Of a DNA stretch of 64,000 bases, positions 1-64,000 are shown piece after piece. The notes beneath the pieces were generated by a model, which worked only from the letters and a program-made list of their open reading frames with translations, was not told the DNA's origin and ran no database searches. Location of the stretch: positions 28,766 through 92,765 of IMG/VR virus record IMGVR_UViG_3300047564_003078. The stretch is one strand, 5' to 3'. Numbering within the stretch: position 1 is the stretch's first letter; each line of letters begins with the position of its first letter. Source of the stretch: a virus. The position numbers and the translations under genes are program-made.

Positions 1-486
1 AGACTAAGAAAGTTAAACTGGAAATACAAAAATAGAACTAGACAGACTGGTAGTAAAATTTTAATATGTCCGCCGTCTGACAAAGTAATGAAGTTTTATG
101 AAAAAGATCTTGACGTTTGGTTAAAGGAAACTATTGATACAATTAAGACATATACTGATCGTCCAATTGAAGTTAGACTCAAACCTGATCGGTCTGAAAG
201 AGTTACAACGAATACAATTTGGAATGCATTAGATGATGCATATTGCTTGGTTACGTTTAACAGCATTGCAGCAACCGAAGCATTACTTTACAGTGTACCG
301 GCTATAACACTAGCACCAAACGCTGCTTCTGTATTGTGTAATACCGAACTTAAACAGATCAATAGTTTATATTTGCCCACCAAAGAAGAAACTGTTAGAT
401 TTGCAGCACACTTGTCTTATTGTCAGTTTACTGCTACCGAAATGCAAAACGGATTTGCATGGAGCATACTAAATGAAGATAGTTAG
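1..486 (+). CDS. Capsule_synth/KpsS-like glycosyltransferase (5' truncated by window)
   Basis: Frame 1 is open from base 1. C-terminal VTFNSIAATEALLYSVP and HLSYCQFT motifs are shared with paralogs at 473, 2247 and 32154. Confidence 0.6.
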   Translation, partial: RLRKLNWKYKNRTRQTGSKILICPPSDKVMKFYEKDLDVWLKETIDTIKTYTDRPIEVRLKPDRSERVTTNTIWNALDDAYCLVTFNSIAATEALLYSVPAITLAPNAASVLCNTELKQINSLYLPTKEETVRFAAHLSYCQFTATEMQNGFAWSILNEDS

Positions 487-1402
487 TTATCTTAAAACTG
501 TTCCAGCAAACAATACCAATCAGCAAAAAACAGATCTTTTATTAAAATTTATCACCGGTGTTGTAAAAAACAGCGACGAAGGAATAATAGAAAATACCGG
601 CAAAGTATTGTCTGCAGATGTAGGAGTTATACAAGGGTGGGTATATGATGATATCTCGTCTCCGCATTTAAAGTTAAGAAAACAAATAATCGATACTCAA
701 CTAAAAAACAAAAAATATGTAGTAGTTGCTGATGCAAATTTGTTTTTGTATTCAAACAAAATCAATCCTCACGGATATCTACGATATAGTTTCAACGGAG
801 TTTTTCCTAATACAGGAATCTATTGCGACGATAAAGTAGATCCTGCTAGATGGCAACAAATATCTAGAGATTGTAAGATCAATATAGAAAACATAAAACC
901 ACACGGCAAGCATATACTTTTAATGTTACAAAGAAAAGGCGGCTGGAGTATGGGCGGCGTAGACACACAACAATGGGCGTTGGATACAATTAAAAAAATT
1001 AGAAAACATTCAAGCCGACCAATTTTAATTAGACCGCATCCTGGAGACAAACAGGCTAAAATCTATTTAGATCCTAGAAAAACCTTAATAAAAAACTTGC
1101 CAAATGTATCGATCAGTAATTTTAACAATTCTTTAGAAACCGATTTAGCAAATGCCTGGGCAGTGGTTAATCATAATAGCAGTGCAATTGTAGGACCTAT
1201 TATCAAAGGATATCGTGGATTTATTACAGACCCAGTAAAAAGTCAATGTAAAGATGTTGCAAATACAGACTTTAGTAAAATAGAAAATCCAGATGATTTT
1301 GATAGACAACAATGGCTAGAAAGAATATCGATGTTTCATTGGAAGTTTAGTGAACTCGAAGACGGCTCAGCTTGGCGTCATATGAGAAATTATTGCCAGT
1401 AA
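473..1402 (+). CDS. Capsule_synth/KpsS-like glycosyltransferase
   Basis: IRPHP and VVNHNSSA..GP motifs of the KpsS/KpsC-like GT-B domain. Confidence 0.6.
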   Translation: MKIVSYLKTVPANNTNQQKTDLLLKFITGVVKNSDEGIIENTGKVLSADVGVIQGWVYDDISSPHLKLRKQIIDTQLKNKKYVVVADANLFLYSNKINPHGYLRYSFNGVFPNTGIYCDDKVDPARWQQISRDCKINIENIKPHGKHILLMLQRKGGWSMGGVDTQQWALDTIKKIRKHSSRPILIRPHPGDKQAKIYLDPRKTLIKNLPNVSISNFNNSLETDLANAWAVVNHNSSAIVGPIIKGYRGFITDPVKSQCKDVANTDFSKIENPDDFDRQQWLERISMFHWKFSELEDGSAWRHMRNYCQ

Positions 1403-2208
1403 CTTTCGTTGCGTTTTACGATTAAATCAGTTTGTTTGCTTTTACCAGTATTTTTTCTATCACCCTTTAAATGATCCAAATACCGACCAAGGTCACTGTT
1501 AATCAACGGATGCCCTTCTCCGTTTACTAAATCTTTACTAATATTAATGATTGCATCATTGGGATAGTTTGCGTATATTTTCTTACGTACTTCTTCAAAC
1601 ACAAAACTATCATGCCACTCATCCATGCGGAATATTCCATATTCGGCATGTTCGTATACATGTTCAAATTCTTTTAAAAATTCTTGTCCGGTAGAGTGTT
1701 TTAGATTTATACCATAAAACCCACATTCTGGCCATTTTTTACCTCTGCCTAAATAGCACAACCATGCTTTTTTACTCATATGTTTTTCAAATGCTTCTTG
1801 TGGCATATAGGAATGTACAAATGTATCTGCATCCATCCAAAACAACCAATCTGCATCTGTGCGTTTTGCAGCATCAAATACTGCATAAACTTTATTAGCA
1901 AATCTTATTGCATCCCATTTAAATGTTTTATTCCAATCTTTTCTTTTACGTTTAATATCGTCAGGTGGTATTCCATTTGCACGAGGATCGTTTTTCCAAT
2001 ACTCTTTGAATGCATTTAATTTTGGAAGATTTTCTTTTTGATCTAATATGGTAATTCTACTGTCATTTGTAGTAGGAACACAATCTTCTGCATATAGTAA
2101 AAGTTCTATTTTAGGATCAATATTTTTGCTAAAACTATCAATAAACCGCTGACCATATAAGTCCAGCACCGGAGCATGAAATGTACTAACTACAGAAATT
2201 TTTGTCAC
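1390..2208 (-). CDS. GT-A fold glycosyltransferase (DxD)
   Basis: WMDADT motif; paralog of 6982 and 7737. Confidence 0.65.
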   Translation of the reverse strand: MTKISVVSTFHAPVLDLYGQRFIDSFSKNIDPKIELLLYAEDCVPTTNDSRITILDQKENLPKLNAFKEYWKNDPRANGIPPDDIKRKRKDWNKTFKWDAIRFANKVYAVFDAAKRTDADWLFWMDADTFVHSYMPQEAFEKHMSKKAWLCYLGRGKKWPECGFYGINLKHSTGQEFLKEFEHVYEHAEYGIFRMDEWHDSFVFEEVRKKIYANYPNDAIINISKDLVNGEGHPLINSDLGRYLDHLKGDRKNTGKSKQTDLIVKRNESYWQ

Positions 2209-2246
2209 TATAAAATCCTTATTAAATATACTTGGAGTATTTACTT

Positions 2247-3092
2247 ATGAAATTTAGTTTATTCAAAGAATATGGAGCATTAAACAGTAAACCTGTGTTT
2301 GAAGCATTCGAACATAGTTTACGTTCTGCAGGTCATACTGTTGTCTACAATGATATGAATGCAGATGTTGCTGTTATATGGAGCGTGTTGTTTTATGGAC
2401 GTATGGCCAAAAACAAAGACGTATGGAATAGTTTTCGTAAAAATAATCGTAATGTAGTTGTGTTAGAAGTCGGCGGTATCAAACGTGGAACAACATGGAA
2501 AGTAGGACTAAATGGAATTAACAGGGATGCTTATTTTGGGCCTGGTGGTATGGATGATCTACGCAGTCGCAAATTAGGACTAGAATTAAAACCATGGCGA
2601 CAAGATGGTGAATGTATTTTAATTTGTGGACAACACGATAAAAGTTTACAGTGGCAAGGCATGCCATCTATGAGCAAGTGGGTAATGGATACAATCGAAG
2701 CGTTGCAAATGCATTACAACTATCCTATTATATTTCGCCCGCACCCGAGATGCAGACTTCCAGACATTGAACGTCAATACAAGAATGTTTATAGGCAAGA
2801 ACCAAAGCAGATATCAGGCACATACGACGACTTTGATATGAACTTTGCTAATGTAAAATACACTGTAAGTTGGAGTAGTAATCCAGGGATACACAGTATC
2901 ATCAATGGTGTACCTGCGTTTGTTAGTCCATATAGTTTAGCGTTTGATGTAGCATGTCCGCATTTGTTAATGGTAGACAATCCTCATTTGCCAGATAGGC
3001 AACAATGGCTCAACAACTATGCACACACTGAATGGACAGTAGAAGAAATATCGCAAGGTATCCCTTTGAAAAACTTGACACAGAAACTTTAA
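2247..3092 (+). CDS. Capsule_synth/KpsS-like glycosyltransferase
   Basis: GQHDKS, FRPHPR and SWSSNPGIHSIINGVP motifs; ATG at 2247 follows TAAATA and GGAG. Confidence 0.6.
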   Translation: MKFSLFKEYGALNSKPVFEAFEHSLRSAGHTVVYNDMNADVAVIWSVLFYGRMAKNKDVWNSFRKNNRNVVVLEVGGIKRGTTWKVGLNGINRDAYFGPGGMDDLRSRKLGLELKPWRQDGECILICGQHDKSLQWQGMPSMSKWVMDTIEALQMHYNYPIIFRPHPRCRLPDIERQYKNVYRQEPKQISGTYDDFDMNFANVKYTVSWSSNPGIHSIINGVPAFVSPYSLAFDVACPHLLMVDNPHLPDRQQWLNNYAHTEWTVEEISQGIPLKNLTQKL

Positions 3093-3109
3093 TATGCTAA
3101 ATTTACTGT

Positions 3110-4318
3110 ATGTTCATAGAAGATATACTACAAACCCTAGTGGATAATCACGACATTAATCCGTCAGACAAGCCCATTCTTGTTAGCATTAGTCAACAGG
3201 TAAAAAAAGGCACTGCTCTAACTGATCGTCAACATGCTCTTGTTAAATCAAAGCTGCTTAATTACAAGCACTGTTTTGATGTTAACATTGATGAAATGTT
3301 AGATAACACTAGATTGCCGTTGCGTATAATCAACCGCGAACATTCGATTACTATTGTAAATCATCAAAACATGATGGGTGACGCTCCATATGAGAGTTAC
3401 AAACAAAAATGGAAATGGATTAAGATTAAATTTCCATTTAGTAAAAAAAATATTGTTGCAGTTGAACAACTTAATTCAAGTTCAAAAAGAAATAATTATT
3501 TTCATCAACGCGGTAGTCATGAACACTATTTTCGTTTAACTGAAAATAATGTTTATAATGTTGTACATTCTTTTATAGAAAAGAAGTTCGACATTGATAC
3601 TCAACTGATTGAATGGTACAACGAAGTTAAATCTTTAAAAGAGAACGAACGTTCTCTGTACCCTAGTGTAATCAATTACACTGTAAAAAATATAAGCGAT
3701 GACGGTTGTCAATTAATCGAAAAAGAAATTGGCAATATTGACAAGTCAAATATTTTAAAAATCATTGATCGTAAACGTAGATATGGCATTGTAACAGTTG
3801 ATTATGATAACGTGCCTGCTGGCTTAATTGGCGAAATTGCTTTTAGGACAGATAAAGAAATCAATATCAATCCAGAATCGTTTAATTTAAATTCAATTGC
3901 AGAAGCAACTATGCATCTTGATAGATTTCCGCTACTTGTTGTAATTGACAAAGAAGATGCTTTAAAACAAGTGTCGTCTGTTTATGATGCGTTTTCTTAT
4001 CTAGTTCCTTCTGAAAAACAAAGTGTTTTATTTAGAGTAGAAACCGAAAACAAATACAATGTTAACGATTTTATTCACGAGCGGTCTTTGAACAACTGGC
4101 TTGACACAAACACTGAAATCGTGTATATTTGTAAAAATAAACTTCCTAAATTGTTGTTAAAAACAGATTGGAAACCTAGTGCTGCATTAATTATTACCGG
4201 CACTAGAAGTCATACACACGTTAATTATTATATTAACGATTGTTGCGATCTTGTCATGGTACATGATAAAGATTCTAGTTTAATAGGAAAACTGAATAAA
4301 TCGTATGCCTACTTGTAA
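3110..4318 (+). CDS. hypothetical protein upstream of helicase
   Basis: 402-aa ORF preceded by TTGACA-17-TAAATT. Confidence 0.6.
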   Translation: MFIEDILQTLVDNHDINPSDKPILVSISQQVKKGTALTDRQHALVKSKLLNYKHCFDVNIDEMLDNTRLPLRIINREHSITIVNHQNMMGDAPYESYKQKWKWIKIKFPFSKKNIVAVEQLNSSSKRNNYFHQRGSHEHYFRLTENNVYNVVHSFIEKKFDIDTQLIEWYNEVKSLKENERSLYPSVINYTVKNISDDGCQLIEKEIGNIDKSNILKIIDRKRRYGIVTVDYDNVPAGLIGEIAFRTDKEININPESFNLNSIAEATMHLDRFPLLVVIDKEDALKQVSSVYDAFSYLVPSEKQSVLFRVETENKYNVNDFIHERSLNNWLDTNTEIVYICKNKLPKLLLKTDWKPSAALIITGTRSHTHVNYYINDCCDLVMVHDKDSSLIGKLNKSYAYL

Positions 4319-5768
4319 ACTAATAATTGAAGATGAAGTCAATATCAAGCTCGAAGGACTTGATATTGACGTTCGTCGTAAACTTGCAAATGCACTAAAG
4401 TTTGAAGTGCCGTATGCAAAACACATGCCTCAATTCAAGCTTGGACGTTGGGATGGCAAAGTTGCGTTCTTTGGAATCGGCGGCAGCGGCTATGTTAATC
4501 ATTTGGATATTATTGTTGACATTCTACAAAAGAACAATGTTCAAATTGTAGACATCGAAGATAACAGGCATCCAATACAATTAAATCTTCAACCAGTAAC
4601 CGAAACCTATTGGGCCGATCAAGGCGTGCGTTGGCCAAAAGGCCATCCAGCTGAAGGCGAACTTATTATGCTTCGCGACTATCAAGTTGAAGCAATCAAC
4701 AACTTTATTGCTAACCCGCAAAGTCTACAACAGATTGCTACCGGTGCAGGTAAAACTATTACCACAGCAACACTAAGTCACATTAGCGAACCATATGGTC
4801 GCAGTCTTGTCATTGTACCTAACAAGAGCTTGGTTGAACAAACTGAAGAAGATTATATTAACTGCGGACTTGACGTAGGTGTTTATTTCGGTGACAGAAA
4901 ACAACTAGGAAAAACACACACTATTTGCACTTGGCAAAGTTTAAACATTCTTGATAAGCGTCACAAAGACGGTGATGCAGTACTAAGCCTAGCAGAGTTC
5001 TTAGAAGGTGTAAGCACAGTTATTGTTGACGAAGTACACCAGGCCAAAGCAGAAGTACTAAAAAATCTACTTACACGCAACTTGCGTAACGCTCCAATTC
5101 GCTGGGGACTAACTGGTACAGTGCCCAAAGAGAAGTTTGAGTTTGAAAGTATTCACGCAAGCCTTGGCCCGGTTATTGGACAGATTACAGCAAAAGAATT
5201 ACAAGACAAAGGTGTGCTAGCAGACTGTCATGTTAACATTGTACAGCTAATTGATACTGTGGCACATAGAGGCTATCAAGAAGAATTAAAATATCTAGTT
5301 AGTAATAAAGAACGTATAGAATACATAGGCAAATTATTAAACACTATAAAAAACTCAGGCAATACTCTAATTCTTGTAGATAGAATTTCTGCAGGAGAGA
5401 TGCTACAGGAACTTATACCTAATAGCACCTTTATCAGTGGTGCTGTTAAAGTAAAAGACAGAAAAGAAACATACGACACAATTCGAGAAGGCACAAACGA
5501 AGTAATTATTGCTACGTATGGTGTTGCTGCGGTTGGACTTAACATTCCACGTATTTTTAATCTTGTGTTGCTTGAACCTGGTAAAAGTTTTGTAAGAGTG
5601 ATTCAAAGTATCGGTAGAGGCGTTAGAAAGGCAAAAGACAAAGACTTCGTACAAATATGGGATCTTACAAGCACATGTAAGTTTGCGAAGCGGCACCTTA
5701 CCGAACGAAAGAAGTTTTACAAGGAAGCTCAATACCCATTTACCATTGAAAAGGTAGATTGGAATTAA
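4305..5768 (+). CDS. uvsW: UvsW-like superfamily 2 DNA helicase
   Basis: LRDYQ, ATGAGKT, VDEVH, GLTGT and QSIGRGVR motifs. Confidence 0.85.
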   Translation: MPTCKLIIEDEVNIKLEGLDIDVRRKLANALKFEVPYAKHMPQFKLGRWDGKVAFFGIGGSGYVNHLDIIVDILQKNNVQIVDIEDNRHPIQLNLQPVTETYWADQGVRWPKGHPAEGELIMLRDYQVEAINNFIANPQSLQQIATGAGKTITTATLSHISEPYGRSLVIVPNKSLVEQTEEDYINCGLDVGVYFGDRKQLGKTHTICTWQSLNILDKRHKDGDAVLSLAEFLEGVSTVIVDEVHQAKAEVLKNLLTRNLRNAPIRWGLTGTVPKEKFEFESIHASLGPVIGQITAKELQDKGVLADCHVNIVQLIDTVAHRGYQEELKYLVSNKERIEYIGKLLNTIKNSGNTLILVDRISAGEMLQELIPNSTFISGAVKVKDRKETYDTIREGTNEVIIATYGVAAVGLNIPRIFNLVLLEPGKSFVRVIQSIGRGVRKAKDKDFVQIWDLTSTCKFAKRHLTERKKFYKEAQYPFTIEKVDWN

Positions 5769-5774
5769 TTTTAG

Positions 5775-6281
5775 ATGAGAATACTGACATTAGAAAATAA
5801 ATCATTTTCTTTGAATCGATTACCAGACAGCGTTGACGATACACTAAGATTTGCCGTACTAGACAACAGTAACCCAGTAGATCCAGATTTCTTTTTTAAC
5901 CCACTGATTTTTTTAGAAAGTTTTAATAGTCCTGCTATAGTATTAGAAATTAATGGCAATGAAATCACAATGCCATTAGACTGGTGTGTAGCTGTTGGCT
6001 GTAGTGAAGCAGGCAGTGACTTAGAAGTATTACCGCTTACAAGTTTAAATGATAGAGGCTTTGAAGCCTTTTTGTTTAATCCGTTAACCGGAAATATGGC
6101 ACAGTTTGGTAATATAGAAATAACTAATTTTTATAATGATGTAAAATGGTTTTTTCCGAAAATGAGAAACGGACATCTTTTATGTGTACCAATAACTGAA
6201 GGACCTAATCCACAGTGTGCATACTTTGTCAAGGATATAAACCGTCAAAGTGAAATTATTGATTTTGGAAAACTATTATAA
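5775..6281 (+). CDS. hypothetical protein
   Basis: 168-aa ORF in operon with helicase. Confidence 0.6.
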   Translation: MRILTLENKSFSLNRLPDSVDDTLRFAVLDNSNPVDPDFFFNPLIFLESFNSPAIVLEINGNEITMPLDWCVAVGCSEAGSDLEVLPLTSLNDRGFEAFLFNPLTGNMAQFGNIEITNFYNDVKWFFPKMRNGHLLCVPITEGPNPQCAYFVKDINRQSEIIDFGKLL

Positions 6282-6293
6282 AGGAGAATTAAA

Positions 6294-6440
6294 ATGAAAA
6301 CATATGAAGCAATTGTAACTGTTGGTGGCATGAGCACAAAAACTCAAGTAAGTGCCAAAGATACTGTTAGTGCTAAAAAACTTATCGAAGCACAATACGG
6401 TAAAGATAATGTAAAATCTGGCGTATACGAGGTTAGATAA
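6294..6440 (+). CDS. small hypothetical protein (48 aa)
   Basis: AAGGAG RBS; MKTYEAIVTVGG...; not in supplied ORF track. Confidence 0.55.
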   Translation: MKTYEAIVTVGGMSTKTQVSAKDTVSAKKLIEAQYGKDNVKSGVYEVR

Positions 6441-6596
6441 ATGGAGTTGGTTGCATTACTAATTGTAATATTTGTAGGACTGTTAGCACTTGTTGTTTTA
6501 GGTAAATTGTTTTCTTGGGCATTAAGAAACAACAATTCGGCAATTTTGCTATTGGTAATTGCACCAATACTAGCATACATTGCATATAATATTTAA
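6441..6596 (+). CDS. small membrane protein (51 aa, 2 TM)
   Basis: MELVALLIVIFVGLL...; abuts previous stop. Confidence 0.5.
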   Translation: MELVALLIVIFVGLLALVVLGKLFSWALRNNNSAILLLVIAPILAYIAYNI

Positions 6597-6607
6597 GGAG
6601 AATAACA

Positions 6608-6973
6608 ATGGCGACACGAGCAGGAAAAATTTGGGGTACTACAGATTTTATATTTGGTAATGGTGCATTAGAGTTTCATAGGATTGCATTTAAGGCTGGT
6701 TACAAATGCAGCGAGCATCATCACAAATACAAGTGGAATGGATTTTACGTAGAACATGGAAAGATGATAATTCGTGTTTGGCAAGACGAAGATCAAAACG
6801 GATTAGTTGATGAAACAGTTCTTCACGGCGGACAATTTGCAATGGTTAAGCCAGGCAAGGTGCACCAGTTCGAAGGCCTAGAAGATGGCGTAGCATTTGA
6901 ACTATACTGGGCAGAATTTAATCACGATGATATTGTTCGCAGGACTATTGGTACAGCAGTGGACAAAAACTAA
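6608..6973 (+). CDS. cupin-domain protein (sugar isomerase-like)
   Basis: SEHHHKYKWNGF and VKPGKVHQF cupin motifs; AAGGAG RBS. Confidence 0.7.
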   Translation: MATRAGKIWGTTDFIFGNGALEFHRIAFKAGYKCSEHHHKYKWNGFYVEHGKMIIRVWQDEDQNGLVDETVLHGGQFAMVKPGKVHQFEGLEDGVAFELYWAEFNHDDIVRRTIGTAVDKN

Positions 6974-6981
6974 ATATCTGT

Positions 6982-7740
6982 ATGAAAAAGTACGCATTTA
7001 TTACAAGCATGAATCAACGATACTATGATCACATAGGTAGATTCATGCTTGAAAGTTTTTTAAAATATGCACCAAAACATTTTGTTTTGCATCTATATGC
7101 CGAAAGTATTATTAGCAAATTACCCAAAGCACTTAATTTAGTAATCTATGATTGGAATAAAGTGTGCAAAGAAGACTGGGAAAAGTTTGCAGTTAAAACC
7201 GATGATAACAGTGCAAGAAAATTTGGCAAAAAAGGATGGGCAAGTATTCATGCTTGGGAAAACATAGATGCAGATTACCTTATTTGGTTAGATGCAGATT
7301 TATTATTTCACAATCCGTTCGACGAAGATGTTATAAAACTTACTATTAAAAAAAATATGTTAATTGGATTGTTTAATCACGCCTACATTGCTCATACAAA
7401 AAATGAAGTACCTATAGGATACAGTGCCGAAACAGGATACGTCATTATAAACAAACGTCATAAAGATTTTTTAAAATTTGTAAAAAAATATAGAGAAATA
7501 TATGAGTTACCTTTTAAGCCAACCGACATAGTTAAATGGTGGGACAATCAAATTTGTATGATGGTTGCTAATATGTTTATAGAAAACGTATTTGATTTAA
7601 GTATTATTAGAACAACTGATAAAACACAAACTCCATTAAATCATAGCGAATTAAGCAAATATTTTAGTCATCAAAAAGGTAAAAGTAAAAAACATATGAA
7701 TGCTACACAAATGCAATCACTAATTGGATTAAAAGAATGA
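6982..7740 (+). CDS. GT-A fold glycosyltransferase
   Basis: IWLDAD, ETGY and HQKG motifs. Confidence 0.65.
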   Translation: MKKYAFITSMNQRYYDHIGRFMLESFLKYAPKHFVLHLYAESIISKLPKALNLVIYDWNKVCKEDWEKFAVKTDDNSARKFGKKGWASIHAWENIDADYLIWLDADLLFHNPFDEDVIKLTIKKNMLIGLFNHAYIAHTKNEVPIGYSAETGYVIINKRHKDFLKFVKKYREIYELPFKPTDIVKWWDNQICMMVANMFIENVFDLSIIRTTDKTQTPLNHSELSKYFSHQKGKSKKHMNATQMQSLIGLKE

Positions 7741-8483
7741 AAATAACAATCATTTCAACTTTTGGTCCAGCTCACTATAAAACTTACGGCAGATATTTTG
7801 TCGAAAGCCTAGAGAAATTTTTAGATAATCGTGTTGATGTTGTTCTATATACAGACACACCATTGACTTTATTTAAGCCAAATTTTAGCAACAGAATCTT
7901 AAACCAGTGTTCTCCTAATTTAGTAGAATTTAAAAAACGCAACAGCGACAAAGTTATACCTACTGGAACCAAAGGATGGATAAGAGATGCAGTAAGATTT
8001 AGTCATAAAAGTTACTGCATAATACATGCAAGCAGAACAATCGAAACTGATTTGCTTATTTGGTTAGACGCCGATACAGAAGTTATTGCTCCTATCACTC
8101 ACCAATATCTAAGCGAACAATTAGATTTAGATTATTTTGTGAGTTATTTAGGTAGACCCAATAGATATAGTGAAACTGGTTGGTTATGTTTTAATTTAAG
8201 GAATAAGTGGTCAAAAACGTTTTTTGATCGTTGGGAATGGTATTATAATACAAATGAAATTTATAACTTGCCTGCTCAACTAGATTGTCACGTATTTGAC
8301 GCTGTAAAGGAAGAAATGGAATCATTGGGTAAAATTAAAGCTCAAAATATAAGTCCACCAGATTTAAGCTCTCAGCATTTTGATAGAAAATTTATAGGAA
8401 AAATAACTCATTACAAGGGAGACAAAAAAGAAAACAGAGATCAAAATTTAAAAATTGCAAAACTGCGGGCTAGAAAAAAATGA
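7737..8483 (+). CDS. GT-A fold glycosyltransferase
   Basis: DAVRFSHK, IWLDADT and HYKG motifs; paralog of 1390. Confidence 0.65.
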   Translation: MKITIISTFGPAHYKTYGRYFVESLEKFLDNRVDVVLYTDTPLTLFKPNFSNRILNQCSPNLVEFKKRNSDKVIPTGTKGWIRDAVRFSHKSYCIIHASRTIETDLLIWLDADTEVIAPITHQYLSEQLDLDYFVSYLGRPNRYSETGWLCFNLRNKWSKTFFDRWEWYYNTNEIYNLPAQLDCHVFDAVKEEMESLGKIKAQNISPPDLSSQHFDRKFIGKITHYKGDKKENRDQNLKIAKLRARKK

Positions 8484-9346
8484 AAATAGTATTAACAGGC
8501 CACAAAGGTTTTATCGGTAGTCATTATTTAGATTATATAAAAGACCGAGTCGAAGTAGAATCAGTTTACGGGTTTGATAAAGACTCGGGCGAAGATCTGT
8601 GCAATACAAGAACTGCTTACGAAAGTCCGGATTGCGATGTACTGGTACATATGGCTGCAACCAATGGTACAAAACTGTTTTATGAAATTCCAACTGAAGT
8701 TGCAACCAACAATACACTGCCTACTTTCAATCTAGTACACAGATATCAAAATACCAATACTAAGATTGTGTTTACAAGTACTTGCGAGATTTTTAATACT
8801 ACTGTAGATAGAAATCTACACAGTGTCCCCACTGACGAATCTGTACCAATAATGTTTGAAGATATAACTAATCCTAGATGGAGTTACAGTCTTCCAAAAG
8901 CATTAGGTGAAAACTTAGTTGCCAATTGTGGTGCACCTTGGCTTATCATTAGATATTTTAATATCTATGGTCCAAGACAACGAGATCACTTTATCAGTGA
9001 ATTTGTTGAACGTGTAAAGAACGGCGAATATTATATTAAAGGCAACGATACTAGAAGTTTCTGCTACATTGATGATGCTGTTGTTATGACACATAATCTT
9101 GTCCAACATCATAATGGTTACATTGTAAACGTAGGTCATCAAGAAGAAATTGAAATAAGTACTGTAGCAAAAACAATTATGAATATTATGGGTGTAGATC
9201 CAGATCGGTTAGAAATCTTACCAGGGCTTGCAGGAAGTGCTAAACGCAGATGTCCTGATACTAGTTTAGTTCGTATGCTTACTGGATTTAAAGATTACAC
9301 GCCGTTGGAATTAGGACTTAAAAAAACAATAGAAAGTCTAATATGA
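8480..9346 (+). CDS. NAD-dependent nucleotide-sugar epimerase/dehydratase
   Basis: TGHKGFIG, YSLPK (YxxxK) and RYFNIYGP motifs. Confidence 0.85.
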   Translation: MKIVLTGHKGFIGSHYLDYIKDRVEVESVYGFDKDSGEDLCNTRTAYESPDCDVLVHMAATNGTKLFYEIPTEVATNNTLPTFNLVHRYQNTNTKIVFTSTCEIFNTTVDRNLHSVPTDESVPIMFEDITNPRWSYSLPKALGENLVANCGAPWLIIRYFNIYGPRQRDHFISEFVERVKNGEYYIKGNDTRSFCYIDDAVVMTHNLVQHHNGYIVNVGHQEEIEISTVAKTIMNIMGVDPDRLEILPGLAGSAKRRCPDTSLVRMLTGFKDYTPLELGLKKTIESLI

Positions 9347-10137
9347 AATTAGGTATAGTAGGGTTAGGTGCTGTAGGAAGTGCAAACAAACAAGGGTTTG
9401 AATATCTTGGTCACGAAGTAAGTGTACACGACATCAAATTGCCCACACTAATAACTGATGTACTAAACACCGAAATAGTATTTATTTGTGTTCCAACTCC
9501 TCAAGCAGCAGATGGTAGTTGCAATACAAGTATAATCGAAAGTGTAATACAAGAATTACAAGACCACACATACAAGGGTATTGTAGCTATACGTAGTACC
9601 GTAGTTCCTGGTTTTACACAACGAATGATAGATACATATAAAAATCTAACTATTTGTTTTGTTCCTGAATTTTTAAGAGAACGTTGTGCTGCTGACGATT
9701 TTATAAACAATCACAAACTACTTGCTATTGGAACACATGATATTTGGGTGTATAGAAAACTTGTAAAAGCTCATGGCAACTTACCAGAGAATACAGAACA
9801 TCTTACGCCCAGTGAAGCAGAGGTGCTAAAATATTACAATAACGTATATGCAGCTCTACGTGTTACCTTTGCAAATGTTATGTACGAAATCTGTGATAAA
9901 CTAGATTGCGATTACACAACTATTAAAAATGCTTATATTAAAACAGGAAAAGCAGTTGACATGTATCTTGATGTGAGTCCTGGGCTAAGAGGTTACGGCG
10001 GAATGTGTTTGCCAAAAGATACACAAGCTATTGCTGCATTGTTAAATCAACTGAACTTGGACTTTGATCTAATACAAAGTATAAACAATGATAATAACAA
10101 ACTTAAAAAAACAGTGTTTAACGGAATGAGAGAATGA
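9343..10137 (+). CDS. ugd: UDP-glucose/GDP-mannose dehydrogenase family (short, lacks C-terminal domain)
   Basis: GLGAVG, CVPTP, STVVPG, PEFLRE and catalytic GYGGMCLPKD. Confidence 0.8.
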   Translation: MKLGIVGLGAVGSANKQGFEYLGHEVSVHDIKLPTLITDVLNTEIVFICVPTPQAADGSCNTSIIESVIQELQDHTYKGIVAIRSTVVPGFTQRMIDTYKNLTICFVPEFLRERCAADDFINNHKLLAIGTHDIWVYRKLVKAHGNLPENTEHLTPSEAEVLKYYNNVYAALRVTFANVMYEICDKLDCDYTTIKNAYIKTGKAVDMYLDVSPGLRGYGGMCLPKDTQAIAALLNQLNLDFDLIQSINNDNNKLKKTVFNGMRE

Positions 10138-10733
10138 AAAAGAATCCTTTACTCGGAAAGTCCGAAGCACAAGCAGGACAAGATTTATTTGCATTAGAAA
10201 TATGCAAAAATAAAACCTATATTGAGATTGGTGGCAGTCATCCTAGACGCATTAATAACACATTCAATCTAGATTCTAATCACGGATGGAAAGGATTTAG
10301 TATTGAACTAAACGACAAATGGAACAATGCATGGGACACGTCGTCGAGAAACAATCCTTGTTATTTTGAAAACGCACTTACATTTGATTACCTTGCAGCA
10401 ATTCGCGAACAAGGAATGACCACCAAAGTTGGATATTTGAGTTGCGACATTGAACCGCCTGAAAATACCTATGCAGCTTTGCAGCGTGTAATCAATCAAG
10501 GTGTTGAGTTTGAATCTATTACATTTGAACACGACTGGTATAACTTTCCTGATACAACCTTTAATGAACAAGCAACTGAGTTTTTAAAGAAGCATGGATA
10601 CAAAGTTGCTGTTAGAGATGTGTTTTGTAAAAAATCTTGGCTACCATATGAAACATGGTATGTAAGAGAAGACATAGTATTCGAAGAACTAGACTTTCAA
10701 CAATGGCGTGCAAACAAGGTACAAACTCTATAA
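10134..10733 (+). CDS. FkbM-like methyltransferase
   Basis: QAGQD, YIEIG, GWKGFSIE, YLSCDIE and FEHD motifs. Confidence 0.65.
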   Translation: MKKNPLLGKSEAQAGQDLFALEICKNKTYIEIGGSHPRRINNTFNLDSNHGWKGFSIELNDKWNNAWDTSSRNNPCYFENALTFDYLAAIREQGMTTKVGYLSCDIEPPENTYAALQRVINQGVEFESITFEHDWYNFPDTTFNEQATEFLKKHGYKVAVRDVFCKKSWLPYETWYVREDIVFEELDFQQWRANKVQTL

Positions 10734-11017
10734 TGTTAATAGACCGTCCTGATTTAGTTGAACTGATTGGTGAGTCATTGATATATGAACAAGCCAACAG
10801 TGTGACATATGCACGTTTTAGAGATGAACCAAAAAAAAGTTTATATGCAGGACGTTGGATAATCGGCGGCAGTGCCGAGGAGATTGCTGTAGCACAAGGT
10901 TATTTGAGTTATGATAGTTGGAAAGAATTATTCAGTTTAGCAGACAAAAATCCTACTCTTAGAAAACAACTTGACAAAACTCTTGACATATATTATCTTA
11001 TAAAAAATGGAAAATAA
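10733..11017 (+). CDS. hypothetical protein
   Basis: TAATG-coupled to the upstream gene. Confidence 0.55.
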   Translation: MLIDRPDLVELIGESLIYEQANSVTYARFRDEPKKSLYAGRWIIGGSAEEIAVAQGYLSYDSWKELFSLADKNPTLRKQLDKTLDIYYLIKNGK

Positions 11018-11810
11018 AATGAAAATTATTGCAGGCCCATGCCAGCACGAAACTCTAGAACAGAGTTTAGAAATTGCTCAAGAATGCAAACGTGTATGTG
11101 AAAAATACGGCGTTGAATATTATTTCAAGGCCAGCTATGATAAAGCAAACCGTACAAGTATGTCAGGTAAGCGAGGACTAGGTCTCGAAAAAACCATGTA
11201 TGACTTCAGAAGCCTAAAAGAACAATTAGGAGTAAATACACTAACAGACGTACACGATATAAACCAAGTAACTTATATCAATACAGTTTGGGGAGATTCA
11301 GTTGACGTTTATCAGATCCCTGCTTTTCTTTGTCGCCAAACAGATCTTATTAGAGCTTGTGTGGCAACAGGCAAAACGGTTAATATTAAAAAAGGACAGT
11401 TTCTTGCACCGTGGGATGTCGCGGGTATTCTTTCGAAGATCGAAGGAGCCAAAGAAGTTTGGATAACAGAGAGAGGAACTAGCTTTGGATATAATGCCTT
11501 GGTTGTTGATTTCACCGGCCTTAACTATATGCTCGATAATTTTAGTGTACCTATTGTACTCGACGCCACGCACAGTGTACAAAAACCAGGCGGCCGAGGA
11601 ACTAGTAGCGATGGCAATCGTTCTTATGTTCCTGGCTTGGCTCGTGCAGCTAGTGCTCTAGGCGTAACCAACTTCTTCCTAGAAGTACACCCTGATCCGG
11701 ACAACGCACCCAGCGATGGTCCTAATATGTTACATTTAAAAGACTTTGAAGATGTTGTAAAACAAATTAAAGTAGTCGGTGATGCAGCAAGAGGATACAC
11801 TTGGCTATGA
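11007..11810 (+). CDS. kdsA: Kdo-8-phosphate synthase
   Basis: IAGPC, KASYDKANRTS, IPAFLCRQT, KKGQFLAP, DATHSVQ and SDGPN motifs. Confidence 0.93.
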   Translation: MENKMKIIAGPCQHETLEQSLEIAQECKRVCEKYGVEYYFKASYDKANRTSMSGKRGLGLEKTMYDFRSLKEQLGVNTLTDVHDINQVTYINTVWGDSVDVYQIPAFLCRQTDLIRACVATGKTVNIKKGQFLAPWDVAGILSKIEGAKEVWITERGTSFGYNALVVDFTGLNYMLDNFSVPIVLDATHSVQKPGGRGTSSDGNRSYVPGLARAASALGVTNFFLEVHPDPDNAPSDGPNMLHLKDFEDVVKQIKVVGDAARGYTWL

Positions 11811-12487
11811 CAACAGCAATACTAATCCCTGCAAGATATGCCAGTACTAGATTTCCTGGAAAGATGATGGCAAAGTTAAACGGTGTTCCCCTTGTAGAAC
11901 ATGTTTACAACAAGTGTGCTGCAACAGGACTTAGTACATATGTGCTAACTGATAACCAAGAAATTTACAACTACCTTGGTGCTAAAAAATGTTTGTGGAC
12001 TACAGAAGCAGAAAACGGTACAGAACGTTGTATGCAAGTTATTGACGAAGTGTTGCAATATGATCGCTACATTAATGTGCAAGGAGACATGCCAGACATT
12101 ACTCCTGAAATAATTCTTAAGGTAGAATCAGAATTACAAAAAAGTGATGTATCAACTGCATATACACAGATGGATTTTAACTTGCGTAATAATCCAAACA
12201 CTGTTAAAATGATACACAGTAGAGGAAGAGCACATTGGTTTCTACGTGCAAGCCTACAATATGGTGATCACCATCTTGGAGTATATGGCTACAACAGAGA
12301 AGCAAAATCAATGTATTCAACCAGCACCAAATTTATTGAAGAAGACATTGAAAAACTAGAACAACTAAGATGGATACAGAACGGTGTCAAAATCGGAGTT
12401 GTTGAAGTAGAGTTTGACGGTATAGAAATTAACACACCAGAAGATTTGGTAGAATGGCACAAACGTAATGGCGAACAAACATATTGA
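11807..12487 (+). CDS. kdsB: CMP-Kdo synthetase (3-deoxy-manno-octulosonate cytidylyltransferase)
   Basis: IPARYASTRFPGK, GTER, INVQGD, HLGVYGY and EKLEQLR motifs. Confidence 0.9.
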   Translation: MTTAILIPARYASTRFPGKMMAKLNGVPLVEHVYNKCAATGLSTYVLTDNQEIYNYLGAKKCLWTTEAENGTERCMQVIDEVLQYDRYINVQGDMPDITPEIILKVESELQKSDVSTAYTQMDFNLRNNPNTVKMIHSRGRAHWFLRASLQYGDHHLGVYGYNREAKSMYSTSTKFIEEDIEKLEQLRWIQNGVKIGVVEVEFDGIEINTPEDLVEWHKRNGEQTY

Positions 12488-12935
12488 TCTTTTTAAGGAA
12501 ATGATTCCTGCTATTGACTTAGGAATCAAAGAACTTTGGGATGCAGCAACCGACGAAGGCAAGAAAGAAATAAAACTTGACTTGTGGAATCTCAATCGTT
12601 ATATTAGTAGTGTTGGCGGCAGCTTTGAAAAACAAGCGTTGGCGTTGGTCAAAGTTAATGCATATTACAATAAGAACTGGGCAGTGTTAGGAGCAAATCA
12701 TCCTAAGCTACAATGGCAACTGTTGTGTGTTGCTGGTAAAACTGGTAAAAAAGAATTCCATCCGTGGATAGGGCTTAAAAAGAAAAAGGATGATAGTAGT
12801 AAAGCAGTAAAGTTATTATTACAAATTTATCCAAATATGAAGTTAGATGAGGTTGAAACGCTTGCTAGAATATCTACAAAAAAAGAGCTCCAAGAACTTG
12901 CCCGTGAACACGGATACGATAAAGTTGACCTCTAA
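12468..12935 (+). CDS. putative clamp-loader small subunit (T4 gp62-like)
   Basis: Size, NRYIS...N...LQWQLL...PWI pattern and replication context resemble gp62. Confidence 0.45.
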   Translation: MANKHIDLFKEMIPAIDLGIKELWDAATDEGKKEIKLDLWNLNRYISSVGGSFEKQALALVKVNAYYNKNWAVLGANHPKLQWQLLCVAGKTGKKEFHPWIGLKKKKDDSSKAVKLLLQIYPNMKLDEVETLARISTKKELQELAREHGYDKVDL

Positions 12936-13608
12936 AAGTTACACATGTGAATATTGCAACAAAAGTTACACTAAAGAAAGTACACTCGTTGCACACCTGT
13001 GTGAACCTAAAAGACGTTGGCTTCAGAAAGATGAAAAACGAGTACAGTTAGGGTTCTATGCCTTTCAAAGATTTTATCGACTAAGTGCAGGTGCTAAAAC
13101 AGACAAGACATATGATGAATTTGTAAAGTCAAGTTTCTATAATGCGTTTGTAAAGTTTGGTAGCTTTGTTAACAATGTAAGACCGCTGTATATGGAAAAA
13201 TATATCGATTATGTTGTAACCAGCGGAATTAAATTAGATCAATGGTGCAAAGACGAACTGTATGAAAAATATGCAATTGAGTTGATACGCAAAGAAGGTG
13301 TTGAAACAGCACTGGAGCGTAGTATAAATACAATGGTTGCTTGGGCTGCTGAACATAACAGCGTTTACAATCACTATTTCAATTACGTATCATTGAACAA
13401 ACTCACATGGGATATTAGAGATGGAAAGATATCTCCGTGGTTGGTTTTGAATTGCAAGAGCGGTAAAACAGCACTTGGCAAACTAAACAACGAACAGTTA
13501 AACATGTTGACCAATATCTTAGATCCACAACACTGGGCTGTGAGATTTAAAAGACAGCCAAAAGATGTAGAACTTGTAAAACAAATTTCACAGGAAGCCG
13601 GACTTTAA
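12925..13608 (+). CDS. N-terminal zinc-finger protein, function unknown
   Basis: CEYC-x12-H-x-C; start uncertain (TTG 12925, frame open from 12847). Confidence 0.55.
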   Translation: MTSKSYTCEYCNKSYTKESTLVAHLCEPKRRWLQKDEKRVQLGFYAFQRFYRLSAGAKTDKTYDEFVKSSFYNAFVKFGSFVNNVRPLYMEKYIDYVVTSGIKLDQWCKDELYEKYAIELIRKEGVETALERSINTMVAWAAEHNSVYNHYFNYVSLNKLTWDIRDGKISPWLVLNCKSGKTALGKLNNEQLNMLTNILDPQHWAVRFKRQPKDVELVKQISQEAGL

Positions 13609-13611
13609 TTA

Positions 13612-14181
13612 ATGCCTGATATCGACATAGACTTTGCAGACAGAGACGTTGTACTATCAAAGTTACAACATCGTGTCGCACGATTGGAAACAGGTAAAAA
13701 ACATAATACGGGCGTGTACGTTACTGAGGTGCCACACAATCCTATAGATAATATTGCAACCATTGATTATAATACTGCTGAGGACAGAGGGTATTTTAAA
13801 CTTGACTTTCTTAACGTACACATTTACAAAGATGTACGTGACGAAGCTCACATGCAAGAGTTGATGAATAAAGAACCATTATGGGAATTACTTGAACATT
13901 TTGAGTTTTGCACACAGGTGTTTCATCTAAGTGGCAACGAAAATTTAGTAAAAAAACTAGCACCTAAAAGTATAGAACAACTAGCTGCTACACTGGCTAT
14001 TATTAGACCTTCAAAAAGATATCTAGCTAACACAGTAGATTGGAATAGAATAAACAACGAAGTTTGGACTGTACCAGACGACGGCAGTTACTACTTTAAA
14101 AAAGCCCATGCGTTTAGCTATGCTATGGCTGTGGTAGTACACATGAATTTGTTATGTGAAAAAGTCAACGAATCTTTTTAA
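13612..14181 (+). CDS. miniature DNA polymerase III alpha (DnaE)-like protein
   Basis: PDIDIDF, HNTGVYV, GYFKLDFL, VFHL, LAATLAIIRP and YYFKKAHAFSYA match DnaE motifs in order within 189 aa. Confidence 0.75.
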   Translation: MPDIDIDFADRDVVLSKLQHRVARLETGKKHNTGVYVTEVPHNPIDNIATIDYNTAEDRGYFKLDFLNVHIYKDVRDEAHMQELMNKEPLWELLEHFEFCTQVFHLSGNENLVKKLAPKSIEQLAATLAIIRPSKRYLANTVDWNRINNEVWTVPDDGSYYFKKAHAFSYAMAVVVHMNLLCEKVNESF

Positions 14182-14551
14182 TTAACTGAACGCTTTTTCT
14201 TTTTATTCGTTTAAGAGTTAAGTTTGTTACATTAACGCATGGCCCTATAACAACTTTAACATCTTTGCTGTTCATAGTCATCATACAATATTTTAGATTA
14301 TCAATTTCTCTTCTGAGGAATATATTAATAGGAATCATTCGATTTGATTCCCACCACCATATTTCTCCTAAATCCAACAACAGTTTTTTATCCTCGGGTG
14401 TTCTTAAACCTGTATAAACAAACATGGTAGTAACATACTGATCTTGATTTGAGATAATGCCTACATATTCGTTGCCGCCATAAGCAACAACACTAACATA
14501 AGGAAATTGATTTTCTATTTCTTTTAATAACATCTTTTCCAATAAATACAC
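14165..14551 (-). CDS. hypothetical protein
   Basis: 128-aa ORF (WWWESNR); start may be ATG 14533. Confidence 0.6.
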   Translation of the reverse strand: MYLLEKMLLKEIENQFPYVSVVAYGGNEYVGIISNQDQYVTTMFVYTGLRTPEDKKLLLDLGEIWWWESNRMIPINIFLRREIDNLKYCMMTMNSKDVKVVIGPCVNVTNLTLKRIKRKSVQLIKKIR

Positions 14552-14580
14552 TATAATAATTTTTAAGGATCCAGTATAGT

Positions 14581-15354
14581 ATGCAACTAACCCCTAGATA
14601 TTTAGTCGATAATTTTACTTATGTTATTTCTAGTGAAACTGGATTTGTAGTGGAGTATAGACCAGTGTATAGCAGACAATTAAAAGTATATAGAGGTATA
14701 GACAATACCTTACAGTTTAGATTACTAAATGCTGATCAAAAACCTGTATTTGTTGAAGGTACTCCAATTTTTGTTGCCTTTGACGAAAATGGCATTTTGG
14801 TTATTGAACGTGACTGTACAGTTACCGACGATAGTAGTACAGCATTGAAAGGTATGTTTGAGGTAACCATAACCGAAAACGATTTGTTGAATATAAGACA
14901 ACAGTACCTTACCTATAACATTTATATAAATGGCAATTCTAAAACTTTAACCTACGCCAATAGAAATTTTGACAGTGCTGGAATAATATATGTAAACGGC
15001 AATAGCTTCCCAGGAGTTAAACCTAGCAAAGTTGTAAACAATTGGCAATTTTTAAATGACCTTTATTACGGAACATTAGATGAAGATGGTGAACGTATCA
15101 GTGCTGACCCTGGAATAAATGGTAACGAAGCATTGCATACCATTGCAGTTTATTCAAACGGTTACACAGGCAATCTAATTGTACAAGCTACGCTAGACAA
15201 CAGCACCGATACACTAGATTGGGCAACTGTAACTACTGTTACGTTTACCGGCAACGAAACAGAACCAACTCCTGTAAACTTTAACGGTGTTTACAATTAT
15301 CTAAGATTTGTAGCTGTTGACGATACTATTGAGAAGATACTCGTTAGAAATTAA
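14581..15354 (+). CDS. putative virion structural protein (BppU-N-like Ig fold)
   Basis: KVYRGIDNTLQFRLLN; beta-rich; TAAATA late-type promoter at 14543. Confidence 0.45.
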   Translation: MQLTPRYLVDNFTYVISSETGFVVEYRPVYSRQLKVYRGIDNTLQFRLLNADQKPVFVEGTPIFVAFDENGILVIERDCTVTDDSSTALKGMFEVTITENDLLNIRQQYLTYNIYINGNSKTLTYANRNFDSAGIIYVNGNSFPGVKPSKVVNNWQFLNDLYYGTLDEDGERISADPGINGNEALHTIAVYSNGYTGNLIVQATLDNSTDTLDWATVTTVTFTGNETEPTPVNFNGVYNYLRFVAVDDTIEKILVRN

Positions 15355-15388
15355 TTGACATACAGACAGTAAAATGCTACTATGAACT

Positions 15389-16387
15389 ATGAGCATTGTA
15401 TCTGACGTCTTGACCACTTACTTGCCTGCAAAGCGTAAAACCACACCTAGTGGTTGGACCAGCTTCAATGCACCTTGTTGTACGTACAATGGTGAAAATG
15501 CAGACACTAGAGGACGTGGCGGACTTATCACAGAAGGCGATGTAATCAGCTATCATTGCTTCAACTGTGGCTTCAAAGCCAGCTGGCAACCCGGACGCAA
15601 TCTAAGTCACAAGTTTAAAAAATTGTTGGAATGGTTAAACACACCCGACAGTGAAATTACAAAACTTGCACTGGATGTAATGCGTATCAACGAAGGCGTC
15701 GAAGTTCAAATACACAAAGTTGAACTGCCTGAATTTACAACCGTGCCTTTGCCAGATGACGCTGTGCGTATACGAGACATACCAGACTACAATGAAAACT
15801 GTTTGAGTTTTAAAAACTTTTTACAGGTAATTGATTATATGGCTGAACGTAATCTAAATCTCGATGATACAGATTATTATTGGAGCCCTAGCCTTGCATA
15901 TAGAGAACGTTTGATTGTTCCGTTTTACTATGAAGGTAGGATTGTAGGATGGACTGCTCGCAGTATAAATCAAAACAAAAAACCCAAGTACCTTACAGAA
16001 ACACAACCTGGATTTGTGTATAACTTGGATGAGCAACGTCCACAAAAAGCATTTACTCTAGTATGCGAAGGACCCATCGATGCTATCCATATCGAAGGGT
16101 GTGCGTTAACTGGTAGCGAAATAAACGACGCCCAGGCCTTGTTACTAAACAGACTTGGCAAGGATATATACATTGTTCCGGATAGAGATCAAGCTGGCAG
16201 TAAACTAATTGAACAAGCTATTGACAGAGGTTGGGGTGTTAGTATGCCAGAATGGGGTCCGGGCATAAAAGATATAAGCGATAGCGTAGCCAAGCACGGT
16301 AGACTATATACACTGTATAGTATCGTAGCTGCGGCTGAAACATCGCCGCTTAAAATTAGATTGAGAGCAAAGAAATGGTTTATTTAA
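15389..16387 (+). CDS. DNA primase (gp61/DnaG-like)
   Basis: Zn ribbon PCC..YHCFNCG; TOPRIM motifs EGPIDA and PDRD; TTGACA-17-TACTAT promoter. Confidence 0.85.
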   Translation: MSIVSDVLTTYLPAKRKTTPSGWTSFNAPCCTYNGENADTRGRGGLITEGDVISYHCFNCGFKASWQPGRNLSHKFKKLLEWLNTPDSEITKLALDVMRINEGVEVQIHKVELPEFTTVPLPDDAVRIRDIPDYNENCLSFKNFLQVIDYMAERNLNLDDTDYYWSPSLAYRERLIVPFYYEGRIVGWTARSINQNKKPKYLTETQPGFVYNLDEQRPQKAFTLVCEGPIDAIHIEGCALTGSEINDAQALLLNRLGKDIYIVPDRDQAGSKLIEQAIDRGWGVSMPEWGPGIKDISDSVAKHGRLYTLYSIVAAAETSPLKIRLRAKKWFI

Positions 16388-16497
16388 AAAAGATTTGGTC
16401 TATACTTACATGGCCCTATAATAAAATCAAAGAAGAGATTGCATGGCGTAAACGTTTGAAAGAACTACGCAAGAGAGATCCGTTTATTTACAAATGA
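16375..16497 (+). CDS. 40-aa small protein ending RKRDPFIYK
   Basis: Overlaps both neighbours (ATGA coupling to 16494); not in ORF track. Confidence 0.5.
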   Translation: MVYLKKIWSILTWPYNKIKEEIAWRKRLKELRKRDPFIYK

Positions 16498-17060
16498 AAT
16501 ATAGAATATTACTAGTAGCATTGGAAGCAGAACTTCCTTATAAACTTGCACCTAAAAATTATAAAGTAATTTACACAGGTGTAGGAAAAGTAAACGCAGC
16601 ATTTGAAGCCACTAGAGCTATTGCAGAAGCACACAGTTTGGGGTTCCATCCTGAAGTTTATAACTACGGCACTGTTGGATCATGTAAACCCGATCTTACA
16701 GGCATGCACCGTATTACAAGATTTGTGCAGCGTGACATGAATGCAGAACCGCAAGCACCAAGAGGTGTAACTCCATTTGAAGCAGGGCTACCCTATTTGG
16801 ACTTTTCACTGGATATGACTCATGGTCTTACGCTAGGCACAGGCGATCAGTTTGTACACGAATTAGAACCGTGGCTGGTAAACAACAGCATTGATGTAGT
16901 TGACATGGAAGCATATGCTATTGCTCATGTGTGTAAACGCATGAATGCACAATTCACTTGCTACAAGTATATCACCGATTATGTAGGTACACCGCATCAA
17001 GCAGACACTTGGCAACAGAATGTAGCAAATGGTGTAGGGGAAATTTTAAAAGTATTATGA
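16494..17060 (+). CDS. MTA/SAH nucleosidase (PNP_UDP_1 family)
   Basis: GVGKVNAA, GTGDQF, VDMEAYA and KYITD motifs. Confidence 0.8.
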   Translation: MKYRILLVALEAELPYKLAPKNYKVIYTGVGKVNAAFEATRAIAEAHSLGFHPEVYNYGTVGSCKPDLTGMHRITRFVQRDMNAEPQAPRGVTPFEAGLPYLDFSLDMTHGLTLGTGDQFVHELEPWLVNNSIDVVDMEAYAIAHVCKRMNAQFTCYKYITDYVGTPHQADTWQQNVANGVGEILKVL

Positions 17061-18577
17061 TTACTTGGGGAATAAGTGCCAACAGCCACGATGCTGCTCT
17101 AGCAGTGTACAAACACGAACATGTGGGTATTGATCTCAAACTGATGTTTGCAAGTCACAGCGAACGTTACAGTGGAATTAAAAACGACCCCCATCTAAAT
17201 ACTGCATTAATAGATGCAGCAAAACAACACGGAGAACCAGATGAAGTTGTTTGGTATGAACAACCTTTACTCAAAACTATTAGACAGTTTAGAGCAGGCC
17301 AAGGAATTCGGTTACGCGAAAACAATGTTAAACGTTATCTTAAATCTCATGGGATACACGCTCCTATTAGGTATGTTGATCATCATCTTGCCCATGCTGC
17401 TGCCGGTTTTTATACTAGTGGGTTTACAGAAGCTACTGTCGCATGTATCGACAGTATTGGAGAGTTCGAAACCCTTACCATCTGGGAAGGCAAAGACCGA
17501 GAACTCAAACGTATATATTCACAATCCTATCCCCATTCGCTGGGACTCTGGTATAGTGCGTTCACGCAAAGACTAGGGTTAAAACCGCAAGAGGACGAAT
17601 ATATTCTTATGGGTATGGCAGCCTATGGCGACCCTCTAAAGTACATGAACGAAATACTTGAAGAGTTTTTTTACCCTATAGAAAAAGAAAATCTCAAAGA
17701 CATATTCTTTCCTAAACCTAGAATCAAACTGCGTCACAATTTACACAGGGGATGTCTATGGTGGCGGCCAGAACTCAATAGCCCCCAAGATATAATGGAC
17801 ATAGCAGCGGCTGTTCAAGCAATATATGCGTACTTATTGAAATACATCAGCAACTGGGCTAGATGGAAATCATCCTCGGGTAACCTTGTTCTAATGGGAG
17901 GGTGTGCTTTAAATTGTGCTGCAAACAGCGGCATATACAAAGATTGGAATCAAGTTTGGATAATGCCCAATCCGGGCGATGCCGGGTCAGCTATCGGAGC
18001 ACCACTAGCCCATTACAAACAACACGTTGAATGGCCGGGTCCCTATCTAGGTCACAACATAGAAGGAGATTATCCTGTTGAAGATATTATCCGAGAACTG
18101 CTTACCACAGGTATCTGCGGTGTTGCTAGTGGCCCAGCTGAGTTTGGCCCTCGTGCTCTTGGTCATCGTAGTTTATTGGCTGACCCAAGAGGTGTGGACA
18201 TCAAGGATCGGGTCAACCGCATCAAGCAACGTCAGCAGTTTAGACCATTTGCCCCCGCAGTACTTGAAGAACATGCTGCAACCTATTTCGATGGCCCAGC
18301 AGGACCCTACATGCAATACACTGCTGTTTGCACAGACCCTGGACTACCTGCAATCACGCACGGGGACGGCACCAGTAGGGTACAGACAGTTTCTCGAGAT
18401 CAAAGCCCGGGCTTTAGACGTTTGCTAGAACGCTGGTACGAGGAAACTGGATGCCCTATACTGTTAAATACCAGTCTTAACATCAAGGGTCAACCAATTG
18501 TTAACACTGTAGAGGATGCTATAGAGTTTGAAAAACATTACGGTGTAAAAGTATGCTTGGCTGCTGCGAAAAAGTAA
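17057..18577 (+). CDS. NodU/CmcH-family carbamoyltransferase
   Basis: HDAA, HHLAHAA, EYILMGMAAYG, GGCALNC, EFGPRALG, FRPFAP and LNTSLN motifs; ATG at 17057. Confidence 0.9.
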   Translation: MITWGISANSHDAALAVYKHEHVGIDLKLMFASHSERYSGIKNDPHLNTALIDAAKQHGEPDEVVWYEQPLLKTIRQFRAGQGIRLRENNVKRYLKSHGIHAPIRYVDHHLAHAAAGFYTSGFTEATVACIDSIGEFETLTIWEGKDRELKRIYSQSYPHSLGLWYSAFTQRLGLKPQEDEYILMGMAAYGDPLKYMNEILEEFFYPIEKENLKDIFFPKPRIKLRHNLHRGCLWWRPELNSPQDIMDIAAAVQAIYAYLLKYISNWARWKSSSGNLVLMGGCALNCAANSGIYKDWNQVWIMPNPGDAGSAIGAPLAHYKQHVEWPGPYLGHNIEGDYPVEDIIRELLTTGICGVASGPAEFGPRALGHRSLLADPRGVDIKDRVNRIKQRQQFRPFAPAVLEEHAATYFDGPAGPYMQYTAVCTDPGLPAITHGDGTSRVQTVSRDQSPGFRRLLERWYEETGCPILLNTSLNIKGQPIVNTVEDAIEFEKHYGVKVCLAAAKK

Positions 18578-18694
18578 ACATAGTACAACACATTGAAAAG
18601 ATTGAGATTGACACACATACATACTGTATTACAATTATATATTGTGAAAATTGTGGCAGTGTGAAAGCAACAACAAACGTGAGACAAATAAAAA

Positions 18695-20113
18695 ATGGCA
18701 ACAAGACAGAATACTGATTACGGATACGATATACAAAAACTATACTTAGAAATAATGCTCACAGATGCAGAAACATTTGTGCGTTGCCAAAGTGTGTTTG
18801 ATTCAACTACGTTTGATCGTAGACTGCAAGACACTGCTAAATTTATCAACGAGTATGTTATTGCACACAACATTGTGCCCACGTTTGATATGGTTAATGC
18901 TGCAACCAAATCAGATCTTAAGAATCCAGGAACACTTGAAGAAGCACACTATGATTGGCTACTACAAGAATTTGAAACATTCTCGAGACACAAAGCACTG
19001 GAAGCTGCTATTCTCAAAAGTGCAGACTTGCTGGAAAAGGGCGAGTATGGTCCTGTTGAAGAACTTGTAAAGCGGGCTGTACAAATTGGTTTGCAAAAAG
19101 ACTTGGGTACAGACTACTTTGCTGACCCGCGACGCAGACTAGAAGCAATCAAAAGCAACAACGGGCAAGTTAGCACAGGCTGGCCCACACTGGACAAGAA
19201 ACTGTTTGGCGGATTCAACAGAGGCGAACTCAATATCTTTGCAGGCGGTTCGGGCTCGGGCAAGAGTTTGTTCCTTGCTAACATGGGTGTAAATTGGGCA
19301 TTGGCTGGAATGAACGTGCTGTATCTCACTTTCGAACTTAGCGAAAACCTAGTCAGTATGCGTATTGACAGTATGGTTACAGACATTCCCAGCAGAGACA
19401 TCTTTAAGAGCATTGACGATGTTGAAATGAAAGTAAAGATGATTGGAAAGAAGTCGGGCAGTATACAAGTCAAGTACATGCCCACAGGCAAGAATGCCAA
19501 TGACTTGCGTAGCTATATCAAAGAATATGAAATCAAAACAAAGAAAAAACTTGATGTTGTATTGGTAGACTATCTAGATCTTATGCATCCAATCGGACAA
19601 AAGATTTCAGCAGAAAATCTATTCGTCAAAGACAAGTATGTCAGTGAAGAACTGCGTAACCTAGCAATGGAACTGAACACAGTGTTTGTTACAGCAAGTC
19701 AGTTGAACAGAGCCAGCGTTGAAGAAATTGAATTTGATCACAGTCATATTTCCGGTGGTATTTCAAAGATCAATACTGCGGATAACTTGATCGGTATCTT
19801 CACAAGTCGTGCAATGAGAGAACGTGGACGTTATCAAATTCAGCTGATGAAAACACGCTCAAGCTCAGGTGTTAACAGCAAGATTGATTTGGAGTTTGAT
19901 GTAGACAGTCTGCGTATTAGAGATCTTGGCGAGGAAGAAGAATTCAACGATTCTGACAAACGCAAGAGCACAGTGTTTGATCAACTCAAACGCAACAACA
20001 ACGCTCCTACTGCACCTGACAATCCCAGCGAAGGCGACACTGTTGGAAAAATACGTGCAACCACAGACAGCACTGCATTAAGAAACTTCTTAAACAAACT
20101 AGACGTTGAATGA
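18695..20113 (+). CDS. DnaB-like replicative helicase (gp41-like)
   Basis: GGSGSGKS, TFEL, VDYLD, TASQLNR and MKTR motifs. Confidence 0.9.
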   Translation: MATRQNTDYGYDIQKLYLEIMLTDAETFVRCQSVFDSTTFDRRLQDTAKFINEYVIAHNIVPTFDMVNAATKSDLKNPGTLEEAHYDWLLQEFETFSRHKALEAAILKSADLLEKGEYGPVEELVKRAVQIGLQKDLGTDYFADPRRRLEAIKSNNGQVSTGWPTLDKKLFGGFNRGELNIFAGGSGSGKSLFLANMGVNWALAGMNVLYLTFELSENLVSMRIDSMVTDIPSRDIFKSIDDVEMKVKMIGKKSGSIQVKYMPTGKNANDLRSYIKEYEIKTKKKLDVVLVDYLDLMHPIGQKISAENLFVKDKYVSEELRNLAMELNTVFVTASQLNRASVEEIEFDHSHISGGISKINTADNLIGIFTSRAMRERGRYQIQLMKTRSSSGVNSKIDLEFDVDSLRIRDLGEEEEFNDSDKRKSTVFDQLKRNNNAPTAPDNPSEGDTVGKIRATTDSTALRNFLNKLDVE

Positions 20114-20129
20114 GATATTATCTAGGAAG

Positions 20130-20891
20130 TCAGCCTACAAATAGACGCTGCCAAAAGGTCTGTGTTTGAACAGTACGCACCACGGGCAATCTACGCACAC
20201 CTAATGCTCGGCTAGGATCATAGAGATCAATTCTAACCGAGTTCTTTTGATTGCCGCCCAATATTTGCCAATACACCTTGCCATCTACAGTTACAGTGTC
20301 CACATAGAATCCTACATGACCTTGCCAGCTTTGTCTACCACGTGGAAACACCACTATGTCACCGGGCTGTGGATCCTCATGTTTATGATTCACAGGCTCG
20401 CCCCATTCTAAGAAACTTCTAGCCATCAACGGATATTCACTTACACTCTCTGATCCTGCATGATCGCCGCTGTGCAACACCGAGTTAACAAAAGCTGCAC
20501 ACCACTCCGTCTGTCTTGGATCCACACCCAAAAAGTCTCGCAGTTCTGATCTGTGCTGTTGTTCGTTCTTGTCCACCCACTCGTAGGCCACATCAAGATA
20601 AAAAGTTTCTCTTATCTTAGGTGCAAACAAAGCTTGAAACAAAGGATCGTTGCGTCGCGGCGGTTCGGGCTCAGGCGGCACCGACACATTTGATATCACA
20701 GCATCAGGTCTACTGCGTGGTCGTGGACTGGTTTCCACCACTGTGACCACGGGCACCGACTCCGGTGTTGCTGGTTCTGTAACAGCATATACCACACCGC
20801 TGGCACGTTCTTCTATGTCTTGTGAAACAACTTGCAATTGACTGCAAGCCCCTAATATGCTGACAGCAGCTACGATTGTTGGTATTCTCAT
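20130..20891 (-). CDS. lipoprotein with TIGR02594/NlpC-P60-like peptidase domain
   Basis: ILGAC lipobox, Pro-rich linker, WCAAFV, GHVGFY and LGGNQ motifs. Confidence 0.75.
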   Translation of the reverse strand: MRIPTIVAAVSILGACSQLQVVSQDIEERASGVVYAVTEPATPESVPVVTVVETSPRPRSRPDAVISNVSVPPEPEPPRRNDPLFQALFAPKIRETFYLDVAYEWVDKNEQQHRSELRDFLGVDPRQTEWCAAFVNSVLHSGDHAGSESVSEYPLMARSFLEWGEPVNHKHEDPQPGDIVVFPRGRQSWQGHVGFYVDTVTVDGKVYWQILGGNQKNSVRIDLYDPSRALGVRRLPVVRTVQTQTFWQRLFVG

Positions 20892-20960
20892 ACTTGGCCC
20901 TCCTAGTACTTATACACACCAACAGAGATACTGCGTGTGGTAAGCAGGATCTTGCTGACT

Positions 20961-21662
20961 CTACTGTAGAAAATGTTCTATGCTGTGGGCTAAACTGCTG
21001 AAGTTGGCTGCTAACCAAGCATGTCCTGCAGGTCCAGGATGAGCACCATCTCTGGCACCTCGGTCAAAGAACACACCGTTCAACCGTGGATCGTCTATGC
21101 TGATCATCTGAACCTCAAACCCGTAGCGTTGGCTGAGACCGTATAGTGCATAGCGTGTGGTACGTACCATAGCACTCAACACACCTGGATGCATGGCAGT
21201 GCGAGTCCAATAACGCCGTATCACCGAAGGATCCGTCAACGGAACATTGGGACGACTGTGAACACTGAATGTGTCCGCTCGTGCATCCTCATAATGACCC
21301 AAATAACGTCTGCCTGGTGTAGGCTCCAAATAGTACAGCACACTGATACGGTGGTTGCACTTTCGCAACAGCGTTTCCAAATAGTGTATGCAGGCTTCTT
21401 GTCCAGTACCACCTTCGCTGATGTTCATGGTTATGCCCATAACACTGCTCCAGGTTTGCTCCTCGCGAACTCCTACACCATAGGTACAACTGCAACCTAA
21501 ACTGGCAGTGGTTGGCTCCGACACTGGCCAATCCAGTCCTCTAAATCCATAACGATTGTGACGATATTCTATGTCCACACCACGCCAGGCAGGATTGCCA
21601 AATCCTCTATCTCCTGCACATAACGGACCTACTGTATAAGGCTTTACATGTGTTAATTGCAT
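20961..21662 (-). CDS. SGNH/GDSL hydrolase-like protein
   Basis: LGCSCTYG and DGAHPG; ATG 21662 follows a minus-strand TAAATA. Confidence 0.55.
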   Translation of the reverse strand: MQLTHVKPYTVGPLCAGDRGFGNPAWRGVDIEYRHNRYGFRGLDWPVSEPTTASLGCSCTYGVGVREEQTWSSVMGITMNISEGGTGQEACIHYLETLLRKCNHRISVLYYLEPTPGRRYLGHYEDARADTFSVHSRPNVPLTDPSVIRRYWTRTAMHPGVLSAMVRTTRYALYGLSQRYGFEVQMISIDDPRLNGVFFDRGARDGAHPGPAGHAWLAANFSSLAHSIEHFLQ

Positions 21663-21788
21663 ACAGATATTTACCAAGAGCCCTAAGCCGCTCGCGGAAA
21701 AGCCCCACGCTGCGAAGCAGCTCGCGGTAGCAAAAAATAACAATTCAGTACCAGCGTACTAGAACCGTATATAAAAACAATTCTACAT

Positions 21789-21840
21789 TGACCACGTCGC
21801 TAGCACCCTAACGACACGTCGATAACCGCCTAGCGACACG
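21789..21840 (-). repeat. left boundary array of 22-bp repeat (2 full + 1 partial unit)
   Basis: Minus strand reads CGTGTCGC / TAGGCGGTTATCGACGTGTCGT / TAGGGTGCTAGCGACGTGGTCA, an inverted copy of 31215-31266. Confidence 0.85.
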
Positions 21841-22395
21841 GTGTAGAAAAATACATCATTCTATTATGCGTACACCGTCTGTACTCAACAAAAACAGTGT
21901 CATATTTTTAGGACTGTGATGAGCTGCACACACTATTTCAAAATGTTCACTGGCTAACAGAGTAAACCCACGGTGAACCAATTCTACTCGTACCCATTGA
22001 ACTTTTCCAAACGGGTACAAAAACATGCTACGGCGGTCTAACTCAACATGCAGTCGCCAAGTGTACAACATAGAAATATTTACCGGAGCAACGCTCCAGT
22101 GCAGGCAGTTGATCACTGCCTTGCAGTTTCAGTTGAGAGGGGTATACTGCGTAAAAAAAATACTGCAAAAAAAATTTACACGGAGTACTTGAGCAAGGTG
22201 GGACCGAGATTTCATACACAGTGAGAAAAAACTTGTGCTGCGGTTTTTTATAAAGAAGTACTTATAGTTTCAGGGTGGTGATCGTGCAACCCCTGGTATT
22301 TAAAATCGCTACTACGCTGTGTAAGCTTTTGTAAATAAAGAATTATATGCGACCCCCCGAAGAGAAAAAATATTTTTCTTTGCCGACCTCAAGAG

Positions 22396-22424
22396 AAAAT
22401 CCGCAGGTTGTCAAACACTGCGGA
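22396..22424 (-). terminator. intrinsic terminator closing the minus-strand cassette array
   Basis: TCCGCAG..CTGCGGA stem followed by TTTT on the minus strand, just after ORF 22466. Confidence 0.6.
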
Positions 22425-22465
22425 AGTTCTGTATACATCAACGAAGGAGACAGCCGTTGTGATCG

Positions 22466-22840
22466 TTAGTCTGCTCTGCTGCCAGCGTAGGCAGTGTAAC
22501 CATACTTGGTGAGCACACGAGCAGCAGCACGAGCACCTGCTTCCTTAGCGTCCATGCTCTGCCCGGGCCACTGTGCAGGGTTCCACAGTTCGTAAGCCCG
22601 ACCAGTGTAGTCAGGACGCAGTCCAATCTCCTTAAGCGTTTGACGCTCCAGCTTACCCAGCTTAGTGTTGCCCTTGTGCTTGGGATATACAGTGACCCAA
22701 GCAAAGCCGCAGTACATGGGTTCGCCATAAGCATTGCCGCCAGTGCTGGCTTTCCACTCTGCGATGTAGTCGTGTGCAGCAGCAGCAGCCGCAGTCAAGG
22801 TCTCGTCACGTACTTGGATGGTGTCCATGGTAAAGGTCAT
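22466..22840 (-). CDS. early hypothetical protein
   Basis: Has its own promoter/leader repeat and RBS; CGFAWV motif. Confidence 0.7.
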   Translation of the reverse strand: MTFTMDTIQVRDETLTAAAAAAHDYIAEWKASTGGNAYGEPMYCGFAWVTVYPKHKGNTKLGKLERQTLKEIGLRPDYTGRAYELWNPAQWPGQSMDAKEAGARAAARVLTKYGYTAYAGSRAD

Positions 22841-22894
22841 CTTGTGTTCCTTTGTGTTGCCTACAGTGTTTATATAGTACGCTGCGGTGGAAGG

Positions 22895-23122
22895 TCAAGC
22901 CACTGTGGCGAAGTTTTCTTGCCGCAGAGGCAGATAGTTCTTTGCCACAGCATAGCGGATCAATTGACGATCCAGTTCAGTGAGTGTGGTCACACGGTTA
23001 GGAGTCTCCAGTTCAAATGCCAGTTGGCTTGCGGCATTGGCGATGCGATCGTTGAGATCACGTTCAGCAGTGCAGCGGAGACGATACATGATCTGTTGGA
23101 CTTGAGCGGCAGTGAGTTTCAT
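22895..23122 (-). CDS. early hypothetical protein
   Basis: 75 aa; ATGA-coupled with GAGG RBS. Confidence 0.6.
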   Translation of the reverse strand: MKLTAAQVQQIMYRLRCTAERDLNDRIANAASQLAFELETPNRVTTLTELDRQLIRYAVAKNYLPLRQENFATVA

Positions 23123-23250
23123 TTCTCTTCCTCATATACTAGGACAGGGTCGTGTGCATTGCGTGGTGCAGTGGTCATTGCGATAGCGTCTTCTAGACGT
23201 GTGACCACAGCTACGATTTCGCGGGTAAGATAGTCGCGGATGATATACAT
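23119..23250 (-). CDS. early hypothetical protein (43 aa)
   Basis: MYIIRDYLTRE...; tightly packed in operon. Confidence 0.5.
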   Translation of the reverse strand: MYIIRDYLTREIVAVVTRLEDAIAMTTAPRNAHDPVLVYEEEK

Positions 23251-23251
23251 G

Positions 23252-23443
23252 TTAGTCTCGCTTGATTCGAACAGTGCTCTTGCCAAAGAACGCAACCAGC
23301 ACAACCATTGCCAGCCAGTTCCAGAAGCTGTAGGCAATGCCCATAGCGAACAGAGTGTTCAGTGCCCAAATCGCAGCCAAGGGCCAAAGGAAGACCCAAA
23401 GGATGATGGTGAGCACAAGGGTAGTTCCAAACCAGGTCTTCAT
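23252..23443 (-). CDS. small membrane protein
   Basis: Two hydrophobic segments; AGGAG RBS. Confidence 0.6.
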   Translation of the reverse strand: MKTWFGTTLVLTIILWVFLWPLAAIWALNTLFAMGIAYSFWNWLAMVVLVAFFGKSTVRIKRD

Positions 23444-23456
23444 CTCAGTTCTCCTA

Positions 23457-23702
23457 TCAAAATTCGTCGATCAGTGCGAAGTCGTCATCGCCCTCGTAGT
23501 GGTCTTGGTAGTCATCTGCACTGTAGGTATAGATTGTGCTGTATTCGCCGTTGCTGAGGTGAACCGCAACATCAATGGTGTTGTATCCGCCAAAGCCGTC
23601 TTCAACATAATCATCTGCCCAACGCAGGGCTTCACTGCGAGTGTCAGCTTCATGCAGCAGGCATTCGGTGGTGTAGCCATAGTCGCCATAGATCTTGTAC
23701 AT
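23457..23702 (-). CDS. early acidic hypothetical protein
   Basis: Has its own promoter repeat; AGGAG RBS. Confidence 0.65.
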   Translation of the reverse strand: MYKIYGDYGYTTECLLHEADTRSEALRWADDYVEDGFGGYNTIDVAVHLSNGEYSTIYTYSADDYQDHYEGDDDFALIDEF

Positions 23703-23786
23703 CGTCGTCTCCTGTGTTGCCTACAGTCTACATATAGTGTTCTGGTTTCGGTTTGTCAACCTCTAACAGCGGGGTTCTGTGATTTT

Positions 23787-23957
23787 TTATTCCAGAGCCT
23801 CAGTGCAGTCGCAGTCCATCATATACTCGCTCATGATGCTGTCGTATGCAACATCACGCTTGGCCTGCCATTGTCCCACAGTCTCAGGACTGAACACGTA
23901 CACCAGCACGATGAGCCATGCAGTGGCGAAGAACAGGTTCGTTGGGTAGTTTTGCAT
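23787..23957 (-). CDS. small membrane-anchored protein (56 aa)
   Basis: MQNYPTNLFFATAWLIVLV...; GGAG RBS. Confidence 0.5.
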   Translation of the reverse strand: MQNYPTNLFFATAWLIVLVYVFSPETVGQWQAKRDVAYDSIMSEYMMDCDCTEALE

Positions 23958-23958
23958 C

Positions 23959-24234
23959 TTATTTCTCCTCTTTCACGCCCATTGCACGGGCAGCGGCTAC
24001 ACCTGCTTCAGTGAGGTACAGCACACGGTTACGGGTCTCAGTTTCGACAAACAGGCAACCAGCGTCATCTCCGCGTCCTTGGTTCCAGCTTTGGAGACGT
24101 GCATCTGGGTTCTTCAGCAGTGCGGTGAGTGCCATCTTGCGAGCACGGTCGCCTTCGTTGTACTTGCCATTGCAGCCGCACATGCAGCCAGGCTTGCCAG
24201 CGTATGAACGGACGGTGTGTTCCAGTGCGAGCAT
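23959..24234 (-). CDS. early Cys-motif protein (GCMCGCNGKY)
   Basis: Start ATG 24234 follows promoter repeat and GAGGG. Confidence 0.65.
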   Translation of the reverse strand: MLALEHTVRSYAGKPGCMCGCNGKYNEGDRARKMALTALLKNPDARLQSWNQGRGDDAGCLFVETETRNRVLYLTEAGVAAARAMGVKEEK

Positions 24235-24292
24235 CGTGTATCCCTCTTCGTTGCTGCCTACATGTTTAATATAGTAACCGTTCAACGGTTTG

Positions 24293-24691
24293 TCAAGAGC
24301 CTTCAGCCACTTTTTCTAGGTCTGCCAAAAGATTTTTCAGAGCCGCGATACGCTCTTGGCTAGGAAAGAAGCGGCCTGAATAGCTGTAGCCCTCCTTGAG
24401 TTCCTGCTCCATAGCACGAGCGATTCGCACCTGCTCCTTGCGACGAGTCTCGCTCTCTTGGATCATACGCAGTTTGGCAGCCTGCATCAAGCTAGGACCA
24501 TAATCGTCCTTGTAAGCATCTCCCGTCTTGGTGAAACGATACTCCCGGTCATCGCTTTGGACGAAGATGTGTCCGTGTCCGTTGACCTTGGTCACAGTGC
24601 CAAAGCGGCTCATCAAGATCGTGCCGTGGCGATGTTGACGAACAATACCAACCGTTTCACCAACCTCAGTAACGAACTCACCGTATGCCAT
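24293..24691 (-). CDS. early hypothetical protein (SH3/KOW-like N-terminus)
   Basis: Has its own promoter repeat; GAGGAG RBS. Confidence 0.65.
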   Translation of the reverse strand: MAYGEFVTEVGETVGIVRQHRHGTILMSRFGTVTKVNGHGHIFVQSDDREYRFTKTGDAYKDDYGPSLMQAAKLRMIQESETRRKEQVRIARAMEQELKEGYSYSGRFFPSQERIAALKNLLADLEKVAEGS

Positions 24692-24777
24692 CTGCTTGTG
24701 CTCCTCTAGCAGTGTTGCCCTACATGTTTAATATAGTCATGGTGACCGCAAAGGTCAACCTCGAACTCAATCTTTTT

Positions 24778-24969
24778 TTAGATTCCGTCGTAGTCGGGCA
24801 GTGCCTGCAGGCGGGGGATTTCCTTTTGGATGATCTCCAACTCCTGTGCTTCGGGCACAGGCGGCATGGAGTAGGCCATAGCCAACCAGCCAATGGTGTA
24901 TTCTGTGCCACACTTCTGACGCAGGAGTTTGACGAAGTCTTGCTTGACGTAGAACGGTTTGGTTTCCAT
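24778..24969 (-). CDS. early hypothetical protein
   Basis: Has its own promoter repeat; AAGGAG RBS. Confidence 0.65.
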   Translation of the reverse strand: METKPFYVKQDFVKLLRQKCGTEYTIGWLAMAYSMPPVPEAQELEIIQKEIPRLQALPDYDGI

Positions 24970-25046
24970 CTTGTGCTCCTTGCTGCCTACACGTTTAATA
25001 TAGTAGGTGCGACCCTGGTTGTCAAGAGCCGCACCAGAATTTTTTT

Positions 25047-25331
25047 TTACATGCTCCAGTAGGTTTCGCTAGCGGGCGAGCAAGCCAGTGGCGTGTTCAC
25101 GCTCTCCTCGTACTCAACACCGCTCATCAAATTGACTCGCTTCACAGTCCGCTCAATGTGACGGAAGTAGTATTCTTTCTCTGCGATGCCGTAGCAGTAG
25201 ATTGGATGATTAGGATCTGTTTGCAATTGACCTTTGCCCATACGAGTCAGTTGGGCCTGAGCAGCGGCGTGCGTCTTGTACTCCTTGCTGACGATGCGAG
25301 TGTCGTGCCGATCGTAAAGAAAGTATCCCAT
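25047..25331 (-). CDS. early hypothetical protein (CSPASETYWSM C-terminus)
   Basis: Has its own promoter repeat; GAGGG RBS. Confidence 0.65.
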   Translation of the reverse strand: MGYFLYDRHDTRIVSKEYKTHAAAQAQLTRMGKGQLQTDPNHPIYCYGIAEKEYYFRHIERTVKRVNLMSGVEYEESVNTPLACSPASETYWSM

Positions 25332-25399
25332 CTTCGTTCCCTCTTGTGTGTAGCCCTACTCAGCATATATAGCACGCCAAGTAGGGCTCGTCAACCGGT

Positions 25400-25588
25400 T
25401 TATGCTGAGAAATTGTGTTCTCTGAACAGAACGTCTAGCACACTGTCAATGGTCTCTCTGTCTGTTGCCAGCAGTTGATAACCGTGTGCGAGCAGTGCAG
25501 CCTTGATGCTCCAGATCTGTTCATAGCGGTCGGCGTCTCGGTTGAGGTTGTTGGCTACGAACTTTGCTACTTGTTGATGGAATGTCAT
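25400..25588 (-). CDS. early hypothetical protein
   Basis: Has its own promoter repeat; GAGGG RBS. Confidence 0.6.
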   Translation of the reverse strand: MTFHQQVAKFVANNLNRDADRYEQIWSIKAALLAHGYQLLATDRETIDSVLDVLFREHNFSA

Positions 25589-25663
25589 TGTGTGTTCCCT
25601 CTGTTGTGTTGCCCTACATGTTTAATATAGTAGGTGGCAGATGGGTTGTCAAGAGGTAAGATG

Positions 25664-25775
25664 AAAAAAATGCCCTAGCAGGATGAGGGCGGTCCTGCTA
25701 GGGCTATGGGGAGCAGAGCGTGAGGGCTACGCTGTTCCCCTTCAGACCAGGACGAGGGCACATCCCAGCCTAACC
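25664..25775 (-). ncRNA. candidate three-hairpin small RNA with GCCCUC in every loop; last hairpin is an intrinsic terminator
   Basis: Hairpins UAGGCUGGGAU[GUGCCCUC]GUCCUGGUCUG, AGCGU[AGCCCUC]ACGCU and GCCCUAGCAGGA[CCGCCCUCA]UCCUGCUAGGGC followed by AUUUUUUU. Confidence 0.55.
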
Positions 25776-25785
25776 GGATACGGAG

Positions 25786-26784
25786 TTACACTCGACGCAT
25801 CACGGTGTTCTCAGCAAAGACTTCCCAACGATCAGGAAAGCTCACTGCCAAGTCTGCCACCTTTAGTACAGTCCGAAGACTGAGTTCACGTAGGCGGTTC
25901 TTGTTAATATCCACGAACTCAATGATATCTTCTTTGACTTCGTCACCGAGGTTGTATGCATCCAACATGCCATCACGGATCACTTGACGGATACGCAGCA
26001 TCTTCTCACGCTCAGTGTCAATGGTCAGGTCCATGTAGTGGCAGCGGCTTTCCAGAGCTTCTAGGTGCTCACGCAGCTTGCCTTTGACCTTTCCAAACTT
26101 GAGGTTGGTGATAAAGATAGCACTTGCCTTGAAAGTGAAGCAATCTGGAATGCCTTCTTGCCGCAGCTTGTGGCTATCCGTGTTCCAGTGGATCTTGCGG
26201 TTCTTCTTTGAGTCCAGAGCTGCCTTAAGAATGTTCAGCGACAGTTCGTCCGAGAAGATGCTGTCACAGTCGTCGAACACGATCACATTGCCTTCGTCTG
26301 CCATCTTGTACAGTTTGGCATAGAGACCCAACGCACTCATGGCACCTTTGACCACTTCGTGTGTCTTGCGACCGCCCATGTCTTCCATCATCTTGTAACG
26401 ATCAAGGACTTCTTCTACACCGTGACTCTTGCCAACACCAGGAGGACCTGATACGATCATTGCTCGCACATCGCCCTTCTTCACAGCTTTGGTCATGTCG
26501 GTGAGCATATTGAAACGATCACGCAGTCTAGCGATGATGTCTTCGTCCGACTCCTCTTGACCCGCGGCGGTTATGGAGCCTTCAGTTTCAACAACCGAGT
26601 CTGCACCTGCTACCATCACCTTGATATTGCGGTCTGGAAACCCAGGGACAGCCGCACCATCAACTGTCACATAACCGCCGCGAACGCCAACCTTGTATCC
26701 TTCTGCAACAGGCAAGGTCATGCCTGCTACGCTAACCATCTTGCCACGCAGTTTGAATTCGCCGTCTTGGAATTTCATGTTCAT
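25786..26784 (-). CDS. AAA+/P-loop ATPase
   Basis: Walker A GPPGVGKS, Walker B IVFDDCD, sensor FITN, arginine finger LESR. Confidence 0.8.
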   Translation of the reverse strand: MNMKFQDGEFKLRGKMVSVAGMTLPVAEGYKVGVRGGYVTVDGAAVPGFPDRNIKVMVAGADSVVETEGSITAAGQEESDEDIIARLRDRFNMLTDMTKAVKKGDVRAMIVSGPPGVGKSHGVEEVLDRYKMMEDMGGRKTHEVVKGAMSALGLYAKLYKMADEGNVIVFDDCDSIFSDELSLNILKAALDSKKNRKIHWNTDSHKLRQEGIPDCFTFKASAIFITNLKFGKVKGKLREHLEALESRCHYMDLTIDTEREKMLRIRQVIRDGMLDAYNLGDEVKEDIIEFVDINKNRLRELSLRTVLKVADLAVSFPDRWEVFAENTVMRRV

Positions 26785-26840
26785 GTGTTTTGCCCTCGTT
26801 GTATCTGTTCAGTATACATGTTCTTGCAGTGTTGTCAACC

Positions 26841-27005
26841 TCAAAGACTGTTCATATATAGCAGCCAGCCTAGGAGACCAAACACCGCAAACAGCACCAC
26901 CGGACGTGTCATGATCTTGAAAATCAAACCAACCACACCCAAGATGATCAAGGCACTCAGTGCCAAGACCACTACAGAGAACGAATCCATCATCGCAGGA
27001 TCCAT
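26841..27005 (-). CDS. small membrane protein (54 aa, 2 TM)
   Basis: Coupled to the stop of 27005-27406; hydrophobic. Confidence 0.5.
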   Translation of the reverse strand: MDPAMMDSFSVVVLALSALIILGVVGLIFKIMTRPVVLFAVFGLLGWLLYMNSL

Positions 27006-27406
27006 CATACCATCGACTCCATCTCTGAGATCACAGTCTGGATCTGCTGATCAAATAGGCCTTTGTAGGGCAGTCCGAAGTGCCAAGCCACATAGTCCGA
27101 ACCATAAGCCAGGTCGTTCTCAGTGAATGCTTCAGCTTCGAGGATCCAACGGATGGCAGTCAGCTCGTCCTTAGCACCAATCAGCATGTAGCCTTGGACA
27201 CGCTGGTGGAACGCAATCTCTGCACGAGCATAGGCGTCCTTCTGCCGTGCTGTCTCAGTGGCCAGTTCCTCCAGCAGGTTGTCCCACATGGATTGACGAG
27301 TGTCGTCGCCGCACTGGCTCCACTCTTCCCAGAAGTACTCGGTCGGACGATAGCCGCGAGCGTCCTTGTGGAGGTCGGAAACGATCTGCTCATCGAAAGT
27401 ATACAT
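27005..27406 (-). CDS. early hypothetical protein (SDLHKDARGYRP motif)
   Basis: Has its own promoter repeat; GAGGG RBS. Confidence 0.7.
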   Translation of the reverse strand: MYTFDEQIVSDLHKDARGYRPTEYFWEEWSQCGDDTRQSMWDNLLEELATETARQKDAYARAEIAFHQRVQGYMLIGAKDELTAIRWILEAEAFTENDLAYGSDYVAWHFGLPYKGLFDQQIQTVISEMESMV

Positions 27407-27501
27407 CTTGTGTCCCTCAGTTCTGTTTGCCCTACACGTTTAATATAGTAGCCTCACAACCGTTTGTCAAGAGGTAGAAGAAGATTTTTTTAAACTTCTT
27501 T

Positions 27502-27578
<77 letters not shown>

Positions 27579-27591
27579 AGCAAAAGAAGTT

Positions 27592-27668
27592 TGGTAGGAC
27601 CTGCAGGACTCGAACCTGCAACCGACCCGTTATGAGCGGGGGGCTCTAACCAATTGAGCTAAGGTCCC
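27592..27668 (-). tRNA. tRNA-CAU, probably Ile2 (lysidine, reads AUA); Met not excluded
   Basis: Anticodon loop CTCATAA, GGGACCT acceptor stem, encoded CCA. Confidence 0.9.
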
Positions 27669-27674
27669 AAACTT

Positions 27675-27757
27675 TGGTACGGGCACCCGGACTCGAACCG
27701 GGATGCATTAAGCGAGAGATTTTAAGTCTCTTGTGGCTACCATTTCACCATGCCCGC
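27675..27757 (-). tRNA. tRNA-Leu(UAA)
   Basis: Anticodon loop CTTAAAA, extended variable arm, encoded CCA. Confidence 0.93.
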
Positions 27758-27767
27758 ATAGATTTAT

Positions 27768-27956
27768 TTATACTGGTACATTCTCGAACATATCGTTAAT
27801 TCGACATTGACGTTCCGTCTCTTCATCGATTTGACGAACTTCTGTTTCCAGCCGAACAATGTATTGATCCAGTGCTTGGCGAATCTTAGCTGTCGGAAGT
27901 TCGGCAATATCGCCTAGCTTGCTGATGACTGCGATCAGTGTCATGTAATCGTTCAT
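27768..27956 (-). CDS. early hypothetical protein (leads tRNA operon)
   Basis: Has its own promoter repeat; GAGGG RBS. Confidence 0.6.
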   Translation of the reverse strand: MNDYMTLIAVISKLGDIAELPTAKIRQALDQYIVRLETEVRQIDEETERQCRINDMFENVPV

Positions 27957-28185
27957 TGTGTCCCTCTTTGCTGTCTACATGTTTAATATAGTGGCCGTCT
28001 TCGGGTTTGTCAAGACCTAAAAAGTCTTTTTTTAGAATTTCCAGCTGCTCCAGTGCATCCGGATACCGCTCCAGCAGACTGTCCATCAGCAGGTCTCCAT
28101 CACATAGCCGTCCTCTTCTGCTTGCCGCAGCAGGTGTTCAATATAGTCCAGATAATCTTGGATAGTCAAGTCCATGTCGTTCTCC

Positions 28186-28470
28186 TTATGCCGGAATCTT
28201 TTTGATGTTGAGGTCTTGTGCTTCGTAGTCTGCATCGATAGTGCCGCTGACGAAGTAACGACGACGAGTGCCGTCGTGCTCAAAGCCCATCTCGTGAGTA
28301 TAGTTCTCCTTGGGCAGGTAAGCAAAGCCGCGATAGTTATCAGTCTCCATCAACACGGCTTCGATCACCGCAGCAACCGCCTCACGCTCTTCAGCGGTGG
28401 TGTGCTTGGCAGCAAGAAAGTTATTCGCAATCCGCAGTACCTTGCCAACTTCAATCGTCTTACGTGCCAT
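28186..28470 (-). CDS. early hypothetical protein (NYRGFAYL motif)
   Basis: Has its own promoter repeat; AGGAGG RBS. Confidence 0.7.
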   Translation of the reverse strand: MARKTIEVGKVLRIANNFLAAKHTTAEEREAVAAVIEAVLMETDNYRGFAYLPKENYTHEMGFEHDGTRRRYFVSGTIDADYEAQDLNIKKIPA

Positions 28471-28551
28471 CTGCGTGCCTCCTGGCGTTGCTGTCTACAG
28501 TTTACATATAGTGGCCGCAACCCGCTTTGTCAAGAGGGCTGCGACATTTTT

Positions 28552-28959
28552 TTATGCTTCTTCTGTTTCCAATGCACGAGCAAGGTCGTAGATGCCGTTG
28601 TAGGTGCTCACCTGCCAGCCAGCACCAGGAGTGAACAGGTAGTCATACTCCTGCCCGTTCTCAGCAACGAACTGACGCCAGTTGTGTGCAGTGCGAGCAT
28701 CAACATCACGCTCGCCACGATCGCGAGCATAGGAATTGGTTTCGCCCGCAGGAGCATTGTCAAAGTCGTGAGCAGTGCCAATCTCAGCACCAAGCGAACT
28801 GATATCGCCAAGACCGATCAACTCACGCACCTTAGCTTCGTCCGTATAGTTCTCAGCAAGGATTCGGCCGTTGTGGCTCAAGTAGCCGTCCCAGTGGCAG
28901 TAGATGCCCGTAACCGAACCGTCTTCATTCTGGATCCCAATAGTTGAACGAGTTCCCAT
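28552..28959 (-). CDS. early hypothetical protein (MGTRS..IYCHWDGY type)
   Basis: Has its own promoter repeat; GAGGAGG RBS. Confidence 0.75.
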   Translation of the reverse strand: MGTRSTIGIQNEDGSVTGIYCHWDGYLSHNGRILAENYTDEAKVRELIGLGDISSLGAEIGTAHDFDNAPAGETNSYARDRGERDVDARTAHNWRQFVAENGQEYDYLFTPGAGWQVSTYNGIYDLARALETEEA

Positions 28960-29032
28960 AGTAGCCTCCTCAGGCGTTGTGTTGCTGTCTACAGTTTACA
29001 TATAGTCACGGGCGACCCAAAGGTCAAGTGGT

Positions 29033-29398
29033 TCAGGCAAATTCTTTTGCACCTGTGATCACATAATCCTGCCGCCAGCTGCCGATGCGGATATCCGTGT
29101 AGTGGCTGCGGTGGAAGTAGTCCGTCATTGAGTCGTCGTGGTTGAAGTAGTCCGGGCCCTTCATAGCAGCCAGCAACTCAGTGAGGAAGCGACGAGCGAC
29201 ACCAGTGTAATGCTCGTGGATCCAATACTCGTTGACATCAATGTTGGTGCCGCCAAAGTCAATGGGTCCGCTCTTGATCTTCACAACCAGAGTGCTGTGA
29301 TGACCAACGCTGATGGTGCCCTTCATCTTGTACTTGGCGAGCACGGCACGGATCCCCGGTGCCAGCTTGGACTTGTCTTCCTGCGAAACATATGCCAT
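29033..29398 (-). CDS. early hypothetical protein (DDSMTDYF motif, LPD29-like)
   Basis: Has its own promoter repeat; AGGAG RBS. Confidence 0.7.
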   Translation of the reverse strand: MAYVSQEDKSKLAPGIRAVLAKYKMKGTISVGHHSTLVVKIKSGPIDFGGTNIDVNEYWIHEHYTGVARRFLTELLAAMKGPDYFNHDDSMTDYFHRSHYTDIRIGSWRQDYVITGAKEFA

Positions 29399-29477
29399 GT
29401 CGTGTGCTCCTGTGTTGCCTACATGTTTAATATAGTTGCCCCACCTGGTGTTGTCAAGAGGGGCAACGACATTTTTT

Positions 29478-29657
29478 TTATTCTAGCACGGTGCTCCAAG
29501 GTTGAGCGTTCTGCCACTCTTCGTAGTTCAGCAGGTGCAGCAGAGTGAGGTGTGTGCCAGCAGTGATGGTCTTACCACTGTCACGATGACGAGCACGCCA
29601 GTTGTTCGAACGATAGATGTTCCAGCCACGCTCTGCGAGTTCTTGCGAGTTCAGCAT
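29478..29657 (-). CDS. small hypothetical protein (59 aa)
   Basis: GAGGGC RBS; MLNSQELAERGW...; not in ORF track. Confidence 0.5.
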   Translation of the reverse strand: MLNSQELAERGWNIYRSNNWRARHRDSGKTITAGTHLTLLHLLNYEEWQNAQPWSTVLE

Positions 29658-29669
29658 TGCCCTGCCCTC

Positions 29670-29741
29670 TTAGGCGAAAGTGATGAAGTGGTGTGCAGCG
29701 ACAGCAATCATGATCGCGGAAAGCAGGATCGGAAGTTTCAT
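29670..29741 (-). CDS. 23-aa hydrophobic peptide
   Basis: First ORF after promoter copy 29757; GAGG RBS; MKLPILLSAIMIAVAAHHFITFA. Confidence 0.45.
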   Translation of the reverse strand: MKLPILLSAIMIAVAAHHFITFA

Positions 29742-29805
29742 CGTGTGCCTCTTTGTGTTGCCTACAGTTACTATATAGTCACCGTTGAACCGTTTGTCAA
29801 GTGGC

Positions 29806-30087
29806 TCAAGCAAATTCTTTTACTGGCTTGAGCAAGCTTGCATGAACCTTCCACGTGGTGTAGGCATTGTCCTGCTTGACTTGGATGGTCTTGATGTTGA
29901 CTTTGGTCACAGTGCCCAGCACCTGCATACCACGAGCGGCAAACGATACACGGTCGCCAACAGCGAAACTCACAGCACTCTGACGAGCAAGGTAGGTGCG
30001 GCGGTCTTTGATTGCACGAACCACAGCGTTCAGTTCGTCGTTGTCCATCTTGTGGATTGCAGTGATGGCGGTTGCAAAGTTGTTCAT
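29806..30087 (-). CDS. early SH3/KOW-like protein
   Basis: FAVGDRVSF..GTVTKVN..W motif; ATG 30087 follows promoter repeat. Confidence 0.65.
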   Translation of the reverse strand: MNNFATAITAIHKMDNDELNAVVRAIKDRRTYLARQSAVSFAVGDRVSFAARGMQVLGTVTKVNIKTIQVKQDNAYTTWKVHASLLKPVKEFA

Positions 30088-30160
30088 CTTGTGGTCCTCT
30101 TTGTTGCCTACAGTGTTTATATAGTCACCAGTCAATGTAAGATCAAGTGGTGCAGGAAAA

Positions 30161-30532
30161 TTATTTTACATGAACCGAGCAGCTCTCTGTTGCGGGTTTG
30201 TACACCACAGCATCTGCCGACACGCCTGCCGCAGCCAGAGCAGCCAGGAAGTCCGCACGACGACGAGCACGATTCAGCACCACTCGGTTGAACTTGACTT
30301 CTGTGTGAGCCTCGCGACGAGCAGTGCGACCCCGTGCTGTCTCGTATATAGCAGCCCAACCTGCGAAGTATTCACGCATGATGCTCTTCACTGTTTCTAC
30401 TCGCAGTTGATGGGCAGTGCTGTCAAACAGGTTGCGGTTGGCAAGATACGCTGCCTCTGCACGAGCATTGATGTCTTCTACTGCGAACCATGCGGGCTGA
30501 CGAGTGTTTGATTCAGTGTCCTTGATCAGCAT
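30161..30532 (-). CDS. early hypothetical protein (first gene of array)
   Basis: Has its own promoter repeat; AAGGAG RBS. Confidence 0.65.
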   Translation of the reverse strand: MLIKDTESNTRQPAWFAVEDINARAEAAYLANRNLFDSTAHQLRVETVKSIMREYFAGWAAIYETARGRTARREAHTEVKFNRVVLNRARRRADFLAALAAAGVSADAVVYKPATESCSVHVK

Positions 30533-30646
30533 GTCTGTGCTCCTTGCTGCCTACAGTTACTATATAGTCACCCCTCCTACAGTTCGCAAGAGGCAGCACG
30601 AAAAAAAATTTCCGAAAAAAAAGTGAAAAAATCTTCCTCCAGCCTC

Positions 30647-30690
30647 TTGTAAAGCTCGCAAGCCGCACTATATTAAGTAGTGAGGCCAGC
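30647..30690 (+). promoter_or_regulatory. divergent promoter of the same class, pointing into non-coding DNA
   Basis: TTGTAA-16-TATATT-AAGTAGTGAGGCCAGC; shares A-tracts 30601-30631 with the leftward promoter. Confidence 0.5.
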
Positions 30691-30747
30691 AAAGCACCGC
30701 GGACACGGAGCGAGTAGGGGACGCGAGGGTCGCCGAACCCTGAACCT

Positions 30748-30890
30748 ATGGTTTAATGATTAAACCATTCTCTCCCCGCGAGATAGTTTAACGTTAAACC
30801 TTCTCCTCCGATTGGTTTAACACTAAACCATTCACCTCGATTCGGTTTAACTCTAAACCATTGCCTCAAACCAGTTTAACATTAAACCAT
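30748..30890. repeat. five palindromes (G)GTTTA-N4/5-TAAACC at ~30-bp period
   Basis: GTTTA starts at 30751, 30786, 30815, 30845 and 30874. Confidence 0.85.
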
Positions 30891-30978
30891 CTGCTTCCCG
30901 CCACCAAGATGCACCTTCTTGCCACCACCACCGCCCCACCACCACAGACAGTTCAACCAACCGCTGAACTTGACCAGC

Positions 30979-31130
30979 TAACCCATCGATCACGGATAGT
31001 GTAATGAAATCAATCACTTATACCACCTATTAGAACCACCACATAACCCATTGATCTTACACTAGTAAAAAGATCCAACAAAGTCAATAGGTTACACTGC
31101 ATAGTAGAACCACAGTGTAACCCATTGAAA
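30979..31130. promoter_or_regulatory. five IHF-like sites in alternating orientation
   Basis: AATCAATCACTTA at 31008 is an exact WATCAANNNNTTR match; near matches at 30979, 31044, 31082 and 31118. Confidence 0.5.
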
Positions 31131-31178
31131 GAATTCGGTTTTTCTCCAACACGGTAATGCCTGTGCCCTATACTCCAC

Positions 31179-31266
31179 TAGAGGCTTACCGACACGCCGC
31201 TAGACGGCTATCGACGTGTCGCTAGGGGCTTATCGACGTGTCGTTAGACACCGTATGACGTGGTTG
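31179..31266 (+). repeat. right boundary array: four tandem 22-bp units
   Basis: TAGAGGCTTACCGACACGCCGC / TAGACGGCTATCGACGTGTCGC / TAGGGGCTTATCGACGTGTCGT / TAGACACCGTATGACGTGGTTG. Confidence 0.85.
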
Positions 31267-31548
31267 ATCTGAGATTTTCTAAACTTTTCAAGGATTTGTA
31301 GTAGAAAAATCAGATTGAGGTTGAGGTCTTGAGAGGCATAGTTCAAATACTTTTCACTACTTTTCACTACTTCTCACCTTAGTCTCAACGATTCTCACCT
31401 TTGTTTACAGTGTATAAAAGTTCTCTTGACAGTGTGTGTATACAGTGTATAGTGTTGTAAAGCTCTTGCCTTTGTACACACTTCTACTGTGAGATCTCTA
31501 GCCGCCCTTTGTGGTGTATGTGCAGTTGACTCGCTAAGTATGTGTGCA

Positions 31549-31818
31549 ATGTATTTGTATGCTATCAAAGACACCACCACAGGTTTAATCAAGTTGGGTT
31601 ACAGTTCTGATCCAGTCAGTCGTCTACGTGAGTTACAAACAGGCAGCAGCAGTGTTCTCGTTTTGGTACACACAGAGGCAGTATCATCAGATGCACGTAT
31701 ACTAGAGCGAGAGTTGCATAGGGATATAAACCATCTGCGTGTTCGTGGTGAGTGGTTTCGGTTAACGGAATCTTCAGCACGCAATTTAATTCAGTGGTGT
31801 GTGATTCGCTATGACTAA
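31549..31818 (+). CDS. T5orf172/Mug113 (GIY-YIG-like) domain protein
   Basis: YLYAI..IKLGYS.DP..RL.ELQTG..LERELH..RGEWF. Confidence 0.8.
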   Translation: MYLYAIKDTTTGLIKLGYSSDPVSRLRELQTGSSSVLVLVHTEAVSSDARILERELHRDINHLRVRGEWFRLTESSARNLIQWCVIRYD

Positions 31819-31905
31819 CAGCGGGGCCTTTTGTACTGTGTGTGTTTCTTGTTTTAACCATATACTAACAGCGGGGCCTTTAGGTATCCGTATTGCGGGG
31901 CCTTT
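31814..31905 (+). repeat. ACTAACAGCGGGGCCTTT direct repeats
   Basis: Exact copies at 31814-31831 and 31864-31881, partial at 31895-31905, related CTAACAGCGGGG at 23763. Confidence 0.75.
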
Positions 31906-32098
31906 ACTGTGTACTATACTTTATTGTTAACAACAATCGTTCAGCTTCTGTGAATCTACTGGGTAGGTCATAGCGAGCGAAGAAGCCTTCGCTGCATCTG
32001 CGATAGCACCATAGTTCTGATCCTGAGTCCCAGCGATATTCCGCCCAGGAGAATTGGTTGTCTCGGATTTTAAGTGTGCGTTCTTCTGTGAACTTCAT
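31904..32098 (-). CDS. hypothetical protein
   Basis: 64-aa ORF preceded by TTGATT..TATAAT on the minus strand. Confidence 0.45.
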   Translation of the reverse strand: MKFTEERTLKIRDNQFSWAEYRWDSGSELWCYRRCSEGFFARYDLPSRFTEAERLLLTIKYSTQ

Positions 32099-32153
32099 AG
32101 CGTTATTGTATTATACTTGGTGTGTTTAATCAACCTAAAGGATATATAACTGT

Positions 32154-32936
32154 ATGAATTTCATATGTGTAGAACGATCAGGCAATGACTATGGCATCCA
32201 TGACTTGTGTCGCGGATCCGGTGGAGTGTTTGTTGATGTGGGGACCATGCTGGCGGATACAGTACATGATCGTGCTTGGGCAGGCTGTTACAAGCGTGGT
32301 CTACATGATCATTGTACTGCTCATGGGTTATCATTTTACAACACAGACAGTGCATACTTCGGAGATTCGGGCAAGCACAAGAGTTTGTTTAGACTCAGCC
32401 GGAACAGTTATCAAAACTTGAATACTATAGTCTGTAGACCCTTGGCGAGGTTAGAACGTTTGAGTGTGGATACTACAGTAATACCACAAGGTAGTAGTAT
32501 AGTGTTGGTACCGCCGGATGAGAAAGCCTGTCATAGATGGGATTTAGGATCACAAGCGTCGTGGATTGAGAACACTTGTGCGGAGATCCAGCGTTACAGT
32601 TCAAGACCAATACGTGTAAGACAGCGTCCTACGCATCGTTGTGATAGATTGATTTGGAACAGTTTTGTGGATTACCTGCGTGAGGATGCATTTTGTGTAG
32701 TTGGCTACAGTAGTGTAGCATTAGTAGAGGCAGCACGACATAGTATCCCTGTGGTAGCATTGGGTGAGAGTGCAGTGTCCAGTTTGTATACTTGTGGTTT
32801 GGAGTCAGTGGAAGATCTCCGTCCAGCAGAACAGGATCACCAGACTGCTTGGCTAGCACATCTCAGTTATTCGCAGTTTGATCGATCGGAGTTGCGGTCA
32901 GGTTATGCTTGGGCTGTGATATCAGGGCAGATCTAG
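32154..32936 (+). CDS. Capsule_synth/KpsS-like glycosyltransferase
   Basis: IVLVPP, YSSRPIRVR, YSSVALVEA..IPV and HLSYSQF; paralog of the ORF at 1-486. Confidence 0.6.
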   Translation: MNFICVERSGNDYGIHDLCRGSGGVFVDVGTMLADTVHDRAWAGCYKRGLHDHCTAHGLSFYNTDSAYFGDSGKHKSLFRLSRNSYQNLNTIVCRPLARLERLSVDTTVIPQGSSIVLVPPDEKACHRWDLGSQASWIENTCAEIQRYSSRPIRVRQRPTHRCDRLIWNSFVDYLREDAFCVVGYSSVALVEAARHSIPVVALGESAVSSLYTCGLESVEDLRPAEQDHQTAWLAHLSYSQFDRSELRSGYAWAVISGQI

Positions 32937-33080
32937 TTGTTGTACTAGACTTTCCAGCATAGCATTGTTGCGGCTAGTGGTGATGAGGTTGCTCACGGCC
33001 AAAGCAAAGTTGATCAGTATCAGAGCAGGAAATATCAATCGCAGGAGTGGTTTCATCGGGTATTTAGCACTAAATATTTC

Positions 33081-33953
33081 GTGGCTACTGCATTATTACA
33101 CAAAGATGATTTACACACTGTATCCCCGGAGGATACTAGTGTAACAGTGTTTTGGTTTGAAGAACTTGCACACAGGAATAATTTGCGTTTGCCTTCTGAG
33201 TACCAGTATTGGAATGGCTGTCGTCCTTGGCACACTTGTGGCGGCGTGGGTTATCTCTACTATCTATGGATCAGTGCAGTGTTTGACACTGTGGTACCCG
33301 AACCCGAACGGCATTTTGTTTGTATGAATCACAATCCCAGACCACACAGAATCCAGTTCTTGGATCTACTGTGGGAGGAGGGTTTGTTTGGGTATGCTAC
33401 AGTGAGTTTCCCAGAGAGTGTGCGGTCACCGTGGCGTGAGCATACTGTGCCTTGGTTGGGGAGTAACCTGGGTCCTACGAGTGTATTGCCAGTGTTGGCA
33501 CCACCTGTAGAGACATTTGGCACTGTAGCGTTTAGTTTGATAACAGAAACCAACACTGAACTGTTTGACATTTCGGAGAAGACATTTCAGTGTTTGAGTG
33601 TGGCTCAGCCGTTTCTGGTGTGGGGTTGTGCTGGAGTGCAAGCTTGGCTACGAGACAGAGGCTTTAGAGATCTACCTGGAGTAGACTACAGCTACGACAG
33701 CATCCGGGATACCGATCATAGACGGCGAGCTCTTGTTGCAGAAGTCCGACGTTTGACCGAGCAGGATCCAGTTGAACTCAGTGCTGCTTGGAGACCGACT
33801 GCCCTGTACAATCAAAGTCTGTATCGTCGTTATCATCGTCGTTTGCGATTGCCTTTTGAATCCAGTTATGATCGTGTTGGACCCTGGGCACAGCGTCAAA
33901 TCGATTCGTTGCTGAAGTTGCAAAGAGATTATCTGTTGTATCAGAACACCTAA
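33081..33953 (+). CDS. glycosyltransferase-like protein (ITET/ISEKT type)
   Basis: PRPHR, LITET, ISEKTF, QPF..G and DYSYD motifs. Confidence 0.5.
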   Translation: MATALLHKDDLHTVSPEDTSVTVFWFEELAHRNNLRLPSEYQYWNGCRPWHTCGGVGYLYYLWISAVFDTVVPEPERHFVCMNHNPRPHRIQFLDLLWEEGLFGYATVSFPESVRSPWREHTVPWLGSNLGPTSVLPVLAPPVETFGTVAFSLITETNTELFDISEKTFQCLSVAQPFLVWGCAGVQAWLRDRGFRDLPGVDYSYDSIRDTDHRRRALVAEVRRLTEQDPVELSAAWRPTALYNQSLYRRYHRRLRLPFESSYDRVGPWAQRQIDSLLKLQRDYLLYQNT

Positions 33954-33982
33954 CTGCCGCAATTGTACCTGTTAAATATTCA

Positions 33983-34690
33983 GTGCAGATTCATATATTA
34001 GATACACCTCGTTGTAGACCCAATCGTGCAGTGGAGCCTGTGCTGGTTCGTGTACCGGAATTGTTCAATACGGTGGACACTGGTGTGTTGGATCGGTTGG
34101 GTATAGTTTATCGTACACAAGAGATACCCAGCAGTGTATTTTGGTATCGCAGTTATCAGCCTCCGTTGGGTCCGGCTCAGCGTTGGTCTGTGAGTTTTCT
34201 ATCAGAACCTTGGCAGGCGTTGATGCCTGTGTTGTATCATGCGGGCTTTGATGCGGGTTACAGTTCACCTTGGCCCACAGTGGGCTGGCGTAAACCCAAT
34301 CGCGATATCGCCACTGTGGGCAGCATATACCTAACTGACGTTGAAGGATTCTCGGGCAGTCTATGGGGACAATTGGCTGCTGGCACGCCTGTGGAGCCAG
34401 TGCAAGCATCAGTGAGATCCAGTTTGAGGGATTGGGGATTTGAATTGTATCTTGCTGGCGATCCTCCTGAAGACAGCGTGGGTTGTGCAGAATGGTTGTT
34501 GAACTCGGATACACAGATCTGTGCGGATATAATAGATCAAAGACGTGATCGTGCTAGACTGTTGATACAGGCGGCGTTGACGGATCTGTTCCAGGATCCT
34601 GTGCCGATTTGGGCTGGCCATCTACGGCAGTTGCAGCAGGAGATTCGTTGTCATGCACAATCGTGGGGATTCTCGGTGCCAAAGGTTTGA
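33983..34690 (+). CDS. hypothetical protein, possibly a diverged paralog of 33081
   Basis: LRDWGF vs LRDRGF; TAAATA upstream. Confidence 0.4.
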   Translation: MQIHILDTPRCRPNRAVEPVLVRVPELFNTVDTGVLDRLGIVYRTQEIPSSVFWYRSYQPPLGPAQRWSVSFLSEPWQALMPVLYHAGFDAGYSSPWPTVGWRKPNRDIATVGSIYLTDVEGFSGSLWGQLAAGTPVEPVQASVRSSLRDWGFELYLAGDPPEDSVGCAEWLLNSDTQICADIIDQRRDRARLLIQAALTDLFQDPVPIWAGHLRQLQQEIRCHAQSWGFSVPKV

Positions 34691-34967
34691 ACTCTGGGCC
34701 ACGCACACGATTGATTAGATCATACAATTCCTGTCGCAGCGGCACACCTAGGTTGTCTAGATGATAGGCAGCTTCCAGTAGAGCTGCCATTATTTCCGGT
34801 GCTGCGGTGATAAGGTGTAGATTGGCTTCGCGTTGTTCAAATGGTATTGCACCCGACTTAGGCACAGTAGCAATCAAACGATCTGTTTGATCCACCACTT
34901 GCCCTCTTCCCCGATTCATGATTCTCCACGGAGGTTGTGTGAAGCGTAATTTCTTTACGAATAACAT
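34554..34967 (-). CDS. hypothetical protein (ANxxLIxAAP motif)
   Basis: TQPPW...EANLHLITAAPE is a common phage motif. Confidence 0.55.
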   Translation of the reverse strand: MLFVKKLRFTQPPWRIMNRGRGQVVDQTDRLIATVPKSGAIPFEQREANLHLITAAPEIMAALLEAAYHLDNLGVPLRQELYDLINRVRGPEFKPLAPRIPTIVHDNESPAATAVDGQPKSAQDPGTDPSTPPVSTV

Positions 34968-35016
34968 GTGAATATTTAACCAATAAATATCTATACGTAA
35001 TCAAAGGAGAACTCCC

Positions 35017-35196
35017 ATGAGCAGTCTAAGCAAAATCACACTAGATCTAGAACTCGGTCAAACTATCCTAGTAGGAAAGAACAACGAGCCAGCCACTATT
35101 ACCAAGATTGAGTATTTTGAAAAGTCTGGCGAGGTAAGTTTGAATACCACTAGAGGTCCAAGAAAGGCTTTGACCTTTCGTATCCCTGCGGAATAA
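35017..35196 (+). CDS. small hypothetical protein (59 aa)
   Basis: TAAATA plus AAGGAG; MSSLSKITLDL... Confidence 0.55.
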   Translation: MSSLSKITLDLELGQTILVGKNNEPATITKIEYFEKSGEVSLNTTRGPRKALTFRIPAE

Positions 35197-35244
35197 TTTT
35201 ATAACAAACTGCATATCAGATAGTTGCATACGATAAATAATTGT

Positions 35245-35493
35245 ATGCGATTAGATGAATTATTCACCCGTGAACATGACATAGAAGAATGGAAAGCAAC
35301 CAAGAAGTTGTGTTCAGATCCCAACCGATCTGACAAGAGTCTTGGTGCCAGTGCTTTGAGCAGTTGTAGAAGTCAAGGACTACGCAGTCGCGATAGCAAG
35401 GTAAGTGCAACATACCGCGGCAACAAGCGTAAACCAATCAAAGGCCGTGTGAAGGGCAAGAAATACGGCGGACCATTACCGGATTGGAGTTAA
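35245..35493 (+). CDS. basic putative internal head protein
   Basis: MRLDELF..IEE N-terminus; TAAATA at 35234. Confidence 0.5.
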   Translation: MRLDELFTREHDIEEWKATKKLCSDPNRSDKSLGASALSSCRSQGLRSRDSKVSATYRGNKRKPIKGRVKGKKYGGPLPDWS

Positions 35494-35494
35494 C

Positions 35495-36022
35495 ATGAGC
35501 AGAGCAGGAAAGTTCTTGATTGCTAGACCAGGGTTAACACAAGGATTTTTTGCTCGCAGTGTGGTTTTTGTTTATGAAGACAGCGACAATGGAACAGCAG
35601 GGTTAGTTGTAAACAAGACCAGCACAGGAGACTTTGCCGATGTTGTGTTGGACAGAGGCTATCAAGTGCCCAGAGGTGTGAACCCTATCTACGCAGGGGG
35701 TCCTGTGAACATTAGGGCTATTACCATGTTGCACACAGATGAATGGTACAGTCAAAACACCTTGTACACCGGAACCGGATTAAATCTCAGCAGCGACAAT
35801 CTAATGATACATAAGTTAGTAGAAGGCAACACACCCAAGCAATATAGACTATTTGCAGGAGCAAGCGTTTGGGCACCAGGGCAACTGGATTTTGAAGTCA
35901 ATCGAGACAGTTGGTTGATCAGCACTTTGCCTATTGATGCAGTGTTTCACAACAAAGGAGATCAACAATGGGAACATTGCATAGACTTGGCTGGGCAAGC
36001 ATTGGTTTCAGCCTGGTTCTAG
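35495..36022 (+). CDS. YqgE/AlgH (DUF179) family protein
   Basis: FLIA.P..FFARSVV..G.VVNK, GGPV and G.S.WAPGQL motifs. Confidence 0.85.
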   Translation: MSRAGKFLIARPGLTQGFFARSVVFVYEDSDNGTAGLVVNKTSTGDFADVVLDRGYQVPRGVNPIYAGGPVNIRAITMLHTDEWYSQNTLYTGTGLNLSSDNLMIHKLVEGNTPKQYRLFAGASVWAPGQLDFEVNRDSWLISTLPIDAVFHNKGDQQWEHCIDLAGQALVSAWF

Positions 36023-36297
36023 GCGGAACTGCCCTAGCACAACCCAAAGAGTACAAGACATTTTATACACAACAGGTATGCGGTCATCCGGATCTAATGT
36101 TCAAAGAAAGCTTAGACTACGGCGAGGATCCATTGTTCGGTGGCGAAACAATGATAATAGGAACAGACAACAATGCCTACTGGGGTAAGACCCTGTTCAC
36201 GGTAAATCAAAACAACGGATTTTGGACACTGTTCACCTTTTACGACGAAAATACTGTTTGTCTAACAGCCAGCGGCATTGGATTCTCACCTTTCTAA
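35968..36297 (+). CDS. secreted hypothetical protein
   Basis: Signal-peptide-like N-terminus (ALA-Q). Confidence 0.5.
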   Translation: MGTLHRLGWASIGFSLVLGGTALAQPKEYKTFYTQQVCGHPDLMFKESLDYGEDPLFGGETMIIGTDNNAYWGKTLFTVNQNNGFWTLFTFYDENTVCLTASGIGFSPF

Positions 36298-36370
36298 AAA
36301 AAGAGATTGACATTTGGTTTAGACTCAGTTACAACGGTATAAATAGTTTTGAAACTGAAGGAAAACTACG

Positions 36371-36916
36371 ATGAGCGATACACTAGTTATCAATGCTGAT
36401 GGTCTGCCGGTGAGCATGTTGCCACTGAGTGTAGTTCAGTGGAAAGAGGCTGTCATGTATATGTACCATGACAAGGTTAACGTGCTAGAATGGTACGATG
36501 ACTGGATGGTGCGAAGTCCGAGCTGGGAAACGCGGGTTCCGGCCGTGATTATGTTAAAAGAGTACCTACACAAAACCCGCAAGCCACGTTTTAGTAAATC
36601 TAATTTGTACTTGCGGGATTTGTATGAGTGCTGCTACTGCGGATGCAATGTGACCAAAGGTGTTGCTACCATGGACCACGTACTTCCACTGAGTCGTGGC
36701 GGCAAGACCAACTGGGAAAACATTGTTACCGCCTGTGGCCCTTGCAACAGCAAAAAAGGCAATAGCATGGGACCAAAATGGAAACCCAAATACAAGCCAT
36801 ATGCACCAGGATACTATGAACTGGTGCGTAAGCGTAAGCAATTTGGTTTTGACGTGCGTCACCCTAGCTGGGTACAATGGCTAGGAATTGACGAGCCATC
36901 TGACGATGCGATCTAA
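36371..36916 (+). CDS. HNH endonuclease (McrA-like)
   Basis: RD..CCYCG, DHVLPLSRGG, WENIVTAC..CN..KG. Confidence 0.88.
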   Translation: MSDTLVINADGLPVSMLPLSVVQWKEAVMYMYHDKVNVLEWYDDWMVRSPSWETRVPAVIMLKEYLHKTRKPRFSKSNLYLRDLYECCYCGCNVTKGVATMDHVLPLSRGGKTNWENIVTACGPCNSKKGNSMGPKWKPKYKPYAPGYYELVRKRKQFGFDVRHPSWVQWLGIDEPSDDAI

Positions 36917-37472
36917 GTCCCGGATGGGCATTGTCTAAAGCATAATCAACGATGTTTTCTGGACCAAAGGAAATTTTTGGACAATAAGATTCAAACCACA
37001 CAGGTTTAATAGTCCAAAAATTTCCAATGGTGCTGTTGATATACGGAATGTTGTTTCTTTCTAGATAACTCAATGCACTGGCCACATACATCATATCGGT
37101 GTATTCTAAATCAAATTCCGAATGCAGCATATAGAATAGCTTATCTTTGGGATGATTATTGTTGCTAATATGATATCTGTAATCTCTACGATCAGTTTTT
37201 TTATTAAAAATAATAGATCTCAATGGTATGGTCCACATTACCACCACAAGGTCATCTGGTTGATATTCAAATTCCAGTACATTACGAGCAATTTCTTTGT
37301 TGCTGGCACCTGACATTCCTAGATTTTTCAACGAACGTTTTAGTTTGTATGAAAGAATGTAAGGCCAGTTTTGTTTGCTTTCTTTGATAGGGTCACCGAG
37401 ATGACTACCGCTTTCGTCCGGTAGTGCTGCCCCCCAAGTAAAACTACAACCAAAAGTTATTAGTCTAGACAT
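36864..37472 (-). CDS. SGNH/GDSL hydrolase-like protein
   Basis: [16 protein letters not shown] and DNAHPG motifs. Confidence 0.65.
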
Positions 37473-38653
37473 TTTATCAATGCTCGTACACAATCATCAA
37501 TCATAGCATCGGTATGTAGTGGAGTAGGTGCGAAACGCAATCGCTCCTCACCTACTGCCACTGTTGGGTAGTTAATTGGTTGCACATAGATGCCGTGTTC
37601 ATCTAATAGTCTATCGCTGATAGTCTTGCAACGTTTGGCGTCACGGATCATCACGGGAATGATATGAGTACAGGCTTTATCATGTGTCTCAATGCCAGCT
37701 TCTTGCAAACGAGTTTTGAACCTAGCTGCAACAGCCTGATGCTGGTCACGAAGATCGTTGTGATCTCGCAAATACTTTATGCTGGCCAACGCACCTGCAC
37801 AAAGAACTGGTGACATGCTGGTTGTAAAGATAAACCCACTTGCCACTGAGCGGATGCCGTCTATGACTTCCCTGTCCGCTGCTATATAACCTCCTGTAAC
37901 GCCGTAGGCCTTGCCCAGCGTTCCGTTGACAATATCTACTCTATCTTGAAGACCCAGTTTTTCCAAGTACCCTGCTCCATGCTGGCCATACAATCCCACA
38001 GCATGGACTTCATCGATATAGGTTATTGCACCGTAATGCTGGGCAAGATCGCAAATGTCTGCTATTGGGCTTACATCACCGTCCATGCTATACACGGACT
38101 CAAACACTATGCAGGGGGTTTGGTTTTGTGCGATGACCTGGGCCAGTTTAGCAGCTAGATCACTCATGTCGTTGTGTTGCCAAATCACTTTGGCTGCACC
38201 ACTGTGTCGGATACCTTGTATGAGGCTTGCGTGATTTTTGCTATCACTCAAAAACACAATGTTGGGAACGATTTGGCTTAGAGCAATCAGACTCCATTCA
38301 TTTGCGACATAGGCACTGGAAAACAGCAATGCAGCGTCTTTGCTATGCAAGGTCGCAAGCTCGTGTTCCAATGCCACGTGGTAATGACTGGTGCCGCCTA
38401 TGTTTCTGGTGCCGCCGCTGCCTGCACCTGTTTGATCAAGTGCAGTATGCATTGCATCAATTACCACTCTGTGTTGACCCATTCCTAAATAATCGTTGCT
38501 GCACCAGTTTACGATATTCTTGATCGCATATTTGCCATACCAAATGGCTCGTGGAAAGTCGCCACGCTCCCTAACTATGTCATTGAACACTCGGTATTTG
38601 CCCGACGATTTGAGCTCGGCAATCAGCGATTGGAATGGAGTCTTATCAATCAT
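37460..38653 (-). CDS. hemA: 5-aminolevulinate synthase (Shemin pathway)
   Basis: [40 protein letters not shown] lysine GTLGKA and FIFTTS. Confidence 0.92.
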
Positions 38654-39066
38654 CGTAGCCACGCAACTCGCTTGCCTGCGTCAACTCTACGACGATATTC
38701 TTCTTCACTGCTGGGATATCTCCATGCCCAAACAGCAACCAGTATCATGAATGCACCTGTCCACAGTGCAGCAAGATCGTTGCCAGTTGCTAACCATGTG
38801 ATCAACACAGTGGATAGCATTGTGACCAACATTAGATATTTCAGTCGTTGTGGAAATATACGCTTTTCTTGCCAACCTGTTAAGAAAGGACCAAATCTTG
38901 GATGATTGTACAACCAATTGTGCATACGATCACTGCTTCTAGCAAAACAATATGCTGCTATCACAGTAGGAGTACTCCACGGAATACCCGGAACTACAAC
39001 GCCTATAAATGCTACGCCTATAGACAGTATACCAGTGGCAAACCACAGTGCTTTACTTAATTTCAT
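38650..39066 (-). CDS. ybaN: YbaN (DUF454) inner-membrane protein
   Basis: G.IGVVVPG.P..P....[17 protein letters not shown]. Confidence 0.85.
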
Positions 39067-39220
39067 CTTGTTTCTCTTTGTTTTTTGAATATTCTTCTTC
39101 TAGATCAAGGACCCAAACTATGTTGCCATCGTAAGAACTTAGATACACTAAGTTTCCGCTGAATAGATCATTGTAGGTTTCTGTCCATTCGTTCCAAAAA
39201 TTTGTAATACGTCTCAACAT
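39053..39220 (-). CDS. small hypothetical protein
   Basis: Follows minus-strand TAAATA at 39225-39230. Confidence 0.4.
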   Translation of the reverse strand: MLRRITNFWNEWTETYNDLFSGNLVYLSSYDGNIVWVLDLEEEYSKNKEKQDEIK

Positions 39221-39258
39221 GCAGTATTTAACCATAAATAAAGTACAGGAGAATTGTT

Positions 39259-39492
39259 ATGGAAGATGATGTTATACGATTAAATGTAGCACTATTCTTG
39301 CGTTTGATGGAATTAGCACGTGAAGCAGTCAAGGATGATGCTGATTTGCATTTTATAACGGAGATAGTCACCCGCATTAGTCAAGACCGTGTGGTAACCA
39401 TGGACGATTATGAAAACATTCTTGCTTATATGAACAAGAACAAAAAGTCAGATGAGTTAGAAACTATCAAGCGACTGGGCGGTATACAATGA
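39259..39492 (+). CDS. hypothetical late protein
   Basis: TAAATA plus AGGAG; C-terminal ELETIKRLGGI. Confidence 0.6.
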   Translation: MEDDVIRLNVALFLRLMELAREAVKDDADLHFITEIVTRISQDRVVTMDDYENILAYMNKNKKSDELETIKRLGGIQ

Positions 39493-39791
39493 GAGCTACT
39501 GATTTAATTAGAAACGTATTGGATTTGATTGATCAAGTGGATGGTGGTCACAGTTTTACGCAGTCTGCTCCTGAACTGTTGCCTACACCAAACGCAGACG
39601 GAGAGTTAGTATCTAGATTTCGACAAATACATCAGGTGCTTGCAAATCGAGACGTTCCTGTACAATACAGCAATACACCCAACGAAATAGTTACAGATGT
39701 GGCTAGCGTTACAACCGATGTAGGCGGTGGACCAAACGGTATCAAGCATCCTAAAGATATAAGAGTCAAAGATCCGAGAGGATATGAATAA
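39489..39791 (+). CDS. putative internal head protein
   Basis: MRATDLI N-terminus. Confidence 0.5.
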   Translation: MRATDLIRNVLDLIDQVDGGHSFTQSAPELLPTPNADGELVSRFRQIHQVLANRDVPVQYSNTPNEIVTDVASVTTDVGGGPNGIKHPKDIRVKDPRGYE

Positions 39792-40933
39792 TGGCAAGTA
39801 TTGATCTAACCTACAAAGGACTTACAGGAGCACTTGGCAGTATCACAGGGTTTGATGATACCACAACCATAGACGACCTTATCACTGCTATTGCCACTGA
39901 CGAAGGATTAGACACCAACTATTATACAATCAGCAAACTCGGTGATCCAAATAATACATTGAGCATCACCTACGGAGACAGCAGTACCAGTGTAGCAGAT
40001 TTAGGTATTGTTGACGGAGATACTATACTTTGTACAACCAACCAAAACGGCAGCAGAGAGTTTAGACAGGTACAGAAACTGGATATAGCACAGAGAAAGC
40101 GTCAAGGAGGGCCAGCTGATGATAGTTCTACCGATACACCATATTACAGAATTCTAAACGAATACGACAGAGATAGCTTGCCTACAAAGTATGTGGGAAA
40201 CACCGTCGTCGATAATTCCAACAGTGGCGGATTATTGCCAGGTAGACCGTGGACCGGCAGTCCAAGTGCACCATTCGCTAATCCAACACTGACCATTGGT
40301 TCAGCAGTAACAGTAACAGCACAGAGTCCATTCGGTGGAGGCGGCAACAGTTACAACTTTATCAGTTCAGTTAACAGTTACATTACAGCACCGGCCAGCA
40401 CAGATTGGGCTGTGGGGACTGGAGACTTTACAGTAGAATGGTTTGGTCGTCAAAGCACATTGGCACAATTCCAACGTGTGTTTACCGTAGGTGATTATCC
40501 TGCTATTGACTTTGGTGTTAGTATTGAATCAGGAACATTCTATTTCTGGAGCGGCGGCGATGCCGACACAGATTATAGCAGTGCCAGTGCTACAACAACA
40601 AACACTTGGTATCATTGGGCAGTGGTTAGATCCGGCACTACGCTTAGTGTTTATAGAGACGGTACACTGAGAGGAAGTGCAGTTAGCAACACAGACAACA
40701 TCAATGATAGTTCTACAGCATTTGTGGTAGGCAATACCAATACCTTTGCCACCAACGCTGCTTTTGTTGGAGAAATAACAAACTTCCGTCTAGTAAAAGG
40801 CTTAGCAGTTTATACTGGTAACTTTACAGTGCCTACCAGTGCATTGACTGCAACAGCCGGTGCTAATCCATATGGTGGATCTAATACAGCCGCTATTGGG
40901 TCTGGCTTAACAAAATTATTGTTGGTGCCATAA
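39791..40933 (+). CDS. virion protein with LamG/concanavalin-like lectin domain
   Basis: GDFTVEW, WYHWAVVRSG..L.VY.DG and GEITNFRLVKG.AVYT motifs. Confidence 0.75.
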   Translation: MASIDLTYKGLTGALGSITGFDDTTTIDDLITAIATDEGLDTNYYTISKLGDPNNTLSITYGDSSTSVADLGIVDGDTILCTTNQNGSREFRQVQKLDIAQRKRQGGPADDSSTDTPYYRILNEYDRDSLPTKYVGNTVVDNSNSGGLLPGRPWTGSPSAPFANPTLTIGSAVTVTAQSPFGGGGNSYNFISSVNSYITAPASTDWAVGTGDFTVEWFGRQSTLAQFQRVFTVGDYPAIDFGVSIESGTFYFWSGGDADTDYSSASATTTNTWYHWAVVRSGTTLSVYRDGTLRGSAVSNTDNINDSSTAFVVGNTNTFATNAAFVGEITNFRLVKGLAVYTGNFTVPTSALTATAGANPYGGSNTAAIGSGLTKLLLVP

Positions 40934-42249
40934 TGCCTAATTTAAATCCCAACAGCACAAACTACATTCACAGTTACGAACCCAATACCAACGATCTAAC
41001 CATGGCCATGCAGTATGATACTGAAGGTAGACCAACCCTGAGGACCATAGACAGCCAAGCAGGTTACACCAGCAAGAATCGTATGAAGGTATCATCCTAC
41101 ACCACTGACTTCTTCAACACATTCCAATACGGCAAAGAAACAGATGTGTGGGATGAAAGCACTGTCTCAGGCGGATCTGCCACTTGGAATAGTAATACCA
41201 ACTGGATAGACATGGCAGTGGACAGCACACAAGGAGCCAAGGTTACTCGACAGACTCGCAATGTGATGCGATATATACCGGGACGTAGTAGCACACTGAC
41301 CTATGCAGTTAGATTACAAACACCAGTAACAGGTATACGCAGACGCTTTGGCCTTTATGACGATGCCAACGGTTTTTTCTTTGAAGATGCAGGAGTCATA
41401 GGTGCGGACGGCTTACCAGAATACAACGTGGTGGTGCGTACCAGTACATCGGGCAGCTTGGTTGAAAATCGTATTCCTCGCAGTCAATGGAACGGCGATA
41501 AATTAGATGGGTTAGGAGTAGATGGTATCACTGCTGACCCCACCAAAGTACAGATGGTGAGTTTTGATTACGAGTGGTATGGTGCTGGACAGGTTGTTGT
41601 AGGTTTTGTGATCAACGGATCTACACACATAATACACACCTTTAATCACGGAAACATATCTACTGTACCATGGAGTTCAACGCCTTTCCTGCCTATTAGA
41701 TTAGAGATTGAAAATCTCACAGGGGTGGCAGGCACACACTATCTCTATCAAGGATCCAACAGTCTTATATCAGAAGGTACCCCAACTAAAATGGGTATTG
41801 CACAGAACATTACCAGTCCTATTACTGGTAGGACCATGGCCAGTTCCAACACCTTCTATCCTATACTCAGCATTAGATTAAAAAGTTCTGCACTCAAAGG
41901 TATTGTATTGCCCACATTCTTCCAAGCGGCTACTGTGGACAACACATCGGTGTTTTATAAACTGGTTCGCAATGCTACACTGACTGGTGCAAACTTTGTG
42001 AACATGCCTGACACCAACGCATTTACACAGTATGACGTCAGTGCTACCAGTTATACCGGCGGCATTGATATTGATAGTGGATTCGTTATTGGCAGCGGCG
42101 GCACCGGCATTAGATTGGATCAAAACACAGAATATCAACTCGGCCGTGGCAGTATGGGCACAGTCAGTGACACTTTGACGTTAGCTATAGCCTGCCCTAA
42201 CACTAACAAAGCGGCACTGGCTGCTATGACTTGGATTGAACAGCGTTAA
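40933..42249 (+). CDS. putative virion structural protein
   Basis: Beta-rich 438 aa; RQT..MRYIPGR and DYEWYGAG motifs; late operon. Confidence 0.55.
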   Translation: MPNLNPNSTNYIHSYEPNTNDLTMAMQYDTEGRPTLRTIDSQAGYTSKNRMKVSSYTTDFFNTFQYGKETDVWDESTVSGGSATWNSNTNWIDMAVDSTQGAKVTRQTRNVMRYIPGRSSTLTYAVRLQTPVTGIRRRFGLYDDANGFFFEDAGVIGADGLPEYNVVVRTSTSGSLVENRIPRSQWNGDKLDGLGVDGITADPTKVQMVSFDYEWYGAGQVVVGFVINGSTHIIHTFNHGNISTVPWSSTPFLPIRLEIENLTGVAGTHYLYQGSNSLISEGTPTKMGIAQNITSPITGRTMASSNTFYPILSIRLKSSALKGIVLPTFFQAATVDNTSVFYKLVRNATLTGANFVNMPDTNAFTQYDVSATSYTGGIDIDSGFVIGSGGTGIRLDQNTEYQLGRGSMGTVSDTLTLAIACPNTNKAALAAMTWIEQR

Positions 42250-42342
42250 AAAGATTCACCCCCCGCAGTGTAAACTACGAGGGGCTTGCTTCATATTATT
42301 AATAAAGGGCTATGCCCTGACATCTTAAATAACTATTATAAC

Positions 42343-42636
42343 TTATTTATTTTTAACGCCGCTTACAAACTCATAAAACTTTTCAGCAGCTTCTAGTACT
42401 TTCTCAGTGCCCGGAGCATCTGGCATTGCAACCTTGGTAACAATTTCGCCATTTTCTTTTGAAATACTGGTTTCAAAAGCACCCCATTTTGCGTGATAGT
42501 CTTGCCATACCTGGTTCTGTGCAAACTCTAGAACTTTGGTACGAATCTCGTAGCCATTCTTGTTTGGCTTGACAGTGGGCATCATGCTCTTCATTACTTC
42601 TGTCATCTGTTCAAATTGTTTAGTTACATCATTCAT
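42343..42636 (-). CDS. hypothetical protein
   Basis: AAGGAG RBS before ATG 42636; NGYEIR..AEKFYEFV. Confidence 0.6.
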   Translation of the reverse strand: MNDVTKQFEQMTEVMKSMMPTVKPNKNGYEIRTKVLEFAQNQVWQDYHAKWGAFETSISKENGEIVTKVAMPDAPGTEKVLEAAEKFYEFVSGVKNK

Positions 42637-42685
42637 AGCTTTTCTCCTTGTGTATGTGTGTGAATGTGCTAATATTATAGCAAAA

Positions 42686-42760
42686 TTATTTAGTGTTGTC
42701 AACAGGCTTATGATCTTTTTTTGGTGCTGAATCCTCACCGTAGTACGGAATATGTGACAT
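42686..42760 (-). CDS. 24-aa micropeptide MSHIPYYGED...
   Basis: TGATG coupling; AAGGAG RBS. Confidence 0.4.
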   Translation of the reverse strand: MSHIPYYGEDSAPKKDHKPVDNTK

Positions 42761-42885
42761 CAGATGTCTCCTTCACCTAGCATGATCTTACGAGCAAGAT
42801 CATGACGTCCTTGACGTGCTAGTTCAGCAGCAGCTCTAGCACGACCTGTACGTTCAAATAAGTTAATAATGCGTTGCCACATCAT
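42760..42885 (-). CDS. 41-aa small protein (GRARAAAELARQG)
   Basis: Translationally coupled; resembles alphaproteobacterial small proteins. Confidence 0.55.
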   Translation of the reverse strand: MMWQRIINLFERTGRARAAAELARQGRHDLARKIMLGEGDI

Positions 42886-42944
42886 TTGCCGCCGGGTTTT
42901 TTTTCGTTCTTATCGCGAAGATAACTGTGATCTGGATCTAACAT
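42882..42944 (-). CDS. 20-aa micropeptide MLDPDHSY...
   Basis: TAATG and ATGA coupling at both ends. Confidence 0.4.
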   Translation of the reverse strand: MLDPDHSYLRDKNEKKPGGK

Positions 42945-43135
42945 TATATCCACCCCTTCAAGTTTTGATTTGCTCTAATCTGCCAAGGTGCTTCACCTCT
43001 GCTGATGGAACGCTGTCTGCGTTCTAAATCTTCTAGGCTGATACTGTCAGCTAGGTATTCTTCAACAAACTGCTTTTCAGTACGAGTGTTGAGTATATCT
43101 TTGAACATGTTTTTAAGCATTACTGTACCTATCAT
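42944..43135 (-). CDS. DUF3563-like small protein
   Basis: EEYLADSISLEDLERRQR. Confidence 0.65.
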   Translation of the reverse strand: MIGTVMLKNMFKDILNTRTEKQFVEEYLADSISLEDLERRQRSISRGEAPWQIRANQNLKGWI

Positions 43136-43293
43136 TGTCTTGCTCCGTAAGCAGCTTCGCTGGCAACCACCGGAATCATTTCGGGTGCAAGACCGAGATC
43201 ACGCAGTTCGTGATAGGTAAGCGAATTTAACTCTCTAAGAGTTTGCTTATACACTCTATGACGAGCAAGCCAAGTTTTAAACTTTTCAATCAT
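43132..43293 (-). CDS. DUF1127 (YjiS-like) small protein
   Basis: W..RHRVYKQTLRELNSLTYHELRDLGL; not in ORF track. Confidence 0.8.
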   Translation of the reverse strand: MIEKFKTWLARHRVYKQTLRELNSLTYHELRDLGLAPEMIPVVASEAAYGARQ

Positions 43294-43457
43294 TATCTTG
43301 CTCCTGCTCCGGGAGCAACACCATGCTCAAGCATGTAGTGATAAGCGTAAAGTGAATCTTTTTTGTATTCGATACGGGCCCAAGTTGCTAGATCCTTGTC
43401 TGAAGGTCTAGTTGACAGTAAATGTACCCAGTCGTTGAATAGTTTTAGTGTTAACAT
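43293..43457 (-). CDS. 54-aa small protein
   Basis: First gene of the small-ORF operon; TAATG coupling. Confidence 0.5.
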   Translation of the reverse strand: MLTLKLFNDWVHLLSTRPSDKDLATWARIEYKKDSLYAYHYMLEHGVAPGAGAR

Positions 43458-43596
43458 TTTTTTCTCTCTATATATGTGTGAAATGCTGCACTTGCAGCAT
43501 TAACTATATATTTAACATAAAATGTTGACAAAACCGAGCGTGATTATTGCATATCGCCCTGCAAGAAAATGCATACCTGAGAATGGTTTTTTAAAT

Positions 43597-43625
43597 GTTT
43601 GATAAAATCTTCATAAATCTGTTAC
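43597..43625 (+). promoter_or_regulatory. Pho box (PhoB site) upstream of pstS
   Basis: GTTTGAT-AAAA-TCTTCAT-AAAT-CTGTTAC with 11-bp period; matches CTGTCAT-AWAW-CTGTMAY. Confidence 0.65.
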
Positions 43626-43742
43626 ACTTTTATGTTACATTATCTTTTAAATAATAGCGTAATGAGACACAGACACATACACAACCTCACACAGAGAAAC
43701 AGTCTCCTTGCGTTTTATTTTGTTAACAAAAGGATAACACAC

Positions 43743-44705
43743 ATGAAAACATTACTAACAGCAGCGGCAGTGGTAGCCCTAACAGCCACAGGTGCATTTG
43801 CCCGTGACAACGTACAGGTTACAGGCTCAAGCACAGTTCTTCCATATGCAACCATTGTTGCAGAAGCATTTGGCGAAAACTTTGAATTTCCATCACCGGT
43901 AGTTGAAGGTGGCGGTTCGGGTGCAGGTCGTAAGAAACTATGCGAAGGCGTAGGCGAAGGCACAGTTGATATTGCTAACAGCAGTTCAAAGATGAAAGAA
44001 GAAGAATGGGCCAAGTGCGAAGAAGCAGTTGGCAAGATTACAGAAGTTAGAATTGGCTACGATGGTATCGTATTTGCATCTAACATTGATCAACTCAACA
44101 TTGACGATCTAACAGTAGTTCAACTGTACACTGCACTACATGCTGACAGCACTGCAAAACTTTGGAGCGATGTCGATCCTGCTCTACCAGCGGTAGAAAT
44201 CCTTGCCTACATTCCAGGTACCAAGCATGGCACACGTGAAGTGTTTGATGTAAAGGTTATGGAAGATGGTTGTAAAACAGTACTAGGTGTTGAAAAGCTA
44301 GACGACGATCAGAAGAAGGCTTGCGTTAAGGTTCGTACTGATGGTGCAGCAATTGACATCGACGGCGACTATACTGAAACACTTGCACGTCTAGATGCAA
44401 ACAAGACAGCACTTGGCGTGTTTGGTCTTAGCTTCTATCAGAACAACACTGACAAGCTAGAAGTTGCTACAGTCAGCGGCGTATTTCCTAGCGTAGAAAC
44501 AATCTCAAGCGGTGATTATCCAATCAGCCGTCCGCTTTACTTCTATGTTAAGGATGCACATCTTGAAGTAATTCCAGGACTTAGAGAGTATGTACAGTTC
44601 TTCGTAAGTGATGAAATGGCAGGTCCAGACGGTGCTCTAGCACAATACGGTCTTGTTCCTGATCCAGAACTAGCAGCAACTCAAGAAGAGTGGGCTAACA
44701 AGTAA
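43743..44705 (+). CDS. pstS: phosphate ABC transporter substrate-binding protein
   Basis: Signal peptide; GSSTVLP, GGSGAG, DIANSS, GYDGIV, GTRE.F and YPISRPLYFY motifs. Confidence 0.9.
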   Translation: MKTLLTAAAVVALTATGAFARDNVQVTGSSTVLPYATIVAEAFGENFEFPSPVVEGGGSGAGRKKLCEGVGEGTVDIANSSSKMKEEEWAKCEEAVGKITEVRIGYDGIVFASNIDQLNIDDLTVVQLYTALHADSTAKLWSDVDPALPAVEILAYIPGTKHGTREVFDVKVMEDGCKTVLGVEKLDDDQKKACVKVRTDGAAIDIDGDYTETLARLDANKTALGVFGLSFYQNNTDKLEVATVSGVFPSVETISSGDYPISRPLYFYVKDAHLEVIPGLREYVQFFVSDEMAGPDGALAQYGLVPDPELAATQEEWANK

Positions 44706-44715
44706 TTGAGATACT

Positions 44716-44743
44716 CAAGGAGCAGGGTTAACCCTGCTCCTTG
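44716..44743. terminator. perfect 28-bp palindrome between convergent pstS and lipase
   Basis: CAAGGAGCAGGGTT|AACCCTGCTCCTTG; no U-tract. Confidence 0.45.
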
Positions 44744-45492
44744 TTCCATGCTTCTATATTTGCAACATAATTGACCATACTGTGATCAGAAAAGTTGTCA
44801 ATACTGCCTTTCTTAACACCCATCCACATACCACGACAACGATCTTTTACACGCTGCCATCCTGTGTTTTTGCGTACCTGTCCATAGGCGTTCATATAGT
44901 GTTCTGTACCGTGATGTCTATAGCCCATCAATGCAAGCGGAACTCTTGTCACAACATCATTGTTGTTGACCCAGCGATGATGTTGTACACCAAGATGCAC
45001 AACATATCCACGCCAACCTACACGTGGTGAACCAAACGTGTAAAGTTCTTCAGGATCGGGTAGTTTCTCGCAATATAAACAGCGACTAGACATAATGGTT
45101 GCCATTGCAGCACCAAGACTGTGTCCGGCAAACCATAATTTTTGTGATACAGGTTTGTCAAGTAAATCTTTTTGTATCATAGGCCACAAATCGTCTACTT
45201 CTTCTTTGAAACCTTTGTGTACTCTACTGATGGTTTCAGCCATAACTGGCACGGCTTTTAGGTCTGCTCGGATATCGTTAAAGCAAGTAGGTTCTGTTCC
45301 TCTACATACTATTACCATATCCTCTTTGTTTTGAAATCTGTAGGCTTGAGCTCCATGCTTATCATAGAGTTTAGTGCTGTTAAAACCTAATTTTTTTGCT
45401 TGACTTTTGGCTTCTCTTTCATTACAATAGGAAACTTGTGCTAATCTAGCAAATAATAGGCTACGTTCCTTGAAATTTAATTCTGTTATCAT
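44728..45492 (-). CDS. class 3 lipase
   Basis: RGTE, VHKGF, GHSLG, YTFGSPRVG, DVVTRVP and DHSM motifs. Confidence 0.88.
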   Translation of the reverse strand: MITELNFKERSLLFARLAQVSYCNEREAKSQAKKLGFNSTKLYDKHGAQAYRFQNKEDMVIVCRGTEPTCFNDIRADLKAVPVMAETISRVHKGFKEEVDDLWPMIQKDLLDKPVSQKLWFAGHSLGAAMATIMSSRCLYCEKLPDPEELYTFGSPRVGWRGYVVHLGVQHHRWVNNNDVVTRVPLALMGYRHHGTEHYMNAYGQVRKNTGWQRVKDRCRGMWMGVKKGSIDNFSDHSMVNYVANIEAWNKEQG

Positions 45493-45558
45493 TTTACGCC
45501 CCCACTTATGTTCTTATTTATTGATAGACCATACTAAATACAGTAAGGGAATTTTGCA

Positions 45559-45810
45559 ATGAAGAAAAGAACTAGAGGAATTTTAGAAGAACTCAGCACA
45601 ATCGGACGTAGAGGTTTCAGTGACGAGTTTATACAAACTACTGGTAACAATATTATTGAAAGTGCAATTAATTTACTTTCAAAGATACATGAGAGCTACC
45701 CTGAGGATACTGCCTTAGATTTAGAAAGGCGTTTCCTAAATGCAATTAGAAGTAACAATCCGAAGAAATTCAAAAGCGGTGTTGACAAAATAATGGAGAG
45801 CAAAAAATAA
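45559..45810 (+). CDS. hypothetical late protein
   Basis: TAAATA at 45535. Confidence 0.6.
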   Translation: MKKRTRGILEELSTIGRRGFSDEFIQTTGNNIIESAINLLSKIHESYPEDTALDLERRFLNAIRSNNPKKFKSGVDKIMESKK

Positions 45811-46547
45811 TGGGCGGCAATGTATTCCAAGGCACCAGTGACTTTGATCAAAAAGATATCCCTGCAATGATGGCACAACTCAATCCTATTCTTGCCAAGA
45901 TAGGAATCAAAGGGCATGTTATCGGCAGTGGTGCAACTCCAACCGCTGGTAAGAAAAGCGGCGATCTTGACGTAATGATTGACCAAGATGTTCTTGCACA
46001 AAAATTTAAGATCTCGTCGCCCAAAGACATCAAAATTGCCCTTGAAAAAATGCTTCAACAATCTGGATTTGAAACTGCCAAAAGCGGTGTTAACGTACAT
46101 GTGAAAGTGGTGCTTGATGACACTGCTCACCAAGTTGACCTAATGGTAGTTCCTCATGCTGAATTGGTCAGCAAGTTTCACGTACATGATTTGCCCAAAG
46201 GATCTCCCTACAAAGGTAAGAACAAGCAATTGGCTATTTGGTGGCTGAGCAAACAAGCAGGATACAACTGGAGTGCATTCAAAGGACTGGTTGATGCACA
46301 GACCAAAGAAGTTATCAGCAGAGACATGGACCAGATTGCAAAAATGATCATAGGTCCAAATGCCAGTGCTAGAGATCTAGGCAGTGTAGAAAGTATTATG
46401 GCAGCATTGCCTAGCAACAAAGCCAACAGTATGCTAGCAGATCTAAAACAAAACCCTGACTGGAGCGAACTGCCCACTGAGAGTGCTGAATTAGAACGCA
46501 TTAAACAACTCAGTGGATTAAGTCTAAACAGTGTAAGAATGATTTAA
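45810..46547 (+). CDS. Pol-beta superfamily nucleotidyltransferase
   Basis: IGSG-x8-GDLDV and third acid QVDLM; C-terminal ESAELERIKQLSGL. Confidence 0.65.
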   Translation: MGGNVFQGTSDFDQKDIPAMMAQLNPILAKIGIKGHVIGSGATPTAGKKSGDLDVMIDQDVLAQKFKISSPKDIKIALEKMLQQSGFETAKSGVNVHVKVVLDDTAHQVDLMVVPHAELVSKFHVHDLPKGSPYKGKNKQLAIWWLSKQAGYNWSAFKGLVDAQTKEVISRDMDQIAKMIIGPNASARDLGSVESIMAALPSNKANSMLADLKQNPDWSELPTESAELERIKQLSGLSLNSVRMI

Positions 46548-46650
46548 TTGCGTTTTTAAGCCATATTACCCCTATTTTACTACTCTTGACTAAATACATT
46601 ATACAAGATCCACTGAGCGTGGATTGTCATTTAGAGTAAGGAGAATTAAA

Positions 46651-47031
46651 ATGGCAGACGTAACAAGCGTAGCAATTGGTGCAACTACAGTTGGTGCTAA
46701 CTACGAAAAGTTTTCAATCAATACTTCAGATGCTGGTAAGGAGTATATCCTAAGTATCACTGCTGACGCTGGTACACTTACCAACGCAAAATTAAAAGAA
46801 GTTTACAACTATCTAACTACCAACAATTATACACCAGCAAATACTGATGGTAGCTCAGCAGGTACATGGGCAGGTCTTGGCACAGCAGATGGAACACCTC
46901 TTGATTTTACCGCTGACACTGTAGCATTAATCCGTTTTCAGACTACACAAGATTTTGATGTTACTGATTTCAATGCTGCATCAACACTGACAACATTAGC
47001 TATTGTTGCAGTATTTAGACCAGCAAAGTAA
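46651..47031 (+). CDS. putative abundant virion protein
   Basis: TAAATA promoter, strong TAAGGAG RBS, Ala/Thr-rich, own terminator. Confidence 0.55.
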   Translation: MADVTSVAIGATTVGANYEKFSINTSDAGKEYILSITADAGTLTNAKLKEVYNYLTTNNYTPANTDGSSAGTWAGLGTADGTPLDFTADTVALIRFQTTQDFDVTDFNAASTLTTLAIVAVFRPAK

Positions 47032-47049
47032 TTTAAGTTAAATTACAAC

Positions 47050-47080
47050 AAAGGGTTCGCATTTTGCGGACCCTTTTTTT
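47050..47080 (+). terminator. Rho-independent terminator
   Basis: AAAGGGTTCGC-ATTTT-GCGGACCC-TTTTTTT. Confidence 0.85.
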
Positions 47081-47098
47081 GTGACCGTTAAATACTGT

Positions 47099-47512
47099 AT
47101 GATTTTCCAATTGATAACCCTTGTTGACATAACTCAAACCAACGCCCGTCGAGGACATGATATGTTCGAACAAAAGCAACAACAAAACTTTCTAACAGTG
47201 CTGCAAACACTGAGTCTACGAAGCAATGCAGTAGTAGACAGTGAGCCTAAGAGTTTTTTTGACGATGCTGAACATTATGGGTTTGGAGAAGATTACCATG
47301 GCAACAACCAACTGTGGAAGCTAAATTTCAGCTATGAAAGCAGTCTAGAAAACATCTTAGAACTTGTACTAGATGATTTAAATTACGTACCATTCATTCC
47401 TAACCTAAATGAATCGGTTTTCTTTGACCTATCGGTTTTCCAAACCAAAGACGCTAGGGCAAAAAATACAATTGTAATACCTTTAGAAAACACATCTAAG
47501 ATAAATAAATGA
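47099..47512 (+). CDS. hypothetical late protein
   Basis: TAAATA at 47089. Confidence 0.55.
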   Translation: MIFQLITLVDITQTNARRGHDMFEQKQQQNFLTVLQTLSLRSNAVVDSEPKSFFDDAEHYGFGEDYHGNNQLWKLNFSYESSLENILELVLDDLNYVPFIPNLNESVFFDLSVFQTKDARAKNTIVIPLENTSKINK

Positions 47513-47583
47513 GTTAGAAATAACTTAGGCATTTAATAGGTACTACGAAAAGGCTTTTTCCTGTCGAACCAATGGAGTGTTAA

Positions 47584-47814
47584 ATGTCGACCACTGATCT
47601 TGAAAGAACTAGTTTAGAAGCACATGTGGACTTGTGTGCAATCCGTTATGAAGCATTAGACAAACGTCTAACCAAGGTAGAAGAAAAATTAGATACCATT
47701 GCTGATGATATGAAAGCAGGTCAAAACAGCTTGGCCAAGGTAATTATAGGTGCTGCTGGAACTATAGTAGCAGGATTGTTGAGCACTGTTGTCGTTGTTA
47801 TAATGCAAATGTAA
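47584..47814 (+). CDS. coiled-coil plus C-terminal TM protein (XhlA/holin-like)
   Basis: HVDLCAIRY, heptad region, single TM. Confidence 0.5.
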   Translation: MSTTDLERTSLEAHVDLCAIRYEALDKRLTKVEEKLDTIADDMKAGQNSLAKVIIGAAGTIVAGLLSTVVVVIMQM

Positions 47815-47834
47815 CTTCCACGATAAATAACTTT

Positions 47835-48110
47835 ATGTTGTTACGTGAAGTTTTTGATCAAAAAATAGATGAAAAATTAATATGGGGTCGTGCCGGTAAT
47901 AAGGTTGTACGCAAGTACCGTTGCAGCGGCGGCACCCGTCATGGTAGAATTGTGAGCAAAGCTCAACAATGTTTTGCCCCTTTGGATTTTAAGCAGAGTG
48001 CAAGATTTAAAAAAGTAAAAGCTAGAATTGGCGATCGCATGAGTCGTAAGGCTAGACGAACCAAGCGTGTAAATCCTGCAAGCAAACGAGTACAGGCGTT
48101 GAACAAGTAA
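47835..48110 (+). CDS. highly basic putative core protein
   Basis: WGR.G.KVVRKYRC..G.R.GR motif; paralog of the next gene. Confidence 0.55.
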   Translation: MLLREVFDQKIDEKLIWGRAGNKVVRKYRCSGGTRHGRIVSKAQQCFAPLDFKQSARFKKVKARIGDRMSRKARRTKRVNPASKRVQALNK

Positions 48111-48409
48111 TGCAAGTAGTAGAGATCATAGAAGGCTATACACAAGTTTGGGGACGCAGTAAAAAAGGAGTCGTTAGACGTTATCGTTGTACTGATGGTC
48201 CTAAAAAAGGGCGTGTGGTTGCAAAACCCAGTACTTGCGGAACAAGAGTTAATCAAAAGAAAAGCTTACAATTAAAAAATACTCGCAGAACCAAAGGTAA
48301 GTCACAATCTATAAAACGTGCCGCTACAATGAAACGTCCAACAACCAGCAGAATTCAAAAACTAAACAAAGGCATAACACCACGTCGCGGAAAGAGTAGA
48401 AAAAAATGA
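48110..48409 (+). CDS. highly basic putative core protein
   Basis: WGR..KGVVRRYRC..G.K.GR motif. Confidence 0.55.
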   Translation: MQVVEIIEGYTQVWGRSKKGVVRRYRCTDGPKKGRVVAKPSTCGTRVNQKKSLQLKNTRRTKGKSQSIKRAATMKRPTTSRIQKLNKGITPRRGKSRKK

Positions 48410-48819
48410 GAGCCACAGAATTTATCACTCTAGAACAAAAATTAGACGAGGTAATACCTCTAATTACCAATAGCAACAGTCTAGCCGTTGCAAAACAAAA
48501 TGCCAGTGTTACCAATAAACAAACAAAGACAACGGGTACTGTAGGAACTGTAAAAACCAAAGGTACTGTGCAACAACAGACACAACAAACACCTGAGCCT
48601 GCTGACATTACCCAAGCAGAAATACAAATAGACAAAGCAATACAACCCGGAAAACAAATCCCGTTGCCTACAGGAGCCGGAAGATCACAAAATTTTAGAA
48701 TAACAGCAGTCAAGGGGGACGAAGTAGAAATTGAAAACCCTGACGGACATCGTAATCCAAATCAACCTAACAAACTAACTTATAAAAGAAAAGACATAAA
48801 GAAGTCAATAGCAATATGA
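48406..48819 (+). CDS. putative internal head protein
   Basis: MRATEFI..KLDE N-terminus. Confidence 0.5.
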   Translation: MRATEFITLEQKLDEVIPLITNSNSLAVAKQNASVTNKQTKTTGTVGTVKTKGTVQQQTQQTPEPADITQAEIQIDKAIQPGKQIPLPTGAGRSQNFRITAVKGDEVEIENPDGHRNPNQPNKLTYKRKDIKKSIAI

Positions 48820-49022
48820 AACTAAATGATCTTATTAATGAATTTAGTGTTTTTACAAGCAATGAAGAAAGACATTTGCTTGACAAGATCAAGCAACCAT
48901 GCTATATTGAAACTCTTAGCGAACGAGAAGCTACTGTCGCAGAAAACTTAGTGCGAAAAAGTCTACTTACAAAAGTTAGATATCAAGGGTCAACGGTGTT
49001 TATGCAAAATGAAAAGTCTTAA
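48816..49022 (+). CDS. hypothetical protein
   Basis: Coupled ORF; MKLNDLINE. Confidence 0.55.
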   Translation: MKLNDLINEFSVFTSNEERHLLDKIKQPCYIETLSEREATVAENLVRKSLLTKVRYQGSTVFMQNEKS

Positions 49023-49440
49023 AGAAGCTATCAACGACTTAGAAAAAATTGTCGATTTTGAAATAAATGAATTTAATCTGCCTGTGGTAAAGGGCGGTGT
49101 AGTAAGAATTGGCAAAGTTATTATCCGTCCAAGCAAAAGTCTTGGATACCTAGTTGTTGATACTGAAACAAACAAAACAATCGAAGTTGCATACACAAAG
49201 CGTGGTGCAGTTGCAATTGCCCAAGCCTATTTAAAAAACGTTTCGTATCACTCTTTGCGATATCAAGATCGTATTATAGAAAAACACACCAACGACAGTG
49301 TTTTTTATACTGCCAGTATGCAAGGGTCAGTTGCTGATTTTAAAAAACATATATTGGCTTCTCGCCTTGAGATCGCCACACAAAAAATTGAAATTGCAAA
49401 ACAACATCTAGATCGATTTATCTTTGAAAATATTAGATAA
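49009..49440 (+). CDS. hypothetical protein
   Basis: 143-aa ORF in late operon. Confidence 0.55.
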   Translation: MKSLKEAINDLEKIVDFEINEFNLPVVKGGVVRIGKVIIRPSKSLGYLVVDTETNKTIEVAYTKRGAVAIAQAYLKNVSYHSLRYQDRIIEKHTNDSVFYTASMQGSVADFKKHILASRLEIATQKIEIAKQHLDRFIFENIR

Positions 49441-49471
49441 ATAAATTTAACAACTATCAGGAACTTTAAAA

Positions 49472-50341
49472 ATGCAAGTAAGAGAATTCGCAAAGCCAGT
49501 AACTGCAAATAAGCTAAACGAAAGCATGGCAGCTCGTTTTGGCACTAAACTAAGTTTGACCAAGTTCACACTTGAACAACTTCAAGATGCACGTAACAGA
49601 ATACGTACACAGCTATCACAAGTTGAGACCAATGAAAGCTTTGACAGTGTTCAAAATGAAACCTATCAAAAATCTAAAATGATGCTTGATGTTCTAAACG
49701 CTGCAATCAGTGAGCGTGGTGGAATTGACGAGGGTGCAAAGCCAGACTTCCTTGACATGGACAAAGACGGCAACAAAAAAGAGCCAATGAAGAAAGCCGT
49801 CAAGGATAAGAAAAAGAAAATCAAAGAAGGTGCTGAAGATCACGCAGAGCTTGTTATGGCAGCCAAGGAAATGGTTGACCGTGTTACAGGCTGGATGGAA
49901 GATACAGCAGAAATGCAGACTGAAAGCATGTTAGAACTAGCAGATGCTATCAGAGACGAAATGGGTCAAGCTGCATCAGATGCCTTTATTGGCATGGTAA
50001 AACCAGGTCTTGATAGTCTTTACACCGCACTGGACTCAACACGTACATCTCTAAATGGCGGAGTTAGCCAACTCACTGGTGAAGGTGAACCAGCTGACAT
50101 GATGGGAACTGATGACATGGGTGACATGGGTGACATGGAACCTCCAGTAGATGCTGACGCTGATATGATGGATGCACCTGTTGACGACGAAGGCGACTTT
50201 GGTGCAGCAGAGCCAGCAACAGGCGGAGACGAACCTGCAGATCGTGCAAAACGTGAAAGTATTCAACGAATCGTTAAAAAAGTTACCAAAGAAAATGTTA
50301 ATGGCCGTAAGCTAGTAACAAGCCTTTCAAAAAAAAAGTAA
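49472..50341 (+). CDS. putative prohead core/scaffold protein
   Basis: Acidic and helical; multiple (I/L)xE sites; KPDFLDMDKDG motif; ends at slippery A AAA AAG TAA. Confidence 0.55.
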   Translation: MQVREFAKPVTANKLNESMAARFGTKLSLTKFTLEQLQDARNRIRTQLSQVETNESFDSVQNETYQKSKMMLDVLNAAISERGGIDEGAKPDFLDMDKDGNKKEPMKKAVKDKKKKIKEGAEDHAELVMAAKEMVDRVTGWMEDTAEMQTESMLELADAIRDEMGQAASDAFIGMVKPGLDSLYTALDSTRTSLNGGVSQLTGEGEPADMMGTDDMGDMGDMEPPVDADADMMDAPVDDEGDFGAAEPATGGDEPADRAKRESIQRIVKKVTKENVNGRKLVTSLSKKK

Positions 50342-50652
50342 CAGAAGCTTCTGTTGAAGCAGATAAACTCTACAGAGTCTTAAATCTCTTAAAAGATAAA
50401 GGCGTTGTAGAGTTTTCTTTTGACCAATTGAATCAATATATGATGAATGTTGGTGCTCCGCAGTTTGATTATGAAAGCCTTAAGAACCTGCATGACAACG
50501 ATTCACGTATAAAAACTATTATCAAAGATTTTACCGATCAAGGCATTACTCTTAAAACCAGTGAAGTAGACGATATACAGACAAAAGCTACAAAGAGAAA
50601 AAACACTGTAAAGAATATGGCAAAGAAAGCTGTTGACTTAAAAGATTTGTAA
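50338..50652 (+). CDS. ORF probably expressed as a -1 frameshift extension of 49472
   Basis: Frame open from 50311; first possible starts are TTG 50428 and ATG 50440, both without RBS. Confidence 0.5.
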   Translation, partial: VTEASVEADKLYRVLNLLKDKGVVEFSFDQLNQYMMNVGAPQFDYESLKNLHDNDSRIKTIIKDFTDQGITLKTSEVDDIQTKATKRKNTVKNMAKKAVDLKDL

Positions 50653-50666
50653 TGCTATAATTTGTT

Positions 50667-51347
50667 ATGTCTCTAATTAAAAACAAATTCACATATGCAA
50701 AATTAAAACGTGTAGAAGTAAACGGTAAACGCAGATACGAAACTCCTGGCGGCCCTCCTGTAGCAAGCGTTACAACTATTTTAGGTGCAACCAAAGATCA
50801 AACACACCTTATTGAATGGCGTAGAAGAGTTGGCGAACAAAAGGCTCAAGAGATAACCACTGAGGCTGCGGGAGTTGGTACCCGGATGCACAAGTATCTA
50901 GAAGATTACATTGACACAGGTACGTGGCCCGTAGCAGGCGGCAATCCTTATGCTCAGCAAGCACATGCTATGGCTACAGCAATCAAAGTACATGCACTCG
51001 ATGATGTGGATGAAATTTGGGGCAGCGAAGTTCCATTGTACATCCCGCAACTCTATGCAGGAACAACGGATCTTGTAGGATTATACAAAGGCAATCCGTG
51101 CATTTTAGATTTTAAACAAACCAACAAACCAAAAAAAGCAGAGTGGGTAGAGGATTACTTCCTTCAGCTAACAGCATACGCTCTTGCTCACAATGAAATA
51201 CACGGTACCAACATACGTGAAGGACATATATTCATGTGTTCACGCAATCTAGAGTACCAACAATTTGATTTATGGCCAGATGACTTTGACGAATGGAGCC
51301 ATAAATGGTGGGATAGAGTGTATCAATATTACGAGAAATACGCATAA
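50667..51347 (+). CDS. PD-(D/E)xK exonuclease
   Basis: SVTTIL, GT.MH, E, YAGTTD, DFK and QL.AY motifs; TTGACT-17-TATAAT promoter. Confidence 0.85.
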   Translation: MSLIKNKFTYAKLKRVEVNGKRRYETPGGPPVASVTTILGATKDQTHLIEWRRRVGEQKAQEITTEAAGVGTRMHKYLEDYIDTGTWPVAGGNPYAQQAHAMATAIKVHALDDVDEIWGSEVPLYIPQLYAGTTDLVGLYKGNPCILDFKQTNKPKKAEWVEDYFLQLTAYALAHNEIHGTNIREGHIFMCSRNLEYQQFDLWPDDFDEWSHKWWDRVYQYYEKYA

Positions 51348-51377
51348 ATACTTCTAGTAAACACTAGGAGTATTGAA

Positions 51378-53009
51378 GTGGCAATTGTACAAATTTCTCG
51401 CATCCAGCACAGAAGAGGTCGTAAACTAACATCAACCGGTATGCCCCAATTAGCATCTGGTGAAATTGGTTGGGCTATCGATACTCAAGAATTATTCATA
51501 GGTAATGGTGCTGTCAGCGAAGGTGCTCCTAGTGTAGGCAACACCAAAGTCTTAACCGAACACGATAACATTTTTGATTTAGCTGAACAATATGCCTACA
51601 AACCAGATACTAGCATTTGGGGTATCAGTTCACCTGTAAGACGTAGTCTGCAATCGAGACTGGACGATTTTGTTGCAGTATCTAGTTTTGGTGCAAGCGG
51701 TAATGGCACTGATCAAACAACAGCAATTCAATCGGCTGTTGATGCATTATTTCTAAGCGGCAGTACTGTGAACAGGGCTATACTGTATTTTGGACCAGGT
51801 ACCTATGTGATCAGTCAACCTATTGAATTACCTCCTTACACAACTATAGTTGGTGCAGGCAAAGAAAAAACTATTTTTATATCAAGCACTGCTGGTGTTT
51901 TTAAAACAGTAAACAGTACCGGAGACGCAGAAACCACTACACCATATGATGATAGCTTTCCTAATCAAGCTCGTTATATCAAGATGAGTGACTTTAGTAT
52001 TGTAATGAATGCCAGTGCAACTGCATTGGATATCGTTGACTGCGTGTACAGTGATTTCAGCAATATAAGACTCAAAGGCACATGGACCACAGGCGGTGCT
52101 GATGCATTGCTGATAGGAATCAAACTAGGCAATAGAAACACCAGTGCTGGCACAGTGGAAACAAAATACAATAAATTCTCTAATATTGAGATTGACAGTT
52201 TCCATTACAGTGTGTATAGTGATTATGATATTAAAGAAAACACATGGAGAGATTGCAATCTTTATCTAGCAAAGTTTGGATTTGCGTTTGGTGAAAACAG
52301 TGTTATTGGTTCACCAGGTCAAATAACTGGTCCACTGTTTAACACTATAGAAAATTGCACATTTGATATGATAGACGACGAAGGTATTTTGGTTACTAAT
52401 GGTGAATACAACACCAGCAAAAGTAACAAGTTTTTTGGTGTTGGTAACAGAGGTGGAGCAAGCACCGTCTGCGTTACACCTGTGATTACCTTTGCTGGTG
52501 TAACCAATGTCAGTGATATGGATTTCTTTGAAAGAACACAAGATCTTACACCAAACGACACCCTTGCTGATGGCTATAGAAAAGATTACATTCCTGAAGT
52601 ATCTGGTAGAACACTGTATAGAAATGCTTATGCCAATCAAATTTCAATAGGACAAAGTTTAGTACCAATCGAATTACTAAAGTTTCCTGTTGTGGAAAGT
52701 GGTACAATTTTTGTTGACTATGTTTACACCGAAGATGACAGCGACATTGTACGCGAAGGAACCATTGAGTTAGTGTGTAATCTATTACCATCCAGTACTG
52801 TGGATAAGCAAGTACACCTAGTTGATACCTACAATTTTATGATTAGAGATCCTCTAGATCCGTCTGTGTTTAGTGTTGCACTACAATTTACTGCGAGCCT
52901 AGTAGACTACGGCGGGGCTAGCGGTATAGATACTGTTAGTGTTAGAGCAACAAACTCTGCAGGCGTTGCAACTGATAAAATGACATATACAATTAGAGTC
53001 AAATCTTAA
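51378..53009 (+). CDS. tail fibre/spike-like protein with pectate-lyase-like beta-helix
   Basis: IQHRRG..LASGEIGW N-terminus; FGA.GNG.D.T.AIQ.A and YFGPGTY motifs. Confidence 0.7.
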   Translation: MAIVQISRIQHRRGRKLTSTGMPQLASGEIGWAIDTQELFIGNGAVSEGAPSVGNTKVLTEHDNIFDLAEQYAYKPDTSIWGISSPVRRSLQSRLDDFVAVSSFGASGNGTDQTTAIQSAVDALFLSGSTVNRAILYFGPGTYVISQPIELPPYTTIVGAGKEKTIFISSTAGVFKTVNSTGDAETTTPYDDSFPNQARYIKMSDFSIVMNASATALDIVDCVYSDFSNIRLKGTWTTGGADALLIGIKLGNRNTSAGTVETKYNKFSNIEIDSFHYSVYSDYDIKENTWRDCNLYLAKFGFAFGENSVIGSPGQITGPLFNTIENCTFDMIDDEGILVTNGEYNTSKSNKFFGVGNRGGASTVCVTPVITFAGVTNVSDMDFFERTQDLTPNDTLADGYRKDYIPEVSGRTLYRNAYANQISIGQSLVPIELLKFPVVESGTIFVDYVYTEDDSDIVREGTIELVCNLLPSSTVDKQVHLVDTYNFMIRDPLDPSVFSVALQFTASLVDYGGASGIDTVSVRATNSAGVATDKMTYTIRVKS

Positions 53010-53434
53010 TGTTCGATAAAAAATTTGATGACCGGCTTCGTGCCTGGATAGAATTTAGAAACCGGTTAGAAAATTCAGAAACACCAATTCAAGATACAAT
53101 AGACTTGTATTCACAAGCACCTATGGTTAATATCCAAGTAGATCCTTGGAGCCAAGACACATGGTTGGATCCTTGGCAACTGCTTCTAGAAAACAAATAT
53201 TGCGACTTTGCAAAATTGTTAGGAATTTTTTACACTTTGAAATTAACTACAAGGTTTTCTGATGCTACTGCCGAGATACATATCTGTACCGATAGTGAAA
53301 AGTCCAAGTCAATGTATCTATTATTTTTTGGTGATAAAGTTATAGGTTACGATATGTGCAAGGCTGTTGAATCAACCGAACTACCAAAAAAACTTAGACT
53401 CGAAACAAAATACTGTCTAAATCTCGATCAATAA
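53009..53434 (+). CDS. hypothetical protein
   Basis: TAATG-coupled ORF. Confidence 0.55.
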   Translation: MFDKKFDDRLRAWIEFRNRLENSETPIQDTIDLYSQAPMVNIQVDPWSQDTWLDPWQLLLENKYCDFAKLLGIFYTLKLTTRFSDATAEIHICTDSEKSKSMYLLFFGDKVIGYDMCKAVESTELPKKLRLETKYCLNLDQ

Positions 53435-53470
53435 ATATTTCATTGTTGCAAAAAGAAAAAAAAGGATATA

Positions 53471-55780
53471 ATGATGACTCAAGTTACCAAGCGTGATGGA
53501 CGCAAAGAACCATTAGATATTGAAAAACTTCATAAGGTAGTGTTTTATGCATGTGAAGATATTACAGGTGTTAGTCCAAGCGAGGTAGAAATCAAAAGTC
53601 AGATACAATTTTATCACAACATGCCAACCAGTGAAATTCAAGAAACACTTATCAAGGCAGCAGCAGATCTGATTTCAGAAGAAACTCCTAACTATCAATA
53701 TGTAGGCGGAAGACTTATCAACTATGGTTTACGCAAGGAAGTCTATGGTGGTTACGAACCATGCACAGTAAAAGAACTGGTAGAGCGTAATACCGAGCGT
53801 GGATTTTATGACCCTGATCTAATCGGATACTACAACAATGAGGAATGGGAAAAAATCAACAGTTTCGTCAAGCACGAACGTGATGAAACGCTAACCTACG
53901 TTGCGATGGAACAGTTGCGTGGCAAGTATCTAGTGCAAAACAGAGTCACTGGAGAAATATTTGAAACTCCGCAAATGTGCTACATCCTCATTGCAGCAAC
54001 ATTGTTCTATAGCTATCCAAAAGAAACAAGATTAAAGTGGATCAAAGAGTACTACGATGCAATTAGTCTTCACGATATTAGCTTACCTACTCCTGTTATG
54101 GCTGGTGTTCGCACCCCGCAAAGACAATTTAGTAGTTGTGTCCTTATTGAATCTGCTGATAGCCTTGATAGTATCAACGCTACTTCTAGCAGCATTGTTA
54201 AGTATGTAAGTCAAAAGGCTGGCATTGGCATTGGTGGTGGAGCCATTCGTGCAATTGGTTCGCCTATACGCAAAGGCGATGCATATCATACAGGTATCAT
54301 TCCATTCTACAAGATGTTTCAGGCAGCAACAAAAAGCTGTAGCCAGGGCGGTGTACGTGGCGGAGCAGCAACCATTTACTATCCAATTTGGCATCTTGAA
54401 GCAGAAGAGATGTTGGTGCTAAAAAACAACAAAGGCACCGAAGAAACTCGTGTACGACACATGGACTACGGTGTACAGTTTAACAAGCTGATGTACGAAA
54501 GACTAATCACTGGAGGCGATATTACTCTTTTCTCGCCTAATGACGTTCCTGGTTTGTACGAGGCATTTTTTGCAGATCAAGATCGTTTCCGAGAGTTGTA
54601 TGAAACAGCAGAACGCAACACACGCCTTCGTAAAAAGGTTGTTAAGGCTATCGACTTGTTTAGTAGCTTTATGGAAGAGCGTAAAAACACAGGCCGTATC
54701 TATCTACAAAACGTAGACAATGCAAATGACCACGGCAGTTTCTTGCCTGAACTTGCACCTATTAGACAAAGCAATCTTTGTGCAGAGATTGATCTGCCCA
54801 CCAAGCCGCTAAATGATTTAAATGATCCGGAGGGAGAAATTAGCCTTTGCACCCTTTCCGCCATTAACTGGGGTAATGTTAAAACACCTGCAGACTTTGA
54901 GCGTATTTGTAGATTAGCAGTTCGTGGTTTGGATGTGTTGTTAAGCTATCAAAACTATCCTATTCTTGCTGCCAAACTCAGCACAGAAAAGAGACGTCCT
55001 ATTGGTATTGGTATTATTAACTTTGCCTATTGGATGGCCAAACATGATTTAACTTACCAAGGTATCACACCAGACGGCCTAGCAAAAATTGATGAGTATG
55101 CAGAAGCGTGGAGTTATTATCTTATCAAAGCCAGTGCTGACCTAGCAGCGGAACAAGGTGCACCAAGTGGCAACATGGAAACCAAATACGGTCACGGTAT
55201 TACTCCAAATCAAACCTATAAAAAGGATGTAGACGAATTGGTTCCGCACGTTGAACGCATGGATTGGGACGGACTTCGTGCTCAACTGCGTGAAACAGGT
55301 ATTCGCAACAGTACATTGATGGCGTTGATGCCAAGCGAGACCAGTGCTCAAATTGCAAATGCTACCAATGGTGTTGAACCACCTAGAGCATTGATCAGCG
55401 TCAAACAAAGCAAGCATGGCGTGTTAAAGCAGGTTGTACCAGAATTCAAAAAACTAAAAAACAAATATGATCTGCTATGGGAACAGCGTAGTCCCGAAGG
55501 ATACCTAAAGATTATGGCAGTGCTACAAAAATACATTGACCAGGGCATTAGTGTCAACACCAGTTACAATCCGCAGTTCTACGAAGATGAAAAGATTCCT
55601 ATGAGCGTGATGCTACAACATATGTTGATGTTCTACAAGTACGGTGGCAAGCAATTGTATTATTTCAACACCAATGACGGACAAGGCGAAGTGGACGTGG
55701 GTAAGCTACTAAACAAAGTGGAAGAGGTTGAAGAAGAATTTTCCATCGACGACGAAGTGTGTGAAAGCTGCACAATATAA
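53471..55780 (+). CDS. nrdA: class Ia ribonucleotide reductase alpha subunit
   Basis: ATP cone VTKRDG; SSCV, SQGGVRGG, QSNLCAE, MPSETS, LYY and C-terminal CESC. Confidence 0.97.
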   Translation: MMTQVTKRDGRKEPLDIEKLHKVVFYACEDITGVSPSEVEIKSQIQFYHNMPTSEIQETLIKAAADLISEETPNYQYVGGRLINYGLRKEVYGGYEPCTVKELVERNTERGFYDPDLIGYYNNEEWEKINSFVKHERDETLTYVAMEQLRGKYLVQNRVTGEIFETPQMCYILIAATLFYSYPKETRLKWIKEYYDAISLHDISLPTPVMAGVRTPQRQFSSCVLIESADSLDSINATSSSIVKYVSQKAGIGIGGGAIRAIGSPIRKGDAYHTGIIPFYKMFQAATKSCSQGGVRGGAATIYYPIWHLEAEEMLVLKNNKGTEETRVRHMDYGVQFNKLMYERLITGGDITLFSPNDVPGLYEAFFADQDRFRELYETAERNTRLRKKVVKAIDLFSSFMEERKNTGRIYLQNVDNANDHGSFLPELAPIRQSNLCAEIDLPTKPLNDLNDPEGEISLCTLSAINWGNVKTPADFERICRLAVRGLDVLLSYQNYPILAAKLSTEKRRPIGIGIINFAYWMAKHDLTYQGITPDGLAKIDEYAEAWSYYLIKASADLAAEQGAPSGNMETKYGHGITPNQTYKKDVDELVPHVERMDWDGLRAQLRETGIRNSTLMALMPSETSAQIANATNGVEPPRALISVKQSKHGVLKQVVPEFKKLKNKYDLLWEQRSPEGYLKIMAVLQKYIDQGISVNTSYNPQFYEDEKIPMSVMLQHMLMFYKYGGKQLYYFNTNDGQGEVDVGKLLNKVEEVEEEFSIDDEVCESCTI

Positions 55781-55836
55781 TAATTGACACGCCTTGATAG
55801 GCGTGCTATAACTTAACAACATTATGAGGACTAACA

Positions 55837-56964
55837 ATGAGCGTATTTGATATTGATAACCGTGCAGACCATACACAAGTTTTGGCATTTCTTGACCCCA
55901 GCGGCGGCCCTACTATTCAACGTTATGACACACTAAAATATAAAACCTTTGATAGTCTTACAGACAAGCAACTGGGTTTCTTTTGGCGTCCTGAAGAAAT
56001 TGATATTTACAAAGATGCCAAAGACTTCAAAGCTCTAACACAGCATGAGCAGCACATTTTTACATCAAATCTCAAACGTCAGATCCTATTAGACAGTGTT
56101 CAAGGCCGTGCTCCAGTTGAAGCATTTGCTCCTATTGTTAGCTTGCCGGAAATTGAGAATTGGATTCAAACTTGGACCTTCAGTGAAACTATCCACAGCC
56201 GCAGCTACACACACATTATTCGTAATGTGTACAGCAATCCTAGCAAGATCTTTGATGAAATGATGGACATTGAAGAGATTGTTGATTGTGCTGGAGATAT
56301 TTCAAAGTACTATGACGAGCTTATTGAAACCAGTATGTACTACAATTTACTTGGTGTAGGCACACACACCGTCAACGGAAACAAAGTTGTTGTGAATCTT
56401 TATGACCTAAAGAAGAAACTTTGGCTCACTCTTATGAGTGTGAACATTCTTGAAGGCGTTCGCTTCTATGTTAGCTTTGCATGTAGCTGGGCATTTGCTG
56501 AATTAAAGAAAATGGAAGGCAATGCAAAAATCATCAAGTTGATCGCTCGTGATGAAAACCTACATCTTGCAAGCACACAAATGTTGCTTAAACTACTTAA
56601 ATCAGACGATCCTGATTTTGTCAAAATTGCAGCAGAAACAGAAGCAGACTGCATCAAGATGTTTGTAGATGCAGTGGATCAAGAGAAAGCGTGGGCTCAA
56701 TATCTGTTCAAAGACGGCAGCATGATTGGTCTTAATACTCAACTGTTGTGCGATTATATCGAGTGGATCTGTACTCGCCGTATGCAAAATGTGAATCTCA
56801 GCAGTCCATATACTGTTAAGAGCAATCCTCTGCCTTGGACACAAAAATGGATTTCAGGCTCCGAAGTTCAAGTAGCACCACAAGAAACTGAGATTACAAG
56901 TTACGTAAGCGGTGGTACAAAACAAGACGTTGACAACGATACATTTAAAGGATTCAGCCTATGA
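55837..56964 (+). CDS. nrdB: class Ia ribonucleotide reductase beta subunit
   Basis: FFWRPEE, LDSVQ, ETIHSRSY, LEGVRFYVSF and DENLH motifs. Confidence 0.97.
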   Translation: MSVFDIDNRADHTQVLAFLDPSGGPTIQRYDTLKYKTFDSLTDKQLGFFWRPEEIDIYKDAKDFKALTQHEQHIFTSNLKRQILLDSVQGRAPVEAFAPIVSLPEIENWIQTWTFSETIHSRSYTHIIRNVYSNPSKIFDEMMDIEEIVDCAGDISKYYDELIETSMYYNLLGVGTHTVNGNKVVVNLYDLKKKLWLTLMSVNILEGVRFYVSFACSWAFAELKKMEGNAKIIKLIARDENLHLASTQMLLKLLKSDDPDFVKIAAETEADCIKMFVDAVDQEKAWAQYLFKDGSMIGLNTQLLCDYIEWICTRRMQNVNLSSPYTVKSNPLPWTQKWISGSEVQVAPQETEITSYVSGGTKQDVDNDTFKGFSL

Positions 56965-57212
56965 TAGAAATTTGGGGGAAGCCTGCATGTCCGTATTGTG
57001 AAAAAGCAAAAAGACTCTGTGAAAGCAGAAATCTAAAGTACGTGTACAAGCAGTTGGATGTTGACTTTACAAGAGATGAAATTTTTGAAGAGTTTCCTGA
57101 AGCAAAAACATTTCCGCAAATTAAAATTAACGGTACAAGGATAGGCGGTTATGATAAACTTGGCATCTATCTCGAAGAAACAGGATACAACGGAACAGGA
57201 CACACTCTATGA
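56961..57212 (+). CDS. glutaredoxin
   Basis: CPYC, TFPQI and IGGY motifs. Confidence 0.92.
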   Translation: MIEIWGKPACPYCEKAKRLCESRNLKYVYKQLDVDFTRDEIFEEFPEAKTFPQIKINGTRIGGYDKLGIYLEETGYNGTGHTL

Positions 57213-57499
57213 TTATCGAAACACCCTATAAACAAAACGACACCATTACTATTAAAACAGTTGGCGGCGACGAACTAGTTGCTAGATTCGTTGAAGAAAA
57301 CGATAAAACTGTCACTATTCAAAAACCACTTGCATTGATGGCTACTCCACAGGGCATCGGGCTAGGTCCATTTACTTTCACAGTCAATCCTGACGCAAAA
57401 ATTAAATTGAACAAGGATGCAGTATTGTTTGTACACAAAACTGATAGCGAAATGGCAAAACAATACATACAAAGCACCAGCGGTTTACAGATGATTTAA
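57209..57499 (+). CDS. conserved phage protein, Sm-like fold
   Basis: TIKTVGGDELVAR...Y.QSTSG pattern. Confidence 0.5.
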   Translation: MIIETPYKQNDTITIKTVGGDELVARFVEENDKTVTIQKPLALMATPQGIGLGPFTFTVNPDAKIKLNKDAVLFVHKTDSEMAKQYIQSTSGLQMI

Positions 57500-57562
57500 G
57501 TTGACATCTGTAACTTAGCATCGTATTATAACTTGTAAAAGGCAAAATAGAAAGGCACTTCG

Positions 57563-58150
57563 ATGAATAAAATTATTCTCACCGACGCAGACGGCGTCCT
57601 TCTTAACTGGGAATATGCGTTTTGTTGCTGGATGGAGCAACATGGTTACACACAAATTGAAAACGGCAATCACGAATATGATATTGCTAAACGTTTTAGC
57701 ATTACCAAAGAGTGTGCAAAATCAAAAGTAAAGATTTTTAACGAAAGTGCTGCAATTGGCTTCCTGCCAGCTCTACGTGATGCGATGTATTATGTAAAGC
57801 GACTGCACGAAGAACACGGCTATGTGTTTCATTGCATTACCAGTTTGAGTCTAGATGAAAGTGCTTACAAACTTCGTAAGATGAATCTCGAAAAACTGTT
57901 TGGTCCTACAGCATTTACCAAACTGGTCTGTCTTGATACTGGAGCAGACAAAGAAGCAGCTCTAGCCAAATATCAAGATACAGGACTTTACTGGATCGAA
58001 GATAAAATGGAAAATGCTATTGCTGGATTGAATGCGGGACTACAACCCATTCTAGTTGAGCACGGTTTCAACATGAATGATCCAATTCCGGTAGGAATGT
58101 TCAAAGCACTTAATTGGAAAGAAATTTACGAACACATCACAGGTGAATAA
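57563..58150 (+). CDS. HAD-family phosphatase (5'-nucleotidase-like)
   Basis: ILTDADGVL, ITS and WIEDK motifs. Confidence 0.75.
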   Translation: MNKIILTDADGVLLNWEYAFCCWMEQHGYTQIENGNHEYDIAKRFSITKECAKSKVKIFNESAAIGFLPALRDAMYYVKRLHEEHGYVFHCITSLSLDESAYKLRKMNLEKLFGPTAFTKLVCLDTGADKEAALAKYQDTGLYWIEDKMENAIAGLNAGLQPILVEHGFNMNDPIPVGMFKALNWKEIYEHITGE

Positions 58151-58330
58151 TTGAGTGACTTGCACGAACAGATTAAACTAACGTTTGCTATCTATGTTAG
58201 AGAATCAGAAAAATTTGACCAAGAAGGTGTAAAGGTTAGTGCAGTTCGTGCAAGACAAGCTCTGTTGGATTTAAAAGACCTATTAGTTGAAAGACGTAAA
58301 GAAATACAAGAAAAGAAAAAAGACGTTTAA
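58151..58330 (+). CDS. Hc1/histone-H1-like small protein
   Basis: EKF..GVKVSAVRARQAL..L.....RRKEIQ; TTG start. Confidence 0.5.
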   Translation: MSDLHEQIKLTFAIYVRESEKFDQEGVKVSAVRARQALLDLKDLLVERRKEIQEKKKDV

Positions 58331-58355
58331 TAAATACACTATAGAGGTAAGATAA

Positions 58356-58625
58356 ATGCAAACAGTTGAACAATTAAAAAAATATATATTTTCAGAATAT
58401 AGTGTAAGTCCTATTAAAGCCCATGGCAACATTCTAGAATATCGTGCGATTATATTTGAAAAAAACACCGCCTCGATAATTCTAGCAAACAAAGAAAAGG
58501 GCGAGCTATGGACTATAAGACGAAAAGGCCACAGCATTGACTTTTTTAGACCCGAAGAACTAGAAACTGCTATTGCTCCTGGCGGTAGCCTGTTGTATTA
58601 TTTTTTACCTGAATCGAGGATGTAA
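58356..58625 (+). CDS. hypothetical protein
   Basis: TAAATA plus GAGGT RBS. Confidence 0.5.
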   Translation: MQTVEQLKKYIFSEYSVSPIKAHGNILEYRAIIFEKNTASIILANKEKGELWTIRRKGHSIDFFRPEELETAIAPGGSLLYYFLPESRM

Positions 58626-58954
58626 TGGATAAAGAAAATAGCCTATACCTGCATAATTTGGCTACAAAGGTTCAATATTATCACAATATTAGAAAAAAAG
58701 CAATCAAATATATCAACGATAACAATCTGTTGAAAAACAAAGATTTATGTGTAAGTGTTATGCTGACCAGTGCATTGTGGGCTGCACATAAACGAAAAGA
58801 AACTTTGGACGCAGACGATCTAATGATCTTTTTTGGATTAGAAACCATTGACAAAGATTCTGATATCCTAGAACCGTTGGTGTTATCTGAAGAACATCAA
58901 AATTTAACATTAAAGCAATTGCAAGACATTACAGTACAATCTTTCAAAGCTTAA
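58625..58954 (+). CDS. hypothetical protein
   Basis: Coupled ORF. Confidence 0.5.
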   Translation: MDKENSLYLHNLATKVQYYHNIRKKAIKYINDNNLLKNKDLCVSVMLTSALWAAHKRKETLDADDLMIFFGLETIDKDSDILEPLVLSEEHQNLTLKQLQDITVQSFKA

Positions 58955-58991
58955 TGTTAGCGTTATAACTGTATTAATCAGTAAATATGTT

Positions 58992-59183
58992 ATGACATTG
59001 TATGAACGCAAAGAAGCCAATAGATACTATTGGATTGTTAAAGGGCATTTGATTCCAGATGCATGGCCTGAAAAAGACATCCTAAGTGTGTATAACAGTT
59101 ACTTTGAGCGTATCTGGGGCAATCACGAAAACGTTGTACACGAAGATGGCTTCGAGGAAGCATGGAGGAAAAAACATGGTTAG
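58992..59183 (+). CDS. hypothetical protein
   Basis: 63-aa ORF. Confidence 0.5.
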   Translation: MTLYERKEANRYYWIVKGHLIPDAWPEKDILSVYNSYFERIWGNHENVVHEDGFEEAWRKKHG

Positions 59184-59352
59184 TAGAGATTTTGGAAATC
59201 TTTCAGAAGACGATCTAAGACTACTAGAAGAAATAGTAGCCAAAGAGTTTGCAGCAGCTAAATCAGAACATTCAGCTAGCAGTCCTCGTTTACTACGAAT
59301 ATACAATGCGTTGCGAAGCCAAAGAAATCTCTTGACAATGCCCAAATGGTAG
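59176..59352 (+). CDS. hypothetical protein
   Basis: GGAGG RBS before ATG 59176. Confidence 0.45.
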   Translation: MVSRDFGNLSEDDLRLLEEIVAKEFAAAKSEHSASSPRLLRIYNALRSQRNLLTMPKW

Positions 59353-59382
59353 TATACATTTATACTACGATGTGAACGAAGC

Positions 59383-59634
59383 ATGAGGGCAACTGTGGCT
59401 AAGAAGTTTGCTAAACGTTACTTGAAACCTGCGGATTGGACTTTCAAAGGCAATCTGTTGGTAGGCACTGAATGGAGTGTAGCAGGTACTAAAGCAGGCA
59501 GTAGTTACACAGTTGCCCTTACCGAACAAGGGTTCACTTGCGATTGCACAGGATTTACCTTCCATGGCAAGTGCAAGCACAGCGAAACTATTTTACAAGC
59601 CTTTGATATCGAACAAAACTATCTGGTCGCATAA
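59383..59634 (+). CDS. SWIM zinc-finger protein
   Basis: Y.V...TCDC.GF....CKH. Confidence 0.75.
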   Translation: MRATVAKKFAKRYLKPADWTFKGNLLVGTEWSVAGTKAGSSYTVALTEQGFTCDCTGFTFHGKCKHSETILQAFDIEQNYLVA

Positions 59635-59683
59635 TCCTACAACAGTGCTATATTAAATTATAACGCAACAGAGGAACACGGAC

Positions 59684-59905
59684 ATGATGCAGTTTGAAAC
59701 CGTCAACAAAGATCACTTCGTCGCTACCAATAGTATCAAATCAGTTCGTATCTCAAAAGTGTACGGCGGACAATGGATGCTGTTTACGCCCGAAGGTCGT
59801 CTGCTTGATGACTTTACTTCGGCCGGTCCGTTTGTAGACTTTGAAGCTGCAAAGCGTAACGCCGAAATGAATGTTGGAATGAAAATGAACTGGGAGGATT
59901 TTTGA
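59684..59905 (+). CDS. hypothetical early protein
   Basis: Preceded by GCTATATTAAA..GCAACAGAGGA, resembling the cassette leader. Confidence 0.55.
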   Translation: MMQFETVNKDHFVATNSIKSVRISKVYGGQWMLFTPEGRLLDDFTSAGPFVDFEAAKRNAEMNVGMKMNWEDF

Positions 59906-60357
59906 TGCTGATTGTATTTGACATCGACGGCACACTGGCTAACATCGAACACCGGCTGGACTACGTTCGTAGCAAGCCAAAGAACTGGAAGGCATTTGAT
60001 GCTGGTATTCCAAACGATGCTGTGAATCCGCATGTTGCAGAAGTGTTTTTTGCACTGCGTAATGATGGTCATGATATCATCTTTGCTAGCGGTCGTAACG
60101 AGCGTAGTCGTGATGCGACTGTTGATTGGCTTGATCGCAAGGGTTTCTGGTGTGCAGATTCGTCAAAACTCTACATGCGTAAGGCAGACGACTTCCGCAG
60201 CGATGACATTGTGAAGCTGGAAATCCTGGACGAGATTGTTGCTGACTGGGGACGCAAGCCCGACATGGTTTTCGACGATAGACCCAGGGTGGTTAGAGCT
60301 TGGCGTTCGCAAGGTATCTTTGTGTTCAACGTATACCAAGGTGAGGAGGACTTCTGA
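59902..60357 (+). CDS. polynucleotide 3'-phosphatase (PseT C-terminal HAD domain)
   Basis: FDIDGT, SGR, LYMR...DFR.D..VK and FDDR motifs. Confidence 0.85.
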   Translation: MMLIVFDIDGTLANIEHRLDYVRSKPKNWKAFDAGIPNDAVNPHVAEVFFALRNDGHDIIFASGRNERSRDATVDWLDRKGFWCADSSKLYMRKADDFRSDDIVKLEILDEIVADWGRKPDMVFDDRPRVVRAWRSQGIFVFNVYQGEEDF

Positions 60358-60569
60358 TGGAATTCAAAATTAATGTAAGCCGCGATAATCTTTACATTGC
60401 GGCAATCATGTTTATGGTTGGGGCATTCACGCACTCTATGCTGGATTATCTTGGTACGCCAACTGTAGAAGAAATTGCGGCGTGGAAAGCAAAAGAAGAA
60501 CTCGAAATGGAAACTGAAGCTAAAATGGCTGAGATTTTGCTTCAAGCAAGGTGCACGAACAATGACTAA
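60357..60569 (+). CDS. small membrane-anchored protein
   Basis: Coupled ORF with one TM. Confidence 0.45.
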   Translation: MEFKINVSRDNLYIAAIMFMVGAFTHSMLDYLGTPTVEEIAAWKAKEELEMETEAKMAEILLQARCTNND

Positions 60570-61089
60570 ACCAGTTTGTTATGTGATGGTCGGCCTGCCA
60601 GCTTGTGGTAAAAGCACTCTAGTGAACCGAGTAATTCGAGATATGGGCGATCACGGCGATAGGGCGTTTGTTTACAGCACTGACAACTATATTGAACAGT
60701 GTGCTAACCAAAATGGCTGGACTTACGATCAGGCGTTTGCTGAGTTTATCGAGCCTGCTACCAAACACATGAACGAACAGCTTGATATTGCCGTTCGCAA
60801 TCGGCAAGATGTCGTTTGGGATCAGACAAATTTATCAATCAAGAAGCGAGCCAAGATCATCAATCGTATGCGTAACGCTGGCTATCGTGTTGAGTGCGAG
60901 TGCATCCTGCTGCCTGCGGGTGACAGCCAGTGGGAAGATTGGCAGTGGCGTATGCGTAGTCGTCCAGGCAAAACTATTCCTGCTCATGTTGTTGAATCAA
61001 TGATGGATAGTTTTGTTCGTCCTACTGTAGAAGAAGGCTTTGATGCTGTCCGCTGCTACGACATGTATGGCAACAGTATCAGTGGTTGA
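60562..61089 (+). CDS. AAA_33 polynucleotide kinase-like P-loop kinase
   Basis: VMVGLPACGKST, STD, WDQTN and R..RPGK.IP motifs. Confidence 0.8.
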   Translation: MTKPVCYVMVGLPACGKSTLVNRVIRDMGDHGDRAFVYSTDNYIEQCANQNGWTYDQAFAEFIEPATKHMNEQLDIAVRNRQDVVWDQTNLSIKKRAKIINRMRNAGYRVECECILLPAGDSQWEDWQWRMRSRPGKTIPAHVVESMMDSFVRPTVEEGFDAVRCYDMYGNSISG

Positions 61090-61389
61090 CAACAGTCTAC
61101 TCTTGTGCTATTGTATAAGAGTAGAAACACTATACAGGACACTGAATATGGTTATTTCTAAAAAACGACTGAACACACAGATGATTAACTGGCTTAAGAA
61201 TCTCTTTAAAGTAAAAACGTGTAAGCACGATGGGTGTGGTTATCTGCAGCCTAACGTGCATGATCACAAATGTGCAATCTGTCGGCTTCCGATGGGTGAA
61301 TAAATTATAGGATCGTTGCTGGCCTCGCCGAAGAAGAATACCGTAAAGTTAAAGAACCCGCTCCGTTCTGATAGTATAAGGCTAAAATC

Positions 61390-62523
61390 ATGAACTACCG
61401 TTTTCCTGAGATCCGTCACATCAGTGATGTGCTGCCGCACGTAGAAGGCCGTGACGAATTTGTCGTAGCCGAACGTGAAGGCTACACTGTGATCAACTAT
61501 GTTGTGGCTATGGCCGATACCTTTGACATGACCGGCCCAGACGACTTGGGCGGTGCGATTCGTCGTGAATGCCGCGGTCTTATCTTTGACCGTGCGGGCA
61601 ACTTAATGAGCCGTCCGTTCCACAAGTTCTTCAACGTGAACGAGCGTGAAGAGACTCAGACTCATGCTGTTGACATGTCACAGCCGCACGTGATCATGGA
61701 AAAGATGGATGGTAGTATGATCCGTCCTATCCTTGTTGATGGGCACCTGCGACTGGCTACCAAGATGGGTGTGACGTCAGTTGCTATGGATGCCGAGGCG
61801 TGGCTTGCTGCTCAGGACCGCAGATTGAAGGAATGGCTTCGCACTATGGTCGATCTTGGATTAACTCCGCTGTTTGAGTGGGTAAGCCCGTTTAACCAGA
61901 TTGTGCTGGCTTATGAGGCAGCAGATCTAGTGTATCTTGGTACTCGTGACAACTTGACTGGCGAATATGCAATGGATATCTCTTGTCCGTTCAACACTGT
62001 TACGCAGTATGGTAGTGTAGCAGGCAATCTTGTTGACTACATTGCTCGTCAGCGTGGTGCAGAAGGTCGTGAAGGCGACATCATCCGCTTTGCAGATGGT
62101 CACATGCTGAAGGTGAAGAACGACTGGTATGTGCGTATCCACAAGACTGTGGATCGTATTGTGTTTGATCGTAACATTGTGAACTTGATCCTCAACGAAG
62201 AAGTCGACGATGTGGTTCCGATGTTACCTGTTATTCAGGCTAACCGTGTTCGTAACTTTGAAATTCGCTTTGCGGAACGTCTGCACGCCACTGTGGAAAA
62301 GTATGATCGTTACTGGAACACTGTGGTTGCGTCAGGGCTTGATCGCAAGCGTTATGCACAGGAGTGGATGCCTACGATCAAGAACAACGATCCGTTTGCG
62401 GCTGCGTATGTGTTTGGTCGTTTTGGTGATCGTGACGGTCGTGCTATGATATTGGATCACATTGAAAAGTCAATCACTACCAACGTTCGATGGGACGAAT
62501 GTGCAGCTTGGATGGGCATGTAA
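61390..62523 (+). CDS. T4 Rnl1-like RNA ligase
   Basis: RECRGLIF, RPFHKFFN, motif I EKMDGS, FEW, EG and KVK..WY. Confidence 0.9.
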   Translation: MNYRFPEIRHISDVLPHVEGRDEFVVAEREGYTVINYVVAMADTFDMTGPDDLGGAIRRECRGLIFDRAGNLMSRPFHKFFNVNEREETQTHAVDMSQPHVIMEKMDGSMIRPILVDGHLRLATKMGVTSVAMDAEAWLAAQDRRLKEWLRTMVDLGLTPLFEWVSPFNQIVLAYEAADLVYLGTRDNLTGEYAMDISCPFNTVTQYGSVAGNLVDYIARQRGAEGREGDIIRFADGHMLKVKNDWYVRIHKTVDRIVFDRNIVNLILNEEVDDVVPMLPVIQANRVRNFEIRFAERLHATVEKYDRYWNTVVASGLDRKRYAQEWMPTIKNNDPFAAAYVFGRFGDRDGRAMILDHIEKSITTNVRWDECAAWMGM

Positions 62524-62610
62524 ACACTTGAAAACGCAGGAAACTAAATTCTTGCGTTTTCTCTTAACTGTGTTATATTATTAGTATAAACCGATACACG
62601 GAGATATACA

Positions 62611-62931
62611 ATGGGTATTGTTGATTCACTGAAATGGCTGTGGGATCCTCGCAGCGAAGAACAAAAACGCTACGACGAAGATCCTCTACAACGTCATACT
62701 CAAACTCTGCACATCTATATCAAAGATGTGCCAGACCCGTTTGTTCGTGTGTTGGATTATGAAGATACCAGATTCGGAAGTCTTGGTGTGTTTAGGGTTG
62801 ACCTTGGCCGGAATGTTCAAGAATGGCTCAGCAATCGCGGCAGTAAAGGCGTAACAATCGACCAAGTTTGGTACGCACCTGATCAGATTGTGCGTATTGA
62901 AATTGGCGAACACACTGTGGAGTTGATCTAA
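62611..62931 (+). CDS. hypothetical protein
   Basis: GGAG RBS. Confidence 0.55.
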   Translation: MGIVDSLKWLWDPRSEEQKRYDEDPLQRHTQTLHIYIKDVPDPFVRVLDYEDTRFGSLGVFRVDLGRNVQEWLSNRGSKGVTIDQVWYAPDQIVRIEIGEHTVELI

Positions 62932-63095
62932 TGGAAGCACTGGCAATCCTTTTTGCAGGCTATGTAATTGCAGATGCTATCTTGTTTGTGAACGGGTACA
63001 AGAGTTGGAACTTTTTTGCAAAAACTGAACAGGAAAAGTCTGTTCGTCGTACATGGTTTAAAGATCGCGGTCTTGAATGGGATGAAAAACAATGA
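62931..63095 (+). CDS. small membrane protein (54 aa)
   Basis: Adjoins neighbours on both sides. Confidence 0.45.
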   Translation: MEALAILFAGYVIADAILFVNGYKSWNFFAKTEQEKSVRRTWFKDRGLEWDEKQ

Positions 63096-63481
63096 AGCGT
63101 AAGTTTAGTCAACAGTTGATTTGGAAGGCACAGGAGTTTGCTCGTGCTGCTAAAGAGGAACTAGGCGAAGAACTAGGTGACGAGCGTGTATGTGCTATGT
63201 TTGACGCTTTTGATCCTGGTCTGCAACGACAGATGTTTATGGAACTGCTGATGGGCCATTCAGGTGGCACTATGCGTGTTCGTGCTGTGTGGCCGGATGG
63301 GAAGCAAAAGATCAATGCTATCAAAGCTGTTCGTACGGTGACACACTTTGGACTTCGAGAAGCGAAGGATGTAATCGATACTGCTGAAATTGGTGTTGCT
63401 GTTATTGATGGCAACTGGAGCACTGAAGATTATAACCAACTCAAACGAGAGTTGATCAACACAGGATACGAACTACTATGA
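63092..63481 (+). CDS. protein with ribosomal bL12 (L7/L12) C-terminal domain
   Basis: KINAIKAVRTVTHFGLREAKDVID. Confidence 0.75.
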   Translation: MKRKFSQQLIWKAQEFARAAKEELGEELGDERVCAMFDAFDPGLQRQMFMELLMGHSGGTMRVRAVWPDGKQKINAIKAVRTVTHFGLREAKDVIDTAEIGVAVIDGNWSTEDYNQLKRELINTGYELL

Positions 63482-63714
63482 CTTATTGGGCTACACTTTG
63501 GTATGCTGGTGCAGTTGTTCTACAACTGGGCAGCGAAGGACAAAACCTCAATGATTGCGAAATGCTCACAACTATGATGCTCACTGACATCAAGCAGAGT
63601 TATGCGGATCCTGTGTTGAAAGCACAGTTGGATTTGAGCATGTTTCCCACTGACGAGTTTGATGCAACCTGTGAAACTGAACAACTGGCAACAGACGAGA
63701 AATACGCACAATGA
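63478..63714 (+). CDS. hypothetical protein
   Basis: ATGA-coupled. Confidence 0.5.
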   Translation: MTYWATLWYAGAVVLQLGSEGQNLNDCEMLTTMMLTDIKQSYADPVLKAQLDLSMFPTDEFDATCETEQLATDEKYAQ

Positions 63715-63869
63715 CATTTGAAGAATGGTTTGAAGCGAATCGAGACGAACTTGCTACACTGTTGCGAAACGACGATGTAGAAGTTCTTTACAAAGCCTGG
63801 CTTGCTGGATACCAAGCAGGTTTAAATGAAATGGGCAAGTTTGCAAAAGAACTATGGAGTTTGAAATGA
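63711..63869 (+). CDS. hypothetical protein (52 aa)
   Basis: MTFEEWF..AWLAGY; ATGA-coupled. Confidence 0.5.
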   Translation: MTFEEWFEANRDELATLLRNDDVEVLYKAWLAGYQAGLNEMGKFAKELWSLK

Positions 63870-64000
63870 CCTGGACACTGTTTTTAGATGACATTCGTTT
63901 CCCTGCTGATGTGCGTTACAACTACGGACCTTACAAAAACGTAGTGATCTGCCGCAGCATGGATGATGCTGTTTGGTGTGTGGAAAAGTATGGCTTGCCC
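63866..64000 (+). CDS. cyclic-phosphate-processing receiver-domain protein (3' truncated)
   Basis: LFLDDIRFP....RS...A......GLP. Confidence 0.6.
   Translation, partial: MTWTLFLDDIRFPADVRYNYGPYKNVVICRSMDDAVWCVEKYGLP

Follow-up and report, generated by a model that had tools for sequence, protein, structure and literature searches.

A probable C-terminal half of a split minimal DNA polymerase III alpha subunit in a giant-phage genome fragment

Our analysis identified an open reading frame (ORF) of 189 codons, from an uncultured giant phage, that likely encodes the C-terminal half of a split, minimal DNA polymerase III (Pol III) alpha subunit of T4-like ('group 2.2') giant phages. The narrower statement, that the ORF is the C-terminal unit (C-unit) of such a split enzyme, we make with high confidence. 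The stretch of DNA that was analysed (the window) comprises 64,000 nucleotides and is the 3′ 64 kb of a 92,765-bp IMG/VR virus record with a CheckV completeness of 26%, the record being a fragment of a roughly 350-kb phage. The initial annotation had presented the ORF as a novel mini-polymerase, but the family was described earlier: a split minimal Pol III alpha was reported from sequence in group 2.2 jumbo phages, where it accompanies a family B polymerase and where a role in one-strand synthesis or in repair was suggested (Iyer et al., 2021, Viruses 13:63; PMC7824862). PF07733, a domain of the N-terminal half, was reported as the single marker that distinguishes the largest cluster of marine jumbo phages (Weinheimer and Aylward, 2022; PMC9123017), and GenBank records already name both halves of the split enzyme. 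The ORF is therefore a real case, but its family had been described and annotated before.

The phage belongs to a freshwater and lagoon population. DNA of this population, followed with window positions 12400-16400, was found in freshwater, lake, lagoon and wetland metagenomes of 14 studies, and one contig of another study was ~99% identical to this region over 2953 nt. Small contigs of one RNA library span positions 13598-13757 and other parts of the region; DNA carry-over is possible there, and transcription is not implied.

Sequence, conservation and predicted fold of the ORF

The ORF is a stop-free frame that opens with MPDIDIDF. Motifs of DnaE-type polymerases follow one another along it: PDIDIDF (residues 2-8), HNTGVYV (31-37), GYFKLDFL (60-67), VFHL, LAIIRP (128-133) and YYFKKAHAFSYA (160-171). 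The translation and these positions bear out the initial description of an intact 189-aa ORF with the DnaE motifs in order. The unit and its putative active-site elements are as follows.

13612..14181, plus strand: probable C-terminal (Mg2+- and template-binding) unit of a split minimal Pol III alpha, 189 aa, assigned from phrog_11778, the PDB profile search, AlphaFold2 (AF2), VIA and dN/dS
13618..13632, plus strand: DIDID, with D3, D5 and D7 (two catalytic Asp), invariant in 77 diverse homologues
13798..13806, plus strand: K63-L-D65, corresponding to E. coli K553-F-D555 (third catalytic Asp), aligned to GLVKFDFL of 5fku_A
14005..14010, plus strand: R132-P133 of LAIIRP, corresponding to E. coli ALFRPG (R639-P640) of the fingers; invariant, from the profile alignment
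14095..14109, plus strand: F162-K-K-A-H166, corresponding to E. coli FNKSH 756-760 of the fingers, with K163 and H166 in at least 90% of sequences

We take D3, D5 and D7 to be the equivalents of D399, D401 and D403 of E. coli DnaE.

Sequence comparisons led to the same family. The ORF was matched over its full length by phrog_11778, annotated 'DNA polymerase' (E 1e-57), and over residues 45-136 by phrog_405, a 1190-aa DnaE (E 1.4e-8), while Pfam yielded only a sub-threshold fingers match, below the gathering scores. A family profile (A1) built from 77 diverse homologues with 30-54% identity to the query ORF matched nine PDB sequences, all of them Pol III alpha (best E 1.1e-5), and placed K63/D65 on E. 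coli K553/D555, IRP on ALFRPG and FKKAH on FNKSH 756-760. A single-sequence phmmer search aligned MPDIDIDF with residues 413-420 of M. tuberculosis DnaE1.

The AF2 model of the ORF product (pLDDT 97.1, pTM 0.89) has a predicted palm fold, and its 17 best Foldseek matches were all C-family polymerases. With VIA-align the model superposed on residues 461-841 of Taq Pol III alpha (3e0d_A) with Z 9.9 and an rmsd of 3.7 Å over 186 of its 189 residues, and on residues 400-781 of E. coli Pol III alpha with Z 9.0 over 183 residues; the best non-polymerase fold reached Z 3.3. More generally, bacterial DnaE (PDB 2hnh, 3e0d, 5lew) has a palm with three aspartates and a lysine, the ALFRP motif and the FNKSH motif in the same order, and is superposable on the model (Z 9-9.9). 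The profile and structure matches together support a DnaE-derived piece of palm plus fingers, as initially proposed. By its model, the ORF product retains about half of the E. coli DnaE span on which it superposes (residues ~400-781), the other half being deleted: since ~189 residues cover a DnaE span of ~381, the earlier term 'internally condensed' is right, the thumb and much of the fingers being deleted within that span. The missing parts had also been named correctly. The ORF starts at about E. coli position 399 and has nothing past ~781; compared with bacterial DnaE of more than 1100 aa, it is without the PHP, thumb, beta-clamp-binding, helix-hairpin-helix (HhH) and OB parts.

Across the 77 sequences D3, D5, D7, K63, D65, R132 and P133, and thus all three catalytic aspartates, are invariant, and H31, G34, K163 and H166 are each kept in 90% or more. 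The C-unit gene keeps a length of 185-197 aa across 78 related loci, and the median pairwise dN/dS is 0.11 (158 pairs; range 0.03-0.19). All three population variants within the ORF (13677, 13983 and 14076) are synonymous third-position changes. The family is large, with at least 7971 clusters at 90% identity in a near-length search and 419 representatives at 50% identity. The ORF is a live gene under purifying selection, with no sign of pseudogene decay.

The distant N-terminal unit and a fused form

The ORF has its start right at the DxD strand; the GRGS nucleotide-binding segment, which in the palm comes before this strand, is absent from it. The signature of Pol-beta-like nucleotidyltransferases is hG[GS] ... 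DxD, and with such a start only half of this signature is present. A search of the ORF with PF07733 gave no match. This start is usual in the family: among the length-selected representatives listed, 75 of 78 start within about 25 residues of the PDxDxD motif. Bacterial DnaE carries the GRGS segment on the same chain, whereas in the split phage enzyme it lies on another polypeptide, the N-terminal unit (N-unit). In related giant phages the N-unit is a separate gene of ~170-185 aa, located 43-226 kb from the C-unit, and its end, ...GVGRGSS...LDWREFLR, is the exact point where our ORF begins. In phage Phosso the N-unit lies at 97210-97743 (PF07733 E 7.9e-13) and the C-unit at 321328; in PAC2 they lie at 172846-173355 (PF07733 E 4e-10) and at 129268, respectively. 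Both N-units pass the curated PF07733 cut-off, covering only profile positions ~20-97, and both were named by their depositors as DnaE-like or DNA-pol3-alpha domain proteins. Two aquatic relatives (G002 and G003), whose C-unit is ~70% identical to ours, encode an N-unit ORF of 185 aa that ends ...GVGRGSSVASYVLYLIGVHKINSIQYGLDWREFLR (PF07733 E 1.7e-9, profile positions 20-94) and also a family B polymerase (PolB) of ~895 aa; in cellular DnaE a segment like this N-unit end directly precedes MPDxDxDF. In the closest long aquatic relatives the N-unit is at least 122 kb from the C-unit.

The two halves also occur joined. A 375-aa metagenomic protein (P0256) carries N-unit, a linker of ~9 residues and C-unit in a single chain, whereas our ORF corresponds to the C-unit only. 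PF07733 crosses the N/C junction of this protein (E 4.8e-16), the N-unit profile matches its residues 22-180 (hhalign 99.4%), and our ORF aligns to its residues 190-371 with 33% identity and the same motifs. The fused protein is a singleton from one 2415-nt ENA contig, and no relatives of it were found in IMG/VR. A word-index search for longer fused forms returned none at E 1e-5, a weak result, since it was the representative search that found the fused protein. One further observation concerns the start of the N-unit: residues 1-87 of a representative (P0272, L095:1174-1728) are without a counterpart in the PF07733 and NCBIfam DnaE models, which match from ~88, and these first ~87 residues are highly conserved and retained in the fused form.

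Among cultured phages the C-unit was found in 96 records and the N-unit in 93, with matching genus counts; the records listed are of 284-490 kb, with one exception of 94 kb. This co-occurrence is no more specific than that of other core genes of the clade, and the zinc-finger gene that precedes the C-unit is patterned alike. Stop-codon reassignment was considered as a cause of the split and rejected: code 11 gives a normal ORF structure, the split is conserved and the halves lie far apart.

In the 92,765-bp record we found neither an N-unit (searched with PF07733 and with the PAC2 N-unit) nor a PolB (PF00136), and an unfiltered six-frame HMM search of the record gave a best E of 0.98, compared with 1.9e-75 for the C-unit control. 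Such a result is expected, as the record is 26% complete and the two units lie 43-226 kb apart in relatives; the absence of the N-unit from the record does not imply that the phage lacks it. Judging by the relatives, the source phage presumably encodes both N-unit and PolB. The search for other DnaE pieces and for PolB that the initial annotation had proposed thus came out empty in the record and positive in relatives. Its reading of the ORF as a 'minimal nucleotidyl-transfer enzyme' stands as to the DnaE-derived core and falls as to completeness, the GRGS segment being a separate, distant gene in relatives. Its suggestion of a subunit 'completed in trans' is likely right with the N-unit as the partner, while for the zinc-finger protein in this part we found no evidence.

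The replication module and the zinc-finger gene

The neighbours of the C-unit that bear on its interpretation are listed here in window coordinates.

4305..5768, plus strand: UvsW-like helicase at the upstream end of the replication/recombination backbone (phrog_16 E 8e-78; ResIII/Helicase_C; UvsW_N E 0.004)
12468..12935, plus strand: conserved gene two upstream of the C-unit, 155 aa (orf155; phrog_11758 'unknown function', E 5.9e-10)
12925..13608, plus strand: zinc-finger gene, 227 aa from TTG 12925, with a C2HC/C2H2-like finger and an all-helical body (phrog_11058 E 2.6e-62)
14165..14551, minus strand: convergent small gene, 128 aa (phrog_11637, unknown function, E 9.5e-30), in 76 of 80 related loci
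15389..16387, plus strand: DnaG-type (Toprim) primase (phrog_47 E 6.6e-39; Toprim_2 E 4e-5)
18695..20113, plus strand: DnaB-like replicative helicase (PF03796 E 5.9e-22; phrog_19 E 6.7e-71)

The primase and helicase that had been noted nearby are thus in place, and the order of zinc-finger gene, C-unit, convergent small gene, primase and DnaB is that of PA5oct-like phages, Phosso and Turkey3. Downstream of the convergent gene the window continues with a 257-aa gene, the Toprim primase, a nucleosidase-like gene, a carbamoyltransferase and the DnaB-like helicase, and the order of the replication/recombination backbone is common to the window and phages PAC2 and Turkey3. The likeness to the group 2.2 split enzyme extends to the ORF itself, which belongs to the same family (E 1e-57), is of the same size, has its split point just before PDxDxD and is 50% identical to a PA5oct-group protein. 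A genome of this group would be that of a T4-like giant phage with PolB, DnaB, a DnaG-type primase and UvsW; primase, DnaB-like and UvsW-like genes lie in the window, and PolB is absent from the fragment and present in close relatives. Compared with the described group 2.2 phages, the window differs in the auxiliary sugar and Kdo genes inserted in its backbone, and in that N-unit and PolB are not seen here, the record being a fragment.

The auxiliary metabolic genes occupy positions 6608-12487 and 16494-18577. Among them are KdsA-like (PF00793 E 9e-55) and KdsB-like (PF02348 E 1e-25) genes, and cysteine-dioxygenase-like, glycosyltransferase-like, nucleotide-sugar epimerase and UDP-glucose dehydrogenase-like genes are also present; together they amount to a phage Kdo/sugar pathway. 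Positions 20000-36000 form a compositional island with a GC content of 0.48-0.52, compared with 0.35-0.38 in positions 1-20000, and with many small genes and a normal ORF structure under code 11. The island contains three tRNAs on the minus strand (27502-27757: Arg-TCT, Met-CAT and Leu-TAA) and an AAA+ clamp-loader-like gene at 25786-26784 (phrog_1250 E 6e-79, phrog_168 E 9e-6).

The zinc-finger gene was correctly recognized in the initial annotation. Its product carries an N-terminal C-x2-C-x12-H-x-C finger, C2H2-like and below the Pfam cut-off (zf-C2H2 E 6e-4), and the AF2 model (pLDDT 90.3) has a confident all-helical body. Searches with the protein and its model gave few leads: Foldseek returned nothing at E 1e-3 or better, a wide VIA search, in which AAA+ lid-like helical bundles were frequent among the matches, gave at best Z 4.3 over ~60-70 residues and so was too weak for a fold assignment, NCBIfam gave no match, and the protein-atlas search returned only unnamed viral clusters. 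The gene lies upstream of the C-unit in 80 of 80 related loci and is found in 93 cultured-phage records. In the window only 3 nt lie between the two genes, which share a reading frame, with TAA TTA before the ATG (13606-13614). In relatives the gap between them is a variable hotspot of 0-2.5 kb of unrelated genes (L036:3876-6000, L039:3478-5620 and others), among them genes for a peptide deformylase, a 2OG-Fe(II) oxygenase, a HAD phosphatase and an APS-kinase-like P-loop kinase; some related loci have a second variable gap after the C-unit. Because unrelated genes are inserted between them in relatives, the zinc-finger gene and the C-unit do not form a coupled pair, and it is by local accident, within a conserved backbone order, that they adjoin in the window. 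The same inserts rule out, as a general mechanism, read-through of the TAA that would fuse the zinc-finger gene to the C-unit.

As to orf155, its earlier description as 'clamp-loader-like' was not substantiated: what speaks for it is a language-model lead to Phage_clamp_A (PF16790), shared by 13% of one cluster, and one depositor's name, 'sliding-clamp-loader small subunit', for the homologue in phage Turkey3. Pfam gave no significant match, and none to PF16790, on 32 members of the orf155 family. In the PDB the orf155 profile reached only chains of PriX, an archaeal primase subunit (4wyh, 5of3_C), with a non-significant E of 0.14-0.2, and the language-model lead, weak in itself, conflicts with this one.

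Proposed mechanism, alternatives and significance

The C-unit has the three metal-binding aspartates D5, D7 and D65, with K63 adjoining, and a reduced set of fingers motifs, IRP and FKKxH. We propose that N-unit and C-unit assemble into one Pol-beta-like nucleotidyltransferase (palm) domain. The 189-aa protein alone is probably inactive. The pair may act as a small DNA polymerase beside the family B replicase, and would be poorly processive, as the thumb, clamp-binding and OB parts are missing. We lean towards the view that the pair is an active DNA polymerase, though not strongly, and are less sure of any specific role; the constant position of the gene beside primase and helicase, together with the domain loss, suggests that the pair extends primers over short distances or fills gaps at the fork.

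Other readings of the same data were weighed against the split polymerase. The invariant catalytic aspartates would be compatible with a self-sufficient minimal nucleotidyltransferase, and the constant upstream position of the zinc-finger gene (80 of 80 loci), its same phyletic spread and its distance of 3 nt in frame would fit a protein completed in trans by this neighbour. We regard both forms of this reading as improbable, since the GRGS loop and the first palm elements sit in the N-unit and in the N-half of the fused protein, and since the zinc-finger profile has no similarity to the fused enzyme, its model is without a polymerase-like fold, and 0-2.5 kb of unrelated genes intervene in relatives. 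A complex prediction with the window C-unit, a relative's N-unit and the zinc-finger protein scored 0.14 against a mark of 0.32, which speaks neither for nor against binding. Hardly more probable is a multi-subunit 'modular' mini-replicase of orf155, zinc-finger protein, C-unit and distant N-unit that would extend lagging-strand primers beside PolB; in it, a zinc-finger DNA binder and a PriX- or gp62-like helical protein would replace the thumb, DNA-binding and clamp-contact domains of Pol III.

The split enzyme may also be real without being a templated DNA polymerase, serving instead in untemplated tailing, in the synthesis of a nucleotide signal or as a non-catalytic replisome scaffold. The loss of thumb, clamp-binding, HhH and OB parts and the presence of a family B replicase in these phages would agree with this, as would the literature searched, in which we found neither a biochemical test of the split mini-Pol III nor a reported activity. 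The IRP and FKKxH motifs of the fingers make template and incoming-nucleotide contacts; they are shared with DnaE, kept and nearly invariant, and this, together with the placement of the gene in a primase-helicase module, argues for a templated polymerase, while the invariance of the catalytic triad speaks against a role that is structural only. We therefore consider this reading unlikely, if somewhat less so than the preceding ones. Finally, since the ORF covers only part of DnaE and begins in the middle of the palm domain, it could be the remnant of a phage or host dnaE that was once complete and is now decaying. Selection and conservation already refute this reading, and we give it practically no weight: dN/dS is ~0.11, the length stays at 185-197 aa over 78 loci, homologues of this size number in the thousands, the active-site residues are invariant, the predicted fold is compact and very confident, and the six-frame HMM search detected no flanking dnaE remnants.

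Among the known relatives of the bacterial replicase core, the split mini-Pol III is the smallest. It has thousands of metagenome variants, to which the window contributes one more family member, its partner gene not being in the record. If the two halves form an active enzyme, they would define the minimal catalytic unit of C-family polymerases, and the phage replisome would be one that combines a family B with a family C polymerase.

Follow-up and report, generated by a model that had tools for sequence, protein, structure and literature searches.

What do two short rows of repeats do at the edges of a block of phage early genes? The question is raised by a 64,000-nucleotide stretch (the window) of an uncultured marine jumbo phage of roughly 350 kb, of which a 92.7-kb contig represents about 26%. 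Two arrays of a 22-bp unit lie 9.4 kb apart in the window (Table 1). The first-pass annotation had reported that one array matches the other in inverted orientation, and this is reproduced. The arms 21808-21840 and 31215-31247 (33 nt) are returned by the repeat finder as 94% complementary (31/33), together with a longer pair of 43 nt, 21793-21835 and 31198-31240, that is 84% complementary. Aligned in direct orientation, the arrays agree at 23/33 positions. The proposed 22-bp register holds in both. The right array has two strong units (31207-31226 and 31229-31248), preceded by its most diverged unit and followed by a terminal half unit, CCGTATGACGTGGTT. A derived unit, TTATCGACGTGTCGYTAG, is common to both arrays, which points to concerted evolution. 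Because the units are near-palindromic, the polarity of an array is weak. The motif is not scattered elsewhere: over the complete 92,765-bp contig ATCGACGTGTCGNTAG is confined to the two arrays, and the 10-mer core with at most one mismatch has 5 matches against 1.3 expected, 4 of the 5 inside arrays.

Table 1. The arrays and their surroundings (positions in the window).
Feature	Position	Strand	Description
DnaB-like replicative helicase	18695..20113	plus	conserved left-flank marker
Outer left flank	20130..21743	minus	260-aa ORF of unknown function and CHAP-domain lysozyme-like gene
GC-rich hairpin cluster, outside left array	21688..21735	minus	RNA: GCUGC-UUCG-GCAGC, CCGC-GA-GCGG
Left (downstream) array	21785..21848	minus	three 22-bp units: TTCTACACCGTGTCGCTAGG / GTTATCGACGTGTCGTTAGG / GCTAGCGACGTGGTCAATGT
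Trailer, last early gene to left array	21849..22437	minus	terminator-like hairpin 22100-22082 and conserved patches
Early-gene block	22438..30600	minus	~15-20 small ORFs; ~50% GC; repeat families D1-D7 and promoter scan
AAA+ ATPase (phrog_1250)	25786..26784	minus	sole large conserved protein of block
tRNA genes Leu(taa), Met(cat), Arg(tct)	27502..27757	minus	
Leader, right array to first early promoter	30693..31184	unstranded	
Right (upstream) array	31185..31270	plus	four 22-bp units
Right array outer flank	31271..31453	plus	includes A/T-rich stretch
T5orf172/MUG113 (GIY-YIG-like) gene	31489..31818	plus	Pfam E = 5e-14

Between the arrays lies a 9.3-kb block of promoter-per-gene early cassettes with three tRNAs and an AAA+ ATPase. 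The arrays had been placed at the edges of a GC-richer early region, and base composition agrees (50.2% GC inside, 37.8% on the left side and 42.2% on the right). Most early ORFs have their own promoter of the TTGACA-N17-TATATT type and a common leader. Gene order in the block is shuffled relative to a related phage, G004 (a 330-kb record, 93% complete), whereas the flanks are collinear. Such an interior, in which self-contained promoter-gene cassettes change places from one relative to the next, resembles the PeSL (promoter-early stem-loop) cassettes of T4-type phages, reportedly described by Arbiol et al. in 2010. However, PeSLs are internal cassette joints, whereas the arrays are distinct from them and occur at the two outer edges only. 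The ATPase model (pLDDT 84) has ORC/Cdc6, RFC, RuvB and MuB as its nearest folds in Foldseek, with a TM of ~0.4, and the likeness to ORC/Cdc6, RFC and RuvB is generic only. The anticodons of all three tRNAs recur among the 12 tRNAs of the Pseudomonas phage PA5oct (PMC7318152).

The DNA adjoining the arrays had been called apparently non-coding. This stands, in that neither the 589 bp on the inner side of the left array nor the 800 bp surrounding the right array has a convincing gene. In the program's ORF list the trailer contains only short mechanical ORFs and the leader a single one (30853-31017, minus strand). Five GTTTAAY-NN-TWAAAC palindromes (30750-30889) lie in the leader and, like a 60-nt block, are kept in G004 and in a second relative, L018. 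The leader also has two 48-nt repeats (31007-31128) and CCACC tracts. Outside the right array are a conserved block, GAGAGGCATAGT (31331-31342), a set of TTTTCACTA/TTCTCACC repeats (31351-31399) and an outward promoter, TTGACA-16-TATAGT (31426-31453). In L015 and L130, too, the downstream array is followed by hairpins equivalent to those outside the left array. Homologues of the T5orf172/MUG113 gene, known from 11 related loci, are recurrent neighbours of upstream arrays, at 0.5-1.1 kb in the five loci compared. CHAP homologues are present at 27 related loci and recur in array-bearing contigs, and in L014 a CHAP gene follows the downstream array.

The two arrays belong to a family of 31 distinct arrays from viral and metagenome contigs, in which the spacing of neighbouring units is exactly 22 bp in 84 of 84 cases. 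The family consensus, CCGTATGAC-NN-GTCGTTAGG, is a near-palindrome, which as a sequence would be typical of sites for a DNA-binding protein that acts as a dimer. The half units at the ends of arrays (AACCGTGTC... and ...GACRYGGTT) are kept across genomes. The left array is an island of conservation relative to L014, and has homologues in the same position in L014, L015, G004 and L130. The right array is conserved relative to G004, with homologous arrays in L018, G004 and L130. Arrays are identity islands within otherwise diverged non-coding DNA. The earlier idea that they are symmetric protein-binding sites is well supported, as a prediction, by the near-palindromic units, the rigid 22-bp phasing and these islands of conservation.

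Equivalent inverted arrays in related genomes had been named as a check. A pair of arrays does surround the early block in G004 (17.4 kb apart) and in L130 (8.1 kb apart). However, the pair is direct in L130 and ambiguous in G004, so the inverted arrangement is a trait of the window's genome and not of the array family. Unit polarity and the orientation of whole arrays flip between lineages. Most arrays have an A/T-rich stretch after the outer unit, and array polarity relative to the A/T-rich side varies. In a minority of arrays the terminal unit overlaps an outward promoter as its -35 hexamer (L156, TTGACA-16-TAAAAT; L121, TTGACT-16-TATAAA; L100, ATGACA-17-TCTAAT; and, read by eye, L166, ATGACG-16-TATAAT).

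One clue to what the arrays mark is the large terminase, which is 54.5% identical to that of the PA5oct group, 42% to that of the Rak2-like phage Muenster and ~30% to those of T4-like phages. Characterised kin in this terminase clade package fixed ends with 20-39-kb repeats. PA5oct has an early-gene-rich terminal repeat of 39,080 bp (PMC7318152), and the Asteriusvirus coliphage fEgEco12 has one of 20,993 bp that is confirmed by PhageTerm and restriction digests (PMC13070987). In its record the fEgEco12 repeat consists of a 1.7-kb gene-free leader and then 56 small genes, with 20 TTGACW-N16-18-TAnnnT promoters versus one just beyond the repeat. In other words, it is exactly a promoter-per-gene early block, and a gene-free leader with host-promoter, one-promoter-per-gene early cassettes is also what is found between the arrays of the window. 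The Rak2/Asteriusvirus and PA5oct repeats further resemble the block in having host-promoter early genes and edges in repeat-rich non-coding DNA.

A long terminal repeat had been suggested from the first, and with the backing of these relatives the reading is plausible. That the arrays mark the edges of such a repeat is our preferred explanation, although we hold it at somewhat less than even confidence. A fuller version is a little more tentative: the arrays might be a cis-acting signal for both repeat edges in a widespread marine clade of PA5oct/Rak2-related jumbo phages, read by a dedicated dimeric protein. Near-palindromic 20-bp sites set 22 bp apart would be helically phased on one face of the DNA, and we infer that several dimers of one sequence-specific protein could occupy each row. 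The block of early-gene cassettes would be delimited on both sides by the two rows and, for this terminase lineage, would most likely correspond to the long direct terminal repeat of a virion chromosome that is not permuted. This would put the arrays at the inner boundaries of the repeat and at, or close beside, the physical ends of the DNA. Packaging or end-handling machinery could recognise both repeat edges via the arrays, with the bound dimeric protein signalling the limits of the repeat to the terminase or to an end-protecting factor.

The comparison also has its differences. Phased 22-bp arrays are not seen at the repeat edges of fEgEco12 and PA5oct, and we know of none at edges of this type. 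As a candidate repeat, the array-bracketed block (8-17 kb) is shorter than either. The PA5oct edges have in common a direct TTCGGTG motif, 11-12 nt before each edge, which is absent at or near the left and right arrays of the window, and the two edges of the fEgEco12 repeat have no comparable repeat (10-mer or longer) in common. The PA5oct homologues of the ATPase (248.7 kb) and the tRNAs (267-272 kb) are outside its annotated repeat (1-39,080), so homology of the blocks is not one-to-one. Each of the related IMG/VR records is listed as linear and lacking end repeats, and on inspection the ends of metagenome contigs show no accumulation at any single fixed position next to the arrays. No candidate for the array-binding protein emerges from the scanned ORFs or from four genomes.

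Another point of comparison is T5, whose left terminal repeat has an inverted pair, IRC-spacer-IRD / IRD'-spacer-IRC', that is a candidate injection stop signal (bioRxiv 10.1101/866236). These repeats are 131 bp long with paired DnaA boxes, both are inside the terminal repeat, and in T5-like phages the pair brackets 1.8-4.3 kb of variable host-takeover genes (bioRxiv 10.1101/866236). The arrays are similar in being two conserved clusters of (here predicted) protein-binding sites that bracket host-takeover genes at a variable distance, within or beside the non-coding hubs of a terminal repeat (for the arrays a putative one). However, they are rows of a 22-bp unit at the block edges and their relative orientation is not conserved. 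Nor do they contain a DnaA box (TTWTNCACA): the closest match of the window unit TTATCGACG is 7/9, and the family consensus CCGTATGAC does not match.

What if the arrays have nothing to do with chromosome ends and are operator or architectural sites only? This is rather unlikely in our estimation, but it has attractions. The flips of unit polarity and of whole arrays from lineage to lineage make array function seem orientation-blind, and they fit such a regulator better than a directional cutting signal. A phage or host dimer would bind cooperatively to both rows and bridge them in the way of lambda CI at OL/OR, looping the early block or controlling boundary promoters in an early-to-middle switch. 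Lambda OL and OR are two clusters of about three near-palindromic sites each, set roughly two helical turns apart and suited to cooperative binding and looping. They overlap the promoters that they control, with the repressor gene between them. The arrays share the near-palindromic sites (three to five per row, with a spacing of exactly two helical turns), the two phased clusters and the flanked gene block; the derived unit in both window arrays and the terminal units that provide a -35 in some relatives are also in keeping with a regulator. However, roughly 15 early promoters in the block are not overlapped by the arrays, promoter overlap is confined to that minority of the family, and no repressor-like, HTH, RHH or ParB domain is found in the scanned ORFs or in four genomes. 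It is improbable that each array is an iteron-type replication origin at its edge of the early block. Here an initiator would bind the arrays and melt the adjoining A/T-rich DNA, and the neighbouring DnaB-like helicase would be loaded. Iterons with a 22-bp period are the classic case in plasmids such as R6K (gamma ori) and pPS10, lambda ori has near-palindromic iterons and phage SPP1 has two origins that are bound by one initiator. The arrays do consist of at least three directly repeated units, as iterons do, phased at whole helical turns, most have A/T-rich DNA after the outer unit, the helicase gene is 1.7 kb from the left array and the nearest folds of the block's AAA+ protein include ORC/Cdc6 on origin DNA. 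Against this, RFC and RuvB are as close to that protein, a Rep-type initiator is not found among the ORFs scanned and the arrays do not face the A/T-rich side in one constant orientation. Unlike theta-plasmid iterons or lambda ori, the arrays occur at two loci per genome, always the block edges, and their near-palindromic units vary in polarity.

The inverted match within the window had also suggested an invertible segment, and rows with three and four 22-bp units recall the multi-site ends of Mu and Tn7, to which a weak likeness of the AAA+ protein to MuB might be added. It is nonetheless very improbable that the arrays are recombination sites or the ends of an element carrying early genes. 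In the window, G004, L018, L014, L015, L021 and L130 the block faces the same way with respect to the helicase flank (and, in those that include it, the right flank), and the L130 arrays are direct. No recombinase is found by Pfam and PHROGs in or beside the segment among the scanned ORFs (which take in part of the small ORFs), in line with the first-pass annotation. Together these observations argue against the invertible segment. A transposase is likewise absent from the scanned ORFs, and the block is between the same flanks in all relatives. There is thus no presence/absence polymorphism, which rules against Mu/Tn7-like transposon ends. The non-conserved inverted order and the single block orientation in seven genomes disfavour both versions. 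For comparison, in a jumbo phage that does have invertible terminal segments the inverted repeats are kilobases long (bioRxiv 10.64898/2026.10.21.760668).

The preferred reading, in which the arrays mark the edges of a terminal repeat, touches on how the Rak2/PA5oct lineage sets the edges of its 20-40-kb repeats and why those repeats coincide with the first-expressed genes. A short, conserved and easily mutated element that is restricted to the block's two edges is a concrete handle on both questions. As a search tag, GTCGWTAR-N3-CCGTATGAC repeated every 22 bp finds, in metagenome data, the edges of the early block in this uncultured clade. If the reading is true, no repeat-boundary element would have been defined before the arrays in the PA5oct/Rak2-related giant phages.

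The two arrays at the edges of the early-gene block lie where the first-pass annotation had placed them. A repeat finder pairs 21808-21840 with 31215-31247 (33 nt, 94% complementary) and, as a second and longer pair, 21793-21835 with 31198-31240 (43 nt, 84% complementary). Aligned to each other, the arrays agree at 31 of 33 positions when inverted, the match originally reported, and at only 23 of 33 when direct. The outermost units of both are half-degenerate. A search of the entire 92,765-bp contig finds no scatter of the motif, as ATCGACGTGTCGNTAG is confined to the two array sites. The bracketed segment is indeed GC-richer (50.2%, versus 37.8% on the left side and 42.2% on the right), and the DNA next to each array is apparently non-coding, as had been claimed.

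Coordinates of features in the window and of related elements in the genomes compared
Feature	Position or length	Strand	Remarks
Left array (downstream edge)	21785-21848	minus	three 22-bp units, read in register
Right array (upstream edge)	31185-31270	plus	four 22-bp units, read in register
Early-gene run of small ORFs	22.4-30.6 kb (22438-30600)	minus	repeat families, promoter scan
Trailer without convincing gene	589 bp		between left array and last early gene
Stretch without convincing gene	800 bp		around right array
T5orf172/MUG113 (GIY-YIG-like) small gene	31489-31818		recurs near upstream arrays
PA5oct edge words	MK797984.1 (L089-L092), 286,760-1 and 39,060-39,080
28-nt palindromes	L018 12505-12532, 12999-13026; L042 3791, 7976, 8677, 11744		related contigs

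The closest relatives carry homologous arrays in the same places, at the downstream edge in L014 and L015 and at the upstream edge in L018. An exact 16-mer of the window unit gave single matches only in IMG/VR, at about the number estimated for chance, and most arrays also escaped TRF and a simple scan for self-identity at 22 bp. The family was recovered only with a broader unit derived from these three relatives. The resulting two-unit pattern occurs in 18 IMG/VR stretches and at least 120 times in metagenome contigs, matches that include some chance single ones. Distinct arrays with at least two strong units number 31, and the spacing between neighbouring units is exactly 22 bp in 84 of 84 cases, with no other value up to 100 bp.

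The consensus unit is CCGTATGAC-NN-GTCGTTAGG. Both halves are variants of a single half site (CCGTATGAC, CCTAACGAC, CTTATCGAC; TTATCGAC also occurs), and the unit is therefore near-palindromic around GAC-NN-GTC. Arrays typically start with ...AACCGTGTC and end with GACRYGGTT.... They stand out as islands of identity amid poorly alignable non-coding DNA, both against L014 and against the more distant genome G004. It is the pattern to be expected of a single DNA-binding protein of which several dimers would occupy one face of the helix. An RNA reading of the unit is unsupported: tRNAs are the sole Rfam matches in 20.8-32.2 kb, and the unit, as read here, cannot fold because its loop would be 2 nt. 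The AATAGTAC motif outside downstream arrays was considered as a genome-wide promoter word and rejected.

The source record is a 92.8-kb IMG/VR fragment with an estimated completeness of 26%, and relatives reach 256-330 kb (72-93% complete). Its large terminase is 54.5% identical to that of the Pseudomonas PA5oct group, 42% to that of a Rak2-like Klebsiella phage and about 30% to those of T4-like phages. One 3.7-kb array-bearing contig (L213, PKDU01000014.1) has been binned into a Flavobacteriaceae MAG. The binning is too weak a clue to name a host, and early promoters of TTGACA/TATAAT type speak against this one.

Placement of the arrays is conserved as well. The 330-kb, 93% complete G004 has them at 209.86 kb and 227.30 kb only, where they bracket its early block; the helicase gene flanks this stretch at one end and the T5orf172 gene at the opposite end. 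The metagenome contig L130 has both, 8.1 kb apart, around its early block. The window and G004 (L083/L084) share early cassettes in shuffled order between collinear flanks, a likeness to PeSL-type shuffling. Cassette joints within the early block of relatives carry 28-nt perfect-stem palindromes (ACAGTATAC...GTATACTGT). In more distant relatives such as L021 the array motif is absent, and other short repeats lie at the equivalent places.

Most small ORFs of the block have their own TTGACA-N17-TATATT promoter and a common leader. The block also holds three tRNAs (Leu, Met, Arg) and one conserved AAA+ ATPase of 332 aa, for which a phmmer search of PDB sequences was uninformative. To the left of the block lie genes for a DnaB-like helicase and a CHAP-domain protein, together with a 260-aa ORF. 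The CHAP gene has homologues in 27 related loci, and in L014 it comes after the downstream array. On the right is the T5orf172/MUG113 gene, with homologues in 11 related loci, 0.5-1.1 kb from an array in the five loci whose positions were compared. Its product might be a nuclease that works together with the arrays.

The stretch around the right array, which lacks a convincing gene, holds five GTTTAAY-NN-TWAAAC palindromes, two 48-nt repeats, TTCTCACC repeats and an outward promoter. The palindromes, about 30 bp apart between the first early promoter and the right array, occur contig-wide at 30750-30889 only, and both G004 and L018 retain them. Directly next to many downstream arrays of relatives lies a half copy (AATGACGTTAAAT), which points to a second, separate family of putative binding sites at both edges. 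A block of about 60 nt at 30705-30770 (GAGTAGGGGACGCGAGGGTCGCCGAAC...GGTTTAATGATTAAACC) is some 95% identical to G004, the rest of the leader having diverged. Outside the right array, at 31331-31399, the conserved word GAGAGGCATAGT is followed by TTTTCACTA/TTCTCACC repeats; G004 has both too, and PA5oct has CACTTTCTCAC-type repeats immediately past the right edge of its terminal repeat. Directly outside the left array is a cluster of GC-rich hairpins (21688-21735, minus strand), one stem bearing a C(UUCG)G tetraloop. In L015 and L130, too, the downstream array is followed by equivalent hairpins. The likely role of these structures is to terminate transcription or to stabilise RNA ends.

What might the arrays mark? 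The leading reading, held tentatively and at somewhat less than even odds, is that the early block is a long terminal repeat with the arrays at its edges. PA5oct, the nearest cultured relative, has a direct terminal repeat of 39,080 bp, and transcription of the genes in it is high early on (PMC7318152). For the Asteriusvirus fEgEco12, PhageTerm and restriction digests confirm a repeat of 20,993 bp, and the authors of that study point out that most of the few end-mapped jumbo phages have repeats of about 20 kb (PMC13070987). In its record, the fEgEco12 repeat comprises a 1.7-kb gene-free leader and then 56 small genes, with 20 strict host-type promoters inside and one just past the edge. It thus resembles the inter-array stretch of the window, with leader, promoter-per-gene cassettes and trailer. 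If the block is such a repeat, the arrays would lie on or next to the physical ends as well as at the inner boundaries, and a unit that reads nearly alike in either direction would be well suited to being recognised at the two edges.

Confidence in a terminal repeat is limited because in PA5oct the annotated repeat does not include the homologues of the window ATPase (248.7 kb) and tRNAs (267-272 kb), even though these are part of the same run of plus-strand small genes. It is limited also because the edge motifs differ or are absent. In PA5oct a direct TTCGGTG stands 11-12 nt before each edge, with TTCGGTG ... CACCGAA flanking the left one, whereas the window arrays lack the word. It is a candidate cut-site motif; no mention of it was found in the accessible part of PMC7318152. 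That 286,783 - 39,080 falls in the strand-switch gap of PA5oct is attributed to chance, TTCGGTG being at edges 1 and 39,080 and not at 247,704. No comparable repeat of 10 nt or more was found to be common to the two fEgEco12 repeat edges. AGTACT near its ends was rejected as a boundary signal: 8-mers containing it number 77 in 23.5 kb of PP777464.1 (L214), about 70 times the chance expectation, and spread across the whole repeat (1-20,993), all 77 at or before 20,856. TAGCGAC, which resembles the array half site, lies exactly at the right repeat edge, a single occurrence and a weak lead. A further reason for caution is that the arrays seem orientation-blind and that contig ends, on inspection, show no accumulation at a single fixed distance from them; several contigs end within about 50 nt of an array, but on either side.

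The first-pass annotation also offered an invertible segment, and equivalent inverted arrays were sought in related genomes. Arrays are present in G004 and L130, but the inverted arrangement is not shared: G004 is ambiguous (27 versus 25) and L130 is direct (29/33 versus 19/33 inverted). Judged against fixed flank markers, some lineages have single units, and the entire upstream array module, turned round. The block keeps one orientation relative to the helicase flank in the window and six relatives (G004, L018, L014, L015, L021 and L130), and relative to the right flank where that was present. The ORFs that were scanned yielded neither a recombinase nor a transposase, in line with the annotation. 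Together these observations disfavour both recombination sites of an invertible segment and transposon ends.

A regulator would account for the orientation-blindness no less well than a cutting signal would. Regulatory or looping sites, which the site architecture favours, are nonetheless judged unlikely, at perhaps one chance in four. In a few relatives a good outward promoter takes its -35 hexamer from the terminal unit, but no regulator was found, and ParB_N is absent in all four genomes searched. More doubtful still are replication origins. The 22-bp period and the A/T-rich DNA alongside speak for them, as do the helicase gene close by and the AAA+ protein, but the fold match of that protein is generic (ORC/Cdc6, RFC, RuvB and MuB among the nearest, TM about 0.4), and two origins exactly on the block edges would be unusual.

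The closest analogue in the literature is a pair of 131-bp inverted repeats with DnaA boxes inside the terminal repeat of phage T5. Their conservation extends through the T5-like phages, with a spacing that varies, and they have been put forward as a component of the injection stop signal (bioRxiv 10.1101/866236). The array family itself is a real, conserved and previously undescribed set of cis elements, a variant akin to phased operator- or iteron-like arrays and to terminal-repeat boundary hubs.

Follow-up and report, generated by a model that had tools for sequence, protein, structure and literature searches.

Hairpin loops behind an NrdC.10-like ATPase gene of freshwater phages complement a private ribosome-binding word of the early genes

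The 122 nt behind an AAA+ ATPase gene of an uncultured freshwater phage were found to fold, as RNA, into three consecutive hairpins that carry the hexamer GCCCUC in or at their loops. This hexamer is the complement of GAGGGC, a word, here called the tag, that lies in the ribosome-binding sites (RBSs) of the early gene block of the same phage and of its relatives. In a sister clade both words are different, and they are again exactly complementary to each other at the homologous place. Judged from these sequence comparisons, it is very probable that tag and loops form base pairs and thereby control the synthesis of early proteins, and the role that we consider probable on balance is that the loops pair with the RBSs of the early class and occlude them, which would give feedback or a timed shut-off of early genes.

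Genome setting of the array

The DNA analysed is a stretch of 64,000 nt (the window) from a 92.8-kb IMG/VR virus record of freshwater origin that is 26% complete according to CheckV. Because records of relatives reach 256-275 kb at 72-77% completeness, the source is taken to be a giant phage, and it was placed among the T4-related phages on account of its core genes, which include NrdA/B, a DnaB-like helicase and RnlA, and of the ATPase, which is a homologue of T4 NrdC.10 and PA5oct gp126. Phages of this kind are widespread in freshwater metagenomes. The segment from 20 to 31 kb of the window (20000-31000) is an island of 50% GC in a genome of 40% GC; every gene in it is on the minus strand, and it contains about ten near-consensus sigma-70 promoters (TTGACA-17-TATATT). 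Three tRNA genes (27505-27757) are also located inside the island.

The ATPase gene (25786-26784, minus strand) encodes a protein of 332 aa with weak Pfam matches to AAA/AAA_16 and a match to phrog_1250 (6e-79), and its tblastn matches are annotated nrdC.10; a sequence search of the PDB gave no match for it. The ATPase cassette is preceded by a sigma-70-like promoter with the structure TTGACA-16-TATACT (26811-26838, minus strand), found by consensus scan. The hairpin array, which forms the 3' UTR of the ATPase, extends over 122 nt from the ATPase stop codon to the end of a U-tract (25664-25785, minus strand), and directly after it stands the sigma-70-like promoter of the next cassette, TTGACA-17-TATATT (25624-25652, minus strand). 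A promoter with at least 10 of 12 consensus positions follows the array in 24 of 27 relatives in the same type of scan.

Fold of the array

The minus strand of 25664-25785 folds with a minimum free energy (MFE) of -57.4 kcal/mol vs a mean of -39.8 kcal/mol for shuffled sequences (z = -4.99), and none of 200 shuffles folded as well. The three copies of GCCCTC on this strand are at 25754-25759, 25722-25727 and 25685-25690. Hairpin 1 (25742-25773, minus strand) has a 13-bp stem and the loop UGCCCU (25755-25760), its closing pair being formed by the last C of the GCCCUC motif. In the MFE structure of hairpin 2 (25708-25740, minus strand) a 3-bp helix hides the motif's 'GC', and an alternative inner helix, GCGU/ACGC, exposes the loop AGCCCUC. 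The MFE fold thus pairs part of the motif in both hairpins 1 and 2, and this counts against a simple story of loop pairing. Hairpin 3 (25664-25704, minus strand) has a 12-bp stem (25672-25704) and the loop CCGCCCUCA, and is followed by an A and seven U residues (25664-25670); it is the only one with the form of an intrinsic terminator, as hairpins 1 and 2 have no U-tract. The array is therefore situated behind the stop codon of its parental mRNA and reaches to the intrinsic terminator, on the same strand, which is the arrangement of an sRNA derived from a 3' UTR.

An earlier reading of the window, made from the sequence only, had described three consecutive minus-strand hairpins with GCCCUC in every loop and a U-tract behind the last, and this observation was confirmed. 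The same reading had called the stems unrelated; this holds within the window and does not hold across relatives, where the inner stems form recurrent types.

Over the whole window GCCCTC is not enriched (14 copies seen, 12.3 expected), and three copies within 75 nt of one strand of a 40% GC genome are unusual in themselves; chance was ruled out as their origin because the motif is conserved in relatives. No Rfam family reached its threshold in the window. Two sub-threshold candidates were rejected, namely NsiR1 (RF02399), which scored 25.9 bits vs a threshold of 39 on the strength of the terminator stem and U-tail with the loop region unaligned, and a structure-generic match to mir-92 that appeared in a permissive Rfam search.

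Hairpin 2 forms part of a 15-nt block, GCCCUCACGCUCUGC (25713-25727), that is conserved in about 20 relatives, and alignment A1 of the window with these relatives displays sequence conservation well past what the stem needs. The 3' flank, ACGCUCUGC, could serve a separate purpose, for example as a processing site or a second seed.

Conservation of loops and stems in relatives

IMG/VR contains more than 585 relatives of the ATPase. Forty-five loci encoding such relatives were retrieved, and the 27 non-redundant ones were used for counts. Every relative with 66-93% ATPase identity carries from two to five copies of GCCCTC directly after the stop codon, with a spacing of about 35-45 nt. Within the first 250 nt behind the ATPase stop the 27 loci contain 87 sense copies vs 28 in the other 159 kb, a density of 12.9 vs 0.18 per kb (about 70-fold), and the copies in this zone are all on the sense strand. 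Across five whole records of 98-275 kb, sites with two copies are essentially confined to the ATPase locus, and the true arrays recovered by a 15-mer search of IMG/VR all follow the ATPase. Of the 118 matches of that search, 98 were discarded as single chance matches, and ten apparent arrays without the ATPase proved to be chance matches in unrelated sequence, mostly with one copy in view. A second two-copy site at 173.6 kb of genome G001 was likewise rejected as an array: no stable fold is present there, and one of the two GCCCTC corresponds on the opposite strand to a GAGGGC that immediately precedes an ATG and is apparently an RBS.

The motif is embedded in stems more often than its composition would give. 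An uninterrupted flanking stem of at least 4 bp was found for 77% of 93 motif instances vs 32% with shuffled flanks, and one of at least 7 bp for 25% vs 2.4%. In the UGCCCU class (24 distinct instances) 98% of the cells are paired, four of five pairs have changes on both sides, and the covariation score computed on motif-anchored alignments is 0.64 vs 0.22 for shuffled data (0/500), the unbiased figure remaining the 77% vs 32% above, as the classes were assigned by a stem-finding step. The covariation signal collapses when the partners are slid. The CCGCCCUCA class has 12 distinct stems among its 13 instances, and the inner-stem types that recur across relatives are GGA-CCGCCCUCA-UCC, GGAUG-UGCCCU-CGUCC and GCGU-AGCCCUC-ACGC. 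An alignment of the distal two-hairpin unit with MAFFT gave no predicted pairs in RNAalifold, because sequence alignment sets the variable stems out of register, and it was replaced by the motif-anchored alignments. The last hairpin of the relatives examined has the motif in its loop, usually with a T-run next to it, and the ATPase stop codon is located in the loop of a first hairpin (UAAUGCCCUC) in many relatives, with compensatory changes in the stem though one arm is coding (GCGTT/GACGC, TCGCT/AGCGA, ATTCTT/AAGAAT). Hence the conserved structured RNA that the sequence-only reading had placed in the ATPase 3' UTR is supported by the fold of 25664-25785 and by the 27 relatives, and both of the features by which it was to be recognised, an invariant loop motif at homologous loci and compensated stems, were found.

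Two relatives have an unusual layout. In one (L004:2192-2843) a 651-bp insertion, by comparison with locus L003, sits exactly between the ATPase stop and the array, which is intact downstream of it. In the other (L051:1470-1560, equivalent to G004:C1:5200-5290) a second two-loop GCCCUC element directly adjoins a tRNA gene at its 3' end and lies 2.7 kb upstream of the ATPase array, with GAG-CCGCCCUCA-CUC and AGCGU-AUGCCCUC-ACGCU inside a longer stem; the window has no element of this kind behind its tRNA genes.

The surroundings of hairpin 3, with the promoter at 25624-25652, have the layout of the promoter-early stem-loops (PeSLs), in which a stem-loop terminator, a sigma-70 early promoter, a Shine-Dalgarno (SD) sequence and a start codon are arranged around small early genes (PMC2839356; PMC4122927), and the array shares with them a location in a plastic region of a T4-related phage. 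However, PeSLs exist in many copies, are defined by conservation of promoter and stem and have been proposed as recombination sites, whereas the array has a single copy of several hairpins and is defined by its loops; the PeSL papers describe no complementarity of loop to SD (PMC4122927). A role that is not specific to RNA, be it as a stack of terminators, as a PeSL-like recombination module or as a target of a DNA-binding protein in the form of double-stranded DNA sites or cruciforms, would suit hairpin 3, which is a genuine terminator form before the next promoter as in the PeSL architecture (PMC4122927). For the array as a whole it is very improbable, since the U-tract is on the last hairpin only, the strand bias is strict (sense GCCCUC in the array, sense GAGGGC at the RBSs), the loops stay constant on stems that co-vary, and the GCCCUC array occupies one locus per genome.

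The GAGGGC tag of early genes

The loops complement the consensus RBS, AGAGGGCAA, of the whole GC-richer, sigma-70-driven early block. The sequence-only reading, in which the loops face the RBSs of early genes, was correct in this, and too narrow in taking a subset of these genes as the target. The RBS consensus of 305 ORFs is AAAGAGGGCAA, and 44-46% of them have GAGGG or AGGGC at positions -18 to -4, which is far commoner than AGGAG. Sense GAGGGC occurs 146 times in the clade loci, and in 131 cases (90%) it precedes the ATG of an ORF by 3-10 nt. The last base of the tag is strongly C (146 GAGGGC vs 20 GAGGGA, 27 GAGGGT and 12 GAGGGG), and the base after it is A in 73% and U in 23%, which is mirrored by the base before the loop GCCCUC, U in 57% and A in 29%. 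Of GAGGGC(A), the universal 16S tail CCUCC can pair with GAGG only, and therefore the conserved GC(A) needs another reader; an RNA that reads the tag through its loops would explain why an SD extension unable to pair with 16S rRNA is so strictly conserved.

The tag is restricted to the early block: the RBS-placed GAGGGC of this genome (26792, 29664 and 20897) and the GAGGGA variants are all within 20-31 kb of the window, and in a 275-kb relative 16 of the 25 RBS-placed GAGGGC fall in a single 10-kb bin that also holds the array, the rise in GC and six promoters. The tag of the ATPase itself (26792-26797, minus strand) is contained in ACGAGGGCA at 26791-26799, 7 nt before the ATG, and forms with hairpin 1 the best predicted duplex (-17.6 kcal/mol); the complementarity of UGCCCUCGU in hairpin 1 to this site, noticed in the first reading, was verified. 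A GAGGGA tag was read from the sequence at the RBS of the next ORF, 25400-25588 (25596-25601, minus strand), and motif scans located GAGGGC at the RBS of ORF 29478-29657 (29664-29669, minus strand), which had already been recognised as such for the ORF starting at 29657, and, within GGAGGGC, at that of ORF 20130-20891 (20897-20902, minus strand). Predicted duplexes between loops and leaders have a median of -11.2 kcal/mol at ORF starts of the island vs -6.4 kcal/mol elsewhere, a gap inflated by the GC content of the island. A scan of the genome for 8-mer complements returned mostly noise and was set aside.

The RBS of the ATPase drifts in some loci (AAGGGC, AGGGGC, CAGGGC) and the loops there remain GCCCUC, so that there is no one-to-one compensation between the loops and this RBS alone. 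This bears on the view that the array acts in cis only, pairing with the RBS of its own message as autoregulation or in a closed loop, or protecting the 3' end, with the other early matches being a by-product of shared cassette leaders. The constant association of the array with the ATPase gene, the ATPase RBS as the partner of the strongest predicted duplex in this genome and the overlap of the first hairpin with the stop codon in many relatives are all in line with such a role. It is nevertheless unlikely in our estimation, because the ATPase RBS varies and the loops do not, the array was kept despite the 651-bp insertion that separates it from the gene in one relative, a tRNA gene of another relative is followed by a second copy with two loops, and two to five redundant loops exceed the needs of one RBS.

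Tag and loop words in different clades

A profile search yielded 80 further loci, with ATPase identities of 51-69%. Those of a large sister clade have a different private RBS, AGGAGCGAA, with 146 of 157 GGAGCGA being RBS-placed vs none of the 58 GAGGGC of that clade. At the same place as the array these loci present the loops AUUCGCUCC, the exact complement of the tag AGGAGCGAA, in hairpins whose loops read (C)GAUUCGCUCC(CGG); the hairpins are directly behind the ATPase in 13 loci, with two copies each, and about 800 nt further on in about 20 loci, with one copy. When 114 non-redundant loci were sorted by tag, GCCCUC arrays were present in 29 of the 31 GAGGGC-tag loci and a UCGCUCC array in none of these, the 40 GGAGCGA-tag loci had UCGCUCC hairpins and in no case a GCCCUC array, and 38 of the 43 loci with other, AAGGA-type tags had no hairpins, a comparison that represents two or three evolutionary events only.

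Both word pairs were recovered at the ATPase 3' end by an unbiased scan for RBS-enriched 6-mers with a clustered complement on the sense strand. The scan gave a few other clusters elsewhere in the loci, and the four that were inspected are coding sequence; clusters of GCTCCT in clade 2 were discarded as Ala-Pro coding repeats. A generic census of hairpin-loop k-mers in the outgroup loci (L033-L042) disclosed no alternative loop word.

Two exact complementary word pairs at a homologous site would be very hard to explain except by RNA-RNA pairing. If the loops were instead read by a phage or host protein, possibly the ATPase, the array would be a sponge or an assembly site; identical loops repeated on variable stems are typical of protein-titrating RNAs, and among the CcsR RNAs of Alphaproteobacteria there is a precedent for a tie between RNA and upstream gene product, the protein CcaF1 binding the CcsR RNAs that derive from the 3' UTR of its own message (PMC8034643). 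Such a reader leaves unexplained why the loop is the exact complement of the RBS in two clades with different words, and no RNA-binding domain was detected in the genes neighbouring the array, so that we judge it improbable and retain pairing of the loops with early RBSs.

Presence in RNA libraries

Short contigs of one freshwater metatranscriptome library cover the hairpins (25679-25763, without mismatch) and parts of the ATPase gene, and other lake-water libraries contain parts from relatives. These contigs indicate presence in RNA libraries only, gaps in their cover and their depth not being interpretable, and they are taken as a weak hint of expression because RNA ends are not visible in contigs and DNA may have been carried over into the library. 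In the freshwater RNA library X1 one contig passes straight from 25738 to 25781 and leaves out the 42 nt of hairpin 1, and a co-occurring strain therefore seems to lack this hairpin or to have replaced it, which fits a modular gain and loss of hairpins.

No conserved promoter of its own was found for the array by consensus scan of the last 200 nt of the coding sequence in 27 loci, where four weak matches (9 of 12) occurred. A trans-acting species would therefore need processing from the longer message.

Proposed role and known systems

According to the proposed mechanism, the 122 nt behind the ATPase would be transcribed as its 3' UTR, the three hairpins of which would present GCCCUC to its Watson-Crick complement GAGGGC(A), the putative extended, non-canonical SD tag of the early block including the ATPase. 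The UTR, or a stable fragment of it, would then pair loop to RBS through 6-9 GC-rich base pairs, each RNA offering several redundant sites. Pairing would occlude the ribosome-binding sites of the whole early class, most simply by blocking 30S binding, and the synthesis of early proteins would thereby come under feedback or undergo a timed shut-off, in an RNA-only analogue of the action of RegB at GGAG sites in T4. As the ATPase message is itself tagged, the circuit would include self-feedback, and the structured 3' end, which is expected to outlast the messages, may accumulate as a timer. Pairing in vivo, action in trans, processing and a repressive sign are inferred. The stoichiometry of three loops per RNA against about 15-25 strongly transcribed early messages is uncertain.

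The chances seem evenly balanced for a wider proposal, in which clade-specific SD extensions (GAGGGCAA in one clade, GGAGCGAA in another) would mark early genes as a private and evolvable translational 'address code', the multi-loop RNA from the message of the NrdC.10-like ATPase would switch the whole early class, and tag and anti-tag would co-evolve as an RNA-only temporal switch. Early-gene shut-off in large phages is known to proceed via proteins, such as RegB, RegA, anti-sigma factors and ADP-ribosylation. If true, a whole gene class would be addressed by an RNA through a private ribosome-site word, which would make the RNA a new kind of developmental switch in phages, and a rare case in which an sRNA and its regulon are both readable from sequence, with the two clades as natural 'compensatory mutants'. 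The orthogonal pairs of tag and anti-tag may also be of use in synthetic translational control.

The array appears to belong to a known kind, that of multi-hairpin anti-SD sRNAs, with the phage setting and the private, co-evolving tag as its new traits. A literature search found no paper that describes GCCCUC hairpins or a GAGGGC tag in phages. The nearest architecture is that of the cuckoo/CcsR RNAs of Alphaproteobacteria (RSs0680, SmelA075/A099, alpha-r14), which have from two to four adjacent hairpins with a shared loop motif (PMC4615179; PMC8034643) and arise by processing of the upstream gene's 3' UTR (PMC4615179, PMC8034643). Both have adjacent hairpins (two to five in the phages) with variable stems and one C-rich, anti-SD-like loop word, both are co-transcribed with a protein gene upstream, lie in its 3' UTR and end in a terminator, and in both hairpins come and go as modules. 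They differ in the loop word, which is GCCCUC here (UUCGCUCC in the sister clade) and not CCUCCUCCC; in the setting, a phage and not a cellular genome; in the upstream gene, which encodes an AAA+ ATPase and not a DUF1127 (ccaF) protein; and in the target, here an RBS extension that is private to a clade and changes together with the loops. The sequence-only reading had drawn this parallel as one of architecture with a different motif, and in this it was borne out; the array loops UGCCCU(C), AGCCCUC and CCGCCCUCA lack the cuckoo motif CCUCCUCCC, and the array is not a member of that family.

In Listeria, LhrC blocks an SD by means of three redundant CU-rich sites, the terminator loop among them (PMC4132741), and the UCCC-motif hairpins of the Rsa RNAs and RNAIII of Staphylococcus similarly offer redundant C/U-rich loops that pair with the SD of a target and block its translation (PMC4132741; PMC2790875). 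These are stand-alone Firmicutes genes that pair with ordinary AG-rich SDs and have no sequence relation to the array, whereas the partner proposed here, an extended SD of an unusual type, is limited to a single temporal class of phage genes. A functional parallel in T4 is offered by RegB and RegA, where a shared extended SD word lets the phage inactivate early messages as a class and the message of the regulator is tagged as well (PMC3014915); RegB differs in being a protein endonuclease that acts with S1 at GG*AGRAYARAA, the reader proposed here being an RNA.

The RegB precedent also admits the opposite sign, in which the loops would stabilise or activate early messages, either by shielding the tagged RBSs from a RegB-like nuclease or a host defence, or by opening an inhibitory leader structure. 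Complementarity and co-variation fit this equally well, and recognition of the extended SD GG*AGRAYARAA on early messages by T4 RegB (PMC3014915) indicates that extended early tags can be nuclease addresses. A covered SD, on the other hand, normally blocks 30S binding, as with LhrC (PMC4132741), and activation is held to be a rather unlikely outcome compared with the repression proposed above. A search for the RegB family gave no match in four records of 26-77% completeness, and the control genomes gave none either.

Other features of the loci

For the cultured relative PA5oct, a Pseudomonas phage (L055, 246116-246734), a 'putative lncRNA' based on RNA-seq is annotated about 2 kb upstream of gp126, and there is no GCCCUC array behind this ATPase homologue.

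The word CGCUCC, the core of the anti-tag of the sister clade, is present in the array zone of 11 of the 27 clade-1 loci (1.5 per kb vs 0.09 per kb elsewhere), and GGAGCG is not used as RBS in clade 1. It is often found as GCCCUCACGCUCCGC right at the stop codon, in the first 15 nt (L001, L002, L010, L013, L032 and others), its counterpart in the window being CUCCGUAUCC at 25776-25785. This word may be what is left of a hairpin present in a common ancestor.

Many genes located outside the GC-rich island have TAAATA(Y) followed by 4-6 nt directly before the start codon, for instance ctaaatatctgt before ATG and ttaaatattca before GTG. Such starts are at 6982, 33081, 33983, 47081 and 47835 on the plus strand and at 39053 and 21856 on the minus strand. 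The element resembles the T4 late promoter box TATAAATA, and at so short a distance from the start codon the messages would be nearly leaderless.
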